In this document: positions 1 to 56,393 of the stretch, piece after piece
Layout: each line of letters opens with the position of its first letter
Numbering within the stretch: the stretch's first letter is position 1
Notes under the pieces: model-generated
Databases searched by the model: none
What the model was told of the DNA's origin: nothing
Seen by the model: the letters and a program-made list of their open reading frames with translations, nothing else
Made by a program: the position numbers and the translations under genes
IMG/VR virus record: IMGVR_UViG_3300037755_000322
Span: 1 to 56,393 of that record
Length of the DNA: 56,393 bases
Reading direction: 5' to 3' (one strand)
Source: a virus
Lineage: Duplodnaviria; Caudoviricetes

Positions 1-127
1 CAAGGAAAAGGCTGCCGCTGTCGAAGGCCCGAAGGGGCCATTGTTGGGCGAGCACAGCCAGTCATGGATGGGCATCTGATGGCAAAACGCACGCGCATTC
101 GCCGCGACGAACGTCCGGAACTGTCCG
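1..127. repeat. Terminal direct repeat, identical to 56267-56393 (circular assembly overlap)
   Basis: The first 127 nt match the last 127 nt. The repeat cuts through the TerL stop/portal start junction, so the contig closes into a ~56,266 bp circle. Confidence 0.95.
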
Positions 128-2376
128 AGGACGACAAGATTCTGCGCGAGGCTAAGGACCGGTTCAAGCGCTGCGAGGACTGGGAAAGCGAATTCCAGAC
201 GCTGTACAAGGACGACGTCAAGTTCGCCAACGCCGATTCCGACAACGGTTGGCAATGGCCGCAGGGCCTGAAGCAGGAACGCGACGTCAACAAGCGCCCG
301 TCCTTGACTATCAACAAGGTGGCGCAGAAGTGTAACTTGATCGTAAATGACGCGCGCAAGAACAAGGCGTCGGTGACGATAAAGCCGGTGGGCGATCAAA
401 CCAATTTCCGAGCGGCGCAGATTTATGAAGGCGTGGTGCGCCACATCGAGTACGTGTCGAAGGCGCAGGCGATCTACGACGAAGCGATGCAGAGCACCGT
501 CGAAGGCGGCATCGGCTGGTGGCGCGTCGGCACGCAATACGACGACGAAGACAGCTTCGACCAGAGTATCGTCATCCTGCCGATCAGGAACCAGCTGGGC
601 GTCTATCTGGACCCGGACCGGCAGCAGCCGGATGGGTCCGACGCCAAATACGGCTTCGTGTTCGACGACGTGCCGAAAGACGACGCCGAAAACGACTATC
701 CCGACGTCAACTTCACGGAATCGAACATTCCGCTGAGCGGCCCGGACACCTGGGTGAAACCCGATAACGTGCGGATCGCAGAATACTACCGAATCGTCGA
801 GAAGCCGGATACTCTGGTCTACATGGAGGACGACAAAGGCAACGCCGCGACGTTCCTAATGTCGACCGCGCCGTCCGAGGCCAAGGACGACATCAAAACA
901 GCTAAAGAAAACGGCCAAGAAGTGCGCGAGCGGCCAGTTAAAACCAAGCATTTGGAATGGTTCAAAATCGCCGGCAACAAGATCGTCGACCGGCGCACCG
1001 TCGACGACAACCCGCTCAAGGGTCGGATCATTCCGCTGGTCTACATGGTCGGGCAGGAACGCGTCATCGACGGCAAACTCTACCGCAAAGGCCATGTGCG
1101 CGATTTGAAGGACCCGCAGCGCATGTACAACTACAACAGTTCGGGTCAGGTCGAGTATGGCGCACTGCAGACCAAGACGCCGTGGGTCGGTCCGAAGGAA
1201 GCGTTCGAAGGCAACGAGGACGCGTGGAATCGCGCCAACGTGCAGAATGCCGCATACCTTACCTATAATGGCTGGGACGTTGAAAACGATCGCCAAATCA
1301 CGCCCCCTGCCAAACCGGAGCCCCCCGGCGCGTCCACCGCGTTCGTCGAAGGCATGCGCATTGCCGATCACGAAATGGATATGGTGAGCGGCCAATACGA
1401 GGCCATGGAAGGGCGCAGCGGCAACGAACGGTCCGGCAAAGCTATTCAGGAACGCCAGCGGCCGGGCGAAACTTCGACGTATCACTTCGTCGATCATCAG
1501 GCCATCGCCATCCGTAAGACTGGCATGATTATTCTGGACATGTTTCCGCACGTCTACGACACCGAGCGTGTGATTCAGATCATGGGCAAGGATGGTACGC
1601 AGAGCCAGGTGACGATCAAGCCCGACATGGCGGAGGCACTTGAAGAACAAAAGGATAAGGAAGTCCTGAAGGTTATGTTCAACCCGAAGGTCGGCAAGTA
1701 TATGGTCGAAGCCGACGTCGGACCGGCCTATGGCACGCAGCGCCAGGAAGCCTGGAATGCGTTCGTGAACATCGTGACCGGGGCGCCCGACCTTATCAAC
1801 GAGATCGGCGATCTGATGTTCAGGTCGGCTGACTTCCCGCTGGCCGACAAGATTGCCGAACGGCTGATGCGCAAGATCAAGGCCGAGAAACCGTTCCTGT
1901 TCGACGACGAAGCCCCGACGCCGCAGATGCAGGCGTTGCAGCAGGAAGTACAGGCGCTGTCGAAGGAAGTTGAACAATTACTGCAGACGCTGGCCGAAAA
2001 CCGGCTCAAGCTCGTCGGTAAGGAACAGAAGCGCGATATCGAAGCGTTCCGGGCCGAAAGTCAACGCGTCAAAGACATTTCCAACGCACAATTGGACGTG
2101 TCGCGGCTGGGCGACCCGGAAGTCATGGCGCAGTTTAAGGGTGCGCTGTTGCAGGCGCTTGATCAAATGGTTGGCAGCGACATCACTGGGCGCATTGAAA
2201 AACTGGGTGGCGAGGGCATGGATCAGCCTCTCGACGTGCCGGACTTTTTGGAGGGCGCCGCGGCCGAAGGTGGCGAGGATGAAATGCCGCCAGTACAGGG
2301 TGCACAGAAGGCGCCGGACGGCAACTGGTACGTACCGAATCCTGAAGCGCCGGGTAAGTATATGTTGGTGCAATGA
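79..2376 (+). CDS. Portal protein, P22 gp1-like
   Basis: Follows TerL across the circle junction (TGATG overlap at 77-81). P22-portal-like segments RPSLTINKV, GHVRDLKDPQRMYNY, SGKAIQERQ, DVGPAYGTQRQEA and a coiled-coil C-terminus. Confidence 0.9.
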   Translation: MAKRTRIRRDERPELSEDDKILREAKDRFKRCEDWESEFQTLYKDDVKFANADSDNGWQWPQGLKQERDVNKRPSLTINKVAQKCNLIVNDARKNKASVTIKPVGDQTNFRAAQIYEGVVRHIEYVSKAQAIYDEAMQSTVEGGIGWWRVGTQYDDEDSFDQSIVILPIRNQLGVYLDPDRQQPDGSDAKYGFVFDDVPKDDAENDYPDVNFTESNIPLSGPDTWVKPDNVRIAEYYRIVEKPDTLVYMEDDKGNAATFLMSTAPSEAKDDIKTAKENGQEVRERPVKTKHLEWFKIAGNKIVDRRTVDDNPLKGRIIPLVYMVGQERVIDGKLYRKGHVRDLKDPQRMYNYNSSGQVEYGALQTKTPWVGPKEAFEGNEDAWNRANVQNAAYLTYNGWDVENDRQITPPAKPEPPGASTAFVEGMRIADHEMDMVSGQYEAMEGRSGNERSGKAIQERQRPGETSTYHFVDHQAIAIRKTGMIILDMFPHVYDTERVIQIMGKDGTQSQVTIKPDMAEALEEQKDKEVLKVMFNPKVGKYMVEADVGPAYGTQRQEAWNAFVNIVTGAPDLINEIGDLMFRSADFPLADKIAERLMRKIKAEKPFLFDDEAPTPQMQALQQEVQALSKEVEQLLQTLAENRLKLVGKEQKRDIEAFRAESQRVKDISNAQLDVSRLGDPEVMAQFKGALLQALDQMVGSDITGRIEKLGGEGMDQPLDVPDFLEGAAAEGGEDEMPPVQGAQKAPDGNWYVPNPEAPGKYMLVQ

Positions 2377-4547
2377 GCGACGTATTTTACCAGCCGCAGG
2401 ACTTGATCGACCCGGACGTCATCCCGGCGACCGAAACTTCGCCGTTGCGGCTGATCATCCGGCCACAGGCGGACCGAGTGCCGGTAAACCCGCTGGCGCC
2501 GCTGGTGGTCGCTGACGCCGGTCGACGTCCGGCGCAGGTCGAACCGCCCTCCAACGTATTGGCGCAACGCGGCATCATCGACAAGTTGCTAGGGTTGACC
2601 GGCCCGCGTTATCAGACCTGGCCGGAAAAAATGACGCGATCGGGCGTAGCGCTGCCGCACGACGTTATGGCCGGCCCGGTGGCGGTCACCGACCCTTATG
2701 GGCGCGTCGTAGAGAGCGCCCCGGCGTTCGATTTGCGGACCGGTCACACGTCCGATCCGCTGACGCAGCGCGTCATGGACTTGAGCGGACTGATCATGGG
2801 CGGAGGCATTCCGGCGGCGGCACGCGGGGCGCTCGGAGCGGCGGGGGGCAAAATAATTCAACCAGAAATTACTCCCGGTCCTTTCTATTCGGCGGTCGAG
2901 CACGCGCTGACGAACGCGCCGCAGGAACGCATGACGCCGCAGCAATGGACGGGCTGGCTCAAGAATCAGCCCGGCGTCAAGGCAGAAGAACTGTCGTGGT
3001 TAGGGTTGGACGATCCGGCGTCACTACCGGCCGGTCCGAAAGGCCAAGTTGACAAGGCCGCGCTGCTTGAGCACGCGCAAGGCCACGGGCCGCAGATAAA
3101 GGAAGTGGAAAAGGGGGGTAGCGCTTATGACGAAGGCGCGGCCCACGAAATTGCGTACAAAAAAGCGGATGAAGAAGCACAAGCACAAGGTATTGACGAC
3201 GAAGAGTGGGTCCAAAGCCGGGCTTACGATATTTTTGATGAAATGCCGATTGCGGAAGGAGGAACTAAGTTTTCCGAGTACCAGCTGCCCGGCGGCGACA
3301 ATTATCGCGAACTGTTGCTGACGATGCCATTTAAAAAAGCTGAGTCGGGTAAAGCAATTGCTGATGAAGTGCCTGAATGGCAGCGTCAATACATGCGTCC
3401 TGAGGCTTGGGCAGAAGACCCGAATAATGTCTATCGTTCTTCTCATTGGGACGAGCCCAACGTTATTGTTCATATGCGCATGAACGACCGCGACGTACCC
3501 AGCATCGGCAAGAGCCTGCACCTGGAGGAAGTGCAGAGCGACTGGCACCAGCAAGGGAGGAAACAAGGATATAAATCAAACGATTTAAAAAAAGACTTTA
3601 AGGAAAGATTTGGTAGAGAACCAAGCGCTAACGAACTAAAAGAATTTTCGGAGGAATGGGTAAATCAAGGCGGAACGGTTCCCGACGCTCCATTCAAATC
3701 CACCTGGGCCGATCTCGCCTTGAAGCGCGCCATTGCCAAGGCTGCGCGCGAGGGCTACGACGCTATTTCATGGACGCCGGGTGAGCAGCAGGCGGCGAGG
3801 TACGACCTGAGCAAACAAGTAGATAAAATTAAGTATAACCCAGACGCCAACAAGTTGGAAGTTTATAAAGATGGCGCGCTAGTGTTAGGGCGGGTTGCCG
3901 GTCGAGCAAATTTGCCAGACTTCATTGGCAAAGAAGCAGCAGACCGAATTTTAAATAATCCTACACGGAAAAATGAAAAAACCGGTTTCAACGAATTAGA
4001 AGGAGAAGGGCTAAAGGTCGGCGGCGAGGGCATGAAGCGTTTTTATGACAAGATGCTGGTCGACAAGGCCAACGCGCTGGCCAAGAAGTTCGGTGGTAAG
4101 GTGGAGTGGAAGGACTTACCTAGCTCTACCGGTCATGAAGTAGTGTCGCAGCCGCACGGCGAGCTTACTATCGGCGAGCCTCAGCTGGCGTCGACGGTGC
4201 CGGCGAGCAGGCGCGACGCCATGGTGGGCGTGTATGAAAACGGCGTGTTCAAGGACAACTATGAAAAGAGCGCCGGGCTGGTCGAGAGACTGAGCAAGAC
4301 CATGGTGAGCGGCCCGGACGGCATCCGTTATTTTGACACGCCGCAGGAAGCGCAAGCTTTCATCGATTCGAAGCGCGTCAAGGTGCCGGTGTTGCGTCTA
4401 ACGCCCGAAATGAAAAACACCGCCGTGCGCAAGGGTATGCCGCTGTTCAGTTCCGGGTTGTCGTTTCAGTTCATTCCGGTAGACCACGATCCTTTCAAGT
4501 TGGACCCGCAATTTGAACAAGCCTACAGCCAGGGGAGCGCAACCTGA
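2373..4547 (+). CDS. Large conserved phage protein (large polyvalent protein-like domain), function unknown
   Basis: 724 aa ORF with ATGA coupling to the portal. Blocks FYSAVE, GVKAEEL, LPGGDNYRELLL, SHWDEPN, EEVQSDWHQ, GYDAISWTPG resemble those of phage polyvalent proteins (from recall). Confidence 0.6.
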   Translation: MSDVFYQPQDLIDPDVIPATETSPLRLIIRPQADRVPVNPLAPLVVADAGRRPAQVEPPSNVLAQRGIIDKLLGLTGPRYQTWPEKMTRSGVALPHDVMAGPVAVTDPYGRVVESAPAFDLRTGHTSDPLTQRVMDLSGLIMGGGIPAAARGALGAAGGKIIQPEITPGPFYSAVEHALTNAPQERMTPQQWTGWLKNQPGVKAEELSWLGLDDPASLPAGPKGQVDKAALLEHAQGHGPQIKEVEKGGSAYDEGAAHEIAYKKADEEAQAQGIDDEEWVQSRAYDIFDEMPIAEGGTKFSEYQLPGGDNYRELLLTMPFKKAESGKAIADEVPEWQRQYMRPEAWAEDPNNVYRSSHWDEPNVIVHMRMNDRDVPSIGKSLHLEEVQSDWHQQGRKQGYKSNDLKKDFKERFGREPSANELKEFSEEWVNQGGTVPDAPFKSTWADLALKRAIAKAAREGYDAISWTPGEQQAARYDLSKQVDKIKYNPDANKLEVYKDGALVLGRVAGRANLPDFIGKEAADRILNNPTRKNEKTGFNELEGEGLKVGGEGMKRFYDKMLVDKANALAKKFGGKVEWKDLPSSTGHEVVSQPHGELTIGEPQLASTVPASRRDAMVGVYENGVFKDNYEKSAGLVERLSKTMVSGPDGIRYFDTPQEAQAFIDSKRVKVPVLRLTPEMKNTAVRKGMPLFSSGLSFQFIPVDHDPFKLDPQFEQAYSQGSAT

Positions 4548-4693
4548 TGCCGCTCAAGAAATCGACGTCGAAATCAGCGTTTAAGCAGAACGTCAAGGCG
4601 GAAATTGCTGCTGGCAAGCCAGTAAAGCAGGCCGTGGCGATCGCTTACTCTATCAAGCGCCGCGCGGCGCGCAAGAAACGGAGCAAGAAGTGA
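4547..4693 (+). CDS. Small basic phage protein (MPLKKSTSKSAFKQNVKAEIAAGKPVKQAVAIAYS...)
   Basis: 48 aa, below the ORF-track cutoff. Overlaps both neighbours (TGATG, GTGA). Matches the common small phage family K-x-x-x-QAVAIA. Confidence 0.8.
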   Translation: MPLKKSTSKSAFKQNVKAEIAAGKPVKQAVAIAYSIKRRAARKKRSKK

Positions 4694-5067
4694 CCGAACT
4701 GACCATCAGGACTTTTGCCGTTGAACTTGCTGGCAAATTCTATGAGAGCAACCGGTCGCCGCAGTTTCGTGCCGCGTTTCCGACATGGGAGCATTATAGA
4801 GGCGGCTGGCAGATCGTTGGTGAGGGTCGGGCTAAAAAAGTACCGCCCGGCTGGATGCACCATGTCGTACTGGCCCGACGCCTGCTGGCGGAAATGCTTA
4901 AGCAGCCCGACGCCCGTATTTCGCCGGTCATGAAGGACCGCATTGCCGAGGCCTTGATTGAAGACCATGGCAAGGCTAAGGCGTTCGGCAAGAAAGTTCA
5001 TCAACGCATGGAGCGCCACGACGATGGCAAACCGTCTGACCAAGTTGTTGCCGGCCTCGGCTGTTGA
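4690..5067 (+). CDS. Hypothetical protein
   Basis: GTG start overlapping the upstream stop, operon context. Confidence 0.65.
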   Translation: MTELTIRTFAVELAGKFYESNRSPQFRAAFPTWEHYRGGWQIVGEGRAKKVPPGWMHHVVLARRLLAEMLKQPDARISPVMKDRIAEALIEDHGKAKAFGKKVHQRMERHDDGKPSDQVVAGLGC

Positions 5068-5272
5068 CGTGCCGTGCACTGTTGCGGTATCCAAGGCCGA
5101 CCGGCGCGAGCAGGAACAGCGCGAACGGCGTTACCGGGCCGAAGACGCATTACGCTGTCTGCTTAGGGCCGAGGAAATTCGCCGCGATCATGCTCTGATG
5201 AAGGACGTAGTGCAGATAGCCAGCGAGCAGAAGAAATCGCTGCAACGAATTACGCCGTCCGGGCGGCGTTAA
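5024..5272 (+). CDS. Hypothetical protein (RYRAEDALR..RAEEI motif)
   Basis: Charged helical ORF between head genes. Its stop codon lies inside pseudoknot copy 1. Confidence 0.55.
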   Translation: MANRLTKLLPASAVDVPCTVAVSKADRREQEQRERRYRAEDALRCLLRAEEIRRDHALMKDVVQIASEQKKSLQRITPSGRR

Positions 5273-5284
5273 GCAACCCGTGCA
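5252..5284 (+). promoter_or_regulatory. Putative H-type RNA pseudoknot, copy 1, upstream of the scaffold RBS
   Basis: ACGCCG/CGGCGT stem 1, TC loop, CGGG/CCCG stem 2, then TGCA. AAGGAG RBS at 5289. Confidence 0.6.
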
Positions 5285-5299
5285 TCTGAAGGAGTAACT

Positions 5300-6202
5300 G
5301 TGATGTTGAAGACGCGATTGTTGTTCGGGGTTTCATTCGGCCCGTTGTACGCGGCGCCCGGCGAAGGAGGCGGCGGTGCGCCGCCCGAAGCCGACGACGT
5401 CGGTACTGCCACGCCCGACGCGGAAGGAAGCCAGCCCCCCGTTGAAGGCGCGCCGGCCGAAGAAGGCGGCGAACCGCCGGCACAAGGTGTCGCTGCTAGC
5501 GCAGAAGGCGACGAACCCCCGGCGGCACCGCCCGCCGAGACGTGGCAGGACAAGGAACTGCGGCGCAAGCATGCTCAGTTGCAGCAGGAACGCCGCGAGA
5601 AAGCAGACCTCAAGGCATCGCTCGAAGCCGCGCAGGAAATGCTCAACCGGCTGAACGGCGGCGACGGCCTGCCGCCGCCCGAATCCGGCGAACGCCCCGC
5701 CGCGTCGGCTGCCCGGCCGGCTCAGTCATCGGAGGACGAAATTCAGGCCGCTGCCCGCCAGCTGGTGGCGCAGCAGAATTTCGACAATGCCGCCAACGAT
5801 GCCGACAAGACGGGCCGCGAACGTTACAAGGACAAGTGGGACAAGGCCACCGGCACGCTGGCGACGCTCGGCGGCTTCGACCCCGAAACCATGCAAGGCA
5901 TTCTGGCGACCGACGACCCGGCCAAGGTGCTGTTCACGCTCGGGGACAAGCCGGAAGAATATCAGCGTATCATGGACTTGCCCCCGGCCAAACGGCTTGC
6001 TGAAATGGTCAAGATCGGTATGCCGGAACCCAGGACGCCGCCCAAGCGGCCGTCCGGCGCCGCGCCGCCGACCGAACCGGTAGGCGGCCGTAACCGCGGC
6101 GACCCGAACGCATTGAGCGACGAACTCGACGACGAAACCTGGTACGCGCGGCGCCAGGCCCAGAAGAAGGCAAGGTTCGAGGCGCGTCGCGCGGGCGCCT
6201 GA
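5300..6202 (+). CDS. Scaffolding protein
   Basis: Directly upstream of the coat gene. Acidic Pro/Ala-rich N-terminus, coiled coil, basic C-terminal helix (WYARRQAQKKAR), AAGGAG RBS. Confidence 0.8.
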   Translation: MMLKTRLLFGVSFGPLYAAPGEGGGGAPPEADDVGTATPDAEGSQPPVEGAPAEEGGEPPAQGVAASAEGDEPPAAPPAETWQDKELRRKHAQLQQERREKADLKASLEAAQEMLNRLNGGDGLPPPESGERPAASAARPAQSSEDEIQAAARQLVAQQNFDNAANDADKTGRERYKDKWDKATGTLATLGGFDPETMQGILATDDPAKVLFTLGDKPEEYQRIMDLPPAKRLAEMVKIGMPEPRTPPKRPSGAAPPTEPVGGRNRGDPNALSDELDDETWYARRQAQKKARFEARRAGA

Positions 6203-6210
6203 TGACTAAA

Positions 6211-6271
6211 ACCCGTCCTGCCGGGTAACGCAGTGCACTTCCGTCCGGGCGGAATTAAACAATCCCCGTGC
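6211..6271 (+). promoter_or_regulatory. Two tandem putative pseudoknots (copies 2 and 3) in the coat gene leader
   Basis: ACCCG-TC-CTGC-CGGGT-AAC-GCAG-TGCA (6211-6237) and TTCCG-TC-CGGG-CGGAA-TTAAACAATC-CCCG-TGC (6239-6271). Compensatory changes relative to copy 1. Confidence 0.55.
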
Positions 6272-6358
6272 TGGTCCACCAACAGCCACGCGGCCGTGGA
6301 CGCCGCGCCCGATGCCTTCCGGGACTGATGGCTTACGGCTCAGCACGGAGATTTTTCC

Positions 6359-7570
6359 ATGGCCAACAACCTTCTGACGATCAGTATGATCACCCGCGAG
6401 GCGATCGAACTGTTCGTCAACTCGAACATGTTCATTCGCAACATCGACAAGCAGTACGACGCGGAATTCGGCAAGGCCAACGCCAAGATCGGCTCGCAAC
6501 TCCGCATCCGGCTGCCCAACGACTACACCGTTCGCCACGGCCCGGCGATCTCGCTGCAGGATACGTCCGAACAGCAGACCGTCCTCACCATGGCGACGCA
6601 GGACGGCGTCGACGTCAACTTTACGTCGGCTGACCTGCTGCTGTCGCTCGACGACTTCTCGGAGCGCATCTTGCTGCCGATGATGAACAACCTGGCCGGC
6701 GACGTGGCCTCGACCATTATGGGCAACAGCGCCGAGGCGATCGCCAACGTGTCGGCGAACCTCGACGGCAACGGCGCGGTGCTCAACCCCGATTCCGGCA
6801 CTTATCTGGACGCTCAGGCGACGCTGGCTATCAATTCGGCCCCGATGGTCAACCATAAGATCATCAACGACCCGCGCCAGGAAGCCCGCGTCGTGCAGTC
6901 ACTGTCCGGCCTGCTCAACCCGTCCTCGGCCATCAGCGACCAGTACTACGAAGGCACGATGTACAAGGCGCTCGGTGCGACCTGGTTCTCGGACCAGACC
7001 GTCATCAAACACACCAATGGTTCGATGGTGTCGACGACCGTTAACGGTGCCGATCAGACCGGCACCGCTTTGACCGTCGCCGCAATCGTCGGCACGGTCG
7101 AAGTGGGCGATATTCAAACCATTGCCGGCGTTAACGCCGTTAACCGCGTCACCAAGCAGGACACGGGCGAACTGCGGCAATTCGTCGTCACCACCGCGAT
7201 GGTAGCCGGCGACGTGACGATGAACGTCTACCCGTCGATCATTCCGGCGGCGGCGGACGGTTCATCGGTGCAGTTCCAGACCGTCACCGCGTCGCCGGCC
7301 AACGGAGCGACGATCACTCCGTTCTTCGTGCCGTCGTCGGTCTACCGCAAGTCGTTCCGCTACGCGCCGCAGATGGTGACAATGGCGACCGGCGACTTGC
7401 CGTTGCCGCCGAACAAGGTCACCGCTCGTCACAAGTACGACAACGTGTCGATGCGCATGGTGACCGATTATCTGATCGGCACTGACCAGTCCGTCACTCG
7501 TCTCGACGTACTGTTCGGATCGCTCGTCGTTCGCGGCGAGTGGGGCTGTATCGTTCCCGGCGCGATCTGA
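6359..7570 (+). CDS. Major capsid protein, P22 gp5-like
   Basis: MANNLLTISMITREA, KIGSQLRIRLPNDY, TIAGVNAVN and C-terminal RLDVLFG are typical of P22 coat-family proteins. GGAG RBS. Confidence 0.92.
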   Translation: MANNLLTISMITREAIELFVNSNMFIRNIDKQYDAEFGKANAKIGSQLRIRLPNDYTVRHGPAISLQDTSEQQTVLTMATQDGVDVNFTSADLLLSLDDFSERILLPMMNNLAGDVASTIMGNSAEAIANVSANLDGNGAVLNPDSGTYLDAQATLAINSAPMVNHKIINDPRQEARVVQSLSGLLNPSSAISDQYYEGTMYKALGATWFSDQTVIKHTNGSMVSTTVNGADQTGTALTVAAIVGTVEVGDIQTIAGVNAVNRVTKQDTGELRQFVVTTAMVAGDVTMNVYPSIIPAAADGSSVQFQTVTASPANGATITPFFVPSSVYRKSFRYAPQMVTMATGDLPLPPNKVTARHKYDNVSMRMVTDYLIGTDQSVTRLDVLFGSLVVRGEWGCIVPGAI

Positions 7571-7590
7571 CGCTCCGTGAACCGTTGAAG

Positions 7591-7623
7591 GCCCCGGGGC
7601 TTAAATTGCCCCGGGGCGTCATT
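7591..7623 (+). terminator. GC-rich hairpin after the coat gene (weak terminator or processing site)
   Basis: GCCCCGGGGC-TTAAATT-GCCCCGGGGC followed by GTCATT; poor U-tract. Confidence 0.5.
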
Positions 7624-7629
7624 CCAGTT

Positions 7630-7661
7630 CGCCGTCCGGGCGGCGTTAAGCAACCCGTGCA
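7630..7661 (+). promoter_or_regulatory. Putative pseudoknot copy 4 (32 nt identical to 5253-5284)
   Basis: CGCCGTCCGGGCGGCGTTAAGCAACCCGTGCA, then AGGAG RBS and ATG at 7683. Confidence 0.6.
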
Positions 7662-7682
7662 CAGACTGCAGGAGCAAGTTCT

Positions 7683-8168
7683 ATGGCTGTTACTATCGGT
7701 TATCGTGATCAAGTCGCCCCGCCGCCGCGTCGCGGCGCGTTGCGCGACATCAGGCGTTACATCGCGCTCACTCCGCAGACCGACTCCACCAAGTTCGAGC
7801 GGGTCGAATACCGGCGTTACCCGCTGATGCCGAAAGATGACAACGGCCAGCATTTCAAGGACGCCGCTGGACGCTTCATCGTGCTGCGCGATGCGGCCGA
7901 CGAGGACGCGTTCTACGCCGACCACCCCCATCTTGAACGTCATCAGGACCCGGTCGACGCCGCCAACGAACTGGCGCGGCTGCGCGAGGAAAACAAGCGG
8001 CTGCGGGCCAAACACGCGGGGCCGGCCGACGAACCGGCTGATGATAAACCCGTCAAGGAAGCCGCTCCAACCAAGGGATTGAGCGGGCTGGTGAAACCGT
8101 CCGGCAAAACGGCGCCCAAGACACGGGCGGCCGACGTCGGGCCGGCGCCCGGCTCCAAACTCGACTGA
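7683..8168 (+). CDS. Hypothetical head-associated protein
   Basis: AGGAG RBS; lies between coat and gp4-like genes. Confidence 0.7.
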   Translation: MAVTIGYRDQVAPPPRRGALRDIRRYIALTPQTDSTKFERVEYRRYPLMPKDDNGQHFKDAAGRFIVLRDAADEDAFYADHPHLERHQDPVDAANELARLREENKRLRAKHAGPADEPADDKPVKEAAPTKGLSGLVKPSGKTAPKTRAADVGPAPGSKLD

Positions 8169-8184
8169 CGGAGCGCGTTGAACC

Positions 8185-8913
8185 ATGACCACTGGCCGAG
8201 ACGTCGTCACTTACGGGCTGAAGAAGTCCGGCATTCTCGGCCAGGGTCGTACTGCCGGTGCGGAAGACATCAACGACGGGCTGAACGATTTAAACGACAT
8301 GCTGGCGCTATGGAACCGCAAGCGCTGGATGATGTGGGACGAAGTAAATTACGTCGTGGTGTCGACCGGCGCTCTCACCTACACGGCAGGGCCGGGCGGC
8401 GACTACGACATCACGCCGCGCCCCAACCGCATCAAGTCGGCGTTCCTGCGCAATCTGGTCAACCCACTCGGGCTGAACGTCGACACGCCGGTTAAAGTCA
8501 TCACGGCCCGCGAAGAATACGACCGCATCGCGTTGAAGTCGCTGGTGTCGTTCACCAAGTCCGTCTTTTTGGACACCGCGTACCCATTGGCCGTAGTGCG
8601 GCCCTACCCGGTGCCGTCGGCGTCGATTTACGCACTGGGCCTGACCTTCACCGACGTGCTGCCGACCTTGACACTAGACACTGATCTGAGCACGCTGCCG
8701 GGCGAGTACTTGCCGGCGATGAAGTTCAACCTGGCGCGCTGGATGCGGCAGGCTTACGGCAAGGGCATGAAGCCCGATACTGAGTTGAACCGGCTCGCCG
8801 CTTCGGCGCTGGATACGATCAAGAACGCCAATTTGCAGATTCCCGAACTGGTCATGCCCCGCGTGCTGACGTCGCGGGCGCCGGGGTACAACATTCTGAG
8901 CGACCAATGGTAG
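8185..8913 (+). CDS. Head-to-tail adaptor, P22 gp4-like
   Basis: MTTGRDVV..LKKSGILG, DGLNDLNDMLALW, LPGEYLPAMKFNLA pattern and synteny. Confidence 0.8.
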   Translation: MTTGRDVVTYGLKKSGILGQGRTAGAEDINDGLNDLNDMLALWNRKRWMMWDEVNYVVVSTGALTYTAGPGGDYDITPRPNRIKSAFLRNLVNPLGLNVDTPVKVITAREEYDRIALKSLVSFTKSVFLDTAYPLAVVRPYPVPSASIYALGLTFTDVLPTLTLDTDLSTLPGEYLPAMKFNLARWMRQAYGKGMKPDTELNRLAASALDTIKNANLQIPELVMPRVLTSRAPGYNILSDQW

Positions 8914-8932
8914 CAACGAAAGGAACGACGAA

Positions 8933-9331
8933 ATGACAAAAGGTGTCCCTCCGATCCCGGGCTTCGTGATGCCGGACGGCAACTGGCTGCTCGCGCTGGC
9001 CGGCGGCCAGAACCAGGCCGTCAACCCCGGTCTGACGGCGTCGACTACCCAGACACAGGCTGCCGGCACTGATCTCGCCTACGGGCTCAATTCAGTGACG
9101 TCGGTCGCCAACGCGTCGGACGCAATGACGATACCCCCCGCCAAATCTGGCTGCGTAGTCGTCATGGCCAATAACGGCGGCAATGCGTTGAGTTTGTTCC
9201 CGGCGTCGGGCGACGCAATCAACGACGCCGCGGCGGACGCTGCCGTCAGCGTGACCGACAATACCTTATCGGTCTACGCGTGCATGACGGACGGCACCTG
9301 GTTCGGCGGTGCGATCACTTTCGAAACCTGA
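8933..9331 (+). CDS. Virion structural protein, beta-rich (paralog of 10939-11376)
   Basis: AAGGA RBS; Ala/Thr-rich; shares the LTA..TQA.A..L...NxGxNxLxxxP..G..I pattern with 10939-11376. Confidence 0.7.
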   Translation: MTKGVPPIPGFVMPDGNWLLALAGGQNQAVNPGLTASTTQTQAAGTDLAYGLNSVTSVANASDAMTIPPAKSGCVVVMANNGGNALSLFPASGDAINDAAADAAVSVTDNTLSVYACMTDGTWFGGAITFET

Positions 9332-10776
9332 TGATTCCGATCCCGCTTACGAGCGGTGCCTACAGTTCGCTCAGCGTCATTGCCAACGCTCAGCGCTGCG
9401 TCAATCTGTACCCGGAGGCCAACCCCAAGGACACCCGGCCTCCGGTACCGGTGACGCACTACCCGCGCGCCGGCAAGAAGCTGCTCGCCATTCCACCTAC
9501 GCTCGGGCCGGGGCGCGGTCTGTACCGTGCCACCAACGGTGATCTGTATGCCAACGTCGACGACTTCATCTATTTTGTCGACAGCAACTTTGCGTTCAGT
9601 CAGGTGATCAATATCGGCCACGGCACCAGCCCGGTGCTGATGGCGGACAACGGTCAGGACGTGGGCGACGACCTGGTCGCGGTTGACGGCTCGGCTACCG
9701 GCTGGCAAATAACGATGTCGACGCGCGTCGGTGCGGTCATAGTCGACGGCACCGGGCTGTTCGTTGGTGCCAATCGGGTCGACTATCTTCAGGGGTTCTT
9801 CCTGTTCAATGCCCCCGGCACGCCCTATTGGTACACGTCGCTGCTCAACAGCGTGTCGTTCAACGCATTGGACATAGCGTCCAAGGCGTCGTACGCCGAT
9901 AACATCAAGACGCTCGGCGTCCGCCAGCGCGAGGCATGGCTGATCGGTGAACTTACGACGGAGCCCTGGTATCTGTCGGGCGCCGCTCAGTTTCCATTTG
10001 AAGCAGTGGCGTCCACGTTCGTACCATACGGCTGCGTCGCTACCTATTCGATGTGCCCGATAGACGTGCGACTGTTCTGGCTGTCGCAGGACTTGAAAGG
10101 CCAAGGCATCGCGGTGATGACCGAGGGATACGAGGCCAAACGAATTTCTACCTATGCGCTCGAAAACGAATGGCGCAAATACTCGGACATCACCGACGCC
10201 ATCGGCGGCTCCTACCAGCTGAACGGCCACACGTTCTACGTTCTGCACTTTCCGACGGCCGACAAGACCTGGGCCTATGATCTAGCCACCGGGCAATGGC
10301 ATGAGCAAACCTGGCTAGATAACGACGGCGCCGAACACCGTGACCGCGCTACCTTTTATGCCCACGCCTACGGCAAAGTCATCGGCCAGGACTGGGAAAC
10401 CGGAATTCTCTACGAACTCGACCCCGACACCTATCAGGATAACGGCCAGCCTATTTTGTGCCGCCGCGGCTTCCCGCACGTCATCGACCAGATGAACCGC
10501 ATTACGCACTGGAACGCGGTGGTGGACATTCAGTGCGGCACCATCGCCGACCAGGACGCCGACCCGCAAGTCAACTTGCGCTATAGCGACGACCGCGGCA
10601 AGACGTTCAGCGACCCCATTTCGCAGACTATGGGGGCGACCGGTGAATACGGCACCAGCCCGCAATTTCCGCGTCTCGGTATGGCACGCGACCGGGTCTA
10701 CGAAGTGTTCTGGGCCGAAAACATGGAAACGGCGCTTAACGCCATCTACATCGAAGTGGAGGAAAGCGAATCGTGA
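9331..10776 (+). CDS. Tail hub / packaged DNA stabilization protein, P22 gp10-like
   Basis: QRCVNLYPE, KRISTYALE, YQLNGHTFYVLHFP, LRYSDDRGKTFS, RLGMARDRVYEV motifs. Confidence 0.88.
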   Translation: MIPIPLTSGAYSSLSVIANAQRCVNLYPEANPKDTRPPVPVTHYPRAGKKLLAIPPTLGPGRGLYRATNGDLYANVDDFIYFVDSNFAFSQVINIGHGTSPVLMADNGQDVGDDLVAVDGSATGWQITMSTRVGAVIVDGTGLFVGANRVDYLQGFFLFNAPGTPYWYTSLLNSVSFNALDIASKASYADNIKTLGVRQREAWLIGELTTEPWYLSGAAQFPFEAVASTFVPYGCVATYSMCPIDVRLFWLSQDLKGQGIAVMTEGYEAKRISTYALENEWRKYSDITDAIGGSYQLNGHTFYVLHFPTADKTWAYDLATGQWHEQTWLDNDGAEHRDRATFYAHAYGKVIGQDWETGILYELDPDTYQDNGQPILCRRGFPHVIDQMNRITHWNAVVDIQCGTIADQDADPQVNLRYSDDRGKTFSDPISQTMGATGEYGTSPQFPRLGMARDRVYEVFWAENMETALNAIYIEVEESES

Positions 10777-10955
10777 GCCGCCGCCCGGGATACGCGTGGA
10801 AGGACGACGATGGCAAGTATCGCCTGTCGGTGATCGGCCCTCGCGCTAAACTGAAGACGCGACCGGCGACGAAATTTGACACGCCGCAGCAGCTGCTCAA
10901 CGAGGCGGCCAGACGTGAACTAGACGTGGAATGGCAAAATGGTAAGCCCGACTAG
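10773..10955 (+). CDS. Small hypothetical protein
   Basis: GTGA overlap with the gp10-like stop. Confidence 0.5.
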   Translation: MSRRPGYAWKDDDGKYRLSVIGPRAKLKTRPATKFDTPQQLLNEAARRELDVEWQNGKPD

Positions 10956-11376
10956 CGCGCCGCTATCAATGCCGACGGCGGCGCAGCCTCTGGCCGACGC
11001 CGAAGGAAAACCTAGCCAGGTGTGGTGGCGGTTCTGGTATGGGTTGCTCACGCGGTCGGCGGCGACCGTCACTTATCTGGTGGCAACGGCGCTCACCGCC
11101 ACCGGCACCGCACAGGCCGACGCTCTACAACTGACGGCCGAATGGAACGAACTGACAACGGTAGCCGCGAACACCGGAGTGGTGCTGTTCGATTTCGGTG
11201 CCGGGCTGGAATCAACCGTGTGGAACGCCGGGGCAAATTCCCTTAAGGTATACCCGCCGGTCGGCAGCACCATCGACGGCGGCGCGGCGAACGACCCATA
11301 TGTACTTGCGGCGGGGAAAGCGCAGGTATTTTATCAGCTGGACGCCACTTCCTTCCGTACGCTGCAACTGGGATAA
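10939..11376 (+). CDS. Tail-associated protein
   Basis: N-terminal P....G..S..WWRF motif seen after gp10-like genes; C-terminal beta domain paralogous to 8933-9331. Confidence 0.7.
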   Translation: MVSPTSAPLSMPTAAQPLADAEGKPSQVWWRFWYGLLTRSAATVTYLVATALTATGTAQADALQLTAEWNELTTVAANTGVVLFDFGAGLESTVWNAGANSLKVYPPVGSTIDGGAANDPYVLAAGKAQVFYQLDATSFRTLQLG

Positions 11377-11380
11377 CGAC

Positions 11381-11911
11381 ATGCAATATTTTCAGAAGAT
11401 TGCCGAGGGCGTAATGACGCTGCCGTTGCTGCATTCGCTGGCCCGGCACCCCGAATGGTGGGACACGGATACCATGCGGACCACGTTCGAGGGTACGCCA
11501 CATTCCGAAGTCCACGACGTTCTGCTAAGGTTCGGCGCGGCGGACGGCAACGACCTGGAAGCCGTCGATTTTCCGGTGATGGCGGCGGTGCCGAAGGCCA
11601 AGGAAATGGCGCTCGACCTGATGCGGCTGGTGAGCGGGTCGCGCCTCGGCCGCATGGTCGTTACCAAATTGGAACCAGGCAAGCGCATCGCGCCGCACGC
11701 CGACGTAAAAGGGCTCTACAGCGCCTATTACACGCGCTACCACATCGTACTGCAGGGGCTGCAAGGTTCGTTGTTCAATTGCGGCGACGAAACCGTCAAT
11801 ATGCTGACCGGCGACATCTGGTGGTTTGACGCTCACGCCGAACACAGTCTGGTCAACAATTCGAAAGACGACCGGGTTCACTTGCTGGTGGACGTCAGGA
11901 TCGATCAATGA
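11381..11911 (+). CDS. 2OG-Fe(II) dioxygenase, aspartyl/asparaginyl beta-hydroxylase-like
   Basis: PGKRIAPHAD (HxD), RYHIVL, WWFD...H and RVHLLVD motifs. Confidence 0.85.
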   Translation: MQYFQKIAEGVMTLPLLHSLARHPEWWDTDTMRTTFEGTPHSEVHDVLLRFGAADGNDLEAVDFPVMAAVPKAKEMALDLMRLVSGSRLGRMVVTKLEPGKRIAPHADVKGLYSAYYTRYHIVLQGLQGSLFNCGDETVNMLTGDIWWFDAHAEHSLVNNSKDDRVHLLVDVRIDQ

Positions 11912-12021
11912 TTTTTCATCGCCTGCCACAGCGCGCGAAGTTCGCGAAGGGACGCCCCCTTCAATTCTTCATGAGTAAGGCCGGCTTCTACCAGGTCCTT
12001 GATCATACGGTTGCGGCGCAT
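11905..12021 (-). CDS. Small antisense protein, 38 aa (MRRNRMIKDLVEAGLTHEELKGASLRELRALWQAMKNH)
   Basis: ATAGGAG RBS 6 nt upstream and its own TTGACA promoter; fills the gap between two tail-module genes. Confidence 0.7.
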   Translation of the reverse strand: MRRNRMIKDLVEAGLTHEELKGASLRELRALWQAMKNH

Positions 12022-12042
12022 AGTGTTCTCCTATGTTTGACG

Positions 12043-12075
12043 TGTAATTTAAACACGTCGAAGGGGGTCTGTCAA
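12043..12075 (-). promoter_or_regulatory. Sigma70-like promoter with an inverted repeat over the -10 region
   Basis: TTGACA-N17-TTAAAT on the minus strand; GACGTGT-AATTTAA-ACACGTC at 12039-12059. Confidence 0.6.
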
Positions 12076-12542
12076 TGATTACGGTTCAAGTCGAATCGTT
12101 TAAGGCCTGCCTGACGGAACTGACCCTGATATTTCAACGCCACTGGCAGGAGTATGCTTTGTTTCAAGACCGCATGCCGCTGGCGCCGCAATACGACGAA
12201 TACGTTCGTCGTGACGAGGCCGGCGAACTGGTGCTGGTGACCGCGCGCCGCGATGGTGTGATGGTGGCTTATTACACGGCGGCGATTCGTCCCGGTTTTC
12301 ACTACAAGGACACGCTGACGGCGACGCAGGACCTGATGTACGTAGTAGCAGAAGAACCGTGGAAAGGGGTGTGCCGCCCGCTGCTCGAATGCGTGGAAGA
12401 TGAATTGAAGCGCCGTGGCGTCAAAATATGGTACGCCGGTTATAAATCGCACCGGCCGCAAGGCATGCCCCGGCTGTTCGGGCTGTTTGGGTTCGAACCA
12501 GCCGACGTCTACGTAACCAAGTGGATCGGAAACAAACGATGA
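12075..12542 (+). CDS. GNAT-fold acetyltransferase-like protein
   Basis: LVTARRDGVMVAYY, DLMYV, LKRRGVK, LFGLFGF pattern; typical position before ejection proteins. Confidence 0.7.
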   Translation: MITVQVESFKACLTELTLIFQRHWQEYALFQDRMPLAPQYDEYVRRDEAGELVLVTARRDGVMVAYYTAAIRPGFHYKDTLTATQDLMYVVAEEPWKGVCRPLLECVEDELKRRGVKIWYAGYKSHRPQGMPRLFGLFGFEPADVYVTKWIGNKR

Positions 12543-13567
12543 AAAATTCGCCGTTCGATCTGCAGGACTTCGTACCGCGCAGCGACTGTTGCGTCGCGGC
12601 AGCCATTATCGGCGCGGGCGCGCTCGGCGCGGGGGCCTCGATCTACGGCGCCAACAAGGCGGCGGAAGCACAGACCAGCTATGGCAACCAGTCGATTGAC
12701 GCGTCAAAATTTTTTTTCAAGGAAGCCGAAAGCCAGTTGCAACCTTATATCAGCGCCGGTCACGACACGTTGCCGTCATTGCAGGGCTTCACCGACCCCA
12801 ACAATCCGGCGTCGCCGCTCGCCGCGCTGATGCGGCTGACGATGCCGGGGTCCGACCAGAGCGCCGCACTGGCGGAAACGCCGGGTTTTAAGTTTACGCA
12901 ACAATACGGAATGAAGGGCATCGAAAACGCACTGGCCGCGCGGGGCCTCGCCGGTCCCGGCGGCCCGCTGGCGCGAGCCGGAGCCGACTATTCGTCCGGG
13001 CTGGCGTCCACGACCTGGCAGAACGTCGTCAACGCGTTGTTGTCGTCCTTTCAAGGCGGCGCCAATTCGCTGCAAAACATCGTCAACACCGGAGCGGGCG
13101 CGGCGGGCACGCTTACCGGCGCGGCGACGCAGACCGGCGGCCAGGTTGCCAACAGTCTGGTTGGCATCGGTAATGCACAGGCTGGCGCGGCGACCGCCAC
13201 CGGCAATGCCATCGGCCAGTTTGGGTCGTCGATCCCACAGGCGTTATTGTTACAGAAATTACTCGGCAATGGAGGCAGCAGCGCGGGAGGCGGCCCGAGT
13301 GGCTTATATGGACTAGCCAACGGGACGTATGGCAATTTTGCCGATGCTGGCTTTGGCAATGGGATAGGAACTGGTGGCTTCAATTTTATTGATGCAATGG
13401 CAGCCAAGGGCGGTCGTTTCAAAAAGGGCCAGCGCATCTTAGTGGGTGAAGAGGGTCCCGAAATCATTGAAATGCCCGGCGACGGCACTATCATTCCCAA
13501 CAACGCGTTCATGGCGCTGGTCAAGACCGGCAAGCGCAAACCGGCGCCGCGGGCGACGAGGCATTGA
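12539..13567 (+). CDS. DNA ejection (pilot) protein, P22 gp7-like
   Basis: AAAIIGAGALGAGASIYGANKAA, LQPY, TPGFKF..G; Gly/Ala-rich; C-terminal AKGG..VGEEGPE module. Confidence 0.75.
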   Translation: MKNSPFDLQDFVPRSDCCVAAAIIGAGALGAGASIYGANKAAEAQTSYGNQSIDASKFFFKEAESQLQPYISAGHDTLPSLQGFTDPNNPASPLAALMRLTMPGSDQSAALAETPGFKFTQQYGMKGIENALAARGLAGPGGPLARAGADYSSGLASTTWQNVVNALLSSFQGGANSLQNIVNTGAGAAGTLTGAATQTGGQVANSLVGIGNAQAGAATATGNAIGQFGSSIPQALLLQKLLGNGGSSAGGGPSGLYGLANGTYGNFADAGFGNGIGTGGFNFIDAMAAKGGRFKKGQRILVGEEGPEIIEMPGDGTIIPNNAFMALVKTGKRKPAPRATRH

Positions 13568-15057
13568 ACATGGCAGAAGTAGACACCAGCATCTACCGGC
13601 CACAACCGCAGCCCAACCCGTTGGATACCGTCGCCAAGTTCGGGCAGGCAGCCAATGCGCTTGCGCCTTTGGTGGTCGGCGGCGCGATGCAAGGAGCGAT
13701 TGACCCAGCAACCGGGCAGGTCGACCAGAACAAGCTGCTGTCGACGTTGCGCCAGTCGCCGCTCGGGGCGGCGCAGGCGGTGCCGCAGATGCAACATTTA
13801 CAGGCGCTGCGCCAAGCGGGCTACGCCGCCGATCAAGCCGGCCTGGAAACGTTTCAGAAGCGGATGGCGGTCACTTATCATTTGTTTTCGGGGCTGGCGT
13901 CGAAGACTGAACCAACGATGAACGACGTTTACGACGTTGCGGCGCAGGCGATGGACCCCAACCTCAACGCTAAGCAATACGGCATCACGCTGCCCGTCAT
14001 CATGAACGCCGTCAAGCTGTTCCGGGGTCTGACGCCGCAACAAATCAAGAAGAAGGCGTTGCAAATTCAAACCCAGGCGGCCTCCACGGCTGAAATCTTG
14101 CAGCAGCACACGCCGCGTTACCAAGCAATCGACCAGGGCGGCCAGATCACGCTGGTGCCGACCGGTACGCAGGAAAACCCGGCCGTCAACACGGCCATTC
14201 CGAAGACGTTGTCGCCGGCCACTCCGGTCGCCACGCCGCAAGGTACGCGCTATCTCGGCGCGCAGCCACCTATCCCCGGCGGCGGCGCGGTCGGACCTGC
14301 CGGCCAACCGCTAGCGCCGCCGGCTCCTGCCGGTGCGCCGTTGTCGCTTTCTCCGACAGGACCGGCGGCTTCCTTGCCGCCTGGCTATTCGGAGGCTGCC
14401 GGCGGCATCGCCGGCCAGAGCGCGTCGAGCGCCAACGCGCTGACTACCGCCAACGATTCGTCGATGGTGCGCAAGGGCATGATCGGCAACTTGGAGGAAG
14501 ACCTGCGACATTTCACGTCCGGCCCGGCTGCCGACTGGACACTGGTCGCGAAAGCGTGGGCCAATCGCAACCTGCCGGTGCCAGAACCGTGGAAGGCCGA
14601 GGGCGGCGTGTTCGACGCCGGCTCCATTGCGTCACAGGAACAATTCAACAAGCAGGCCGCGATGCTGGCGCAGCAGCAATTCCAGACCATCGGCGGCACC
14701 GGCACCGACGCCAAGTTCAATTCGGCGTTCACCACCAATCCAGGTCAGACGCTATCGCAAATGGGCAACGTCGGCATCATGCGGTTGCTCAAGGGTAATG
14801 AAGACGCCATTCAGGCCAAGGCCAAGGAATGGCAAAAGTGGCTGGCCGCCGGCAACGGCCCGCAGACTTATCCGCAGTTTTCGCTGCAGTTTAATGACAA
14901 GTTCGACCCGCGTGTTTTCCAATTCAAGTACATCCTGGCTAAGGAGCGCCAGTCATATTTCGATAATATGGACAAGGACGCACAACAGACGTTCCTGCGC
15001 GATCTCACCTACGCCCGCAAAAAAGGTTGGGTCAATTTCACGGCGCCGAAGAAATGA
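13564..15057 (+). CDS. DNA ejection protein (second internal virion protein)
   Basis: Gln/Ala-rich helical protein lying between the gp7-like and hydrolase-bearing genes. Confidence 0.65.
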   Translation: MNMAEVDTSIYRPQPQPNPLDTVAKFGQAANALAPLVVGGAMQGAIDPATGQVDQNKLLSTLRQSPLGAAQAVPQMQHLQALRQAGYAADQAGLETFQKRMAVTYHLFSGLASKTEPTMNDVYDVAAQAMDPNLNAKQYGITLPVIMNAVKLFRGLTPQQIKKKALQIQTQAASTAEILQQHTPRYQAIDQGGQITLVPTGTQENPAVNTAIPKTLSPATPVATPQGTRYLGAQPPIPGGGAVGPAGQPLAPPAPAGAPLSLSPTGPAASLPPGYSEAAGGIAGQSASSANALTTANDSSMVRKGMIGNLEEDLRHFTSGPAADWTLVAKAWANRNLPVPEPWKAEGGVFDAGSIASQEQFNKQAAMLAQQQFQTIGGTGTDAKFNSAFTTNPGQTLSQMGNVGIMRLLKGNEDAIQAKAKEWQKWLAAGNGPQTYPQFSLQFNDKFDPRVFQFKYILAKERQSYFDNMDKDAQQTFLRDLTYARKKGWVNFTAPKK

Positions 15058-17648
15058 ACCTGTCCCCGCAAGACCGCGATCTGATCGTTCGCACCGTCAT
15101 CGGTGAAGCGGCCAACGAGCCTGTTCAGGGCCAGGCGGCGGTAGCGCACGTCATTTTCAACCGCCTGAATGCGGGCGAATGGGGCAAGACGCCGTCCGAC
15201 GTAGTGCTGGCCAAGGGCCAGTTCGAGCCGTGGCAGGTTCGGTCGCGCGAACTGCTCGCCATCGACCCGGCATCGCCCGAATATAAGAACGCGGCCCGGG
15301 TGGTGGATTCGGTCGTTTCACGTGAAACACCAGACCCGACCGGCGGCGCGACTTACTTCCTGCAGCCCGACATCGTGCGCGCCCGACGCGGCGGTACGCT
15401 GCCGTCATGGGCTAGCGGCAAAAACAAGCAGATCGGGGCGCATACGTTCTATTACGGCGGCCGGGGCGGCGCTCCGGTACAGATTGCCCAGGCAGACGAT
15501 GTATCCGACGCCGACGTCGATGAAACCCGGAAGTTGCTCGGGTTGGGGGCCAGCGCGCCCACGGCGGCGCCCCCTGCGGTGTCGGCTGCCGGCACTGACG
15601 TCACGCCGGCAGACCTCGACGCCACGGCGCGGGCGCTCGGGATAACGTTAGGAAAGCGCCCGGCTGTGTTGGCCCCCGCAACGGCGTCCCAGCCAACGAC
15701 GACCCCCTCTCCGCCGCCCGCCGCCCCCAGTCCGTGGGCGCCGATCAGTACCCAAGGCGGCTATCAACGCCAGGTCGTCGAGGGCATGCCGATAGTCGCG
15801 CCATTGGTGCACCGCGGTCTGGCGGCGGCGGAAGCCGCAACCGAACCCGCCATCAACCCGATCCGACGGCTGCTTGGCTATCCGGAAGCCCCGATGTCGG
15901 CGCCGACATTCGCCGGGCGCTATGCTGCCAATCTAGAGGGCATTCGTCAGTCGAACCGCCGCTTCGCGCAAGAAAACCCGGTCGGCTCCACCGTCGCCAA
16001 TCTAACCGGCGGCGCGCTGGCGCTTGGACCGGTTGGAGCCACCGAAGCCGGCGGCATCGCGCTCGGCATGCGCGGGCCAAATATCGGGTCCAAGATAATT
16101 ACCGGCGCATTGGGCGGCAGCGTCATCGGCGGTGCCGACGCCGCGCTGCGCGGCGAGGACCCGGTGACGGGAGCTAAGATCGGCGCGGTCGGTGGCGCCG
16201 CGGGGCCGGTCGTCGGTGAACTGGTACAGGGCGGCACTCGCTACGTCGTCAACAACATACTGCCGCGAACGGGCGTCTTGCGCGGCGTGCACCCGACGGC
16301 GGTCAGCAAGTTGACGCAAGCGTTCGAAGGTGAAGCGCCGCAATCACTGCGCGAGGCCCGTGCCCGCATGGGGCCGGCGGGGTTCGTGGCCGACATCAAC
16401 CCGGCTACCACCGACATCGCGGGCGCGGTGGCAGACATTCCGGGACCGGGCAAGCAGATGGTGCGTGAAGCTTTCCGGGCGCGGGCGCGCGACCAGGCGC
16501 AGCGGGTGGAGCAGGCTTTGACCCGCAACGTCGGTCCGACGACCGACATCGAACAGTTCAGGAACGTGCTCACTGAAAACCGCAAAGCAGCGGCGGACCC
16601 TTTGTACCAGGCATGGCGCGACACCCAGGTACAGCCGACCGACGAATTGAAGGTTTTAATTCCGCGGCTGGAAGCAGCCGGCGCGTTCGGGCTGGCTGAA
16701 GAATCCGCCGCCGTGCGCGGCGTGCCGCTCAACAAGAAATTCTTCACGGGCGGCCCGCAGAAGGAATATCCGACGACCGAATCGTGGGACCTGGTTAAGC
16801 GCGGCCTCGACCGCAAGATCGATCAGGCGTACCGGGCTGGCGACAACAAGCACGCCGCAGATTTAGTCCAACTCAAGAACGAACTCGTCGGTGAAATCGG
16901 CAAGACCGACGCCGGCAAAATCTGGACCCAGGCACGTCAGGCGTTTGCCGAACGGTCGGCCCTGATCGATCAACTGGAAGCCGGCCGCGATACCTTCCTC
17001 GGCGGCCGGTCGGGCCTCAGCGTCGACGAACTGAAAGCTGAATTGCAGGGCTTGAGCGGCCCGGAACTCGGCGCGCGGATAGTCGGCGTGCGCGCGGCGG
17101 CGGACGAAGCAATGGGGGCGACGGCGCGCGGCGATACCACGCTGCGCAACAAACTTTTGGCCCCGAACAACCGCAAGAAGATGGAACTGTTGCTCGGCAA
17201 GAAGAAAGCCGACGACCTAATTCAGACGATGGAGCAGGAAAAGTACCTGGGCGAGCAATACCAGAACGTGGTCGGCGGGTCGCAGACCACGCCCAAGAAG
17301 GAACGCATCACGGCGCTGCAGGCGCAACCAATGCAGCCGTGGGATTTTGACGTCACGCGGCCCGGTACTTATCTGCCGCCGTCGATGCGGGAACAGTTCA
17401 CGCCGCACGGCCTAGTCAATGCCTGGCGCGGCCAGGGCGCGCAGACCGCCGCCAACCAGCTGGCGCCGCTGATCACGGCTCGGACCGGCACCCCGGAATT
17501 TTCTCAACTGGTCCGGGCGCTGCGTCGCGAGTCTCTGCGGCGCGCTCAGGGGGCGGCGGTAGGAGCCCGCGCGGGGAGCGTCCTATCCGGTCTGGTGACC
17601 GGTCCCGGTACGACGACAGCGCGTCGCCAATACTTGCCAGTGCGTTGA
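15054..17648 (+). CDS. Large ejection protein with N-terminal SleB-like cell wall hydrolase domain
   Basis: [43 protein letters not shown] are Hydrolase_2/SleB motifs; the remainder is Ala/Gly-rich. Confidence 0.82.
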
Positions 17649-17811
17649 GCCTCCGTTTACGCCGGTCGTCGGCGCGGTCGCGCTGCAATTCGCGCCAGTA
17701 ACGCTTCAGCCCGCGGCAGACGTCCGGCCCGAAGCGGTCGCGCAGCGCCAGATAGAACCCCTCGATCACCGACAGAGTCAAAATGGCGAGGAAGTAGCGC
17801 ATTCGTTCGTC

Positions 17812-18561
17812 TTAACGCAAACCGAGCGCATTAAGAATGCCGTCGCGAAGTTCTTGATAGGCGGCGCTCTCGGCGGCGCTCTCGGCGGTGCTCCAGGCGG
17901 CGCTCCAGGCGGCGCTCCAGGCGGCGCTCCAGGCGGCGCTCTCGGCGGCGCTCCTGGTGGCGCTCTCGGCGGCGCTCTCGGCGGTGCTCCAGGCGGCGCT
18001 CCAGGCGGCGCTCCAGGCGGCGCTCTCGGCGGCGCTCCTGGTGGCGCTCCTAGTGGCGCTCCAGGCGGCGCTCTCGGCGGCGCTCCACAATTCATCGGCG
18101 ACCGCTTCGCCTCGACCCGCTCGCTTATGCAGATCAAGAACTCGTTGCACCGACTCTTGCGCCGAACCGGCGGTTTTATAGCTGACATGTAGGATAGCGG
18201 CGTGAACGCGATGAAGCGCCGCTTGCCAATCGTAGTCTGACGGCGTGCCGGCCAGTGTTTCAGCCAGTAGCACATGCCACTTGGCGCTTTCGCCGTTTGG
18301 CAAGCCCTCGAAGATATTGTCCTGCAATAACGTCAGCCATTTCGGGTAGCCGTAGTACCGAGCGACAATGGCGTGCTTGTCGCGCATGCCGCTAATTTCT
18401 TCTATCGTAGCCCTCGGCAGGATGTGGTGCAGGTGGCAGCCGACCGAACAGCCCTTAAACTCATCTTGTTCTTCGCGGCCATACGTGCCTTTGAGCAGCA
18501 TATCGGCGGCAAAGTGCGCCTTGGACTGTTCAAGAAATTCGGTCTTTTGTTCCGGTGTCAT
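17812..18561 (-). CDS. Hypothetical protein with 19 x [W/E/R]SAA-type tetrapeptide repeats
   Basis: GTY..., GCSVGC, IFEGLP N-terminal domain; TAGGAG RBS; repeat tract in frame. Confidence 0.8.
17860..18087 (-). repeat. 12-bp tandem coding repeat, 19 units
   Basis: Units such as TGGAGCGCCGCC, GAGAGCGCCGCC and AGGAGCGCCACC. Confidence 0.95.
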
Positions 18562-18712
18562 TATAAACTCCTATGGCATTAAGTCGTTACGAAAAGTTCT
18601 TATACCAGTATCCCCGTCCAGTAGCCGGCGCCGAGGACGACGACCACCGCGACGACGGCACTGTAGGCTAGCCACAGCAGCCCGTTGCCGAGGATACAAA
18701 GAAAGCGCAGCA

Positions 18713-20272
18713 TCACGTCTTCTCCGCCGGTACGTTGATTAGGACGAGTTCGCGCTGTGCCCTGGTGTAAGCAACGTAGATCAGGTTGTTTTCCTGTTGC
18801 TGCTCCCATGCCTGCCGAGCCCACGGCCCCGGCATCCAGGCATTGCGGCCGAGAATAAAGACACGCGGCCATTCGCGGCCCTTGGCCTTGTGAACGGTCG
18901 ACAGCGTCACGGTCGGCTTGCGTTCGTGCTCGCCGTCCTCGAACATCGACGTGATCTGGGCCTTCAATTCGTCGACGGTGGCGCATTTTTCGGCAATGAC
19001 CCTGACGGTGGCGATGCGGTCGGCCAGCGCCTCAGCCTGTCCTTCCTTGCCCTTGGCCGTCAATTTCTGGCATTGCCGCTCGCCGTGCGCGTCCAGCCGC
19101 GCCAACAGCGCGTTTAACGTCTTGGCGCTCTTGAACTTGTCGATCAGTTTGATCAAGCCGGCGCCGATATCCTTGCCTTCGACGTGACAGGCGACGCCGG
19201 CCCGGATCAGCGTAAACGCCAAAGTGACCAGCGGCTTGGTCTTGCGGCACAGAATGGCGTCTGACGGCGACAGACCGAACCAGCCGGAAGCCGAAGCATC
19301 TTCCTGCGTCGTCGTGGCGCGGTTTAGAAATTCAAGTTCTTCGATCGTCGACACTTCACCGTCCGGCGCCGATTCATGCGCCTGGATATGACTGACGACT
19401 TCCTGTGCCTTGGCAACTACCGTCTTGGGACAGCGATAAGTGACGGTCAGCGGTAACGACACGCAATCAAAATCGCGCACGATCTGGTCGACGGCGTCAT
19501 TATCGGCGCCCGTAAAGCCGTAGATGGCCTGATGACGATCGCCCACAAAAATCGCCCGGCCGCCACGTGAATTAAGCATCTTGCGGACGTAGGCACGGCG
19601 GCACGGATTGGTGTCCTGGGCTTCGTCCACGAACACCACGTCGTTCTGCCAGACGCGGACACCTGAAATTACCGGCATCCACAACATGTCGTCAAAGTCG
19701 ACGATTTCGGGGGCGTGCTTGGCGTGCAGCCGCAGGCCGCGCATGGCGAAGTCGATACCCTTAGGAATCAATTCGTCGTCTTCCAGGTCGTAAGCCATGT
19801 CAAAATGGTCGACGATGTCATAGTACAGTTTCTGGTCTTCGACTGCGCCGTACAGACCGATCGCCGCCTGTTTGGCGAGCGACATCAGGCGCAATGTGAA
19901 CGATTCGAGCGGCTTCGGGATGTTCAATGCCTTGACGGTCCGGTCGGCCTTTTCGCGGGTCGCATCCGGACCGCACTTGACGCCTGGGTAGGCGCGGCGC
20001 CACGTAGCGAGCCCAAACGAATGAAACGTGCCGGCGCGCACCCGGTTGCCGAGATTGAGCGGCGCGATCTTGGCCTTGATGTCGTCGGCGATCTTTTTAT
20101 TGTAAGCCACGAAGGCCACGGAGCCGCGCGCCTCGGACAGGGCGTCGACCAGGGTCGTGGTCTTGCCGGCGCCGGCCACGGCTTCGACGAAGGCCGACCG
20201 GCGGTCGTCGCGCACGAAGTCGATGACGGCCTGCTGTTGAGGAGACGGGGTGCGCTTGTTGGGACTGAGCAT
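18713..20272 (-). CDS. UvrD/Rep-like SF1 helicase
   Basis: AVAGAGKTT, VDEAQD, VGDRHQAIYGFTGAD, TYRCP, STVHKAKGREW, YVAYTRA. Confidence 0.93.
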   Translation of the reverse strand: MLSPNKRTPSPQQQAVIDFVRDDRRSAFVEAVAGAGKTTTLVDALSEARGSVAFVAYNKKIADDIKAKIAPLNLGNRVRAGTFHSFGLATWRRAYPGVKCGPDATREKADRTVKALNIPKPLESFTLRLMSLAKQAAIGLYGAVEDQKLYYDIVDHFDMAYDLEDDELIPKGIDFAMRGLRLHAKHAPEIVDFDDMLWMPVISGVRVWQNDVVFVDEAQDTNPCRRAYVRKMLNSRGGRAIFVGDRHQAIYGFTGADNDAVDQIVRDFDCVSLPLTVTYRCPKTVVAKAQEVVSHIQAHESAPDGEVSTIEELEFLNRATTTQEDASASGWFGLSPSDAILCRKTKPLVTLAFTLIRAGVACHVEGKDIGAGLIKLIDKFKSAKTLNALLARLDAHGERQCQKLTAKGKEGQAEALADRIATVRVIAEKCATVDELKAQITSMFEDGEHERKPTVTLSTVHKAKGREWPRVFILGRNAWMPGPWARQAWEQQQENNLIYVAYTRAQRELVLINVPAEKT

Positions 20273-20282
20273 CGTCGTGTTC

Positions 20283-20519
20283 CTATATGTGTTGAAGGCC
20301 GCACGGGCCTTCGTAGGGTCCCGGTGCCGGCGCGCTGCAGTCGACGACGACGAACCCGTTCGGACAGTCGCAGCGGTCCGTTTCGTCAAGCACCCATTCG
20401 ATGTCGTCGGGATACAGGTCGTTGCCGATCAATTCGGCGGCGCGTTCGAGGCTGACATTGTTCTCGACCAAGGTGAAGCCGTCGGACTGGTAAACGGAAT
20501 ACTTGGACATTGTCGACAT
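20283..20519 (-). CDS. Hypothetical protein
   Basis: ATAGGAG RBS and an upstream promoter. Confidence 0.6.
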   Translation of the reverse strand: MSTMSKYSVYQSDGFTLVENNVSLERAAELIGNDLYPDDIEWVLDETDRCDCPNGFVVVDCSAPAPGPYEGPCGLQHI

Positions 20520-20535
20520 TCTCCTATTTCGAAGC

Positions 20536-20570
20536 CGTCATTTAAATCTATACGGACGCGCCTGTCAAGT
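20536..20570 (-). promoter_or_regulatory. Sigma70-like early promoter
   Basis: ACTTGACA-N17-TTAAATGACG followed by CGAAATAGGAG. Confidence 0.6.
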
Positions 20571-20989
20571 AGGGGGATGCAAAGCCATCGCCCGCTGGCG
20601 CAGCCGCATGAACTCCTGGCCGTCACGCGCCGCGTTGCACCGGTCGCGTTCGGCTTTGGGTAGGCCGTCAAACCACTGCCAAAAACTGATGTTTGATGTT
20701 CCCTTGGGCATTGTGCCCGGCACCCACTCGTTATAAATGCCGGTCGAAGCGTCGTTGTAGGTGTAGGATGGTACGTCGGACCATCGCGGGCGCATACCGG
20801 GCTTTAAATGTCGTCTTCGCATCGTCGTCTTCCTAGAACTCGGCCCGGCGCCCTCGCGGACCACCGGGCCTTGTGTTCTCACAGGCGGGTTCCAACTGGA
20901 CTACTTCATGACGAAACCTCCACATGACGAGGAACGCGGTAAGCGTTCAGCTAACGATAGCGCAAGCCTAACACCGCGGGGCATGAGGG

Positions 20990-22417
20990 TCAAGACGAAA
21001 TGGCGCGCCGCTCCCTCACTATCCGCACGATTTCGTCCATTCCGTCGGCCTGGTTCTTCTTGCCGGTCAGGATGTCGACGTTCAACTGATCGATCGGGCT
21101 GCATATCGGGTCATATAAGTAACAGGTTTCGTCCTGTTCACCGCGATGATTGCGGTCGTTCATCTGTAGCCGGTGCATCAACGACAAGTCGGTTTCATAA
21201 TAATAGATGCGCGAGCAGCGGTCGTTACCCTTCTGGCCGAGCAGCGTGTGGCCCCGGCTGGTCTGGTCAATCTGGCCGACCATCACGCGGCACGACGAAT
21301 CATTGTTGAACCGGTCTTTCTGCGCGACGATGTCCTCGGCTTTCATCTTGCCGGTGATGTAGGCCGGTTCGAACCCTTCCTTCTGAAACTGGTCGATCAA
21401 CATGCGACCGGACGGGTCGAAATAATAAACCACGATCATCTTGCCGCTACCGGTGTTCATCAGGTCTAGCGCCGCGCGCAGCTTAGGATTTGTTTTCGGT
21501 TCCTCCAGCCAGTGCACCTTGCCGCGGTCCATCAGCATACAGGAACTTATCTGTTGAAGTTTCAGGCGCTGGGTCAATACTAGTTCGGCGTTGATTTCCT
21601 CATCATTGCCGACCGCGGCGTAAAATTCGTTCATCATGGTGGCGTAATGGCGGCGCTGGTTGTCGGTCATTTCCAGATGAATCGGAACCGCTAGTTGTTC
21701 CGGCATATCCTTGCGCCAGTCCTTTTTCAGCGCGCGGAACGAGCAACGGTCGAGAATCTGACCCAGCTGCTCTTCATTTTTCACCTCCTTAATCTGGCGT
21801 CCCATGTAACCGCCCATGACGCAGTACCGGTTGCGGAAGGCGTAAGGATTGATGCCATCGAGTTCGCCCAGCAGCCGCAGTTGCGCGTAATAATCGAGCG
21901 CATTTTGTACAAGTGGAGTACCATTGAGTTCGCGAATGTAGGTCGCATGCTTGCTCAGAGCACCAATACAATACCGCGCCAGCACCGATTTGTGGTTCTT
22001 GATGCCGGTCGACTCGTCGAACACCAACATACAGCGACGCTTCTTGAACAGGTCGAGCAGTTCGTCGCGAGCACGTTTCGAACCGCGCAGCGTCTCATGG
22101 GCGATCGAAAACAGGCCGCAGTCCCAACCGTGCACAGCATCAAGGTTGTCTTTGTCCCACATGCCGGTGTTCATGAAACCGAGGCCCCATTCGGCCGGCG
22201 CCAGCGGCCAGTCGGCCATGAAGCTCATGGGAGCGAGCACCACGCACAGGTCGACGTCGTCGAAATCAACAAACTCGTTTAACGTGTCGCTCGTCTTGCC
22301 CAAGCCTTGCTGACTGAAGTTTCCGAAGCGTGGCCGCCCCGCGGCAGCGGCCAGATAGGCCTCCTGTACGGCCCACGGCTTACGGCCGTGAATTGTGTGG
22401 TTCAGATGCCAGCGCAT
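20990..22417 (-). CDS. SNF2-like SF2 helicase
   Basis: QGLGKT, FDES..IKN, LNGTP, LKLQQI, QMNDRNHR. Confidence 0.88.
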   Translation of the reverse strand: MRWHLNHTIHGRKPWAVQEAYLAAAAGRPRFGNFSQQGLGKTSDTLNEFVDFDDVDLCVVLAPMSFMADWPLAPAEWGLGFMNTGMWDKDNLDAVHGWDCGLFSIAHETLRGSKRARDELLDLFKKRRCMLVFDESTGIKNHKSVLARYCIGALSKHATYIRELNGTPLVQNALDYYAQLRLLGELDGINPYAFRNRYCVMGGYMGRQIKEVKNEEQLGQILDRCSFRALKKDWRKDMPEQLAVPIHLEMTDNQRRHYATMMNEFYAAVGNDEEINAELVLTQRLKLQQISSCMLMDRGKVHWLEEPKTNPKLRAALDLMNTGSGKMIVVYYFDPSGRMLIDQFQKEGFEPAYITGKMKAEDIVAQKDRFNNDSSCRVMVGQIDQTSRGHTLLGQKGNDRCSRIYYYETDLSLMHRLQMNDRNHRGEQDETCYLYDPICSPIDQLNVDILTGKKNQADGMDEIVRIVRERRAISS

Positions 22418-22438
22418 TAAAAAATAACCGCCGCATAT

Positions 22439-23071
22439 CTAAACACCGTTTCCTCCTTCTTCACGATGTGCTTTGATTGCCGGCAACATCACCGTCTGCC
22501 ACAGCGCCTGCAGTTCCTGTTGCGTCTTCGGCAGTTCCATCCAGGCCGAGTACAATCTGGCCTCGGCCGACGGAATGCGCGGCGCAATGACGCCGTTACC
22601 CATGCGCTGCTCGCCGATCAAGAACAACAAGGCGTCGAGCCGGTCGGCAACTTTGATGATGCGCCATGCTTCATCGCATTGACGCAATTTGGCCATGTTG
22701 AATGACGGGGTGTTAAGTTCGCCGCAATCGGTGACCGCGTCTATTTCGGCCACGATACCCGGCAGCCGCTGCTGCATCTGAACGTCGACATAATCGGCGG
22801 CTCGTTGTTCGTCCAGAATTTCATCCTTGACCGGGCTGACGATGTCGCCCGTGATCGTCTCGTCCAAATCGTGCGTCAAAGCCAAAAACAGCAACAACGC
22901 GTAGGAGCCGCCCCAGCCTACGACCTTAGCTACCGATCGAGCGTACATCGCGACGTAATATGAATGGTTGGCGACGGTGTCGCGCGTCAGGGTCCATACC
23001 ACCGACCAACGCGGTACTACCGACGCGGTACGAAGTTCAGGTGGGAATAGCTGAATGAACTTGCTGGTCAT
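22439..23071 (-). CDS. datZ: HD-domain nucleotide hydrolase, DatZ/YfbR-like (putative dATPase)
   Basis: RW..., VANHSY, ALTHDLDE..TGDI.SP.K, IKVADRLDA; clustered with purZ. Confidence 0.75.
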   Translation of the reverse strand: MTSKFIQLFPPELRTASVVPRWSVVWTLTRDTVANHSYYVAMYARSVAKVVGWGGSYALLLFLALTHDLDETITGDIVSPVKDEILDEQRAADYVDVQMQQRLPGIVAEIDAVTDCGELNTPSFNMAKLRQCDEAWRIIKVADRLDALLFLIGEQRMGNGVIAPRIPSAEARLYSAWMELPKTQQELQALWQTVMLPAIKAHREEGGNGV

Positions 23072-23421
23072 TTCGTTTCCTGCGCGTGGCGGTTCTTGTC
23101 CTGGTCGATCATTGCGAGACGATCGTCAAGAATCATTGCATAATTCGCAATGTCTTTTAATTCAGTGCGCGCTTCAGCGACGTTGAAAAAATCGTCCGCT
23201 ATCTTAAATTCTTCAAGTTCGAGCACCAGCAACCGGACCAGCGCCTCGATCGGTTGCTCGCGCCAGTGGGTCTTTTTGCCGTCGTGCTTTCGCAGTTTCA
23301 ACTCCATCGCTTCAGCAAAGGCGCGGACGGCGGGGCGAAGTTCCGTTTGTTTTAGCAACTCGATTTCTTTCTTGAATTGTCCATATTTTTCACAGCAGGG
23401 CATTCCTACATCATAGATCAT
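23068..23421 (-). CDS. MazG-like all-alpha NTP pyrophosphatase (MazZ candidate)
   Basis: ELEEF...ELKDIANYAMIL acidic helix pair typical of the MazG fold; adjacent to datZ-like gene. Confidence 0.6.
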   Translation of the reverse strand: MIYDVGMPCCEKYGQFKKEIELLKQTELRPAVRAFAEAMELKLRKHDGKKTHWREQPIEALVRLLVLELEEFKIADDFFNVAEARTELKDIANYAMILDDRLAMIDQDKNRHAQETK

Positions 23422-23735
23422 TTTCCTTCCTCCACCTTTATGGCCTCGTCGATCAGCGTTGCCAGCAGCGATGACGGAGCCGGCGCCAGCTTATCCCGCA
23501 ATTCGCGCACCGAATAGCCGTGCTGCAACAGCAGCGACAGACAGACGCAGGCGTCCATCACTAGCGCCCGCACGTCAACGCCGTCCTTGAACGACGAGCA
23601 GAACAATTCGCGCACTTGATGCCGGTCGTCAAGCCCGAAAGTGGCAATGACATGTAATTGACCGTCGGCAGCGGTCACGTGCGTCAACTTGGACGTGACG
23701 CTCAGCCGGCGGGACGGAAGCGATACGCGGTTCAT
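23418..23735 (-). CDS. Stand-alone TSCPD-like domain protein (class II RNR C-terminal-like)
   Basis: LPSRR..T, ELF, SLLLQHG...EL pattern of NrdJ C-terminal domains. Confidence 0.65.
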   Translation of the reverse strand: MNRVSLPSRRLSVTSKLTHVTAADGQLHVIATFGLDDRHQVRELFCSSFKDGVDVRALVMDACVCLSLLLQHGYSVRELRDKLAPAPSSLLATLIDEAIKVEEGK

Positions 23736-23737
23736 TA

Positions 23738-23911
23738 TCAATATCCCGCTTCATGTAATGACTCGTTATATCGCTGTGTTTCTAACTGTTCCATTTTACT
23801 TTTTACCAACATTAGACCAGGACGACTATAATCAACAAACGTAAATGGCTTCTCCAAGTATTCGTCCACGAACGCCATCAAGTCGTGCCAATTTCGTTCA
23901 TAAATAGTCAT
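23738..23911 (-). CDS. Small hypothetical protein (57 aa, AT-rich)
   Basis: ATGA overlap with the purZ stop; fills the gap. Confidence 0.5.
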   Translation of the reverse strand: MTIYERNWHDLMAFVDEYLEKPFTFVDYSRPGLMLVKSKMEQLETQRYNESLHEAGY

Positions 23912-25017
23912 CTTTTTAATCCTATGTATTGTCCCGTCACGACGTCGTCCTTCAGTTCCGCAAACACGTCGTCGGTCGAGGGCCCGTAGACGTACAGCAT
24001 GGCCGGCGGCGCCATGCCGAGATCGACCGCCGCCAGCTTGATTTCCTTGTCAATCGTCTTCTTGTAGGCATACTCGATGTCGGGATAGTCACAGAAGGTG
24101 AGACACACGACGTCGGGCCGCGTGAGCGCCATCGCTTCCCGCATCTGCTGAACCGAGAACGTGAACACGCGCCGGATGCGCTTGGTGACGGTCGTCATTT
24201 CGGGCGCGACTTTAAGTTGGTTCCAGCTGATCTCGCGCTGGTCTGGGTAATGCGACCCGGAATGGCCGAGTTCGCGGCCGGCCTCGGTTATGTTACCCAC
24301 TCTGATCGGATAAGTGCGCAGCACCAACACCGACGCGTTGTAGAACGACGGATGAATGCCGGCGTCGGCCATCGCTTGCGACACTGTACAGTTGCGCGAC
24401 GTGACGTGCGGATAGAACCGCGAATCGACCGATAGGCTGACACCCTGTGGAATTTCGACCAGCACCGACCGTCCAGCGCGCATCGCCTCGTTGAGATCAA
24501 GCCGTTCAGTGAAGCGCTGCAGGAACGGGTGGTCCTTGGCAAGATAGGCGGAACGCAGAATTTTGCGCGACAGCGCATGGCCGACGCCCTTGCGGGTCGA
24601 CGCTATCATGGTCTGAGCAGAATTTACATCACCCTCGGCCGCGCGGTCGGCGTCGTTGATGACGGCGGCGTTGGGATGAATGAACAGTTCGGGAATGTTG
24701 AATTCATTCATTTCACGTTCGAGTACAACGGGGTCGATGATCGAACCGGCATTCAGGTAGACGACCGGCAACAGACCATACTGAGCCGCAATCAGCACTG
24801 ACGTCGGCAGGTGGTAGGCAACGCGGGTGATGCCACCGTGCACCGAAGTGTGACCCGACTGCGCGCCGTTGTTGACGGTGACGACGTCAAACATGCGGCC
24901 TTGTTCACACAGCCGCCGCGTCAGATAGGCGGCAGCGGCGCCCTTGCCAGCCGACCCCCATTGACCGTCTAGAATGAACGACGCCTTGCCGGCGCAGCAG
25001 AATGGGGTCAGGAGCAT
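23908..25017 (-). CDS. purZ: PurZ-family 2-amino-deoxyadenylosuccinate synthase (PurA paralog)
   Basis: DGQWGSAGKG (Ser where PurA has the catalytic Asp of GDEGKG), GHT, QG.SLS, YPHVTSR, RTYPIRV, TTVTKRIRRV, TFCD. Confidence 0.88.
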   Translation of the reverse strand: MLLTPFCCAGKASFILDGQWGSAGKGAAAAYLTRRLCEQGRMFDVVTVNNGAQSGHTSVHGGITRVAYHLPTSVLIAAQYGLLPVVYLNAGSIIDPVVLEREMNEFNIPELFIHPNAAVINDADRAAEGDVNSAQTMIASTRKGVGHALSRKILRSAYLAKDHPFLQRFTERLDLNEAMRAGRSVLVEIPQGVSLSVDSRFYPHVTSRNCTVSQAMADAGIHPSFYNASVLVLRTYPIRVGNITEAGRELGHSGSHYPDQREISWNQLKVAPEMTTVTKRIRRVFTFSVQQMREAMALTRPDVVCLTFCDYPDIEYAYKKTIDKEIKLAAVDLGMAPPAMLYVYGPSTDDVFAELKDDVVTGQYIGLKR

Positions 25018-25427
25018 GCTTTTTCTCCGAGTTGAGCATAGCCGGCAATGTCTTTCCACGAATCCTTAGTATTGTGGCCGCCGCTTACGATACGCGCGAT
25101 CTTGAGGCCAATTTCGTCCAGCGCCAGCGCCTGTTTAGGCGACAAATTCGACCAGTGAGGCTTCATCGAGCGCAGCAGGTCGCGATATTGCAGCGCGAAG
25201 GCGGCGTTGGCGCTGAAATCACCATGGGTAGTACCACGTACGACATGCGGATAAAGACGACCGAGAGCAGGAACAAGTACATGGGCAGACACGTCGTCCA
25301 ACGACCACTTAGCCTGCTCTTCAGTAAGAAAAGGCACCCCCGTCACACACGGAATTATACCGTAACTGGCGTGTAAGGATTGCCATTCACGTTCGAGCAT
25401 GGCCTGTGTCAGTAAATAATTCGTCAT
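25008..25427 (-). CDS. DUF6378-like protein
   Basis: RG.THGDF...LKIARI..G....DSWKDIAGYA motif. Confidence 0.75.
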   Translation of the reverse strand: MTNYLLTQAMLEREWQSLHASYGIIPCVTGVPFLTEEQAKWSLDDVSAHVLVPALGRLYPHVVRGTTHGDFSANAAFALQYRDLLRSMKPHWSNLSPKQALALDEIGLKIARIVSGGHNTKDSWKDIAGYAQLGEKACS

Positions 25428-25939
25428 TTTCCTTCTCTCCATTCGCGCTGCCATTTATACAGGGCAAACAGGATGTCATTGTGGCGCGTCGCCTTGGGGC
25501 CGAGCAAAAGATGGTGGCGGCGCTCCGTCCACACCGAAGCCCCTTCTTGGCCGCCTTTTTTTAAAATAATTGTAGACCCTCGCCATGTACGAACCTGGAG
25601 TGACAGTTTTAGACCAGACCCACTACCGTCACACAAAAACGACGCTATGCCTGTCGGCATGCCAGCGTCGTGGGCGCGTTGCAAGTCGCGCATCTGCATA
25701 TGAGTGAGGTCTAATTCGAATGGCGCGTCACTTTTGGGCCACTGGCGCTGCTTGACTTCGAGAATGCCGGCAGGCGGATTGTCCTTAACTGAAGACGCAA
25801 AATTGACGGAGCGCTGTTGCGGTAGTTTCACCAGCAGGTCGACGATGCCGACCATAAACCGATTGTTTCTTTTGACCGCGTAGCCACCCGCGTCATTGAC
25901 AGCATCGCACATCAATTTTTGCAACGCAAGTTCGTTCAT
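25424..25939 (-). CDS. PD-(D/E)xK nuclease, VRR-NUC / Holliday junction resolvase-like
   Basis: MNE..LQ, GIVDLL, LEVK, LT..Q motifs. Confidence 0.7.
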   Translation of the reverse strand: MNELALQKLMCDAVNDAGGYAVKRNNRFMVGIVDLLVKLPQQRSVNFASSVKDNPPAGILEVKQRQWPKSDAPFELDLTHMQMRDLQRAHDAGMPTGIASFLCDGSGSGLKLSLQVRTWRGSTIILKKGGQEGASVWTERRHHLLLGPKATRHNDILFALYKWQREWREGK

Positions 25940-26118
25940 GTCGGCCATCCCATATACACCAGTGCTCCAATGTAGGTGACGTAGAACATGCCGCCCGTCA
26001 CGACCGCCGCCGTGCGATCGCCTGACTTCCAGACGCCCCAAATTAGGCGCGTCACAAATAATAGGCCGAAAAGCCACAAAACGTACGGAGCAAGGGTCAT
26101 GACGCGCACCTCTTGCAA
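25936..26118 (-). CDS. Small membrane protein
   Basis: Two hydrophobic segments; ATGA coupling to the downstream gene. Confidence 0.55.
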   Translation of the reverse strand: MQEVRVMTLAPYVLWLFGLLFVTRLIWGVWKSGDRTAAVVTGGMFYVTYIGALVYMGWPT

Positions 26119-26324
26119 ATAAAGGTGTCTCCGTCCATTTCATATACATCGTACCACTGGTCGCAGTCTTCACACTTGAACGCCATGCCGTCAAGAACCT
26201 TGCATTCCTCGACCGACATTTCGTTAAATATTTCTATGTCCTCGAAAGCACTCCCCTCGCACGACGCCACCAGACGGTCGGCCAACGCTCGAATTTCAGC
26301 GTAGCGTGCGGGAGACATGGTCAT
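26097..26324 (-). CDS. Small Zn-finger protein
   Basis: CEDC...CKRC; ATGA overlap with the polymerase stop. Confidence 0.6.
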   Translation of the reverse strand: MTMSPARYAEIRALADRLVASCEGSAFEDIEIFNEMSVEECKVLDGMAFKCEDCDQWYDVYEMDGDTFICKRCAS

Positions 26325-28189
26325 TTTTCTTCTCCGTAAGTCGCGACGCTCCAGTTTGGGCCTTCGCCCTCGTCGACCCGCATCGGCAGGTCCAGTTTGA
26401 TCACGGCGCTGTCCGACGAGAAGTCCTCCATGATCCGTTTGCACTCAGCATAGACGGCGCGCGACCGGCCGTCAAGTTGAAACTGCGACGACAGTGCGTC
26501 ATGACAATTGAGCAGCAATTCGACGCCTGACTTTGTGCCGCCCTCCGACTGCAGGAATTCGTCGACTTCGACCATCTTTAGCTTCAAGATGTCGGCATTG
26601 CCAGTCTGCAACAACCGATTGAACCCAACATAATCGCGGTCAGGGTCGTCAAGCCGGCAGCGCCGTCCCAACAACGAAATGAGCCAACCGCGCTCGCGGA
26701 AACGTCGCGCTACTTTCTTCTGAAAGGGTTTCAGTTCGGGCACCGTGCGGAAGTATTTGGCGAGCGCTCCTTCGGCCTCGGCCTCGGTCATTTTGTACTT
26801 GTTCACCAGTGCCCTTTTTCCGCCGCCGGTAATGACGGTCTGGTTGACGCGCTTGGCCCAGGTGTTACGATAGTGCTTCTGATCGGCTTTGGGCATCTGG
26901 TCCCAGTCGGCGCGCGACCCTTTCGCCACCGCGGTGTGGCTGTCGGCTGCCGGATTATTGCGATAATCGTCGAGAAACACACGGGCGCGGGTGTAGTAGG
27001 CCATCAGCCGAGGCTCGATCTGACTGTAGTCGCGTTCGCCCCAGGCGCCGTAATCCGGCACAAATATCGATCGGTACAACGCTCCGAGTTCCTCGTCGTG
27101 CTTGGGCACCTGCTGCATGTTAGGGTCGTTGCTGCTTAGCCGTCCCGTCACGGTGCCGAAATCGTCGGTCCGCAACTGGTTGAATGTCGTATGCACGCGG
27201 CCATTCCACAGGTGGCGTTCTTTCAACGGCATACAGAAAGTAGCGTTGAGATTCTCCCACTTGCGCAGCTTGATAATTTTCTTGCCGGCGTCGTACCGCT
27301 CCAGGTAGTCGGACGTAAATGATGGCGACCCGTTCGGCCGGGTGCGCGACGGCGGCGTGCGCGGCCAGTCGGTGTGACCGTTCTTCTCCATCCAAGCCTG
27401 TACGTCGAGAGGCGACCGGGCGTTGAATCCGGACGGAAATTCGTTGTGTAATTGCTCGACGTCGCGGTCGATTTTGTCGATCAACCATTCGAGCCGCTCT
27501 TCGTCGACCTTGACGCCCCTTGTCATCATGCGCGCCAGTACCGGGATCAGACGACTTTCTATGTCGTGAACGAGGCCGAGTTCCTGGTTCTGAATGTTCA
27601 CCGTTTGGGCATCACGCAGCTGCCAGGTCGTGGTGCCGTCGCCGCGGGCGTAGTCGACGCCGACGCGGTCGTTGCCCGCCAACCGCCAGTAATGCCCCAT
27701 AATGTTTTTGTTGTTGGGTTCATTCAGGACGTTCGCCATATAGGCATACAGTTCGGCGCCCTTCTTGGCCTGGACGCCGTGACGATCGGCACAGGCCGCC
27801 AGCGAATACTTGCCGACATATTCGTCGAGCAGCGGTGCGTTAATCATGGTGTCTTCGAACCGAGGCTGCAATTTGAAGCCGACCCGGCTCATTAACCGCA
27901 GGTCGAATGCCAGATTGTGGCCGAAACATAGAGTACCGGCTTCGTCCAGTTTTGTCACCAGTTCCCTTTCGCCCGGCGCCAGCTTGCCGTCCCAGCCCTC
28001 GGGCGACGTCAGGCCGGCGCGGCCACCGACGTTGGCATTGCCGGCATGGCGGAACGGCACATAGTAGCTGTCGCGCGGGTCGGCGCTGAACGCCAGCACG
28101 TAGCCGACGATCGCGTTCTTCTTCCAATCAAGCCCCGACGTCTCAACGTCCAGGCAACGCACCTTTTCGTGCGGCAGCCGGTTCAACAC
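26321..28189 (-). CDS. Family A DNA polymerase with 3'-5' exonuclease (DpoZ candidate); start uncertain
   Basis: Exo DVETSG, HNLAFD, YARGD; pol TGRLSS.DPNMQQ, DYSQIE, GRR, N.LLQ..AD, HD. AGGA just before GTG/TTG at 28189/28186. Confidence 0.9.
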   Translation of the reverse strand: MLNRLPHEKVRCLDVETSGLDWKKNAIVGYVLAFSADPRDSYYVPFRHAGNANVGGRAGLTSPEGWDGKLAPGERELVTKLDEAGTLCFGHNLAFDLRLMSRVGFKLQPRFEDTMINAPLLDEYVGKYSLAACADRHGVQAKKGAELYAYMANVLNEPNNKNIMGHYWRLAGNDRVGVDYARGDGTTTWQLRDAQTVNIQNQELGLVHDIESRLIPVLARMMTRGVKVDEERLEWLIDKIDRDVEQLHNEFPSGFNARSPLDVQAWMEKNGHTDWPRTPPSRTRPNGSPSFTSDYLERYDAGKKIIKLRKWENLNATFCMPLKERHLWNGRVHTTFNQLRTDDFGTVTGRLSSNDPNMQQVPKHDEELGALYRSIFVPDYGAWGERDYSQIEPRLMAYYTRARVFLDDYRNNPAADSHTAVAKGSRADWDQMPKADQKHYRNTWAKRVNQTVITGGGKRALVNKYKMTEAEAEGALAKYFRTVPELKPFQKKVARRFRERGWLISLLGRRCRLDDPDRDYVGFNRLLQTGNADILKLKMVEVDEFLQSEGGTKSGVELLLNCHDALSSQFQLDGRSRAVYAECKRIMEDFSSDSAVIKLDLPMRVDEGEGPNWSVATYGEEK

Positions 28190-28451
28190 TTCCTGGAGCG
28201 ATCGGTCCGCGTCGGCGCCCGGCGCCGCGCGTCTCGTTCCAATGGTTGACCGCCTGGCTTGGACTGTCGAACTTTCGTCCCGCAAAATTGTAACGGACAC
28301 GCGTCCTTTTGCCGGCTTCGATCTCGTGGATGATGGCGACGTCATCGTGCCCCTCGGCCTTGAATACCTTGATATGGACCGCAGTAGTGCGGTCCTCGAA
28401 CGCAAGCGCCCAGGTCAGAGCGCGAAACTGGCGGAGAGAAAGCACCGTCAA
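28143..28451 (-). CDS. Hypothetical protein overlapping the polymerase 5' end
   Basis: TTGA coupling to the upstream gene; plausible N-terminal two thirds. Confidence 0.5.
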   Translation of the reverse strand: MTVLSLRQFRALTWALAFEDRTTAVHIKVFKAEGHDDVAIIHEIEAGKRTRVRYNFAGRKFDSPSQAVNHWNETRGAGRRRGPIAPGSVEPAAARKGALPGR

Positions 28452-28732
28452 AACGGAATTTCATCGTCCATGTCGTCGCTATCCCCCAGCACTTCATCGC
28501 GCGTCGCCGGTTCGTCGCCGCCAGCAAGCCCGTCGAGCGGTCCGACATGCTCAACGTACAGGTCTTCGAGCCACTGTAGTTGCTTCGGGCTCACCCGGGC
28601 GTTGACGCCGTACTGAGCGACGCGGTCCAGCTGGTCGCGCACGAACTGCGGCGACCGGCCGGCCATATTCTTGACTTCGGGCTCCAGCGCCGCCAGCAGC
28701 TGTTCGAGGCGCTCAAAGGATTCGGGGGTCAT
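28448..28732 (-). CDS. Hypothetical protein with SSB-like acidic tail (DDMDDEIPF)
   Basis: F..D..R...YG....S.KQ..WL motif plus a C-terminal DDEIPF. Confidence 0.75.
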   Translation of the reverse strand: MTPESFERLEQLLAALEPEVKNMAGRSPQFVRDQLDRVAQYGVNARVSPKQLQWLEDLYVEHVGPLDGLAGGDEPATRDEVLGDSDDMDDEIPF

Positions 28733-29019
28733 TGCCAGGTTCCCGTACAACGTAGATAAGAGTCATCCACAATAGAAATGATGGGGTCTTCCGGATATGT
28801 CGTGATCGTCGTTTCGGATAAAGGCACTGCTGTTGCGGTTAAAGGAATTGAAACGCCCGGCTTGACCTTGACGCAGTTCATTTCGATGACCCCGGCAAAT
28901 GAGCGCGGCGGCGAAACCGCGCGCTCGATCAACTTGGCGATAACCCATCCGCTGCTATACCCTATGACGAGCATAACGACGGTATAAATTGCCCAGGTAA
29001 CGTAAATGGACCGATTCAT
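28729..29019 (-). CDS. Membrane-anchored hypothetical protein
   Basis: N-terminal TM helix; ATGA couplings. Confidence 0.55.
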   Translation of the reverse strand: MNRSIYVTWAIYTVVMLVIGYSSGWVIAKLIERAVSPPRSFAGVIEMNCVKVKPGVSIPLTATAVPLSETTITTYPEDPIISIVDDSYLRCTGTWQ

Positions 29020-29310
29020 TTCTGTTTCCCTGCATAGCTGCTGTTGGTGCCGCCGCCCGCACTGCTGGCACTTTTGCTGTAGCGCGGGCGCTTGCGCTTC
29101 GCCATGTGGGTATAGCCCATCTTGGCCTGCTTGCGGCGGCGCTTGGCGGTGGAGGCGACGCATCCCATTAAATCAGTCCTTCTTGACTTTGTTTAATGGC
29201 CCGCAACGCGGACAAGACCATGTTTTAGTCTTTTTGTTTTTGTTGATTAGAAAAACTGTCGTGCTGCGGTTCATTGGCCGCTCCTATTCGAGTAAACGTC
29301 AAAATTCAAA

Positions 29311-29360
29311 GCTGGCGCGGCCCCGGGGACACGGGGAGTGCGGATCAGGGCCGCGCCAGC
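29311..29360 (-). terminator. Intrinsic terminator-like hairpin after the SSB-like gene
   Basis: 13-bp GCTGGCGCGGCCC stem followed on the minus strand by TTTGAATTTT. Confidence 0.6.
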
Positions 29361-29369
29361 TACCGGCGG

Positions 29370-30407
29370 TCAATAGCGCGGGTTGCCCTGCGCCATGTCC
29401 GCCTGTTCGTCATCGCCGCCGTGCGCGGCGTCGTCTTCGGCCTGCAGGCCCTCGATGTCCTTGATCGACAGACCCTTGGACGAGAACGTCTCGTACATCT
29501 GCCGATAGATATGATACTGGTTTTCGTCCTCGACCAGACCGGCCGACCGCACGTCGATGTTGAAAAAATCGTCGTTCGCCCCTTTTTTCGTATCGATGAA
29601 CGAATGAAACTCCCACACAGTGCCGAACAGTGGCGCGCGCACGGTCTTGAGCTTGGTGTTGAAGCGCCGGCCCATCTTGATCGACGACCGCTGGAAGCTG
29701 AGCACCGTCGGCATCAGGTCGGGCTCGTCGGGAAACGCCAGCAGGAAATTATACATCAGCGTCGCGGCCGGCGGCGAGTTGGCGTCATTCGGGTCCATGG
29801 TGCCCCAGTTGGCGAGGCCCGACTGCGCCACCGTCGGCGCCAGCTTCCAGGTGACGGTGGCGCCGCCGTCCTTCTTGTCCAGCTGAACCGTAAACTCGCC
29901 GTTCGACGGCGACCAGTGCACGCCGTCGTCGGCCCGCGCCAGAATGCCGCCGCCCGAATCGCGCGGCCGCCACAGGATGTAGCGCTGGTCCATGAACACC
30001 GGCACCGCGCGGAACGGACCGTCGAAGATGAATTCGGCGGCCGGATGGAAGAAATAACCGGCGCGCAGGCCTTCGTATTCCTGCAGTTCCGGCGACAGCC
30101 CTTGCATTAGCTTGAGGCGCGGAATTTCGATGTCGTCCTTGCCGATGTTTTCCTTGCCGAGGTCGGCGTCCTGCCGCATGAACGACGGCAGGTTCTGGAC
30201 GGCAGCCGTCGGAGGCGGCGCCTGGTGCCGGACGGCGGGGGTCTGAACACGGGGTTCCGCGTGCATGACGGGGCGACCCTCGTCCTCGGCCGGCGCTTCG
30301 CGACCCTGGTGGGCGGCGGCACGGGCAGCCTTGGAAGGAGCGGGGCGCGCAGCCGGCGGGGCCGGCTTGCGGGCGGGGGCGGCTTTCTTGGCGGCAGCTT
30401 TAGGCAT
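29370..30407 (-). CDS. Putative ssDNA-binding / replication protein
   Basis: G.ENI..DDI.IPRLKLMQGLSPE motif common in phage replication modules; Ala/Lys/Pro-rich N-terminus and acidic C-terminus. Confidence 0.6.
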   Translation of the reverse strand: MPKAAAKKAAPARKPAPPAARPAPSKAARAAAHQGREAPAEDEGRPVMHAEPRVQTPAVRHQAPPPTAAVQNLPSFMRQDADLGKENIGKDDIEIPRLKLMQGLSPELQEYEGLRAGYFFHPAAEFIFDGPFRAVPVFMDQRYILWRPRDSGGGILARADDGVHWSPSNGEFTVQLDKKDGGATVTWKLAPTVAQSGLANWGTMDPNDANSPPAATLMYNFLLAFPDEPDLMPTVLSFQRSSIKMGRRFNTKLKTVRAPLFGTVWEFHSFIDTKKGANDDFFNIDVRSAGLVEDENQYHIYRQMYETFSSKGLSIKDIEGLQAEDDAAHGGDDEQADMAQGNPRY

Positions 30408-30440
30408 CGTTCTGTTCTCCTGGTTGAAGTTCTGGTTCAC

Positions 30441-30632
30441 CTATTTGGTATACGGAACATTGTCCATACCGTTAGCGGCAGCTAAACCTTCTCGAAATTT
30501 TTGCGCCGCTTTTGCCTGAGCTTTTTGCTTCCATTTTTGCTTACGCCCTGGGGTGTAATTTGAACAAGCCAGCCATGCGGCGTACAATTCGGTGCGAGTT
30601 AACCGTATTTGCTGCGCCGATGATTTAGGCAT
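30441..30632 (-). CDS. Small hypothetical protein
   Basis: TAATG coupling to the upstream gene. Confidence 0.5.
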   Translation of the reverse strand: MPKSSAQQIRLTRTELYAAWLACSNYTPGRKQKWKQKAQAKAAQKFREGLAAANGMDNVPYTK

Positions 30633-31219
30633 TATTTTTTCTCCGTCACGGTCACGCTGGTGTTCGGAACCATCGCAACCGTAAACAGGTCCGGTGGCAG
30701 TTCCATGTTGCGCTCCTCCATCAGCGCGCGGGCGGCGGCGGACAGGGTGCCAGCATTGACCGTCTCGCTGATGAGATCACCGAGATCGTGGGCGCGCAGC
30801 CAGTCATAGGCCTGAGTGCGGTGCTCAGCCGGGATCGAGGCCAGCAGCCGCGACGACAACCCGACGCGAAAGCCCTCGGCCAACGGCACATTGGTCACGC
30901 CCTCGGCCTCGAACGTCTGCGGCACTTCGACTTCCTTGTAGCGCTTGAACAGTTCGTCGAGCGGCTTCAATTCGTCGTCGATGCGGCTCTTGAGACGGTG
31001 CAGCGCCACGAACGCGCGGGCCAGCGGGATGGCGCCGCCCTTTTTGGCGCGCTCCATATCCTTGGCGAGTTTAGGAATGCCGGCAGCGGCGTCGCGCACG
31101 GCTGCCACGATGGCCGCAGTTGCCGGCGCGGCGTTTATAATGGTCGCTGGCAACGTGCCATTACCGGTAGCCTTCTTCGGCGCAGAATTAGGCTTGTTGG
31201 GGGCGGGCTTTTTCGTCAT
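30632..31219 (-). CDS. Conserved phage replication-module protein
   Basis: ASI....A..WLR..DLGDLI.ETVN..TL pattern; TAGGAG RBS. Confidence 0.7.
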   Translation of the reverse strand: MTKKPAPNKPNSAPKKATGNGTLPATIINAAPATAAIVAAVRDAAAGIPKLAKDMERAKKGGAIPLARAFVALHRLKSRIDDELKPLDELFKRYKEVEVPQTFEAEGVTNVPLAEGFRVGLSSRLLASIPAEHRTQAYDWLRAHDLGDLISETVNAGTLSAAARALMEERNMELPPDLFTVAMVPNTSVTVTEKK

Positions 31220-31287
31220 CTGCGGTTAGTCTCCTATGTCGCGTCATGAAGTCAAGCATGAGAGGGGGCGCCCGTCAAGGCGAAACG

Positions 31288-31626
31288 TCATACCCAGCAC
31301 GGAATGTAGCCTTCGGCCTTGCGGTCCCAGCGCAGGACGCGGAACATCGCGCCGGGTGATATTTCAAGATCGACTTCGGTCTGCCAGCGCCCGAGCAGAG
31401 CCGCGAACGCCACCAGCTGCATATGGTCACCGACAATCAGCAAATAATCGGTACGCCGATTGAACGTCACGGCCACGCGTTGCAAGGCATCGTAAACTTC
31501 TCGCGGCATCCGTTCGTTTTCGATTTCGTCGCCGTAGACATATCGAAGATTTATGTGTTTAATATCGCCATACTGCAGCGCGGCGGACGTGTCGTCGGCG
31601 GTGAGATTGACGGCCCAGACGGTCAA
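31288..31626 (-). CDS. Conserved hypothetical phage protein
   Basis: DYLLIVGD...LRWDR...Y pattern; ATAGGAG RBS with TTG start. Confidence 0.7.
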   Translation of the reverse strand: MTVWAVNLTADDTSAALQYGDIKHINLRYVYGDEIENERMPREVYDALQRVAVTFNRRTDYLLIVGDHMQLVAFAALLGRWQTEVDLEISPGAMFRVLRWDRKAEGYIPCWV

Positions 31627-31650
31627 GGCGGGCTCCTATTTCTGAATGAC

Positions 31651-31676
31651 GCCCCCGGAGCCGAAACTCCGGGGGC
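31651..31676 (-). terminator. GC-rich hairpin with UUCG loop
   Basis: GCCCCCGGAG/CTCCGGGGGC stem; followed by GTCATTC like the hairpin after the coat gene. Confidence 0.5.
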
Positions 31677-31702
31677 CACGCTTGTTACGCCACACGCAAC
31701 GC

Positions 31703-32155
31703 TTACAAAGTGTAGGACAACCCGAGCCCAATTTCCGCCGGCTTGGGAACGGACCGGCGCCGGACGCGCCACACTGGCTTGTCCTTGGTCTTGCGGCGCG
31801 GGGTCGCACTTTTCGGGTCGTCCTTCGGCAGCGCGATCTTCTGCTTCAGCGACTTCACCGTCAGCTTACCGATCTTGACCGCGGTGCCGTTGCGGATGAG
31901 CCCGCGCAGCACGACGCCGACCGCCATGCGGAACAGGCCGTCGCTGCGCTTGCCTTGCGGCGCGACGTCCAGCTTGTTGGCCGCGACCACCTGCTTGACC
32001 GTGCCGCCGTCTGCCAGATGAATGAGCATCGCCTTGGCGACGGCATCGGCGTTGCCGGTCGAATAGCGCAGCTTGCCGTCGCGGCCGCGCACCGCCATCC
32101 GCTTGTAACCGTAGGAACCGGTGTCGATCTTGGTCTTCGCCTTACGTTTTGCCAC
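31703..32155 (-). CDS. Basic early protein, paralog family member 3
   Basis: DGLFRMAVGVVLRGLIRNG; TAAGGAG RBS. Confidence 0.75.
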   Translation of the reverse strand: MAKRKAKTKIDTGSYGYKRMAVRGRDGKLRYSTGNADAVAKAMLIHLADGGTVKQVVAANKLDVAPQGKRSDGLFRMAVGVVLRGLIRNGTAVKIGKLTVKSLKQKIALPKDDPKSATPRRKTKDKPVWRVRRRSVPKPAEIGLGLSYTL

Positions 32156-32179
32156 TTTGGAACTCCTTACATAAAAGTA

Positions 32180-32221
32180 CCCCTTGACGGCATTAAAGCA
32201 CCGTCAAGGGGCGGGTGTCAA
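32180..32221 (-). promoter_or_regulatory. Sigma70-like promoter with 11-bp inverted repeat (operator-like)
   Basis: TTGACA at 32221-32216; CCCCTTGACGG-N10-CCGTCAAGGGG at 32180-32211. Confidence 0.55.
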
Positions 32222-32230
32222 GAAGAAATT

Positions 32231-32809
32231 TTACCACTTCACCTTGCCGCCCTTGCGCACTTTCGCCCGCAGCCGGTTGGCGACGTTCATCCGGATCAGG
32301 CCGTCATTGCGCGACCCGTCGCGGTTCTTGAGCCGCCGGTAACCCTCGACCCAGACCTCGTTATCCTTGGCAAATGCCACGAACCGGTTGAAGTCTAATA
32401 GGGCGCGGCCGGTGTCTTCGTCGGTGCGCGTCATGAACTCGTGGCGCAACTTTTTGGCTAGATCATCGCCGCAGTTACCCTTGTTGGGGGCGTAGCGCTG
32501 GCGGTATTTTTCCTTGACGATCGACTTGCTGTTGTCTTCCTCGTCGCCTTCGCCGTCCTCCATATCGTCGTCCGGCCGGCGGCGCTTCGGGCGCGTGGCC
32601 TTGACCTTAGACTTGGCCTTGCGGGGCTTCAGCTTGACGGGCTTGATTTCGAGCAGCGCCAGGTCGAGGGCATCCTTGGGGTCCTTGGCCGTAGCAAGAA
32701 TGTCACTGCTCGTTAGTGACAACACTTGAAAATCGCCGTTTTCCCACGGCCCACTGATAGCAAGGTTATGTGCCTTAGCCTTCTTGAGAGTGTTGTGGTG
32801 AATTTTCAT
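32231..32809 (-). CDS. Early protein, paralog family member 2
   Basis: NDGLIRMNVANRLRAKVRKG; ATAGGAG RBS. Confidence 0.8.
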   Translation of the reverse strand: MKIHHNTLKKAKAHNLAISGPWENGDFQVLSLTSSDILATAKDPKDALDLALLEIKPVKLKPRKAKSKVKATRPKRRRPDDDMEDGEGDEEDNSKSIVKEKYRQRYAPNKGNCGDDLAKKLRHEFMTRTDEDTGRALLDFNRFVAFAKDNEVWVEGYRRLKNRDGSRNDGLIRMNVANRLRAKVRKGGKVKW

Positions 32810-32841
32810 CGGTTGCTCCTATTTCGGGGTTTAAATTCCAG

Positions 32842-32875
32842 CGTCACTTAAACACACGGCGTGAAACTTGTCAAG
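32842..32875 (-). promoter_or_regulatory. Sigma70-like early promoter
   Basis: CTTGACA-N17-TTAAGTGACG, then CGAAATAGGAG. Confidence 0.6.
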
Positions 32876-33045
32876 TTATTTTGTCCAGTCCTCGATCTTG
32901 CCGGTCCGGACTTCACCGTCGGACTGCCACACCACCGTCTCACCGCGGCTCGACAGCACGACCTTGCGCGCTGGCAGGCCGGAAGCGGCAATCGCCCGCC
33001 GCAGCCGGTCGCGCCGGTTGAGCACGGCCTCGACGATTGAGACGT

Positions 33046-33345
33046 TCAAGTCCACGATATGGTGTGCCCCTTGCGAACCTTGGCCCGGAGCCGGTTGACC
33101 ACCGACATGTGGACGAGGCCCTGGTTGGGCAGCGCGCCGTACCGGTCGTCCCAGCAGCCGTTGGCCACGGCAAAAGTTCGAAGCTTATCGCGATCGGCGC
33201 CGACGTGGCGCGACACCCTCACGCCGAGATCGCCGACGTAAACGGCAGCGGCCGAACCCGCTGCCGGTGCGCCTTGCGCCATCAGCGCACTATATTGCTC
33301 GACCGTGATTGGTTTACCGAGCATCCATGTTGGCATCGGCATCAC
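33046..33345 (-). CDS. Early protein, paralog family member 1
   Basis: NQGLVHMSVVNRLRAKVRKG. Confidence 0.7.
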   Translation of the reverse strand: MMPMPTWMLGKPITVEQYSALMAQGAPAAGSAAAVYVGDLGVRVSRHVGADRDKLRTFAVANGCWDDRYGALPNQGLVHMSVVNRLRAKVRKGHTISWT

Positions 33346-33463
33346 AGCGCTCCCTGGACGATCGCCGCGACCATGCAGACGCAGGCGAGTACCAGCGCTG
33401 CTTCGACGTAGAGATAGGCAAAGCGATTGGCGGGGTCGTTCATAACGTTCTCCTATTTCGACC

Positions 33464-33498
33464 CGTCAAGTAAAACACGCCCATTCCTGTCTGTCAAG
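33464..33498 (-). promoter_or_regulatory. Sigma70-like early promoter
   Basis: CTTGACA-N17-TTTACTTGACG, then CGAAATAGGAG. Confidence 0.55.
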
Positions 33499-33686
33499 TA
33501 TGACCTTGTCCGGCAGCAATTTACCGCCCGGCGCCTTTTCGCCCTTGATCAGCCACGGGGCGCGCCGCCAGTCGCCGCGCAGATAGGCGCACGACAATGG
33601 CCCGAGCAGCAGCATTTGGCCGGGCTCCAGCGGGTATTCCGCCATGCTGCGCAGGACGGCAAGCTCGCGGTCATCGAGTCTGGACA

Positions 33687-34178
33687 TCAACCTCCCCCTT
33701 GAACGTCCGGGCCAATGAAATGCGGGTCGTAACCGGCCGCGCTGCGTCGCTTGCGGGCGGACACTACGACGCTACCCGGCGCCGAGTTGTGCGTGCCTCG
33801 CACCGCCTCGACGTGGCCGCAATCGCGAAACCGGCAGCCGTCATACAGACCAGCCTCGCGGACGATCGAGCGCATCCGGTACACGAACTTAGGCCCACGG
33901 TTCCAACCGGTCTGAATGTCGCAGGCAGCGCCGATGTAGTGATTGGACCCCGGCACGTGGCCACGGCCGGACCAGCAATTGGTGATGTTACACGGCACCC
34001 GGTAGCCCGCGTCCTTCAACAGCCGGAAGAAGGTACTGAACTTGGGGGCGTAGGCCGGATGGACGTAGATAGTGCAACCCTGGGCAGTAACAACCCTAAT
34101 CATCTGCGACTTCGGCAGAGCGTTTGCCTGTCCACAGACGGCAGACAGGATGAGCAGCGCGGCGAGGTACTTGTACAT
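33687..34178 (-). CDS. Secreted M15-family Zn peptidase (peptidoglycan peptidase-like)
   Basis: Signal peptide (..QANA); R.....SNH..G.A.D and D..H.E motifs; AAGGAG RBS. Confidence 0.7.
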   Translation of the reverse strand: MYKYLAALLILSAVCGQANALPKSQMIRVVTAQGCTIYVHPAYAPKFSTFFRLLKDAGYRVPCNITNCWSGRGHVPGSNHYIGAACDIQTGWNRGPKFVYRMRSIVREAGLYDGCRFRDCGHVEAVRGTHNSAPGSVVVSARKRRSAAGYDPHFIGPDVQGGG

Positions 34179-34207
34179 CGGGGCGTTCTCCTTGTGGTGG
34201 AAAGGAC

Positions 34208-34432
34208 CTATTTCAACTGTTTTTCCATTTCGTCGGCCAGCATCCGCAGTTCCTTGACCCAGGAGCGCAGCGTAGCACGAGGCAGGGCGCCGTGTCCATA
34301 TAGTAGCACGATCGCGCCGGAAATCATATTAACCCGTTTATGCCACAGGTTAACCTTGGCGCGCAGCGCCGTACCGGTGCCCATGACGACGCCGTCTACC
34401 AGGACGGGGGCGCGGCGCGCGGCCTTAGGCAC
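34208..34432 (-). CDS. Hypothetical protein
   Basis: GGAG RBS with GTG start. Confidence 0.5.
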   Translation of the reverse strand: MPKAARRAPVLVDGVVMGTGTALRAKVNLWHKRVNMISGAIVLLYGHGALPRATLRSWVKELRMLADEMEKQLK

Positions 34433-34509
34433 AGGCCAACTCCGTCAAGCCGTAAGGCGCCGTTCCGTGTAAATTACGGCGGTTCATGCTCGGCGTCGCC
34501 CACCGTAAA

Positions 34510-34905
34510 TTATGACGGCGGCAGTTGAATTCCTTGCCGTTGCGGTGATCGGCTATGGTATGAAGCGGCGACGGCGGCGTCGATCATTTGCAAATCTGGC
34601 GCGGTTGCCCGCTTATTCGGCGTGGTGAATGCCATAGTGGCATCAACGCGGGCAACGTATTCGCGGGCGGTTTTCAGCGCGTCCAGCATGTCCGGCGCGG
34701 CTGCGATCAGGCGGGCGTTGGCTGACGCTTCCTCGATAGAGCCGCCCTGGTGTTCGCAAACATCGACATGGGCGCTGAACCGATTAACAAGCTCACGCTT
34801 GCCATCCTTCCAATACCCAAAACCGTTGTCGTGAAGTGTATAGACCGTCAAGCCATGCTCTCCATATTGCAGCCACGGCCCCGGCGTATGCTTTGCTTCG
34901 GTCAT
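34510..34905 (-). CDS. Phage hypothetical protein (HTPGPW...ANARLIAAAP family)
   Basis: Recognisable motif pair. Confidence 0.8.
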   Translation of the reverse strand: MTEAKHTPGPWLQYGEHGLTVYTLHDNGFGYWKDGKRELVNRFSAHVDVCEHQGGSIEEASANARLIAAAPDMLDALKTAREYVARVDATMAFTTPNKRATAPDLQMIDAAVAASYHSRSPQRQGIQLPPS

Positions 34906-34921
34906 GTTCGTTCTACCCCTG

Positions 34922-35362
34922 TTAATGAACGTGCGGCTGAGCCGCCGCTGCGCGGCGCTCGCGCATCTTGCGTTCGTGATCTTCGCGCTCGAATTTGATG
35001 GACCAGTGCTGGCCGGTGTTGTGACGTTTCAGTTTCACAATTCGACGGCCCCACTCGAACACAAAGCCGGGAACGTCTGACGAAACCTGTTCAACCATGC
35101 TGCGCAGATCGTCAAAGAGATTGCCGAAGCCGTAGCAGAAGCACGGCACGCTGATCGTCGCCCACTTAATCAAGTCATCGCAGCGCGGGCAGATGGCCTC
35201 GTTATAGACGGCCCCTTCAAAGCCATACCGGCGGCGGTATGCTTCGCCAATGGACACTTTGCCCCGGCACTCGGCGCAGCGATGTTCCTTGCGCGCCTTC
35301 TTGACCTTTTCTTCGATCAAGAATGACACCGGGTCATAGTCGCAACTGCAATCGTAGCTCAT
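34922..35362 (-). CDS. Zn-binding hypothetical protein
   Basis: KARKEHRCAEC...CPRC. Confidence 0.75.
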   Translation of the reverse strand: MSYDCSCDYDPVSFLIEEKVKKARKEHRCAECRGKVSIGEAYRRRYGFEGAVYNEAICPRCDDLIKWATISVPCFCYGFGNLFDDLRSMVEQVSSDVPGFVFEWGRRIVKLKRHNTGQHWSIKFEREDHERKMRERRAAAAQPHVH

Positions 35363-35403
35363 GTCGTTGTCCAGTGTTCAGATGTGCGTGTAGACTGCGA
35401 ATT

Positions 35404-35850
35404 TCAGATCGCGGACATTGAGTTGCGCAGGATTGAGGCAAGCTGCGGCTCAATCTTAAACCGCTCGATGCCGAGGTCGATTGACCGTTGGAAATTGCCG
35501 TCCTTCGTGCGCTCGCTCGCAGCCTTCCAGTCGCAGAGCATTTCAACCACATCGAGCAGGTTCATCCCGGCCACGCCGTTTTCGTAGTGTTCCGGGTGGT
35601 GGCTGTTCATCGCGTAGTGATGCTTGAGAGCAACGCCGAGCTTTTCGAGGGACGCCTTGTATTCGTCGCTGCCGTAGGTGAGTGACTTGAGCAGCGGCGT
35701 CATTTTATCAAACAGCGGCTTTTCCTCGGGGCCGAGCTTGCTGTCGTCGTGAACCTCGCCGCGATGCATCAGGTCGCGCGCCATGACGCCCAGGAGTTGC
35801 TGAACGCGGCGGATATGGCAAAGGGTGTCGGCGGTGCAATCGTATGTCAT
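35404..35850 (-). CDS. DUF5662-like HD-fold protein
   Basis: T..HI..V, HDDSKL, HHY..N.HHPEHY, EMLCDW.AAS. Confidence 0.8.
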   Translation of the reverse strand: MTYDCTADTLCHIRRVQQLLGVMARDLMHRGEVHDDSKLGPEEKPLFDKMTPLLKSLTYGSDEYKASLEKLGVALKHHYAMNSHHPEHYENGVAGMNLLDVVEMLCDWKAASERTKDGNFQRSIDLGIERFKIEPQLASILRNSMSAI

Positions 35851-35948
35851 ATGTTCGGTTCCTGACGGTGTTCGGATATCTGGCGTTACTGCGAATTACG
35901 CGGCCTCGGTGAGTTCAAGCCAAACGCAGCCGGGTGCTTTCATCTCGA

Positions 35949-36287
35949 TTAGAATTTGCACGACCGCCTCGCTGTATTCGGCGAGCGACTTGTCGCGAGC
36001 CGATTTTTTGGCGTTGGCGTCGGCGGCAACAGGCCGGTGCGTTTCAATATAGCGACGTGCAAGTACAAACTGGTCTGGTTTTTTATGCCGCCGCGCCGCT
36101 CGGTCAAATTGCGGAAGGCATAGAACTTTCGACCATGCTTGTCGAGTTTGGCACTCCAGCGCCATTGAACCGCCCACAAATAATCTTCCTCGTCGAGCAC
36201 CGCGTAGCGGTGCTCCTGATCGTCGAGCCAGATGCGAAATTCGTGCGGCACGGGGCGCCAGGTGTTAGGGTCCCACATATCCGTCAT
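35949..36287 (-). pseudogene. Truncated HNH homing-endonuclease-like gene
   Basis: N-terminus (AVLDEEDY, W.W, YA.R, LYLH..I) resembles phage HNH nucleases, but no DH...N..N core follows. Confidence 0.5.
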
Positions 36288-36877
36288 TTCGACCGTGCCC
36301 CCGTCATTGGTTTTGCCGTCATTAGCGCGCCGGATTGCAAGTGGTGGGCGGCGCAATAGGGGCGCCCTGACGCCATCGGCGGTTCGTCGCAGCCAGCCCA
36401 GCAGCAGCGCGGTGCCAGATTGTGACGTAGCATCACGGACGGCCGCACGCCGACTGCGGGTGGCGTTTCACCCTCGACCTTGGCCTTCAGGCGCATGTAC
36501 TGGGTGGACAAGGTATCGCCGCCGCAGTCACCGCCGCGATGACTGCGGACCTTGACGGTTTCCCGCGCTTCCGATCGTTGCGCCTCGGCCCGCAAACGGT
36601 CACGTTCCCGTCTCACCAAGTCAGCCTTGATGCGCAACGGGTGCGGTATTTCACCCTTTTTTACCCGTTCATTGTAGGCTTTGAAACCGCGGGCGCAATT
36701 ACCAGGGTTCCACTTTATTTTCGGCCGTATCCGGCGCCCGAGGCTGATGACGGCGTTGCGCGTCGTGCCGAAGTGAACGGCTATTTCCTGAGCGGTCATG
36801 CTCTGGCGCTCGGCCATATCGCGAACCTTGACGACGAGATCGGGGTCGGCGGACGACATCTTCCTAGAATCTGTCAT
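36284..36877 (-). CDS. gcrA: GcrA-like transcription regulator
   Basis: TAQEIA..FG.TRNAVI...RR helix-turn-helix and C-terminal C.W...C......PYC..H. Confidence 0.75.
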   Translation of the reverse strand: MTDSRKMSSADPDLVVKVRDMAERQSMTAQEIAVHFGTTRNAVISLGRRIRPKIKWNPGNCARGFKAYNERVKKGEIPHPLRIKADLVRRERDRLRAEAQRSEARETVKVRSHRGGDCGGDTLSTQYMRLKAKVEGETPPAVGVRPSVMLRHNLAPRCCWAGCDEPPMASGRPYCAAHHLQSGALMTAKPMTGARSK

Positions 36878-39086
36878 GGAGCTTTACCTCGGCCGCGCCG
36901 CGGCGATCTTCCTCTTCCGGCCAGTCGAAGTCTTGGCCGACATAGCGCTCGAACGCCTCGCGGCAGGCATTGAGATCGGGCATGTTGGTGGCCGACGTCA
37001 TGCGGCCGTTCAGCTGCTTGACGGCCGGCGGATAGTCGTCGAGCAGCGGGTTGTCATAACTGTACTTAGCACGGCGAAACTTGACGCCGCAAAACTTTTC
37101 CAGGTGAAACGCCAGGTGTTGCGGCGTCGGAATCGAGCGCACGTTGCGGGCCTTCAAGTTCAGCGCCATCGACAGATGCAGCGCCGGCAAACTGACCGTT
37201 GCCGGCCAGTCGGCCTTTTCGGGCTTGGTCGCCCAGTTCAGGTAATCAGGTAAAACCAATCCTTCCTGCAGGGTGTCGTACCACCAACTTTCCATCGGCT
37301 GCAGGTTGATGGTCTTGAGCGTCAGCAACGATTCGTTTTTTACATTGAGGCGCGGCACCAGCGGATCGTATTTCATGTCGAGCAGCGCCTGATGCAGCGC
37401 CGCCGGCCCGTCGCCGCTCATTTCAGCCAGAACTCTTTGAATAAGTTCGGAGGAAGCTTTCCTGTCTCCCATATCAATAACCGTGTAACGCCGATCGCCG
37501 GGCTTTGCAGGCGCCGCGTAAATGTCGTTGCTAGTAAGGGCGAGGCGGAGATAATTGCGGACCTTCTGGGCGTCAATCCCCTTCGGCTCCACCATGTGCC
37601 ATGGATCGGTAATAAGTGAGCGTATAATGCCCGCATGCTTCTTGTCGCCGCCATAGAGCGCCTCCTCCGAATGCAATAACAAAGTCGCGCCCATATGCCG
37701 GTTAAAGCGCCCGACGATGTGCTCTTCCTTGGTAACGGTGACGTAGGCCGGTCCCAGAATGCGTCCGAAATATTCGAGCATCAAGGTCTTGCCGGCGCCC
37801 TCGACGCCGACGATCACCGGGGCGGTAAGCGACTTTTCGCGCGGCTCGCGCACGATGTTAGCGAACCAGTGACACATCCAGCGGAACAGGTTCTTGTCGC
37901 CGCCGCAGATGACGTCGCGCGTAAGTTCGATCCAGGCGTCGCAGCAACCTTCGTGTGGGTTCACCGCCCAGCCGGTCCACAGGTTCAGAAGGTCGGCGTC
38001 CTGAATGCCAGGCTGAAAGTCGACGGCACGGTAGGAACGCCGCCTGGGGCTCGCCAACCACAATTTACCCTTGGTCACCTGCTTGCCGTCGAGTTCGACG
38101 TAGTCGGTCGCCACGACGTTTAAGAAATCGTCCTTGGCATAAAATACCGGCGGTTCGCCGACCGGCTGGTCGGTATCCACGACCCTGAATTTACCGCCGA
38201 CCTGCACCACTGCCCAGCGCTCATTGTACTCGGTAAGCAGGTTTACGGTCTGGGAGCCTGCCCATTCAAGCAGCCGGTCGACCAGCTTGTCGTCGTTCAG
38301 TTCCTTGCGCAGCACGCCAGACCCCGACACCTTCTTGCCGGATTCGGCGCGCTTGTAGGTAGACCGCACGGTCGGAATGCGCGACTTGTCGAGGTCGTCG
38401 GTATAGTCGCAGACGGCCCTTATCATCTGTTCGGTTTCGTCGACCGTCCAGTCGAGGTAGAAGAAGGTGCCGGATAGGTGCTTGCACGGCGAATTGTGAT
38501 AGCCGGGCGTCCAGATGTGGCGCACGATCAGGGTGGCGATGGCGATCTTGCGCACGGCACGCAGGAGGTCGTCGGCATTAACCAGGGGGACGTCGGGAAA
38601 CGGGACGTCGGACCATTCAATGAGTTCGCCAGTAGATTCGTGTACCGACCCTGGCATACAAGTTTGATGACCATTGTCTCCCCTCATTTCTACAATACAT
38701 GATTCATCGGCCGGATCGTTAAAAGCTTTTTTTTCGAAGGAAAGCACATCTACCTTATATAAATAATGAGAACGTAATTTGGACTTCCTTCCAAACACCG
38801 CCGAAGTAGGAGGCAAAAAGACAGAAGCAAAATAAATCGCTTCTTCACAATCTAAATCTACATCAATTGGCCCACAATGAGCAGGACCAGTCACTAACCC
38901 AACCCCGTAGTTGTTCGCTTTCCAAAAATCATCAGAAGGGGGATCATAATCCTTTTCTACATATGCCCTAGAAATAGCGGCTTTTGATTGATAATGAAGC
39001 GCTACAGGCTTAAATCCTTGTTTACGTGCCCACGCAAGAGTTTGTAAAACAAACGGAGAATTTTTAATTATAGAGGGTTTGGTCAT
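36864..39086 (-). CDS. Primase-polymerase / SF3 helicase (Prim-Pol N-terminus, DUF5906-like ATPase)
   Basis: DVDLD, HYLY, PGSVH primase motifs; GVEGAGKT Walker A, EE Walker B, TSN, DRRY. Confidence 0.88.
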   Translation of the reverse strand: MTKPSIIKNSPFVLQTLAWARKQGFKPVALHYQSKAAISRAYVEKDYDPPSDDFWKANNYGVGLVTGPAHCGPIDVDLDCEEAIYFASVFLPPTSAVFGRKSKLRSHYLYKVDVLSFEKKAFNDPADESCIVEMRGDNGHQTCMPGSVHESTGELIEWSDVPFPDVPLVNADDLLRAVRKIAIATLIVRHIWTPGYHNSPCKHLSGTFFYLDWTVDETEQMIRAVCDYTDDLDKSRIPTVRSTYKRAESGKKVSGSGVLRKELNDDKLVDRLLEWAGSQTVNLLTEYNERWAVVQVGGKFRVVDTDQPVGEPPVFYAKDDFLNVVATDYVELDGKQVTKGKLWLASPRRRSYRAVDFQPGIQDADLLNLWTGWAVNPHEGCCDAWIELTRDVICGGDKNLFRWMCHWFANIVREPREKSLTAPVIVGVEGAGKTLMLEYFGRILGPAYVTVTKEEHIVGRFNRHMGATLLLHSEEALYGGDKKHAGIIRSLITDPWHMVEPKGIDAQKVRNYLRLALTSNDIYAAPAKPGDRRYTVIDMGDRKASSELIQRVLAEMSGDGPAALHQALLDMKYDPLVPRLNVKNESLLTLKTINLQPMESWWYDTLQEGLVLPDYLNWATKPEKADWPATVSLPALHLSMALNLKARNVRSIPTPQHLAFHLEKFCGVKFRRAKYSYDNPLLDDYPPAVKQLNGRMTSATNMPDLNACREAFERYVGQDFDWPEEEDRRGAAEVKLHDRF

Positions 39087-39649
39087 CGCTTTTTTCCTTT
39101 ATGAGGGCAATAACCAAAATGACCGTGAGCATGATTGCAATTATGACACAATAAATTACTCGTAAAATAGTTCGGGTCTACAACTTAGTTTCCAATCGCG
39201 GTGTCTATCGTGTGGGTTTGCTTCATGAAACAATAACCGATGACTGCAAAGTTCCTTTAACTTCGTAACTTCCACCGTGCTGCAAATTTCAAATTTGTCG
39301 ACTAAAACAATAGAGGTGCACGCGTAGAGAACGAAAACTACAGTCGGGACTAACATCAATCTCTCCTACCGGGCTTCTGAATGACCAACAACCCTAACCC
39401 GGCGTCGGCGCCGGGTCAAGGCAGAACCGTCCTGGATGCGTTCGTCTCATCGACATGCGCGACTGTCAGGCTAGAGCCATTTTCAATAATCCGTCCGCGA
39501 AATGTGCCTACGATACCGAACAAGCGACGTGACCATGAACATCGCACCCATTGCGACAAGACCATATTGAGATAGAGCCGCGCCAACGCCAACGGCTAAG
39601 CCGCTCATCCACAGTAGCATTCCAAATGCGCCGATCTTTCCCATGTGTA

Positions 39650-39889
39650 TTAACCGTTCTTGACCGAACTCAGCGTTACCCATTTGGGGTTTTCGATAAA
39701 GGCAGCATAGACCTTTCCGCCATGTCCATGCACTTCGATCAGCGGGCCATCTTCCAAATCGCCAATCTCAATCAGGTGCATGATTAGATCATCGACGTGG
39801 CCCAAGCCATCCGCCAGTAGATCGCATATCTCCTTGCTAACCCTCTCATCATGTTCAGGGTGAGGGGTGCCTTCCCAAATTATCTCCAT
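39650..39889 (-). CDS. Hypothetical protein
   Basis: TAAGGAG RBS. Confidence 0.55.
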   Translation of the reverse strand: MEIIWEGTPHPEHDERVSKEICDLLADGLGHVDDLIMHLIEIGDLEDGPLIEVHGHGGKVYAAFIENPKWVTLSSVKNG

Positions 39890-39922
39890 CGTCGGCTCCT
39901 TAATGCATGATGTCCGATTGCG

Positions 39923-40474
39923 TCAGGTCGTGCTGGCGAAGTCGCAGGTGGCGGCGCCGGTAGTGATCCCGGCGTCCAAGCAGGCACACGGGTCGTGCGG
40001 GCAGTCTTTAGTTCGGTGATAAAGCGCGCTGGCCGCTTCTCGCTTCGCGTCATATTTGGCCTGATCTTCAGGATAGAGCTTGAAAAGGATCGGCGGCTTG
40101 GAAGAAGGGTAGGCGTCGTTCTCGTCGTAGGAGGTCCATGTGCAATTCGGCCACTCGCCGTGGCAGTCGCAGTCGAATATCCCAGTTGATCCCAGTTCGA
40201 CGATCCGAAACCGCGTGCCGTCTCTGGGCGAGTACATACCCTCGCGCCAACCAAGTTCTTTGAGGCGCTGATGGGCGCTCCACAGGGCCTCTATCGCCGC
40301 CTTTTCGTCTGGCATATCGGCTGCTCGCTTCGCCTCGGCGGCCTTGGCCGACTCCCACAATGCTTCGCCTTCGGCGCGCGTCAGCGGCTCATGGCGCATA
40401 ATCGGCAATCCGTGCTGGTCGCGCTCTCCGGTATCGAACGTTTTGTGGCCTACGATGTCGTTCGGGTCGCTCAT
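39923..40474 (-). CDS. Conserved hypothetical phage protein
   Basis: ATGA coupling; plausible composition (RLKELGWRE, ELGSTGI). Confidence 0.7.
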   Translation of the reverse strand: MSDPNDIVGHKTFDTGERDQHGLPIMRHEPLTRAEGEALWESAKAAEAKRAADMPDEKAAIEALWSAHQRLKELGWREGMYSPRDGTRFRIVELGSTGIFDCDCHGEWPNCTWTSYDENDAYPSSKPPILFKLYPEDQAKYDAKREAASALYHRTKDCPHDPCACLDAGITTGAATCDFASTT

Positions 40475-41411
40475 TTCATCCTCGTTAATTGGCAGTCACT
40501 GATCGTCGCGCATGGCGTTGGGGTTTGCGTGGTCCGGGCCAAAGCGCGTGACCTGTTCGACCTGATCCTTCGGCAGAATGTCGGTACCTTCGCCGCCGTC
40601 AAGATTTTGTGCGGCCCCGCCAAGTCTCGCGACAACGAAATAACTTTCGTGAATCTGGCGAACGATAACGGCTTCATGGCCGCCGAAGTGTCGCGTAGTT
40701 AACCGGCTTCCCTCGGTGATCTCTGATGCCCCCGCTTCCCCCGTAGAGGATTTACTGATGCCTCGCACTGAGGACACCCGATCGTGACCGGCTTGCGCAG
40801 CGAGCCTTAAGCCATCGCTGTCAACCGATGGTGGTATCGCTTCCCCCGCAGGTTGCTGGCGGGAGAGAAGCGACGCCGCATATTCCAAATCAACAGGGAA
40901 AAATTCGGCATCAGGATCGGACGGAAAGCGATGTTCGACAGGGCCGCATCGATAAGTCATCGCCCATTTACGAAGCGTGTCAGCGACGCGCTGCGCCTCA
41001 CTCACCCCCGGTTCATTGGCGAGGGCGGCGAGAGCTTCGCCAGCAATGTCGGTACAAACTTCAACAGCATCAGAAAGGGACTGCAAATCCTCAGGTGCCG
41101 GCCCATTCTGGCGCAACCACTGACCTTGCTCCACAATTAATTCCAACGCTTCCCTAACTTTGTCCGTCACGGCTGCCTCCTTTGTTGACGCGTCATTAAG
41201 GCGAAAGGTGCGTTTCGTACGGCTGGCCGTCCATGTGCGAAAACCAGCAAGCCTCAAGGTCGCATTCTTCGCCTGGGTCGAGCAGGCCATCACAACACCA
41301 AAGGCCGTTGCCCTGATGGCGCAGCCGTCCACCGCCACAATTGAAGTGCGGGCAGTCTATTGGAACGAAGCGTCCCTTATTGTCGCGCGGTGTTGTCATC
41401 CCATACCCCTC

Positions 41412-41699
41412 TTATCGGTGCAGATCGACGGTGACTTTGACCTTCACCACGCGGGGCACTTCCCACCCGTGCGGCTCAGTCTTCAGGTCAGATCGTTTAG
41501 CGATGTAGCCGAATTCGGTCTTGAGATAATCCCTGGCATCCTTGCGTGATGCGAATACCATGATCTTGTACCCGCTGATGGCCGGGTGGCCGTCAATGCG
41601 CGCACGGCCACAAAGATGTTCGGTGCGACCGTCAAGGAGGTTCTTGGAATGCCACTGGATTCCCCAGCCGGTCGTGGCACTCTTGTTTCTAATGCTCAT
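41412..41699 (-). CDS. Hypothetical protein
   Basis: ORF in a run of leftward small genes. Confidence 0.6.
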   Translation of the reverse strand: MSIRNKSATTGWGIQWHSKNLLDGRTEHLCGRARIDGHPAISGYKIMVFASRKDARDYLKTEFGYIAKRSDLKTEPHGWEVPRVVKVKVTVDLHR

Positions 41700-41716
41700 G
41701 TTTGGTCACCACCCCA

Positions 41717-41947
41717 CTACGCTAATGGCTCTGGCAACGGCTGCCAGAATTGGAAGTAGCTGGAATTAAAATAGAGAGATGGATCGGCATTCCTGTTTCC
41801 GACATCATCCCAACTATCGTCTTCTTCGCCGATGCCCGGCTGCCACCCAACTACGGCACGCTCCCCGTGGGCGATATTGAGCACAAGGATCATTGATCCG
41901 TCTCGCGGTGCTGTCTCGATTGGTTGCCATCCATTTTTCAATTCCAT
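41717..41947 (-). CDS. DUF551-like protein
   Basis: WQPIETAPRDG...WQPLPEP. Confidence 0.75.
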   Translation of the reverse strand: MELKNGWQPIETAPRDGSMILVLNIAHGERAVVGWQPGIGEEDDSWDDVGNRNADPSLYFNSSYFQFWQPLPEPLA

Positions 41948-42379
41948 GTTCCTTTGCCTCTCCTATGCACGCCGGTTCATGACATCGACCAGAAGATCGG
42001 CAATAGTCCCCAAGACGGCCCACGCCCCGACGACAATCAAAGCCCCGGGCCATCCGCCCAGCAGGGCTGCGCCGATGATAGCGGCGGTAAGTCCACCGAA
42101 GTGCCAAGCCAACTTCAAATAGACTTTCATTTCACGTCTCCATACGGCCCATTAACACGAATTAGATCGTTTCCAGATTCACCCGCCGCACCCTAACGCC
42201 GTCACGCTTCGCATCATTCCAAGTTGGCCGTTGTCCGTTCCTGTAAGGCCAGTTTTCGAGAATGTTTTTACGGACCTGATTGGCTTGGCCGGCAACAGAC
42301 CAGATCATCATGTGTGGAGGTTTGGTCAGGATATTGACCGCAACAAACCCTGTCTCCTTGATCGTCATTGCAATTCTCC

Positions 42380-42862
42380 TTAACCGTTCTTGTCTGTACT
42401 TACGGCAGCGCCGAGCATGGCCGCCCAAACGTCACCAACCACCTTATCGTGGTGGACGTTCACTTTTGTAACGCAAGCGTCTGCGCCAGCCGCCCACATT
42501 TCCCGCGTTGGTTCGCGCATGGCTTCAATAGCGGCGCGCGCCTTACGTTCGCACTCACCCTTGATCGTGAAGCCGCCATGCTCACGCAGGCAATCTACCA
42601 AGGCGTCACACAGGGCGTTGACGGTCAATTCCTGCTGACGGATGTAAGCCGACATCAATAGATCGTCGTCATAGTCAGGCCGTGCTGGGATGCCGATGCG
42701 AGCGTGCGGTTCTTGGCGGAAGTGGGAATTGACCAACCGACCCATGACCTCGCGCGCCTCGGCGTGGCTGACGTGTCGCTTCGTCAAAATGCTTTCGCCA
42801 AAGTGCGGGCCGGCGGCGATCTGGTCAAAGGCATTGCCGGGTTTAATTTCTTCGGTCTGCAT
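42380..42862 (-). CDS. Hypothetical phage protein (ARAAIEAMREPT family)
   Basis: Recognisable motif; GAGGTG RBS. Confidence 0.7.
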   Translation of the reverse strand: MQTEEIKPGNAFDQIAAGPHFGESILTKRHVSHAEAREVMGRLVNSHFRQEPHARIGIPARPDYDDDLLMSAYIRQQELTVNALCDALVDCLREHGGFTIKGECERKARAAIEAMREPTREMWAAGADACVTKVNVHHDKVVGDVWAAMLGAAVSTDKNG

Positions 42863-43470
42863 GATTGGTCACCTCTCCTTAAGAAGCCAGGGCCAAGCGG
42901 CCCGCGTCTGTGATGCGCTGGTCGGCGTCGATCAAGCCTTTGCGAGCCAGAGCCGTAATGACGCGCTCGCGGTTTAACCAACCGAGCGCGGGCCCGGCGC
43001 GGTCGTAATATTCGGCGTAGTCAGGCGCGTCCAAGTCGGCGGCATAAAACTTAAGGGCTTCGCGTTGTGCTTTGGTCAGCATGGTGTTCTCCATCACGGT
43101 CTTGATCGACCGTGGAAGCATTCTATCAAATTGACTTTTTCGATTTTCGATTTTGGCGCATGTCGCGTTCAAGTAAGCCGCGTCGTTGTTGAACATAAAT
43201 TCTGAAACTCGAAAACTTGACACGATGAAACAAGGAACAGTCGCGTTCCACCGCCCGTGCGGCGGCAAATGCGGATAAGGTACTGCTACGCTTGCGGACG
43301 GCTCCGAACTTCAACATTTCGTCCTCCTATATCTTGTGCCCGGCGCCGCGCCGTGCTTGGCTCGGAACCGGTTGCCGCATGTGCAGCCGGCCCCTGCTTG
43401 GGAACCGGAGCCCCGGCGAACCACCGACGAGCGGACCACGGCACGCGACCAAGGTCAAGCAGAAACCTCG

Positions 43471-43763
43471 TCGAGCCCCGTCCGACGGGCATCCGTCCTA
43501 CTTGTCCGGATGCCCCTTGTACGAGTTGGCTAAGCTTAAGGCCCGTCGGACGGGCATCTGTCCTACCTGTAGTACTTGTCACACTTTCTCGCGCGTACGC
43601 GTAAGATATGTCCGGGCCATCCCTTTTTTCTTTTTTTCTAAAGAAGAAGAAAAAAAGTAGGACAAGTAGGACAAGTAGGACGGAGGCCCGAAGGACGGGG
43701 CTCGAACTTAGCCCACCTGTAGGAATTCATGTGGACAAGTAGGACAGAGGCCCGTCGGACGGG
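43471..43763. repeat. Four ~30-37 bp iteron-like units in inverted arrangement around an A/T tract (candidate origin)
   Basis: 43471-43507 is the reverse complement of 43669-43705 with 3 mismatches; further copies at 43541-43570 and 43733-43763; GTAGGACAA tandem at 43657-43680. Confidence 0.85.
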
Positions 43764-44046
43764 TATCGAGAAATATATTTAATCTGTAAGTGTTCAGCGG
43801 CTGAACGTGGTGGTATTCGAGTGTAGGAAAGAGAGAAAGGGCCTTGACGGGGGACGCGGCGCGTGGTGACGTACCGGCGTTCAGGAACGCCTTCACCCGG
43901 CGTGCCGCGGCATGGAAAATTCGTAGAGACTAACCAGTTCCGCGCGTGCGCGTGTTGTTAAGGACGCTTGACATGCTTGATTTGTCGCGCCGATCGTTTA
44001 TTGCTGGGGTCGATAGAACATCCTCGGGGCCGGTAGGCCGGACCAT

Positions 44047-44568
44047 ATGAGTACGTTCTTCGTCGTTCACACTCAGCCAAATTGCGAACAGCGCGCTCAT
44101 GATCACTTGTCATCGCAGCAGTGTGACGTCTACTATCCCCGCATTCAGGTCGACGTTCGTCATGCAAGACGCACCGTGCGCTCATGCCGCCCGTTTCTTC
44201 CCCGCTATATGTTTGTGGCCGACGACGGGCGCGGCGTGTCGTTCATCAAGCGGTCATATGGCGTGAACGACGTGGTGCGCCAGGGCCTGGAGCCGGCTCG
44301 CGTGGCGCAACGTGTCGTCAACCGCATTCTGGCGCGTGAGGACGACGACGGCTTCGTTCAGCTGGACGATATTCTGACTGACAACGCGTTGCGGCGCGGC
44401 TTTCGTTGTGGCGACGCGGTGCGCGTCAACGAGGTCCAGTTCGGTACGCCGATCGACGCGATTTTTCGCCGGATGCGTGGCGAGACGCGGGCGCTGGTAT
44501 TTTTGTGCATGCTCGGCCGGCAGATTGCCAGCGAAGTACCGGTGCGGCTGTTGGAGCGCGCGGCATGA
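44047..44568 (+). CDS. NusG/RfaH-like transcription antitermination factor
   Basis: FVVHTQPNCE.RA, PFLPRYMFV, GV..VV NGN domain; KOW-like GDAVRV and MLGRQ; first gene of the late arm. Confidence 0.85.
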   Translation: MSTFFVVHTQPNCEQRAHDHLSSQQCDVYYPRIQVDVRHARRTVRSCRPFLPRYMFVADDGRGVSFIKRSYGVNDVVRQGLEPARVAQRVVNRILAREDDDGFVQLDDILTDNALRRGFRCGDAVRVNEVQFGTPIDAIFRRMRGETRALVFLCMLGRQIASEVPVRLLERAA

Positions 44569-45005
44569 TTGAAGCGTCACGACGTTCGTTCATCGGGGGC
44601 GCGCTGGCGTTGTGCGCGGCGCCTGCCGTGGTGCGAGCGTCGTCGTTGATGCCAGTGCGAAGTTTGGTTGTTTCGCCTTCGGCTAGTAACTCGTTGTTGA
44701 CGATAGATATGATTACGCAGGAAGCCATTAGGTTGTTTAGAAGTTCAAATGCCTTCTTGGCGCATATGGATCGTCGGCGGGACGATATGTTTGAGGGACA
44801 ACCAGCTGACGGAGTAGCTGGATTGCTTGCAGCGGGTGTAGTAGCTACAAAAGTTGAAAGCACGCGGCGCAATTTACCGGCGCTGATTGGTGGGTTGGCT
44901 GCGACGACGAAACAATCAGCGCCCCCTATTTCTGTCAGGTCAATTTGTCGTATTCGGCTTCCGAACGATTACGCCGTGCGCAACACTCACAGGCTGGTAA
45001 CATGA
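44565..45005 (+). CDS. Tat-signal protein containing a diverged copy of the coat protein N-terminus
   Basis: SRRSFIGG..AAPAVVRA signal; NSLLTIDMITQEAIRLF..SNAF and RIRLPNDYAVR match coat NNLLTISMITREAIELF..SNMF and RIRLPNDYTVR; ATGA couplings at both ends. Confidence 0.8.
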   Translation: MIEASRRSFIGGALALCAAPAVVRASSLMPVRSLVVSPSASNSLLTIDMITQEAIRLFRSSNAFLAHMDRRRDDMFEGQPADGVAGLLAAGVVATKVESTRRNLPALIGGLAATTKQSAPPISVRSICRIRLPNDYAVRNTHRLVT

Positions 45006-45577
45006 CCGGCCCTGCTGACAAGCCCCGGTGCAAGAAGTTGAAGCCACCCGACGGGCCGGATTATGAGGCGCAGCGCCGGCGTTATGACGCCTATCGCGCG
45101 TCGTTACCACCCAACGTCTCGGCCAGTGATACTGATAACCCGGCCATTAAATATGGTGCCAAGAAGACCGAAGCCACGATTGCTATGGTCATAAGCTGGC
45201 TTGAAAAGGGTTACAGCAAAGGTTTCGCTTGTGACAAGGCCGGCATTTCGGTGGTGTCGTGGGACAAGTGGAAATCGGATGACGAAGTCATCAGAGAACG
45301 CGCTCATGCCGCGGTCGAGCGCGGTACTGATTTGATCGAGGACGAGGCTCGTCGTCGCGCCGTCGAGGGCACTGACAAGCCGGTGTTTCAACAGGGCGAG
45401 TGCGTCGGGTTTATTCGTGAATATAGCGACACGTTGATGCAAATGGTGCTCGGCGGCCGGCGCTCGGCTTATCGCAAAACCAGCGTTGAAATGTCCGGGC
45501 CGAACGGTGGCGCCATTCCGCACAAGGTCGAAGTAGAATTCGTCAGTCCAAAAGCCAGCGGCGAGAAACAACGATGA
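45002..45577 (+). CDS. Terminase small subunit
   Basis: HTH (ACDKAGIS...W), EDEARRRAVEG.DKPVF, YSDTL, SGPNGGAI. Confidence 0.85.
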   Translation: MTGPADKPRCKKLKPPDGPDYEAQRRRYDAYRASLPPNVSASDTDNPAIKYGAKKTEATIAMVISWLEKGYSKGFACDKAGISVVSWDKWKSDDEVIRERAHAAVERGTDLIEDEARRRAVEGTDKPVFQQGECVGFIREYSDTLMQMVLGGRRSAYRKTSVEMSGPNGGAIPHKVEVEFVSPKASGEKQR

Positions 45578-45879
45578 TTCACGGCGTGCTCAGTTTAGGG
45601 TCCGTTGCGATAATCGGAGTGCTGACGTTGGCAGCCGGTAAACCGCCGCCCGGCGTCAATCCTCCCTGCAACGCGTCCCACCCCAATCAGCGCACTATCA
45701 TTGATTATACGAGCGGGCCGATGTGCGACGTCGGCGTGTGCGATCCGGTGCTGCGGTGCGGAAGTTCTGTTGAACCGTGTCTATTAATTCCGGCTCCTTC
45801 CTGTATTCAATGTAATCCACGCTCCGCGGTGGCGCGTTGTCTTACTAACGGCGAATTGAACCAGGCCGGGGGAAAATAG
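45574..45879 (+). CDS. Small exported Cys-rich protein (8 Cys)
   Basis: Hydrophobic N-terminus ending TLAA; ATGA coupling. Confidence 0.6.
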   Translation: MIHGVLSLGSVAIIGVLTLAAGKPPPGVNPPCNASHPNQRTIIDYTSGPMCDVGVCDPVLRCGSSVEPCLLIPAPSCIQCNPRSAVARCLTNGELNQAGGK

Positions 45880-46025
45880 AGTGTTCGATTTTTGTCGCCG
45901 CGTCTATAATGATCCGTTTTATTCGTTCTGCGCGTGGATGACGGTTGTCATAGCCGTCGTCACTTGGGGATTTAGCGACACGTGGGGCGGTCATTCTCAA
46001 CTGAAGTCGCCGCAGGAGGTTCGCC

Positions 46026-46199
46026 GTGCACCATAAATATGAAGGGTCGAAGATCGACGAACGGCGCGACCGTCGCGAGGCCAAGAAGCGTGGTATGACG
46101 ACGAAGCAATGGGAGCACAGCGCGGCCGACCGCAAGATGGACCGCGAGGGTCAGCGCAAGCTAGATCAGGCGGCGAAGCACAAGAAACGGCGCCGATGA
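46026..46199 (+). CDS. Small highly charged protein (57 aa)
   Basis: AGGAGG RBS, GTG start; YEGSKIDERRDRREAKKRGM; ATGA coupling to the next gene. Confidence 0.75.
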   Translation: MHHKYEGSKIDERRDRREAKKRGMTTKQWEHSAADRKMDREGQRKLDQAAKHKKRRR

Positions 46200-47254
46200 C
46201 CGGGGTATTTAAAGCATGGCGCTGGGTGTCGGCACAAGACGCTGCGTCCGTGTTGGCGGCACCGGTCGCGTTCCTGATCGCGGTGGCCTGCGTGCCGAGT
46301 TGGGCAGGTATGGCGACGAGCCCGCGCTGGGTACTGGTGGCGTTGTCTGTTTATTTCATCGACTGGTGGTGTCTGCCATTCACCATTTTGTGTCTGTGGA
46401 AACTGGATTTTGACCAGGCGGCGCACTGGACGTTTCTCTGCGGCGCGCTGTGCTGGGGCATGCGGCTCGACGACCGGACGTTGGAGCGAGTAATTACGTG
46501 GTTCGCGGCCGGCGTCGCGGTGTCGAGCGTACTGGCAATCGGTCAGACGTTTTGGGATTGGGCCGTCGTGCCGCAACTGATAAGCCCGGCTGGGCTATTC
46601 CTAAACAAGAATCTGCTGGCCGAAGCTGCGTGTTTCGTTGTTATCGCGGCGCTGATCAGAGGCCAGTGGTGGAGCGTGGCCGTCGCCATGCCGGCGCTGG
46701 TGCTGACATGGGAACGTGCGGCGTGGCTGGGGGCGTTTATGTCATGCTTCGTGCTGGTTCCGATGAAACAGCGCGTCTGGCTGGTGGTCGCTGGCGGCGC
46801 GTTGATTGCAACGTTCTTGTGGACGGGTTTCGATCTCGGAACGTCGACGATGGCGCAACGCGTCCTGATCTGGCGCGACGCCGTCAACAGTCTGACCTGG
46901 CTAGGAAACGGTAGCTATGACCTGTCTGGCGTCACTATTCGCGAGCCCAACCTGCACAACGACTGGCTCCAGTTCGTGTTCGAACTCGGGGTCGCGGGAC
47001 TGGCTGTTAATTGCGTCTTCGCCTGGTGGGCGGTACGGTCGTATCAGTCGATGGTGTTCATGGTTGCAATTATCGTGGTTGGGTCGTTCAGTTTCCCTCT
47101 CCACATGCCGGCAACTGGCTGGTTTATTGCTATTGTTATTGGCAATAGTCTACGGCGCGGCCATGTCGCGGGCCGAGTATCTCTACCACCGCGGCTGGAA
47201 GACCCACAGCTACGCCGATCTGGTGGAAGCCCGTCGGCTGTTTCCCTATCTTAA
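46196..47254 (+). CDS. O-antigen ligase / O-oligosaccharyltransferase-like membrane protein (Wzy_C)
   Basis: Many TM helices; GLFLNKN, T..RAAWL, S...R..IW, G.G, LHNDWLQ..FELG..GL, FSFPLH.P motifs. Confidence 0.82.
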   Translation: MTGVFKAWRWVSAQDAASVLAAPVAFLIAVACVPSWAGMATSPRWVLVALSVYFIDWWCLPFTILCLWKLDFDQAAHWTFLCGALCWGMRLDDRTLERVITWFAAGVAVSSVLAIGQTFWDWAVVPQLISPAGLFLNKNLLAEAACFVVIAALIRGQWWSVAVAMPALVLTWERAAWLGAFMSCFVLVPMKQRVWLVVAGGALIATFLWTGFDLGTSTMAQRVLIWRDAVNSLTWLGNGSYDLSGVTIREPNLHNDWLQFVFELGVAGLAVNCVFAWWAVRSYQSMVFMVAIIVVGSFSFPLHMPATGWFIAIVIGNSLRRGHVAGRVSLPPRLEDPQLRRSGGSPSAVSLS

Positions 47255-47380
47255 ATATATCGCGCAGGGGCCGGCGCGATCTGGTAACTACGCGGCCCTG
47301 GTTCAAGCAGTCCGTGAGGACCCGCGCGCATTTGACCTTGCAGCGGCACTTCGTAAGTATCAACTCAGCAGGAGACAACG

Positions 47381-47983
47381 ATGATCAGCACTAAACGTAA
47401 AGTCTTCGCCGCGCTGGGCTTGCTGGCATTGGTTGCCACGCCGGCTCTCGCGGCGGGTTTGTGGTCGACGTATCCCATCGTCGGTAGCGCTGCGTTCTGT
47501 TCGACGACCAACTTGGCAGGCGTGCCGGGTACTTCATCGGTCTGTACGACCACGACGCCGGCCGGTCCGACGGTCGTCACCGGTCTGGAAACTATTCCGG
47601 CCGATACTCACAAGGCGAGCGGTAGCAGTCCGCAGACGGTCGTGTTGACGCTCGGGTCGCTCAACGCGCTGCCGCTCAGTCAGGTAACGCTGCTGGCGTC
47701 GTCTGCCACTAATGCGCTCAGCCCGACCGTAACCAAAGGCGGCGTGGTAATCGTGGCGACGGCGTCGCTCAGCCCGACTACGATCCAATTGCCGCCGTCT
47801 CCGATCGACGGTCAGCAGTTCCGGATCGCGTCCAACCAGACGATTTCGTCGCTGACGGTCAACTCGTCCGACGCCACGGTATCGAACCCGCCGACGGCTT
47901 TGACCATAACCACGACCGGCGCTCCGTACGGTTATTTGTTCTGGTACAATTCGCCGGCCGACACCTGGTATCGATTGCAGTAA
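47381..47983 (+). CDS. Exported Ser/Thr-rich beta protein
   Basis: Sec signal MISTKRKVFAALGLLALVATPALA; 2 Cys; C-terminal LP.SPIDGQ domain as in phage appendage proteins; AGGAG RBS. Confidence 0.8.
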   Translation: MISTKRKVFAALGLLALVATPALAAGLWSTYPIVGSAAFCSTTNLAGVPGTSSVCTTTTPAGPTVVTGLETIPADTHKASGSSPQTVVLTLGSLNALPLSQVTLLASSATNALSPTVTKGGVVIVATASLSPTTIQLPPSPIDGQQFRIASNQTISSLTVNSSDATVSNPPTALTITTTGAPYGYLFWYNSPADTWYRLQ

Positions 47984-47996
47984 AGTCGCGTGCCCC

Positions 47997-48071
47997 CAGT
48001 ACCAAGTAGTTCCTCCCCTTGGTGCTGACTTCCCCGCGCCGGACGTTCGCTTCCTTCGGCGCGGGGTTTTT
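47997..48071 (+). ncRNA. suhB/MmgR-like small RNA with anti-Shine-Dalgarno loop and intrinsic terminator
   Basis: 10-bp stem CAGTACCAAG/CTTGGTGCTG with loop TAGTTCCTCCC, then a CCCCGCGCCG/CGGCGCGGGG hairpin and T5. Confidence 0.6.
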
Positions 48072-48085
48072 ACCCGGAGCCCCCC

Positions 48086-48316
48086 ATGCCTGAACCTCTA
48101 AATTTCGTTACCGAAGCCGAGCCGTGGAACATCTACCGGCTCGAAGACGGCACGGTCATTCGTGCCAAGGTCGTGCTGTGCAAGGTGACCGTGCGCGACG
48201 GCGAGCGCGATCAGGAAGGTAATCCCGTCTACGATATGCGCTGGCAGCAGATTTGCGACGTTACGCCGGGCGAGCACCTGCGTGACACGCCCCAAGCAAA
48301 GGAATTCAAGTCATGA
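48086..48316 (+). CDS. Small hypothetical protein
   Basis: EPWNIYRLEDGTVIRAK...GNPVY; GGAG RBS; ATGA coupling. Confidence 0.7.
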   Translation: MPEPLNFVTEAEPWNIYRLEDGTVIRAKVVLCKVTVRDGERDQEGNPVYDMRWQQICDVTPGEHLRDTPQAKEFKS

Positions 48317-48717
48317 ACCGATTGGTATCGTGGGCAGTGACGGCGTTTGCGCTGTTCGTGGTAATTTTGGTTGGCACATTAATTGCCAATGCTCAGTCGG
48401 CCGTACCCGCCAACGGATTGCCGCCGCCCAACCTGTCGACGGTAAATAGTTCTCTTACCGTCACGACGGCCAACGTGTTTCAACAAGTGCTGCCGGCAGT
48501 AACCAACCGCGCTCGTAGGTCGCTGACCATTCAGAACAACAACCCCAACAGCGATAATTGTTGGGTGTATGTCGGGTCTGCGACCGCCACGACTTCGACG
48601 TCTTTCCAGTTGCCGCCCGGCGCGTCGTATGGGCGGTATTTTCCATATGTGCCGTCGGATGAAATTCAAGGTACGTGCGACACGGCCGGCGACAGTCTGT
48701 ATGTAGACACGCAATGA
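48313..48717 (+). CDS. Exported beta-sandwich protein
   Basis: Signal peptide ending IANA-Q; RRSLTIQN...YVG...L.PG motif of phage structural proteins; 2 Cys. Confidence 0.75.
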   Translation: MNRLVSWAVTAFALFVVILVGTLIANAQSAVPANGLPPPNLSTVNSSLTVTTANVFQQVLPAVTNRARRSLTIQNNNPNSDNCWVYVGSATATTSTSFQLPPGASYGRYFPYVPSDEIQGTCDTAGDSLYVDTQ

Positions 48718-48739
48718 CCGCTCCGTCTGGAGGCTTGCA

Positions 48740-51403
48740 ATGACGACGAAGCGCGGGCATAACGGCGCGTTGAAGATCGCCGCGGCGGCGTTTTATATCA
48801 CGACGGTCGGCGTCGTGCCGGCATTACCGCAGGCCGCGTTGTTGCCGAACGCCAAGCAAACATTCTTTGATCAGAACGGCAATCCGCTGTCGAGCGGCAA
48901 GGTCTATTTCTATGTGCCGAACACGACGCAGAAGAAGACCACCTGGTCGGACGCCGCCGAAACCACCGCCAACACCAACCCGGTGACGCTGGACGCTGCC
49001 GGCCGCGCCGTCATCTATGGCCAGGGCACCTATCAGCAGAAAGTGCTGAACGCTAACGGCGATCAGATGTGGAACGCGCAGACCACCGCATGGAATTCGT
49101 CAGTGCCGTCGGGCGCCAACGGCACCGACACCGCGCCGGTCGGCACCATCGTTCCGTGGGCGGGCTTCTCCATTCCGACCAACTGGGCGCTGACCAACGG
49201 TGACGCGGTCAGCCGGCTTACTTATTCCGACCTGCTCACCGCCATTACGATTTCGCACACGTCGGTGTCGTGCACTTCCGGTTCGGCGACGCTCGGCGGC
49301 TGGCCGGACACTTCACAGATCAGGGTCGGCGCCCCCGTTGAAGCGACTTGTTTGCCGACCAGTACAACCGTAACCGCCGTTACGTCGTCCAGCACGATCA
49401 CGGTAAGCCAGAATGCCACAGCTACCGCCACCGTGACCGCGACCGTATTCCCGTGGGGCGACGGCGATGGTACTTTGACCTTCAACCTGCCGGACCTGCG
49501 CGGCCGTGTGCTGGCGGGTTCGGATACGATGGGGTCGACTGCGGCCGGCATATTATCGCAGGCAACGACCATCAGCACAACCAGCGGCAGCGCACTGGCG
49601 ACGACCAATTCAGCCACTGGTGTTTACGCTGGCATGACGGTAGTTTCGGCCAACGTCCCGGTCGGCACGACGGTGTCGACTACGGCTGGCACCACTGCTG
49701 CCAGCACCACGATTACCACTTCCACGGGAGCGGCGACGGCAGTAGTAGCAAGCACAACTAACATCGTGCCCGGCATGTTGATTACATCCACTAACGTCCC
49801 GGCCGGGACGACGGTGTCGTCTATTCGAAACGATGTCATTACAATGTCCGCCAATGCTACGGCCACCGCCAGCGGAACGGCTGCGACCTTCGGCATTACG
49901 GTGTCGCTGTCCGCCAATGCTACGGCCACCGCCAGCGGAACGGCTGCGACTTTCTACGCATTTGAAGGCGCCGACGCATCCGGCGCATCGGGCGGCTCGT
50001 CGCGTCATCGCACCACGACCTACGAATTGCCAAACTTTTCGTTGTCGTTGTCTCCGACGACGTTTACTTATTCATTGACCAGCCCGCAGAGCGGTTCGGG
50101 CGCTTCGGCAGTGAACAACATTGCCACCAGCGGGCTGGCGCAGTCCGTCACCGCCAGCGCTTCCACCGTGACGTCGCAGGTAGGCTCGAACGCCGCGTTC
50201 CCCGTCATTCAGCCAACATTGACGTCGTCATTTATTATCAAAATCAAGGCCAACACGACCGGGGCCGGCGGCGTGGTGTCGTGGGGCGGGCTGTTCGGGG
50301 ACATTGCTACCGACGATACGCTGCGGGCTTATACCAGCGGGTCGGTCAACTATGCTGGGCTGGCGACGCAGGATGATAAGACGCTGCTGGCGAACGTCAG
50401 CGGCGTCACCGCGGCGCCGGTTCCCTTGACTATTACGTCATGGTTTGACGCGACGCTCGGTAGTGCGCGGGGTGATCTGGTCCAGCGCGGGCCGCTGACC
50501 TGGACGTCATTGCCGATCGGCTCGGCCGACACTTGGCTGAATTCAGACGGCGTTAATCCGTCGTGGCAATCGTTGCCCGTGGCGACATCGTTGACGCCGG
50601 GCGTAATTCAGGGTGACGGCGACACGATCACCATTGCCGGCGGCGTAATGTCATGCACTACTGCTACATCCAGCCAAACAGGGTGTTCCAAGCCCGACGG
50701 AACGACCATCGTAGCAGTCGGGGGCATATATACGGCCGTCGGCGCCGCAACGACGTCTGTCGGTGTCGGCACGACGACTGTAGCTGCCGGCACCGACACT
50801 TATTTGTTGTACAATAATGCCGGCGTTCTAGGTAATCAGTCGTTCAGTGGACTGCTTGATAGTAGTGTGGGCTCAACGCCGAACCAGTTCGCCTTTCGTA
50901 ATGGATCAAACTGGACGCAGGCTACGGCGCTGACCGGCGTAACGGCCGGCACCGGTCTTACTGGCGGCTCGATCACGTCCAGCGGTACTATCGCGGCTGA
51001 TCTGGCCACGACATCCGAAGCCCTGACCGCCACTACCAACAAATTGTTGGACGCGGCTACTGTATTCAACGGCGTAGGGGCGCCCGTTCCTGCAACGGCC
51101 ACCACAACCGTTACTTTGGACTTCAGTACCGGTTTTAATTTTGACCTTGCCACGACCGCGGGCGACGATTTTACGTTGGAAAACCCGACAAACGTAAAAT
51201 TAGGACAGCAGGGCTGCATTTACGTGACGCAGCCCCCCAGCGGCTTGACGGTCACTATTTCGTATGGGACCAGTTGGCAGACGGCGGGGGGCGTGTCCGG
51301 TAAATCCTTGAGTACGACTAATTCGGTAGTCGACCGGATTTGCTATTTGGCAAGAGGGCTGACCGCCATTGATTTTTCTCTTGCTAACGGAATAGCCCAC
51401 TGA
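48740..51403 (+). CDS. Tail fibre with head/tail-binding N-domain and tail-collar domain
   Basis: FFDQNGNPLSSGKVYFY..NTNPV.LDAAGRA attachment domain; collar PVGTIVPWAG...GDG..TFNLPDLRGR; extremely Thr/Ser-rich; GGAGG RBS. Confidence 0.88.
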   Translation: MTTKRGHNGALKIAAAAFYITTVGVVPALPQAALLPNAKQTFFDQNGNPLSSGKVYFYVPNTTQKKTTWSDAAETTANTNPVTLDAAGRAVIYGQGTYQQKVLNANGDQMWNAQTTAWNSSVPSGANGTDTAPVGTIVPWAGFSIPTNWALTNGDAVSRLTYSDLLTAITISHTSVSCTSGSATLGGWPDTSQIRVGAPVEATCLPTSTTVTAVTSSSTITVSQNATATATVTATVFPWGDGDGTLTFNLPDLRGRVLAGSDTMGSTAAGILSQATTISTTSGSALATTNSATGVYAGMTVVSANVPVGTTVSTTAGTTAASTTITTSTGAATAVVASTTNIVPGMLITSTNVPAGTTVSSIRNDVITMSANATATASGTAATFGITVSLSANATATASGTAATFYAFEGADASGASGGSSRHRTTTYELPNFSLSLSPTTFTYSLTSPQSGSGASAVNNIATSGLAQSVTASASTVTSQVGSNAAFPVIQPTLTSSFIIKIKANTTGAGGVVSWGGLFGDIATDDTLRAYTSGSVNYAGLATQDDKTLLANVSGVTAAPVPLTITSWFDATLGSARGDLVQRGPLTWTSLPIGSADTWLNSDGVNPSWQSLPVATSLTPGVIQGDGDTITIAGGVMSCTTATSSQTGCSKPDGTTIVAVGGIYTAVGAATTSVGVGTTTVAAGTDTYLLYNNAGVLGNQSFSGLLDSSVGSTPNQFAFRNGSNWTQATALTGVTAGTGLTGGSITSSGTIAADLATTSEALTATTNKLLDAATVFNGVGAPVPATATTTVTLDFSTGFNFDLATTAGDDFTLENPTNVKLGQQGCIYVTQPPSGLTVTISYGTSWQTAGGVSGKSLSTTNSVVDRICYLARGLTAIDFSLANGIAH
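49845..49950 (+). repeat. 43-bp direct repeat within the tail fibre gene
   Basis: TGTCCGCCAATGCTACGGCCACCGCCAGCGGAACGGCTGCGAC at 49845-49887 and 49908-49950. Confidence 0.9.
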
Positions 51404-52227
51404 TGCGTAAAATTGCTATTGTACTTGGCCTGATCGCAGCGCTAGCAGCTAGTACCCATGCGCAGATGGTGCCGGGCGTTTCCGGTTCGATGCTGTTTAG
51501 CGGCGGCAATATCGTGCCCTGTACCGGCGGGACTATTACTGCGTCCGGCGGCAATACGATACATACGTTTTCGTCCAACGGCACGCTGTCATGTACGTCT
51601 CCGTTCACTATAACGGCGCTGGTGGTGGCTGGTGGTGGCGCGTCCGGCGGCGGCGGTTATGCGGGTGGCGGCGGTGGCGGCGGAATGTGCGAATTGCCGT
51701 CAACGCCGCTGGCCTCCGGTAGTTATACTATCGAAGTGGGCATTGGCGGAACGGGTGTTGCTAACAGTTCCGGCAATACTGGCAACGACAGCACGTTTAA
51801 TGGCATCACGGCCAAAGGCGGCGGCGGCGGGGCGGTTTACAACAACAATAACGGTAAAACTGGCGGGTCCGGTGGCGGCGGTTCGTCCAACACTGGCTTG
51901 GGCGCCGCGTCCAATCAAACGACGCCGTCCGGCGGGGCGATTTGTTATGGAAACACTGGTGGAAGTGCGTCCGGTGCAAACGGTGGGGGTGGCGGCGGCG
52001 CAGGCGGCGCAGGCGGCACACCGACAGCCGGGGTAGGCAGGGCTAATTCTATCACCGGGTCCAGTGTCACTTATTCCAAAGGCGGCCTTTCAAATGCTAC
52101 CACCGATCAGGGTGCGTGTGTAAATCCAGGCGATGGTGGGCCAATTGCAGGCGGCAGCGCCGGCGTCGGCACAGGGCATTCCGGCTGTACTGGCCGTGTT
52201 GTCGTCTCTTACCAAACACCATTATGA
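51403..52227 (+). CDS. Exported glycine-rich tail-type protein
   Basis: Signal MRKIAIVLGLIAALAASTHA-Q; IHTFSSNGT, LVVAGGG, GGGGGG, G.VVVSY glycine-rich phage domain; 6 Cys. Confidence 0.82.
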   Translation: MRKIAIVLGLIAALAASTHAQMVPGVSGSMLFSGGNIVPCTGGTITASGGNTIHTFSSNGTLSCTSPFTITALVVAGGGASGGGGYAGGGGGGGMCELPSTPLASGSYTIEVGIGGTGVANSSGNTGNDSTFNGITAKGGGGGAVYNNNNGKTGGSGGGGSSNTGLGAASNQTTPSGGAICYGNTGGSASGANGGGGGGAGGAGGTPTAGVGRANSITGSSVTYSKGGLSNATTDQGACVNPGDGGPIAGGSAGVGTGHSGCTGRVVVSYQTPL

Positions 52228-52291
52228 CAATGAAGTATTTTTCAAGTCATTCGCCCCGAATACGAAGCCGGCCTCGCTTAGGAAATGGGCC

Positions 52292-53161
52292 ATGAGACAC
52301 CCTTACGAAATTCTTCGACCGGAATACGAAAAGTTGCTGTCCACCATGCGCGTACTGCGGCCGGTCGAAGTGAATGCGGCGGCCAATCGTTTAATTCAGA
52401 CGCCGAACATGATGTGCTACAAGGAAGTAGCGGACGCTACCGGCGTGCCAGCGGCGCTGATCGCGGCACTCGACTGGCGAGAAAGCAGCGCCGATCCAAG
52501 CCGGGCGCTCGGTCAGGGCGACCGCTGGGACCGGGTGTCCGTCAACGAGCCGCGCGGCTTAGGGCCGTTCAAGTCACGGGTGGACGCTGCGATCTTTTAC
52601 GTCAGACGCGAACGGTTGAACGACAATTCGGCACCGTGGTCGTGGCCCTACGTGTGCTGGAAAGCGGAAGCTTGGAACGGCTTCGGGCCGCGCAATCATA
52701 GCATTCATACCGGCTATCTGTGGGGCGGCACTAATCATTACCGGCGCGGCAAGTACGTGCGCGACGGCGTGTGGGACCCCAACCACGTCGACCGTCAGTT
52801 GGGCGTCATTCCGGTCATGATGCGGGTTATTTCGCTGACGCAGGCAATTGACCCGGCGTTGGCGTTCGACAAAGCTCCGGCGATTGATCAAGTTGCGCCT
52901 CCGACGCTCGTTCCGGTACCGTCGCCCGTGGGCGTCAGTGGTTCCTCGTCAAAGCATAATGTGAAGTGGCTGCAGGACGCACTCAACAAGGTGCAGCAAG
53001 ACGCGCTCGGACAGCCGTTGCTGATTGACGGGTCGTATGGCCGCCGCACACGGTACGCGGTCCGCACGTTTCAGGCAAATCACGGGCTCAATATTGACGG
53101 TCTGTTCGGGCCGAAGACGGACGCGGCGTTGACTGCCGCCTTACAAGGAGAAGCGTCATGA
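52292..53161 (+). CDS. Endolysin (lysozyme-family domain plus C-terminal peptidoglycan-binding domain)
   Basis: RESS, EAWNGFG, YLWGGT..Y..GKYV.DG, DRQLG; DGSYGRRT..AV..FQ..HGL.IDG.FGPKT. Confidence 0.88.
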   Translation: MRHPYEILRPEYEKLLSTMRVLRPVEVNAAANRLIQTPNMMCYKEVADATGVPAALIAALDWRESSADPSRALGQGDRWDRVSVNEPRGLGPFKSRVDAAIFYVRRERLNDNSAPWSWPYVCWKAEAWNGFGPRNHSIHTGYLWGGTNHYRRGKYVRDGVWDPNHVDRQLGVIPVMMRVISLTQAIDPALAFDKAPAIDQVAPPTLVPVPSPVGVSGSSSKHNVKWLQDALNKVQQDALGQPLLIDGSYGRRTRYAVRTFQANHGLNIDGLFGPKTDAALTAALQGEAS

Positions 53162-53505
53162 AATTGACACCCATCCAATGGATCGGTGCTACCCTCGTGA
53201 TTCTGGGGGCTCTGGTCGGGTCAACCACACAACTCGCAACGCTGTTCGGGGATCACGTCACGCAGATCATCGTCGCGAGTTCGACTGTTTTGTCGTCGAT
53301 CCTCGGCGGTCTTGTCATGTTCTTTGGCGGCCAGAACAGTCAGATCAATGCAGTGCGCTCGATGCCAGGAGTTCAATCGATCGTCGTTAACGAGAAAGCG
53401 ACCGGCATGTTGGCGTCTCTGGCAGTGGCGCGCGACGACAATAAGGTCGAGGCGACGCCGCAAGCGCAGAAAGCGGTTGAAGCTACGGCAAAGGCTGAAA
53501 AATAA
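53158..53505 (+). CDS. Membrane protein, holin candidate (2 TM)
   Basis: Two hydrophobic helices; coupled to the endolysin. Confidence 0.6.
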   Translation: MKLTPIQWIGATLVILGALVGSTTQLATLFGDHVTQIIVASSTVLSSILGGLVMFFGGQNSQINAVRSMPGVQSIVVNEKATGMLASLAVARDDNKVEATPQAQKAVEATAKAEK

Positions 53506-53541
53506 CCCGGCTGACGCCGTCAACGAACGAGGAACATTGTT

Positions 53542-53943
53542 ATGACCAAAACCCGCACGCTGATTGTCGCCTTGATTGTTACTGTCGCTCTCGCGGGCTG
53601 CACGTCCGCGCAAACCGATAGGCTTGTCGCAGGTTTGGTCAATTTCAACCGCGGACTTGCCGCCGTCGATCAAACGATCAAGCAAATCAACACGACGCTG
53701 TATGGTCAGTGCACGGGCTACGTCGAAATCGCGTCGTCGATCAACGATCTGGCCGGTCAGTGTAGCAAGGCCGCGTCTTACACGACGGTTGCCAACGCGG
53801 TAATCTTGAATTATTGTCAAACCGAGGCCATCGCGCAGAACGGCGGCATCGCGGCTTCGATCGCCGTCACGGCTAAGAATGTTTCGGCGGCCAAGAGTAC
53901 GCTCGCCGCCAACAAGGCCGCGTGCGCCGCAGGGAGCGGCTGA
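53542..53943 (+). CDS. Lipoprotein (spanin candidate)
   Basis: Lipobox LAGC; 4 additional Cys; in the lysis cassette. Confidence 0.7.
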   Translation: MTKTRTLIVALIVTVALAGCTSAQTDRLVAGLVNFNRGLAAVDQTIKQINTTLYGQCTGYVEIASSINDLAGQCSKAASYTTVANAVILNYCQTEAIAQNGGIAASIAVTAKNVSAAKSTLAANKAACAAGSG

Positions 53944-53944
53944 T

Positions 53945-54367
53945 ATGACGGATCGAAATGCGGCGGATTTCGTTCTTACCGGCGTCAACGTTATCGAATC
54001 GGTCGCCAACGTGGCTATTCAAGTGGCGCCGTTTGTTCAATTTGCCGCCGGCTTCATTCCCGGCGCGGCTCCGGTCGTGCAGATAGTGACGGCGGCATTA
54101 CCTTACGTAGCCAAGGTCGCTCAGTACGCGCCGCAGGCACGAGCTTTGATCGAAAAAGGCGCGCCGATCATCGAGGCTATCAACAAAGCCAGCCCTGATT
54201 TGTTTGACGCATTACGAAACATGACTGCGCTGTCGTCCGGAAAGCAAACGTCTGAAGTGTCGGTGGCCGACGTCATGCGCTTTTCAGGGCCGGCGCTGTT
54301 GGGGCGGCGTTGGACCGACGAAGAAGTTCAACGATGGTGGGACCGTGCTCAGGGACCATTAGGATAG
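53945..54367 (+). CDS. Hypothetical amphipathic protein
   Basis: ORF in the lysis cassette. Confidence 0.65.
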   Translation: MTDRNAADFVLTGVNVIESVANVAIQVAPFVQFAAGFIPGAAPVVQIVTAALPYVAKVAQYAPQARALIEKGAPIIEAINKASPDLFDALRNMTALSSGKQTSEVSVADVMRFSGPALLGRRWTDEEVQRWWDRAQGPLG

Positions 54368-54374
54368 GTGGGAA

Positions 54375-54707
54375 ATGAACCCGCCGCCACCCGACCCGGA
54401 TTTTCTGACCGGCCTCGGCTTCAAGGCGCAGGACCTGTGCGCTGGTTTGGCGGGCGGCATAGTCAATGTATTCGTATTCAAGCGTTCGAACCCAATTGCC
54501 ATTATTGGGTCGGCGGTGGTCGGAGCGTTGACGGCAAACTATCTAAGTGAAAGCGCGCTCAACTACGTCAGGCTATACATAGACGTAAGTGCTGGCGCAG
54601 TAGCGTTCATCGTTGGGCTATGCGCGATGGCGCTTTGCCAATCGATCGTTGAAAAAGTGTCGAAATGGAAACCGAAATTGTCAAGGACCGACGTTGATGC
54701 TTCTTGA
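54375..54707 (+). CDS. Membrane protein, holin candidate (3 TM)
   Basis: AGLAGG..., GALTANYL, AFIVGLCAM; basic tail. Confidence 0.65.
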   Translation: MNPPPPDPDFLTGLGFKAQDLCAGLAGGIVNVFVFKRSNPIAIIGSAVVGALTANYLSESALNYVRLYIDVSAGAVAFIVGLCAMALCQSIVEKVSKWKPKLSRTDVDAS

Positions 54708-55017
54708 TCGATTTGCCACACAATACGACTTGACCCTGCTGCACGCCGTGTTGTGCTGGGCCGGCATCGTGATGGCGTTATGGTGTCATCAGCTATGGGG
54801 GCGCGGTATTATCAACTTGGTGGATTGCGTTACGATACGCGGCCTCCATCGCATGTCATACGTCATGTTAGCTCTGTCGTTGTGCTGGTCAGTGTCCTAC
54901 GCCGCTTCCACTCACTGGCAGCCGTGGCCGTCCTACGTGCTGACGGTGTTGGCGGTCGACATGTATTTGTTGGCGCAGGTTCTGACGTCGGTGGTGCGCG
55001 GAAGGCCCTTCGGATGA
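54697..55017 (+). CDS. Membrane protein (3 TM)
   Basis: Hydrophobic helices; ATGA coupling to TerL. Confidence 0.6.
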   Translation: MLLDRFATQYDLTLLHAVLCWAGIVMALWCHQLWGRGIINLVDCVTIRGLHRMSYVMLALSLCWSVSYAASTHWQPWPSYVLTVLAVDMYLLAQVLTSVVRGRPFG

Positions 55018-56345
55018 CAGTAGTACGTGCCCAGTTTCCGGAAAAGGCCAAGGCGATCTTCACGCCGGCCCCATACAAGGTAATCTACGGCGGTCGTGGC
55101 AAGAGTGCGTCATGGTCGTTTGCCCGCGCGGCGCTGATTCTGGGGTCGCACCGGCCGCTGTTCGTGGTCTGCGGCCGTGAAGTGCAGAAGTCGATTAAGG
55201 ATTCGGTGCACAAGTTGCTGTGCGACCAAATCGAGCGGCTCGGGCTGCAGGACTTCTACGACCCGTTGGACGTCGAAATTCGCGGTAAGAATGGCACGGT
55301 GTTTTCGTTCATCGGATTGAACAATATCCAATCAATCAAGTCGATGGAAGCGATCGACGTCCTGTGGGTGACGGAAGCCACGCACGTGCCGAAGTCGAAA
55401 TGGATCGTCATCGAGCCGACGGTGCGGTGCGACCCGCCGGCCGGCCCGTTCAAGCAGGGGTCGGAAATCTGGATCGACCTCAACCCGGAACTCGTCAGCG
55501 ACGACACTTATCAGCGTTACATCGTCGACCCGCCGAGTGGCGCGCTCGTCATCGAAATGAACTATCGTGATAACCCGTTCTTCCCGGAAATTCTGCGGCG
55601 CCAGATGATGGACATGCGGGCCAAGGACTACGACGAATATTTGACCGTATGGGAAGGCAAGACTCGCAAGGCGGTCAGCGGTTCGATCTATCACAAAGAA
55701 CTGGCGGCGGCAATCGAGGAAGGCCGCATTGGGCCGCGCATCCGTCACGACAAGGGTCGCGGCGTCGTCCTAGTGTTCGATCTGGGTGATTCGGACATGA
55801 CGGCGGCCTGGGCATTTCAGCAGTCGGGCAGCGAACACAACGCCATCGATTACATGGAAGAAAGCGGGCGCGACATTTCCTACTTCATCAAGGAATTCCA
55901 GGACCGCGGCTACATCATCAAGGGCATCTGGCTGCCACACGACGCCCGTCAGAAGCACCAGGCGGCGCGCAGTCTGGTCAACAACACCATTGAGAAGCAG
56001 GCCAAGGCGCTGGTGCCGACGCCGGGCATAGTAAAAGTAGTGCCGAACACGTCGCACGCACTGCAGATCAACGCGGCGCGGGCATTGTTTCCGCGCATCA
56101 ACATCAACGAAGTTGCCTGCTCGCAGGGCGTGTTGTGCCTGCAGCACTTTCAGTATGGCATCGATCCGCACACCCGGCAGCGCACCAAGGAACCGCTTCA
56201 TAATTGGGCGTCGCACGGCGCCAAGGCATTCGGGTACTACGCCGTGCAGCTGTCAGAAGGCCGCAACAAGGAAAAGGCTGCCGCTGTCGAAGGCCCGAAG
56301 GGGCCATTGTTGGGCGAGCACAGCCAGTCATGGATGGGCATCTGA
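55014..56345 (+). CDS. Terminase large subunit, PBSX-like
   Basis: YKVIYGGRG, REVQKSIKDSV, IKS.E, NP, NYRDNPFFP, VWEG; nuclease FDLG..D, LPHDA, HNWASHGA; precedes the portal. Confidence 0.9.
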   Translation: MTVVRAQFPEKAKAIFTPAPYKVIYGGRGKSASWSFARAALILGSHRPLFVVCGREVQKSIKDSVHKLLCDQIERLGLQDFYDPLDVEIRGKNGTVFSFIGLNNIQSIKSMEAIDVLWVTEATHVPKSKWIVIEPTVRCDPPAGPFKQGSEIWIDLNPELVSDDTYQRYIVDPPSGALVIEMNYRDNPFFPEILRRQMMDMRAKDYDEYLTVWEGKTRKAVSGSIYHKELAAAIEEGRIGPRIRHDKGRGVVLVFDLGDSDMTAAWAFQQSGSEHNAIDYMEESGRDISYFIKEFQDRGYIIKGIWLPHDARQKHQAARSLVNNTIEKQAKALVPTPGIVKVVPNTSHALQINAARALFPRININEVACSQGVLCLQHFQYGIDPHTRQRTKEPLHNWASHGAKAFGYYAVQLSEGRNKEKAAAVEGPKGPLLGEHSQSWMGI

Positions 56346-56393
56346 TGGCAAAACGCACGCGCATTCGCCGCGACGAACGTCCGGAACTGTCCG

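Follow-up and report, generated by a model that had tools for sequence, protein, structure and literature searches.

The gene and its neighbourhood

The DNA analysed here (the window, a stretch of 56,393 nucleotides from a virus of the Caudoviricetes) contains a small gene that joins a twin-arginine leader to fragments of a phage coat protein, and that lies between a NusG-like gene, the first gene of the plus-strand block, and the gene for the small terminase subunit, terS (Table 1). Its ATG shares the letters ATGA (44565-44568) with the stop of the NusG-like gene, its TGA shares a second ATGA (45002-45005) with an in-frame ATG of the terS frame, and a GGAG stands 8 nt 5′ of its start. The coupling to both neighbours that a preliminary description of this DNA had proposed is thus borne out by an overlap at each end. 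The source's own gene call (P0001) is shorter, covering 98 aa from M49 and leaving the leader out, and the conservation of this leader across the family argues for the 146-aa form.

Table 1. Coordinates of the small gene, its parts and the related genes of the phage
Feature	Positions	Strand	Basis and remarks
Portal protein	64..2376	+	phrog_156, E 7e-98
Scaffolding protein	5300..6202	+	phrog_8865; basic C-terminal helix
Major coat protein, P22 type	6359..7570	+	Pfam PF11651 (P22_CoatProtein), E 4.2e-29; model for the copied blocks
Coat segments copied	N-arm 6362-6472; strand 6497-6541	+	
NusG-like gene	44047..44568	+	Pfam NusG, E 6.6e-13; phrog_6386, transcription antiterminator
Small leader-plus-coat-fragment gene	44565..45005, stop included	+	146 aa; ORF, sequence, family membership
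Twin-arginine leader, residues 1-25	44565..44639	+	RR at 6-7; weakly hydrophobic Ala/Gly-rich stretch; basic residue, Ala, then Ser-Ser
Linker, residues 26-40	44640..44684	+	Opens with the family-wide SLMPV motif
Coat N-arm copy, residues 41-77	44685..44795	+	Coat HMM positions 2-38, i-E 3e-14; BLASTP
Insert, residues 78-126	44796..44942	+	Without coat match; second RR at 101-102; two short Ala/Gly-rich stretches
First E-loop strand copy (RIRLPNDY block), residues 127-141	44943..44987	+	Coat HMM positions 47-61, i-E 8e-3
Small terminase subunit (terS)	45002..45577, start 45002 probable	+	phrog_4044, E 4.2e-23

A consensus scan returned no promoter or terminator flanking the small gene itself, the plus-strand sites being confined to the inside of the NusG-like gene. 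Its place in the head and packaging block, the overlap coupling, and the position seen in four distinct relatives, where it lies between the scaffold and coat genes and starts at the scaffold stop, together point to late and high expression alongside the head proteins. A polymerase, a primase and helicases are encoded by the phage itself, and the ORFs scanned included no integrase; the phage looks virulent, so exclusion of the prophage type is not applicable.

Base composition sets the gene apart from its flanks (GC3 0.53, against 0.73 for the NusG-like gene and 0.64 for terS). Its codons are also more AT-rich than those of the coat gene, as had been remarked: GC3 reaches 0.85 in the coat and 0.88 over its codons 1-60, against 0.56 for the N-arm block of the small gene. 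The low GC3 of the small gene suggests that it arrived by transfer. The codon log-odds of the gene are negative, yet the best among the six frames. Morons are independently acquired accessory genes within phage late operons, and the gene resembles them as a small accessory gene amid structural and packaging genes, of variable position and deviant composition; it differs from them in that no site resembling a promoter or terminator was found for it and in that it is overlap-coupled to both neighbours.

Coat-derived blocks and the insert

The protein had been described as built on a diverged fragment of the phage's own coat. Pairwise alignment with the coat (BLASTP, E = 8e-11, 35/100 identities with a single 41-residue gap) confirmed the coat-like sequence behind the Tat-type leader, and the coat HMM, which was built from 60 related coats, matches the N-arm and E-loop strand copies. 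While the coat origin stands, derivation from this phage's own coat specifically does not, because the family is old and large and because the N-arm block, 0.55 identical to its own coat, is closer to the coats of five of six other phages (0.58-0.61; the sixth, 0.52). The RIRLPNDY block that was said to end the protein is present, but ends it only loosely, as five residues still follow. The segment with a second RR noticed between the two coat blocks is likewise present (R101-R102, within the 49-residue insert); its best 19-residue KD window is 1.04, and it is therefore not membrane-spanning by that scale. The idea that the insert is a displaced copy of the family's C-terminal tail or a second leader is unsupported (3 bits with the C-tail HMM, not significant).

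In the two shared blocks combined, 29 of 52 residues are identical to the coat, against 15 of 52 third codon positions. With amino acids retained and third positions randomised, the likeness has been kept at the protein level, in agreement with the earlier impression. The N-arm copy accounts for 19/37 residues and 9/37 third positions and the E-loop strand copy for 10/15 residues; dN between the small gene and the coat blocks is 0.47, with dS saturated. Within the linker, L28 and M29 are invariant and S27 and P30 nearly so (alignments A1 and A2), while the synonymous codons vary freely.

The small protein is derived from the P22 coat family but is no member of PF11651: it has no match to that Pfam model, and the coat HMM finds coat positions 2-38 and 47-61 only. 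Residues 41-77 and 127-141 are homologous to these stretches, and in other members the beginning of the spine helix and the C-terminal strands are copied as well. Unlike a P22-type coat, the small protein has no A-domain, insertion domain or predicted fold, and the full HK97-type fold is not seen; the pieces are shuffled within the family and stand behind an export leader. Coats of full length were found without the leader: a search among longer proteins gave ordinary coats in 8/8 cases, and five tblastn extensions that seemed to place a leader on a coat turned out to be either out of frame or upstream sequence unrelated to it. The AF2 model of the small protein (mean pLDDT 61.9) consists of isolated helices without a domain or globular fold. 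For the coat, AF2 from 29 sequences gave a mean pLDDT of 48.9, too poor for a fold search, and the order of elements in it (N-terminal helix, hairpin strands, long helix 97-126, C-terminal strands) is a weak guide.

The twin-arginine leader as a portable module

In PMC10924467, Tat signals are characterised by an R-R-x-phi-phi motif, an h-region of low hydrophobicity and a basic, Sec-avoiding c-region, and the leaders of the family agree with this description. Specifically, the present protein has S-R-R-S-F-I at residues 5-10, a weakly hydrophobic h-region (best 19-residue KD window 1.57), and V-R-A followed by S-S, that is, a basic residue with small residues at -3 and -1. Pfam TAT_signal (PF10518) matches it at E 0.0033 with 17.8 bits, under the 22.7 cut-off, but a profile built on 11 leaders of the family recovers 44565-44675 with E 5.9e-20, and the Tat-type leader that had been reported in front of the coat-derived sequence is upheld by this profile and by the SRRSFI motif. 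At E <= 0.01, 7 of 50 members match PF10518 and 1 of 50 matches TIGR01409, both being short models of low sensitivity.

The family consensus reads S-R-R-[GS]-F-[LI], an Ala-rich stretch, AAPAIV, a basic residue and SLMPV. RR lies inside the first 40 residues in 154 of 156 members; in these 154 the preceding residue is S in 80, the following residue is G or S in 136, and the next is F, L or I in 146, while the median length of the uncharged stretch is 16 residues and the next charged residue is basic in 152. A start codon stands 2-12 residues ahead of RR in 13/13 loci examined, and the motif is preserved in 61 distinct DNA versions despite the use of all synonymous codons. The leader is a portable module, conserved at the peptide level, and far more so than any body attached to it. 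Unlike ordinary Tat signals, it is conserved well beyond the usual needs of a signal (AAPAIV, SLMPV), and its export is predicted.

A search with the leader only gave 160 loci in viral contigs. Leader ORFs matched another gene of their own locus in 13/94 cases, against 3/160 control ORFs, and locus L106 has two tandem leader genes with pieces of the phrog_212 major head protein and the phrog_332 connector. The leader thus also stands in front of pieces of a phage's own head and connector proteins where the head-protein family is a different one. When locus DNA was compared (±5 kb), 76/93 bodies had no detectable head-protein similarity, so mimicry may not hold family-wide. In some loci (L118, L143 and L106 among them) 2-3 leader genes with unrelated bodies stand in tandem, and leader genes mostly adjoin terminase and portal genes, likely donors of bodies. 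The leader profile also matches positions 2-27 of long frames in bacterial genomes, which are ordinary Tat-type N-termini.

Family size and mosaic bodies

The search for homologs that combine a Tat leader with coat fragments was productive: 7123 proteins match at E <= 1e-3, of which 448 reach E <= 1e-10. The best 150 representatives of the 7123 are all short (76-275 aa) and carry the leader, and in nearly all of them the match begins at the first positions of the profile. Pfam, NCBIfam, PHROG and PADLOC contain no curated family covering the members, apart from weak TAT_signal matches in 7/50 (Pfam), and PADLOC gave nothing meaningful for 50 members (one GajA match, E 0.0084, 1/50). In the ESM Atlas, the named clusters that lie closest belong to Tat-signal families (scores 0.82-0.88), a lead and no more, and the Atlas model of one long form has a pLDDT of 0.41.

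Coat pieces are present in 155/156 members (N-arm in 144, E-loop in 126, spine in 10, C-terminal in 16). Four coat regions are used, namely the N-arm, the E-loop, the beginning of the spine helix and the strands near the C-terminus, while no listed segment matches coat positions 135-355. At least two separate pieces occur in 34 members, of which 26 are non-collinear with the coat. A portal HMM found 18 portal segments in 17 members; such pieces are absent from the present protein. The portal matches of N-arm-bearing members depend on a following F-A..D..N..Q-W-P piece, and a relationship between the coat N-arm and the portal N-terminus was rejected (hhalign E 0.28).

About 40% of the members (66/156) end in RRFW with a preceding hydrophobic helix, whose KD value is at least 1.6 in 58/66. 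Since RR flanks both hydrophobic segments, the coat-like body of these long forms is predicted to lie outside the cytoplasm. The present protein has no RRFW, and its best KD window past residue 60 is 1.04, so that no tail anchor is seen. In combining a Tat leader with a C-terminal hydrophobic helix, the long forms resemble the Tat-dependent tail-anchored proteins treated in PMC10924467, but those known ones are cofactor-containing host enzymes and these are short, disordered phage mosaics.

There is little doubt that 44565-45005 is a genuine accessory gene and belongs to a large, uncurated family, in which a near-invariant Tat leader precedes a short, largely disordered mosaic of P22-type head proteins. 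Regardless of function, this family has thousands of members and no curated entry in the libraries searched. It is a clear example from nature of short protein fragments that are shuffled without regard to order under purifying selection, and it marks the N-arm, E-loop strand, spine-helix start and C-terminal strands as candidate autonomous interaction peptides of the P22-type coat.

Evolution and distribution

Neutral decay of the coat-like part, which would have spoken against a function, is not what the relatives display: the small gene has a dN/dS of 0.19-0.37, while in the same four phages the coat has 0.03-0.06 and the scaffold 0.10-0.18. These values are rough because dS is saturated. 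Coat N-arms are 94-100% identical where the small-protein copies are 52-76% identical, and leader genes occur in two of ten large related records (nine with a CheckV completeness of 97% or more, one with 83%), with two genes in each. The position of insertion varies among relatives. The small gene is accessory and fast-evolving, which is the signature of a gene engaged in conflict.

Among cultured phages, blastn of the locus gave no match, tblastn of the small protein gave only the coat of one Pseudomonas phage and tblastn of another leader protein gave none, so that two protein queries did not detect the family in 50,697 deposited phage records; the low-complexity filter of BLAST may mask Ala-rich leaders. 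A scan of contigs from bacterial genomes returned nine loci, all of them coats, and a full-length leader was found in 0/301 genomes of one bacterial class, two of which had partial Tat-like matches. A query with the small protein alone retrieved no related loci, and alignment queries were needed. The literature titles and abstracts listed mention no Tat-leader capsid-fragment proteins.

Possible roles of the small protein

The favoured reading, held tentatively, is that of an envelope-located mimic acting on incoming related phages, for which we infer export, topology, partner and phenotype. The leader would route the protein through the Tat pathway and place coat- or portal-like peptides on the periplasmic side, free in members like the present protein and anchored in the inner membrane in the long forms. 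The exported peptides would mimic docking surfaces of the head interior and may capture or sense virion-internal proteins ejected into the envelope by related phages during superinfection, resulting in (i) superinfection exclusion, (ii) protection from lysis from without or (iii) a superinfection signal. In the present phage, the 724-aa protein at 2373-4547 would be such an internal virion protein. P1 Sim, T4 Sp, T4 Imm and HK97 gp15 are envelope-located superinfection exclusion proteins that are small, accessory and fast-evolving, and they act in the periplasm or inner membrane on the entry of other phages, as is proposed here. They have no sequence relation to the small protein and are expressed early or from prophages, whereas the present gene lies in a late head and packaging block of a phage that looks virulent, and none of these proteins is known to contain head-protein fragments or to use Tat.

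Several observations count against the envelope mimic: the TAT_signal score lies under the gathering cut-off, the present protein has no C-terminal anchor, and the conserved N-arm residues match a scaffold-binding region, the scaffolding protein being cytoplasmic. Late co-expression with head proteins suits an assembly role or a decoy better than it suits a likeness to classical early exclusion genes. Conversely, immune decoy, procapsid tether and assembly inhibitor, the roles offered in the preliminary description, are cytoplasmic, while the leader and the RRFW helix (66/156) predict a non-cytoplasmic body.

That a portable Tat leader has repeatedly been joined, in tailed phages of several head-protein lineages, to short copies of the phage's own coat and portal docking surfaces, as a general, mimicry-based and undescribed form of kin-specific exclusion or superinfection sensing, is an unlikely extension of the envelope mimic. 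If true, it would be a modular route to new envelope effectors, made of an export leader and peptide copies of a phage's own structural proteins, and would represent a new class of phage-phage conflict system; a metagenome search rule, leader plus self-derived peptides, would follow.

A second, rather improbable account places the protein on the cytoplasmic side as a modulator of head assembly, in which the N-arm and P-domain copies would bind the basic C-terminal helix of the scaffold or the coat subunits, and the leader would hold the complex at the membrane or Tat translocon, with procapsid tethering, nucleation or scaffold titration as the outcome; it includes the earlier tether and inhibitor ideas. 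According to PMC9965877, the scaffold-binding residues of the P22 coat are D14, E15 and E18 of the N-arm and R101 of the P-domain; the copied regions correspond to this face, and the conserved T-R-E residues of the N-arm fall in the counterpart region. T51 and E53 are nearly invariant in alignment A1, as are I50, T51 and R52 in A2, and the scaffold C-terminus has an invariant W281 and R285 in eight relatives (alignment A3), making the scaffolding protein a candidate partner for any N-arm mimic. A complex prediction for scaffold residues 195-300 with residues 38-146 of the small protein, at a score of 0.00, speaks neither for nor against such binding. The scaffold-coat position in four relatives, with the start at the scaffold stop, also fits this account, as does locus L050, where the small protein tracks its own unusual coat sequence. 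It is harder to reconcile with the gene being missing from 8/10 large related records and evolving 4-8 times faster than the coat (dN/dS), with the RR flanks, from which the body of the long forms is predicted to be periplasmic, or with the shuffled block order, which would be odd in a part for ordered assembly.

Function may also reside in the leader and the exported location, which we likewise consider unlikely: the protein would be one of many small exported phage envelope effectors, and the bodies would have been picked up by recombination from neighbouring head genes, reflecting ancestry rather than mimicry. This would account for a leader conserved at the peptide level far beyond any body, for the 76/93 bodies without detectable head similarity, for tandem leader genes with unrelated bodies (L118, L143, L106) and for terminase and portal neighbours as likely donors. 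It leaves unexplained why the N-arm copy holds 19/37 residues despite randomised third positions, why conservation among more than 150 representatives, taken at 50% identity, falls on the same coat residues, and why four particular coat regions are used, with no listed segment from 135-355.

Capsid and portal proteins trigger CapRel, Lit and Avs4, and the short linear capsid peptide Gol alone activates Lit. A decoy against such capsid- or portal-sensing immunity, whose peptides would occupy the sensors while the leader may drag a sensor to the membrane or out, is improbable. The donors are coat and portal, co-expression with these two is what it would need, and the gene is sporadic and fast-evolving; but a copy of a trigger epitope should activate sensors rather than block them, an export signal takes the protein away from the compartment of the known sensors, and PADLOC had no meaningful match (GajA, E 0.0084, 1/50).

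Finally, a non-functional recombination scar, or a young ORF open by chance in a GC-rich genome, would suit the atypical codon usage (GC3 0.53, negative log-odds), the leader dropped by the source's gene caller and the unmatched 49-residue insert, but is very hard to credit given dN/dS below 1 in relatives, amino acids kept over randomised third positions, overlaps at both ends with GGAG ahead of the ATG, a leader preserved through synonymous change, and start codons 2-12 residues before RR in 13/13 loci.

Gene context and similarity to the coat protein

The window spans 56,393 bp and, carrying direct terminal repeats, represents a complete virus record; the small gene lies between a NusG-like gene and the small terminase gene (terS), as the preliminary description had it. 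Its ATG overlaps the stop codon of the NusG-like gene, its TGA overlaps an in-frame ATG of terS, and a GGAG is found 8 nt upstream of the start. The gene call stored in the source record starts at M49 (window position 44709), which yields 98 aa and cuts off the leader. Despite this, we read the 146-aa form as the true product, because the leader matches the family leader profile at E 5.9e-20. Automatic annotation of this kind would conceal the export signal in the leader family.

Features of the window discussed in the text
Feature	Position	Strand	Description
Leader-plus-coat-fragment gene	44565-45005	+	ORF, 146 aa
NusG-like gene			Upstream neighbour of the small gene; Pfam NusG, E 6.6e-13; phrog_6386, transcription antiterminator
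terS			Downstream neighbour of the small gene; phrog_4044, E 4.2e-23
Coat	6359-7570	+	Pfam P22_CoatProtein, E 4.2e-29
Genes right after terS	45574-47254	+	101-aa protein, then 381-aa protein
Repeated element	43471-43769	two copies per orientation	Four copies, 37-42 nt, 86-92% matching
Adjacent nucleotide-metabolism-like genes	22439-25059	-	phrog_1211 (adenylosuccinate-synthetase-like), E 8.6e-56; phrog_7076 (dATP triphosphohydrolase), E 8.8e-16
DNA polymerase, family-A-type	26321-28405
Endolysin-like gene	52133-53161
Holin-like gene	54375-54707

The claimed likeness to the coat is recovered by BLASTP (E 8e-11, 35/100 identities, one 41-residue gap), and a profile of 60 related coats resolves it into two blocks, with residues 41-77 corresponding to coat 2-38 (i-E 3e-14) and residues 127-141 to coat 47-61 (i-E 8e-3). 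The more AT-rich codons reported earlier are evident in GC3, which is 0.53 in the small gene and 0.85 in the coat gene. Over both blocks 29/52 residues are identical, while 15/52 third positions agree, and dS is saturated. It follows that the likeness is an old one which, as had been proposed, has been retained at the protein level, and that it does not reflect a recent DNA duplication. From its N-terminus the window's member consists of the leader, the N-arm copy, a 49-residue insert without a match to the coat, and the strand; it has no tail. The insert was also compared with the family tail and with a second leader, and its likeness to either was not significant.

A large family missing from curated resources

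A word-indexed search found ten short proteins of the same plan, and their profile, run against 1.84 billion representatives, matched 7123 proteins at E <= 1e-3 (448 at E <= 1e-10 and 32 at <= 1e-30). The best 150 of the 7123 are all 76-275 aa long, and nearly all align from the first profile positions. The family is large, not a one-off, and is absent from the curated families searched. Specifically, among 50 members Pfam returns only a weak TAT_signal match in seven, with no model covering the family, and PHROGs only 'major head protein' in three; NCBIfam gives nothing relevant, PADLOC no meaningful match, and sequence-cluster look-ups attach no names. The small protein is a derivative of the P22 coat family (PF11651), not a member of it. 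No member was found in 50,697 deposited phage records with two query proteins, and no published work on such leader-plus-head-fragment proteins appeared among the titles and abstracts listed.

The leader

The twin arginine falls within the first 40 residues in 154 of the 156 members, in the consensus S-R-R-[GS]-F-[LI], and is followed by an uncharged stretch (median 16 residues), which a basic residue ends in 152/154. These features match those of Tat signals as set out in PMC10924467; the window's member has them too, and does not reach the Pfam score threshold. The leader, which probably drives Tat export, continues with AAPAIV, which hardly varies, then one basic and one small residue, and finally SLMPV. 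All synonymous codon classes are in use at these positions among 61 distinct DNA versions, so the constraint acts on the peptide and not on a DNA site.

It is also portable. A leader-only search of viral contigs gave 160 loci, of which 80 were kept; these hold 94 leader ORFs, often two or three in tandem, with very diverse bodies and with portals and large terminases as recurrent neighbours. For 13 of the 94 bodies a match (E <= 1e-3) was found elsewhere in the locus, in another gene; among 160 control ORFs matched for size and taken from these loci, the figure was 3. Among 179 loci, each covering only +/-5 kb, 17 of 93 bodies have a counterpart among open frames of 280 aa or more, and 76 have no donor. 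At one locus (L106), a tandem pair of leader genes contains pieces of their own phage's 348-aa major head protein (phrog_212, missed by the P22-type coat search) and 498-aa connector (phrog_332), so that the combination of a leader with own head-protein fragments is also seen in at least one other lineage of head proteins.

Leader genes stand in tandem, two or three together and with unrelated bodies of 89-210 aa, at L118 3706-5555, L143 4612-7045 and L106 4729-5318, which suggests a multigene family of exported phage proteins. In another locus (L166, 895-1287) a leader protein, with a sequence pattern reminiscent of tail-fibre collar domains, has a body that matches a 293-aa open frame of a different phage locus, L022 (E 5e-7), so donors may include virion proteins beyond coat and portal.

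Mosaic bodies and the tail

Coat pieces are present in 155/156 members. Coat region 1-40 is used by 144, 41-85 by 126, 87-134 by 10 and 356-403 by 16, and no listed segment maps to positions 135-355. Where at least two separate pieces occur (34 members), their order differs from that of the coat in 26. The bodies are, in other words, order-independent linear copies of peripheral coat parts. Approximate domain limits, drawn from the P22 limits in PMC9965877, a near full-length Pfam match and a low-confidence AF2 model, place the copied regions at roughly the N-arm, the F/E-loop and both halves of the P-domain, leaving the A-domain and insertion domain unused among the listed segments. Seventeen members include stretches of the portal as well, which fall at positions 11-64 and 326-363 of the portal profile. 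In about 15 (P0042, P0026, P0049, P0117 and others) the N-arm copy passes directly into the portal N-terminal piece F-A..D..N..Q-W-P, at a point where coat and portal each read roughly Y/F-x-D-D-x-x-F-A; the pieces appear to have been joined by recombination at this short common motif.

An Ala-rich helix followed by RRFW ends 66/156 members (helix KD >= 1.6 in 58/66). Such long forms, but not the window's member, are built like tail-anchored proteins inserted through Tat, and since RR flanks both hydrophobic segments their body is predicted to face the periplasm. For the small protein the AF2 model shows no globular fold, and the Atlas model of one long form has a pLDDT of 0.41.

One record, G003, carries a 173-aa leader protein (L098 1150-1671, minus strand) that resembles a 'mini-coat' without the A-domain, its pieces being in coat order (coat HMM: spine 87-117, C-terminal 362-385). 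Its gene is immediately upstream of an overlapping 231-aa ORF that, from its sequence, resembles an endolysin carrying a peptidoglycan-binding repeat. The second leader gene of this record (L099 1489-1764) has H-R instead of R-R and no coat piece.

Placement, selection and origin

At 13 loci with coat-type members the gene takes differing places inside the head/packaging block: between scaffold and coat in four distinct sequences, starting at the scaffold stop, between terL and portal (L050), before terL (L007) or after terS (L032). Leader genes occur, two in each, in 2 of 10 large related records, whose completeness is at least 97% in nine cases and 83% in one; the other eight have the coat only, and the window has one leader gene. 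Four phages with coats 92-94% identical share 45-65% identity between their small proteins; dN/dS there is 0.19-0.37 (small gene), 0.03-0.06 (coat) and 0.10-0.18 (scaffold), rough values because dS is saturated. The gene is real and under selection, and it is both accessory and fast-evolving. In composition and in its variable placement it is moron-like; unlike a moron it lacks expression signals of its own, as no promoter- or terminator-like site flanks it in the window.

The fragment does come from a coat, but not, as the preliminary description held, specifically from the phage's own: the N-arm block is 0.55 identical to the window's coat and 0.58-0.61 identical to five of the six other coats compared. 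Together with the low GC3, this suggests that the window's copy arrived by transfer. In L050 the small protein does track its own, unusual coat.

Possible function

Phage proteins that are small, exported, sporadically distributed and quick to evolve typically target other phages as these enter, or the timing of lysis. On this ground we tentatively favour a periplasmic mimic of the docking surfaces of the head interior, which would capture or sense proteins that related superinfecting phages eject; this is possible rather than probable. Against it stand the late placement of the gene and its co-translation with head genes, and also the nature of the copied surface, which in P22 binds the scaffolding protein (PMC9965877), a cytoplasmic protein. 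A modulator of assembly at the membrane side is somewhat less likely, and an effector centred on the leader, with the body as raw material only, about equally so. An immune decoy is more doubtful still, and a mere scar is very improbable. We found no described system joining an export leader to shuffled fragments of a phage's own head proteins; the architecture is rated as new.

Other features of the window

The window phage encodes its own polymerase, primase and helicases, and its lysis cassette lies apart from the small gene. Right after terS, the 101-aa protein has an N-terminal hydrophobic segment and many cysteines, and the 381-aa multi-pass protein weakly matches Wzy_C (O-antigen ligase; E 0.0058, which does not reach the cut-off); with these two the leader gene would belong to a small cluster of envelope-directed genes. 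The repeated element lies in the gap that separates the replication genes (leftward) from the NusG-like/packaging block (rightward); at this early/late divide its copies may serve as operators or as phage-specific promoters. Near the DNA polymerase, the phrog_1211 and phrog_7076 genes form a pairing that we take to be the PurZ/DatZ signature of phages replacing adenine with 2-aminoadenine.
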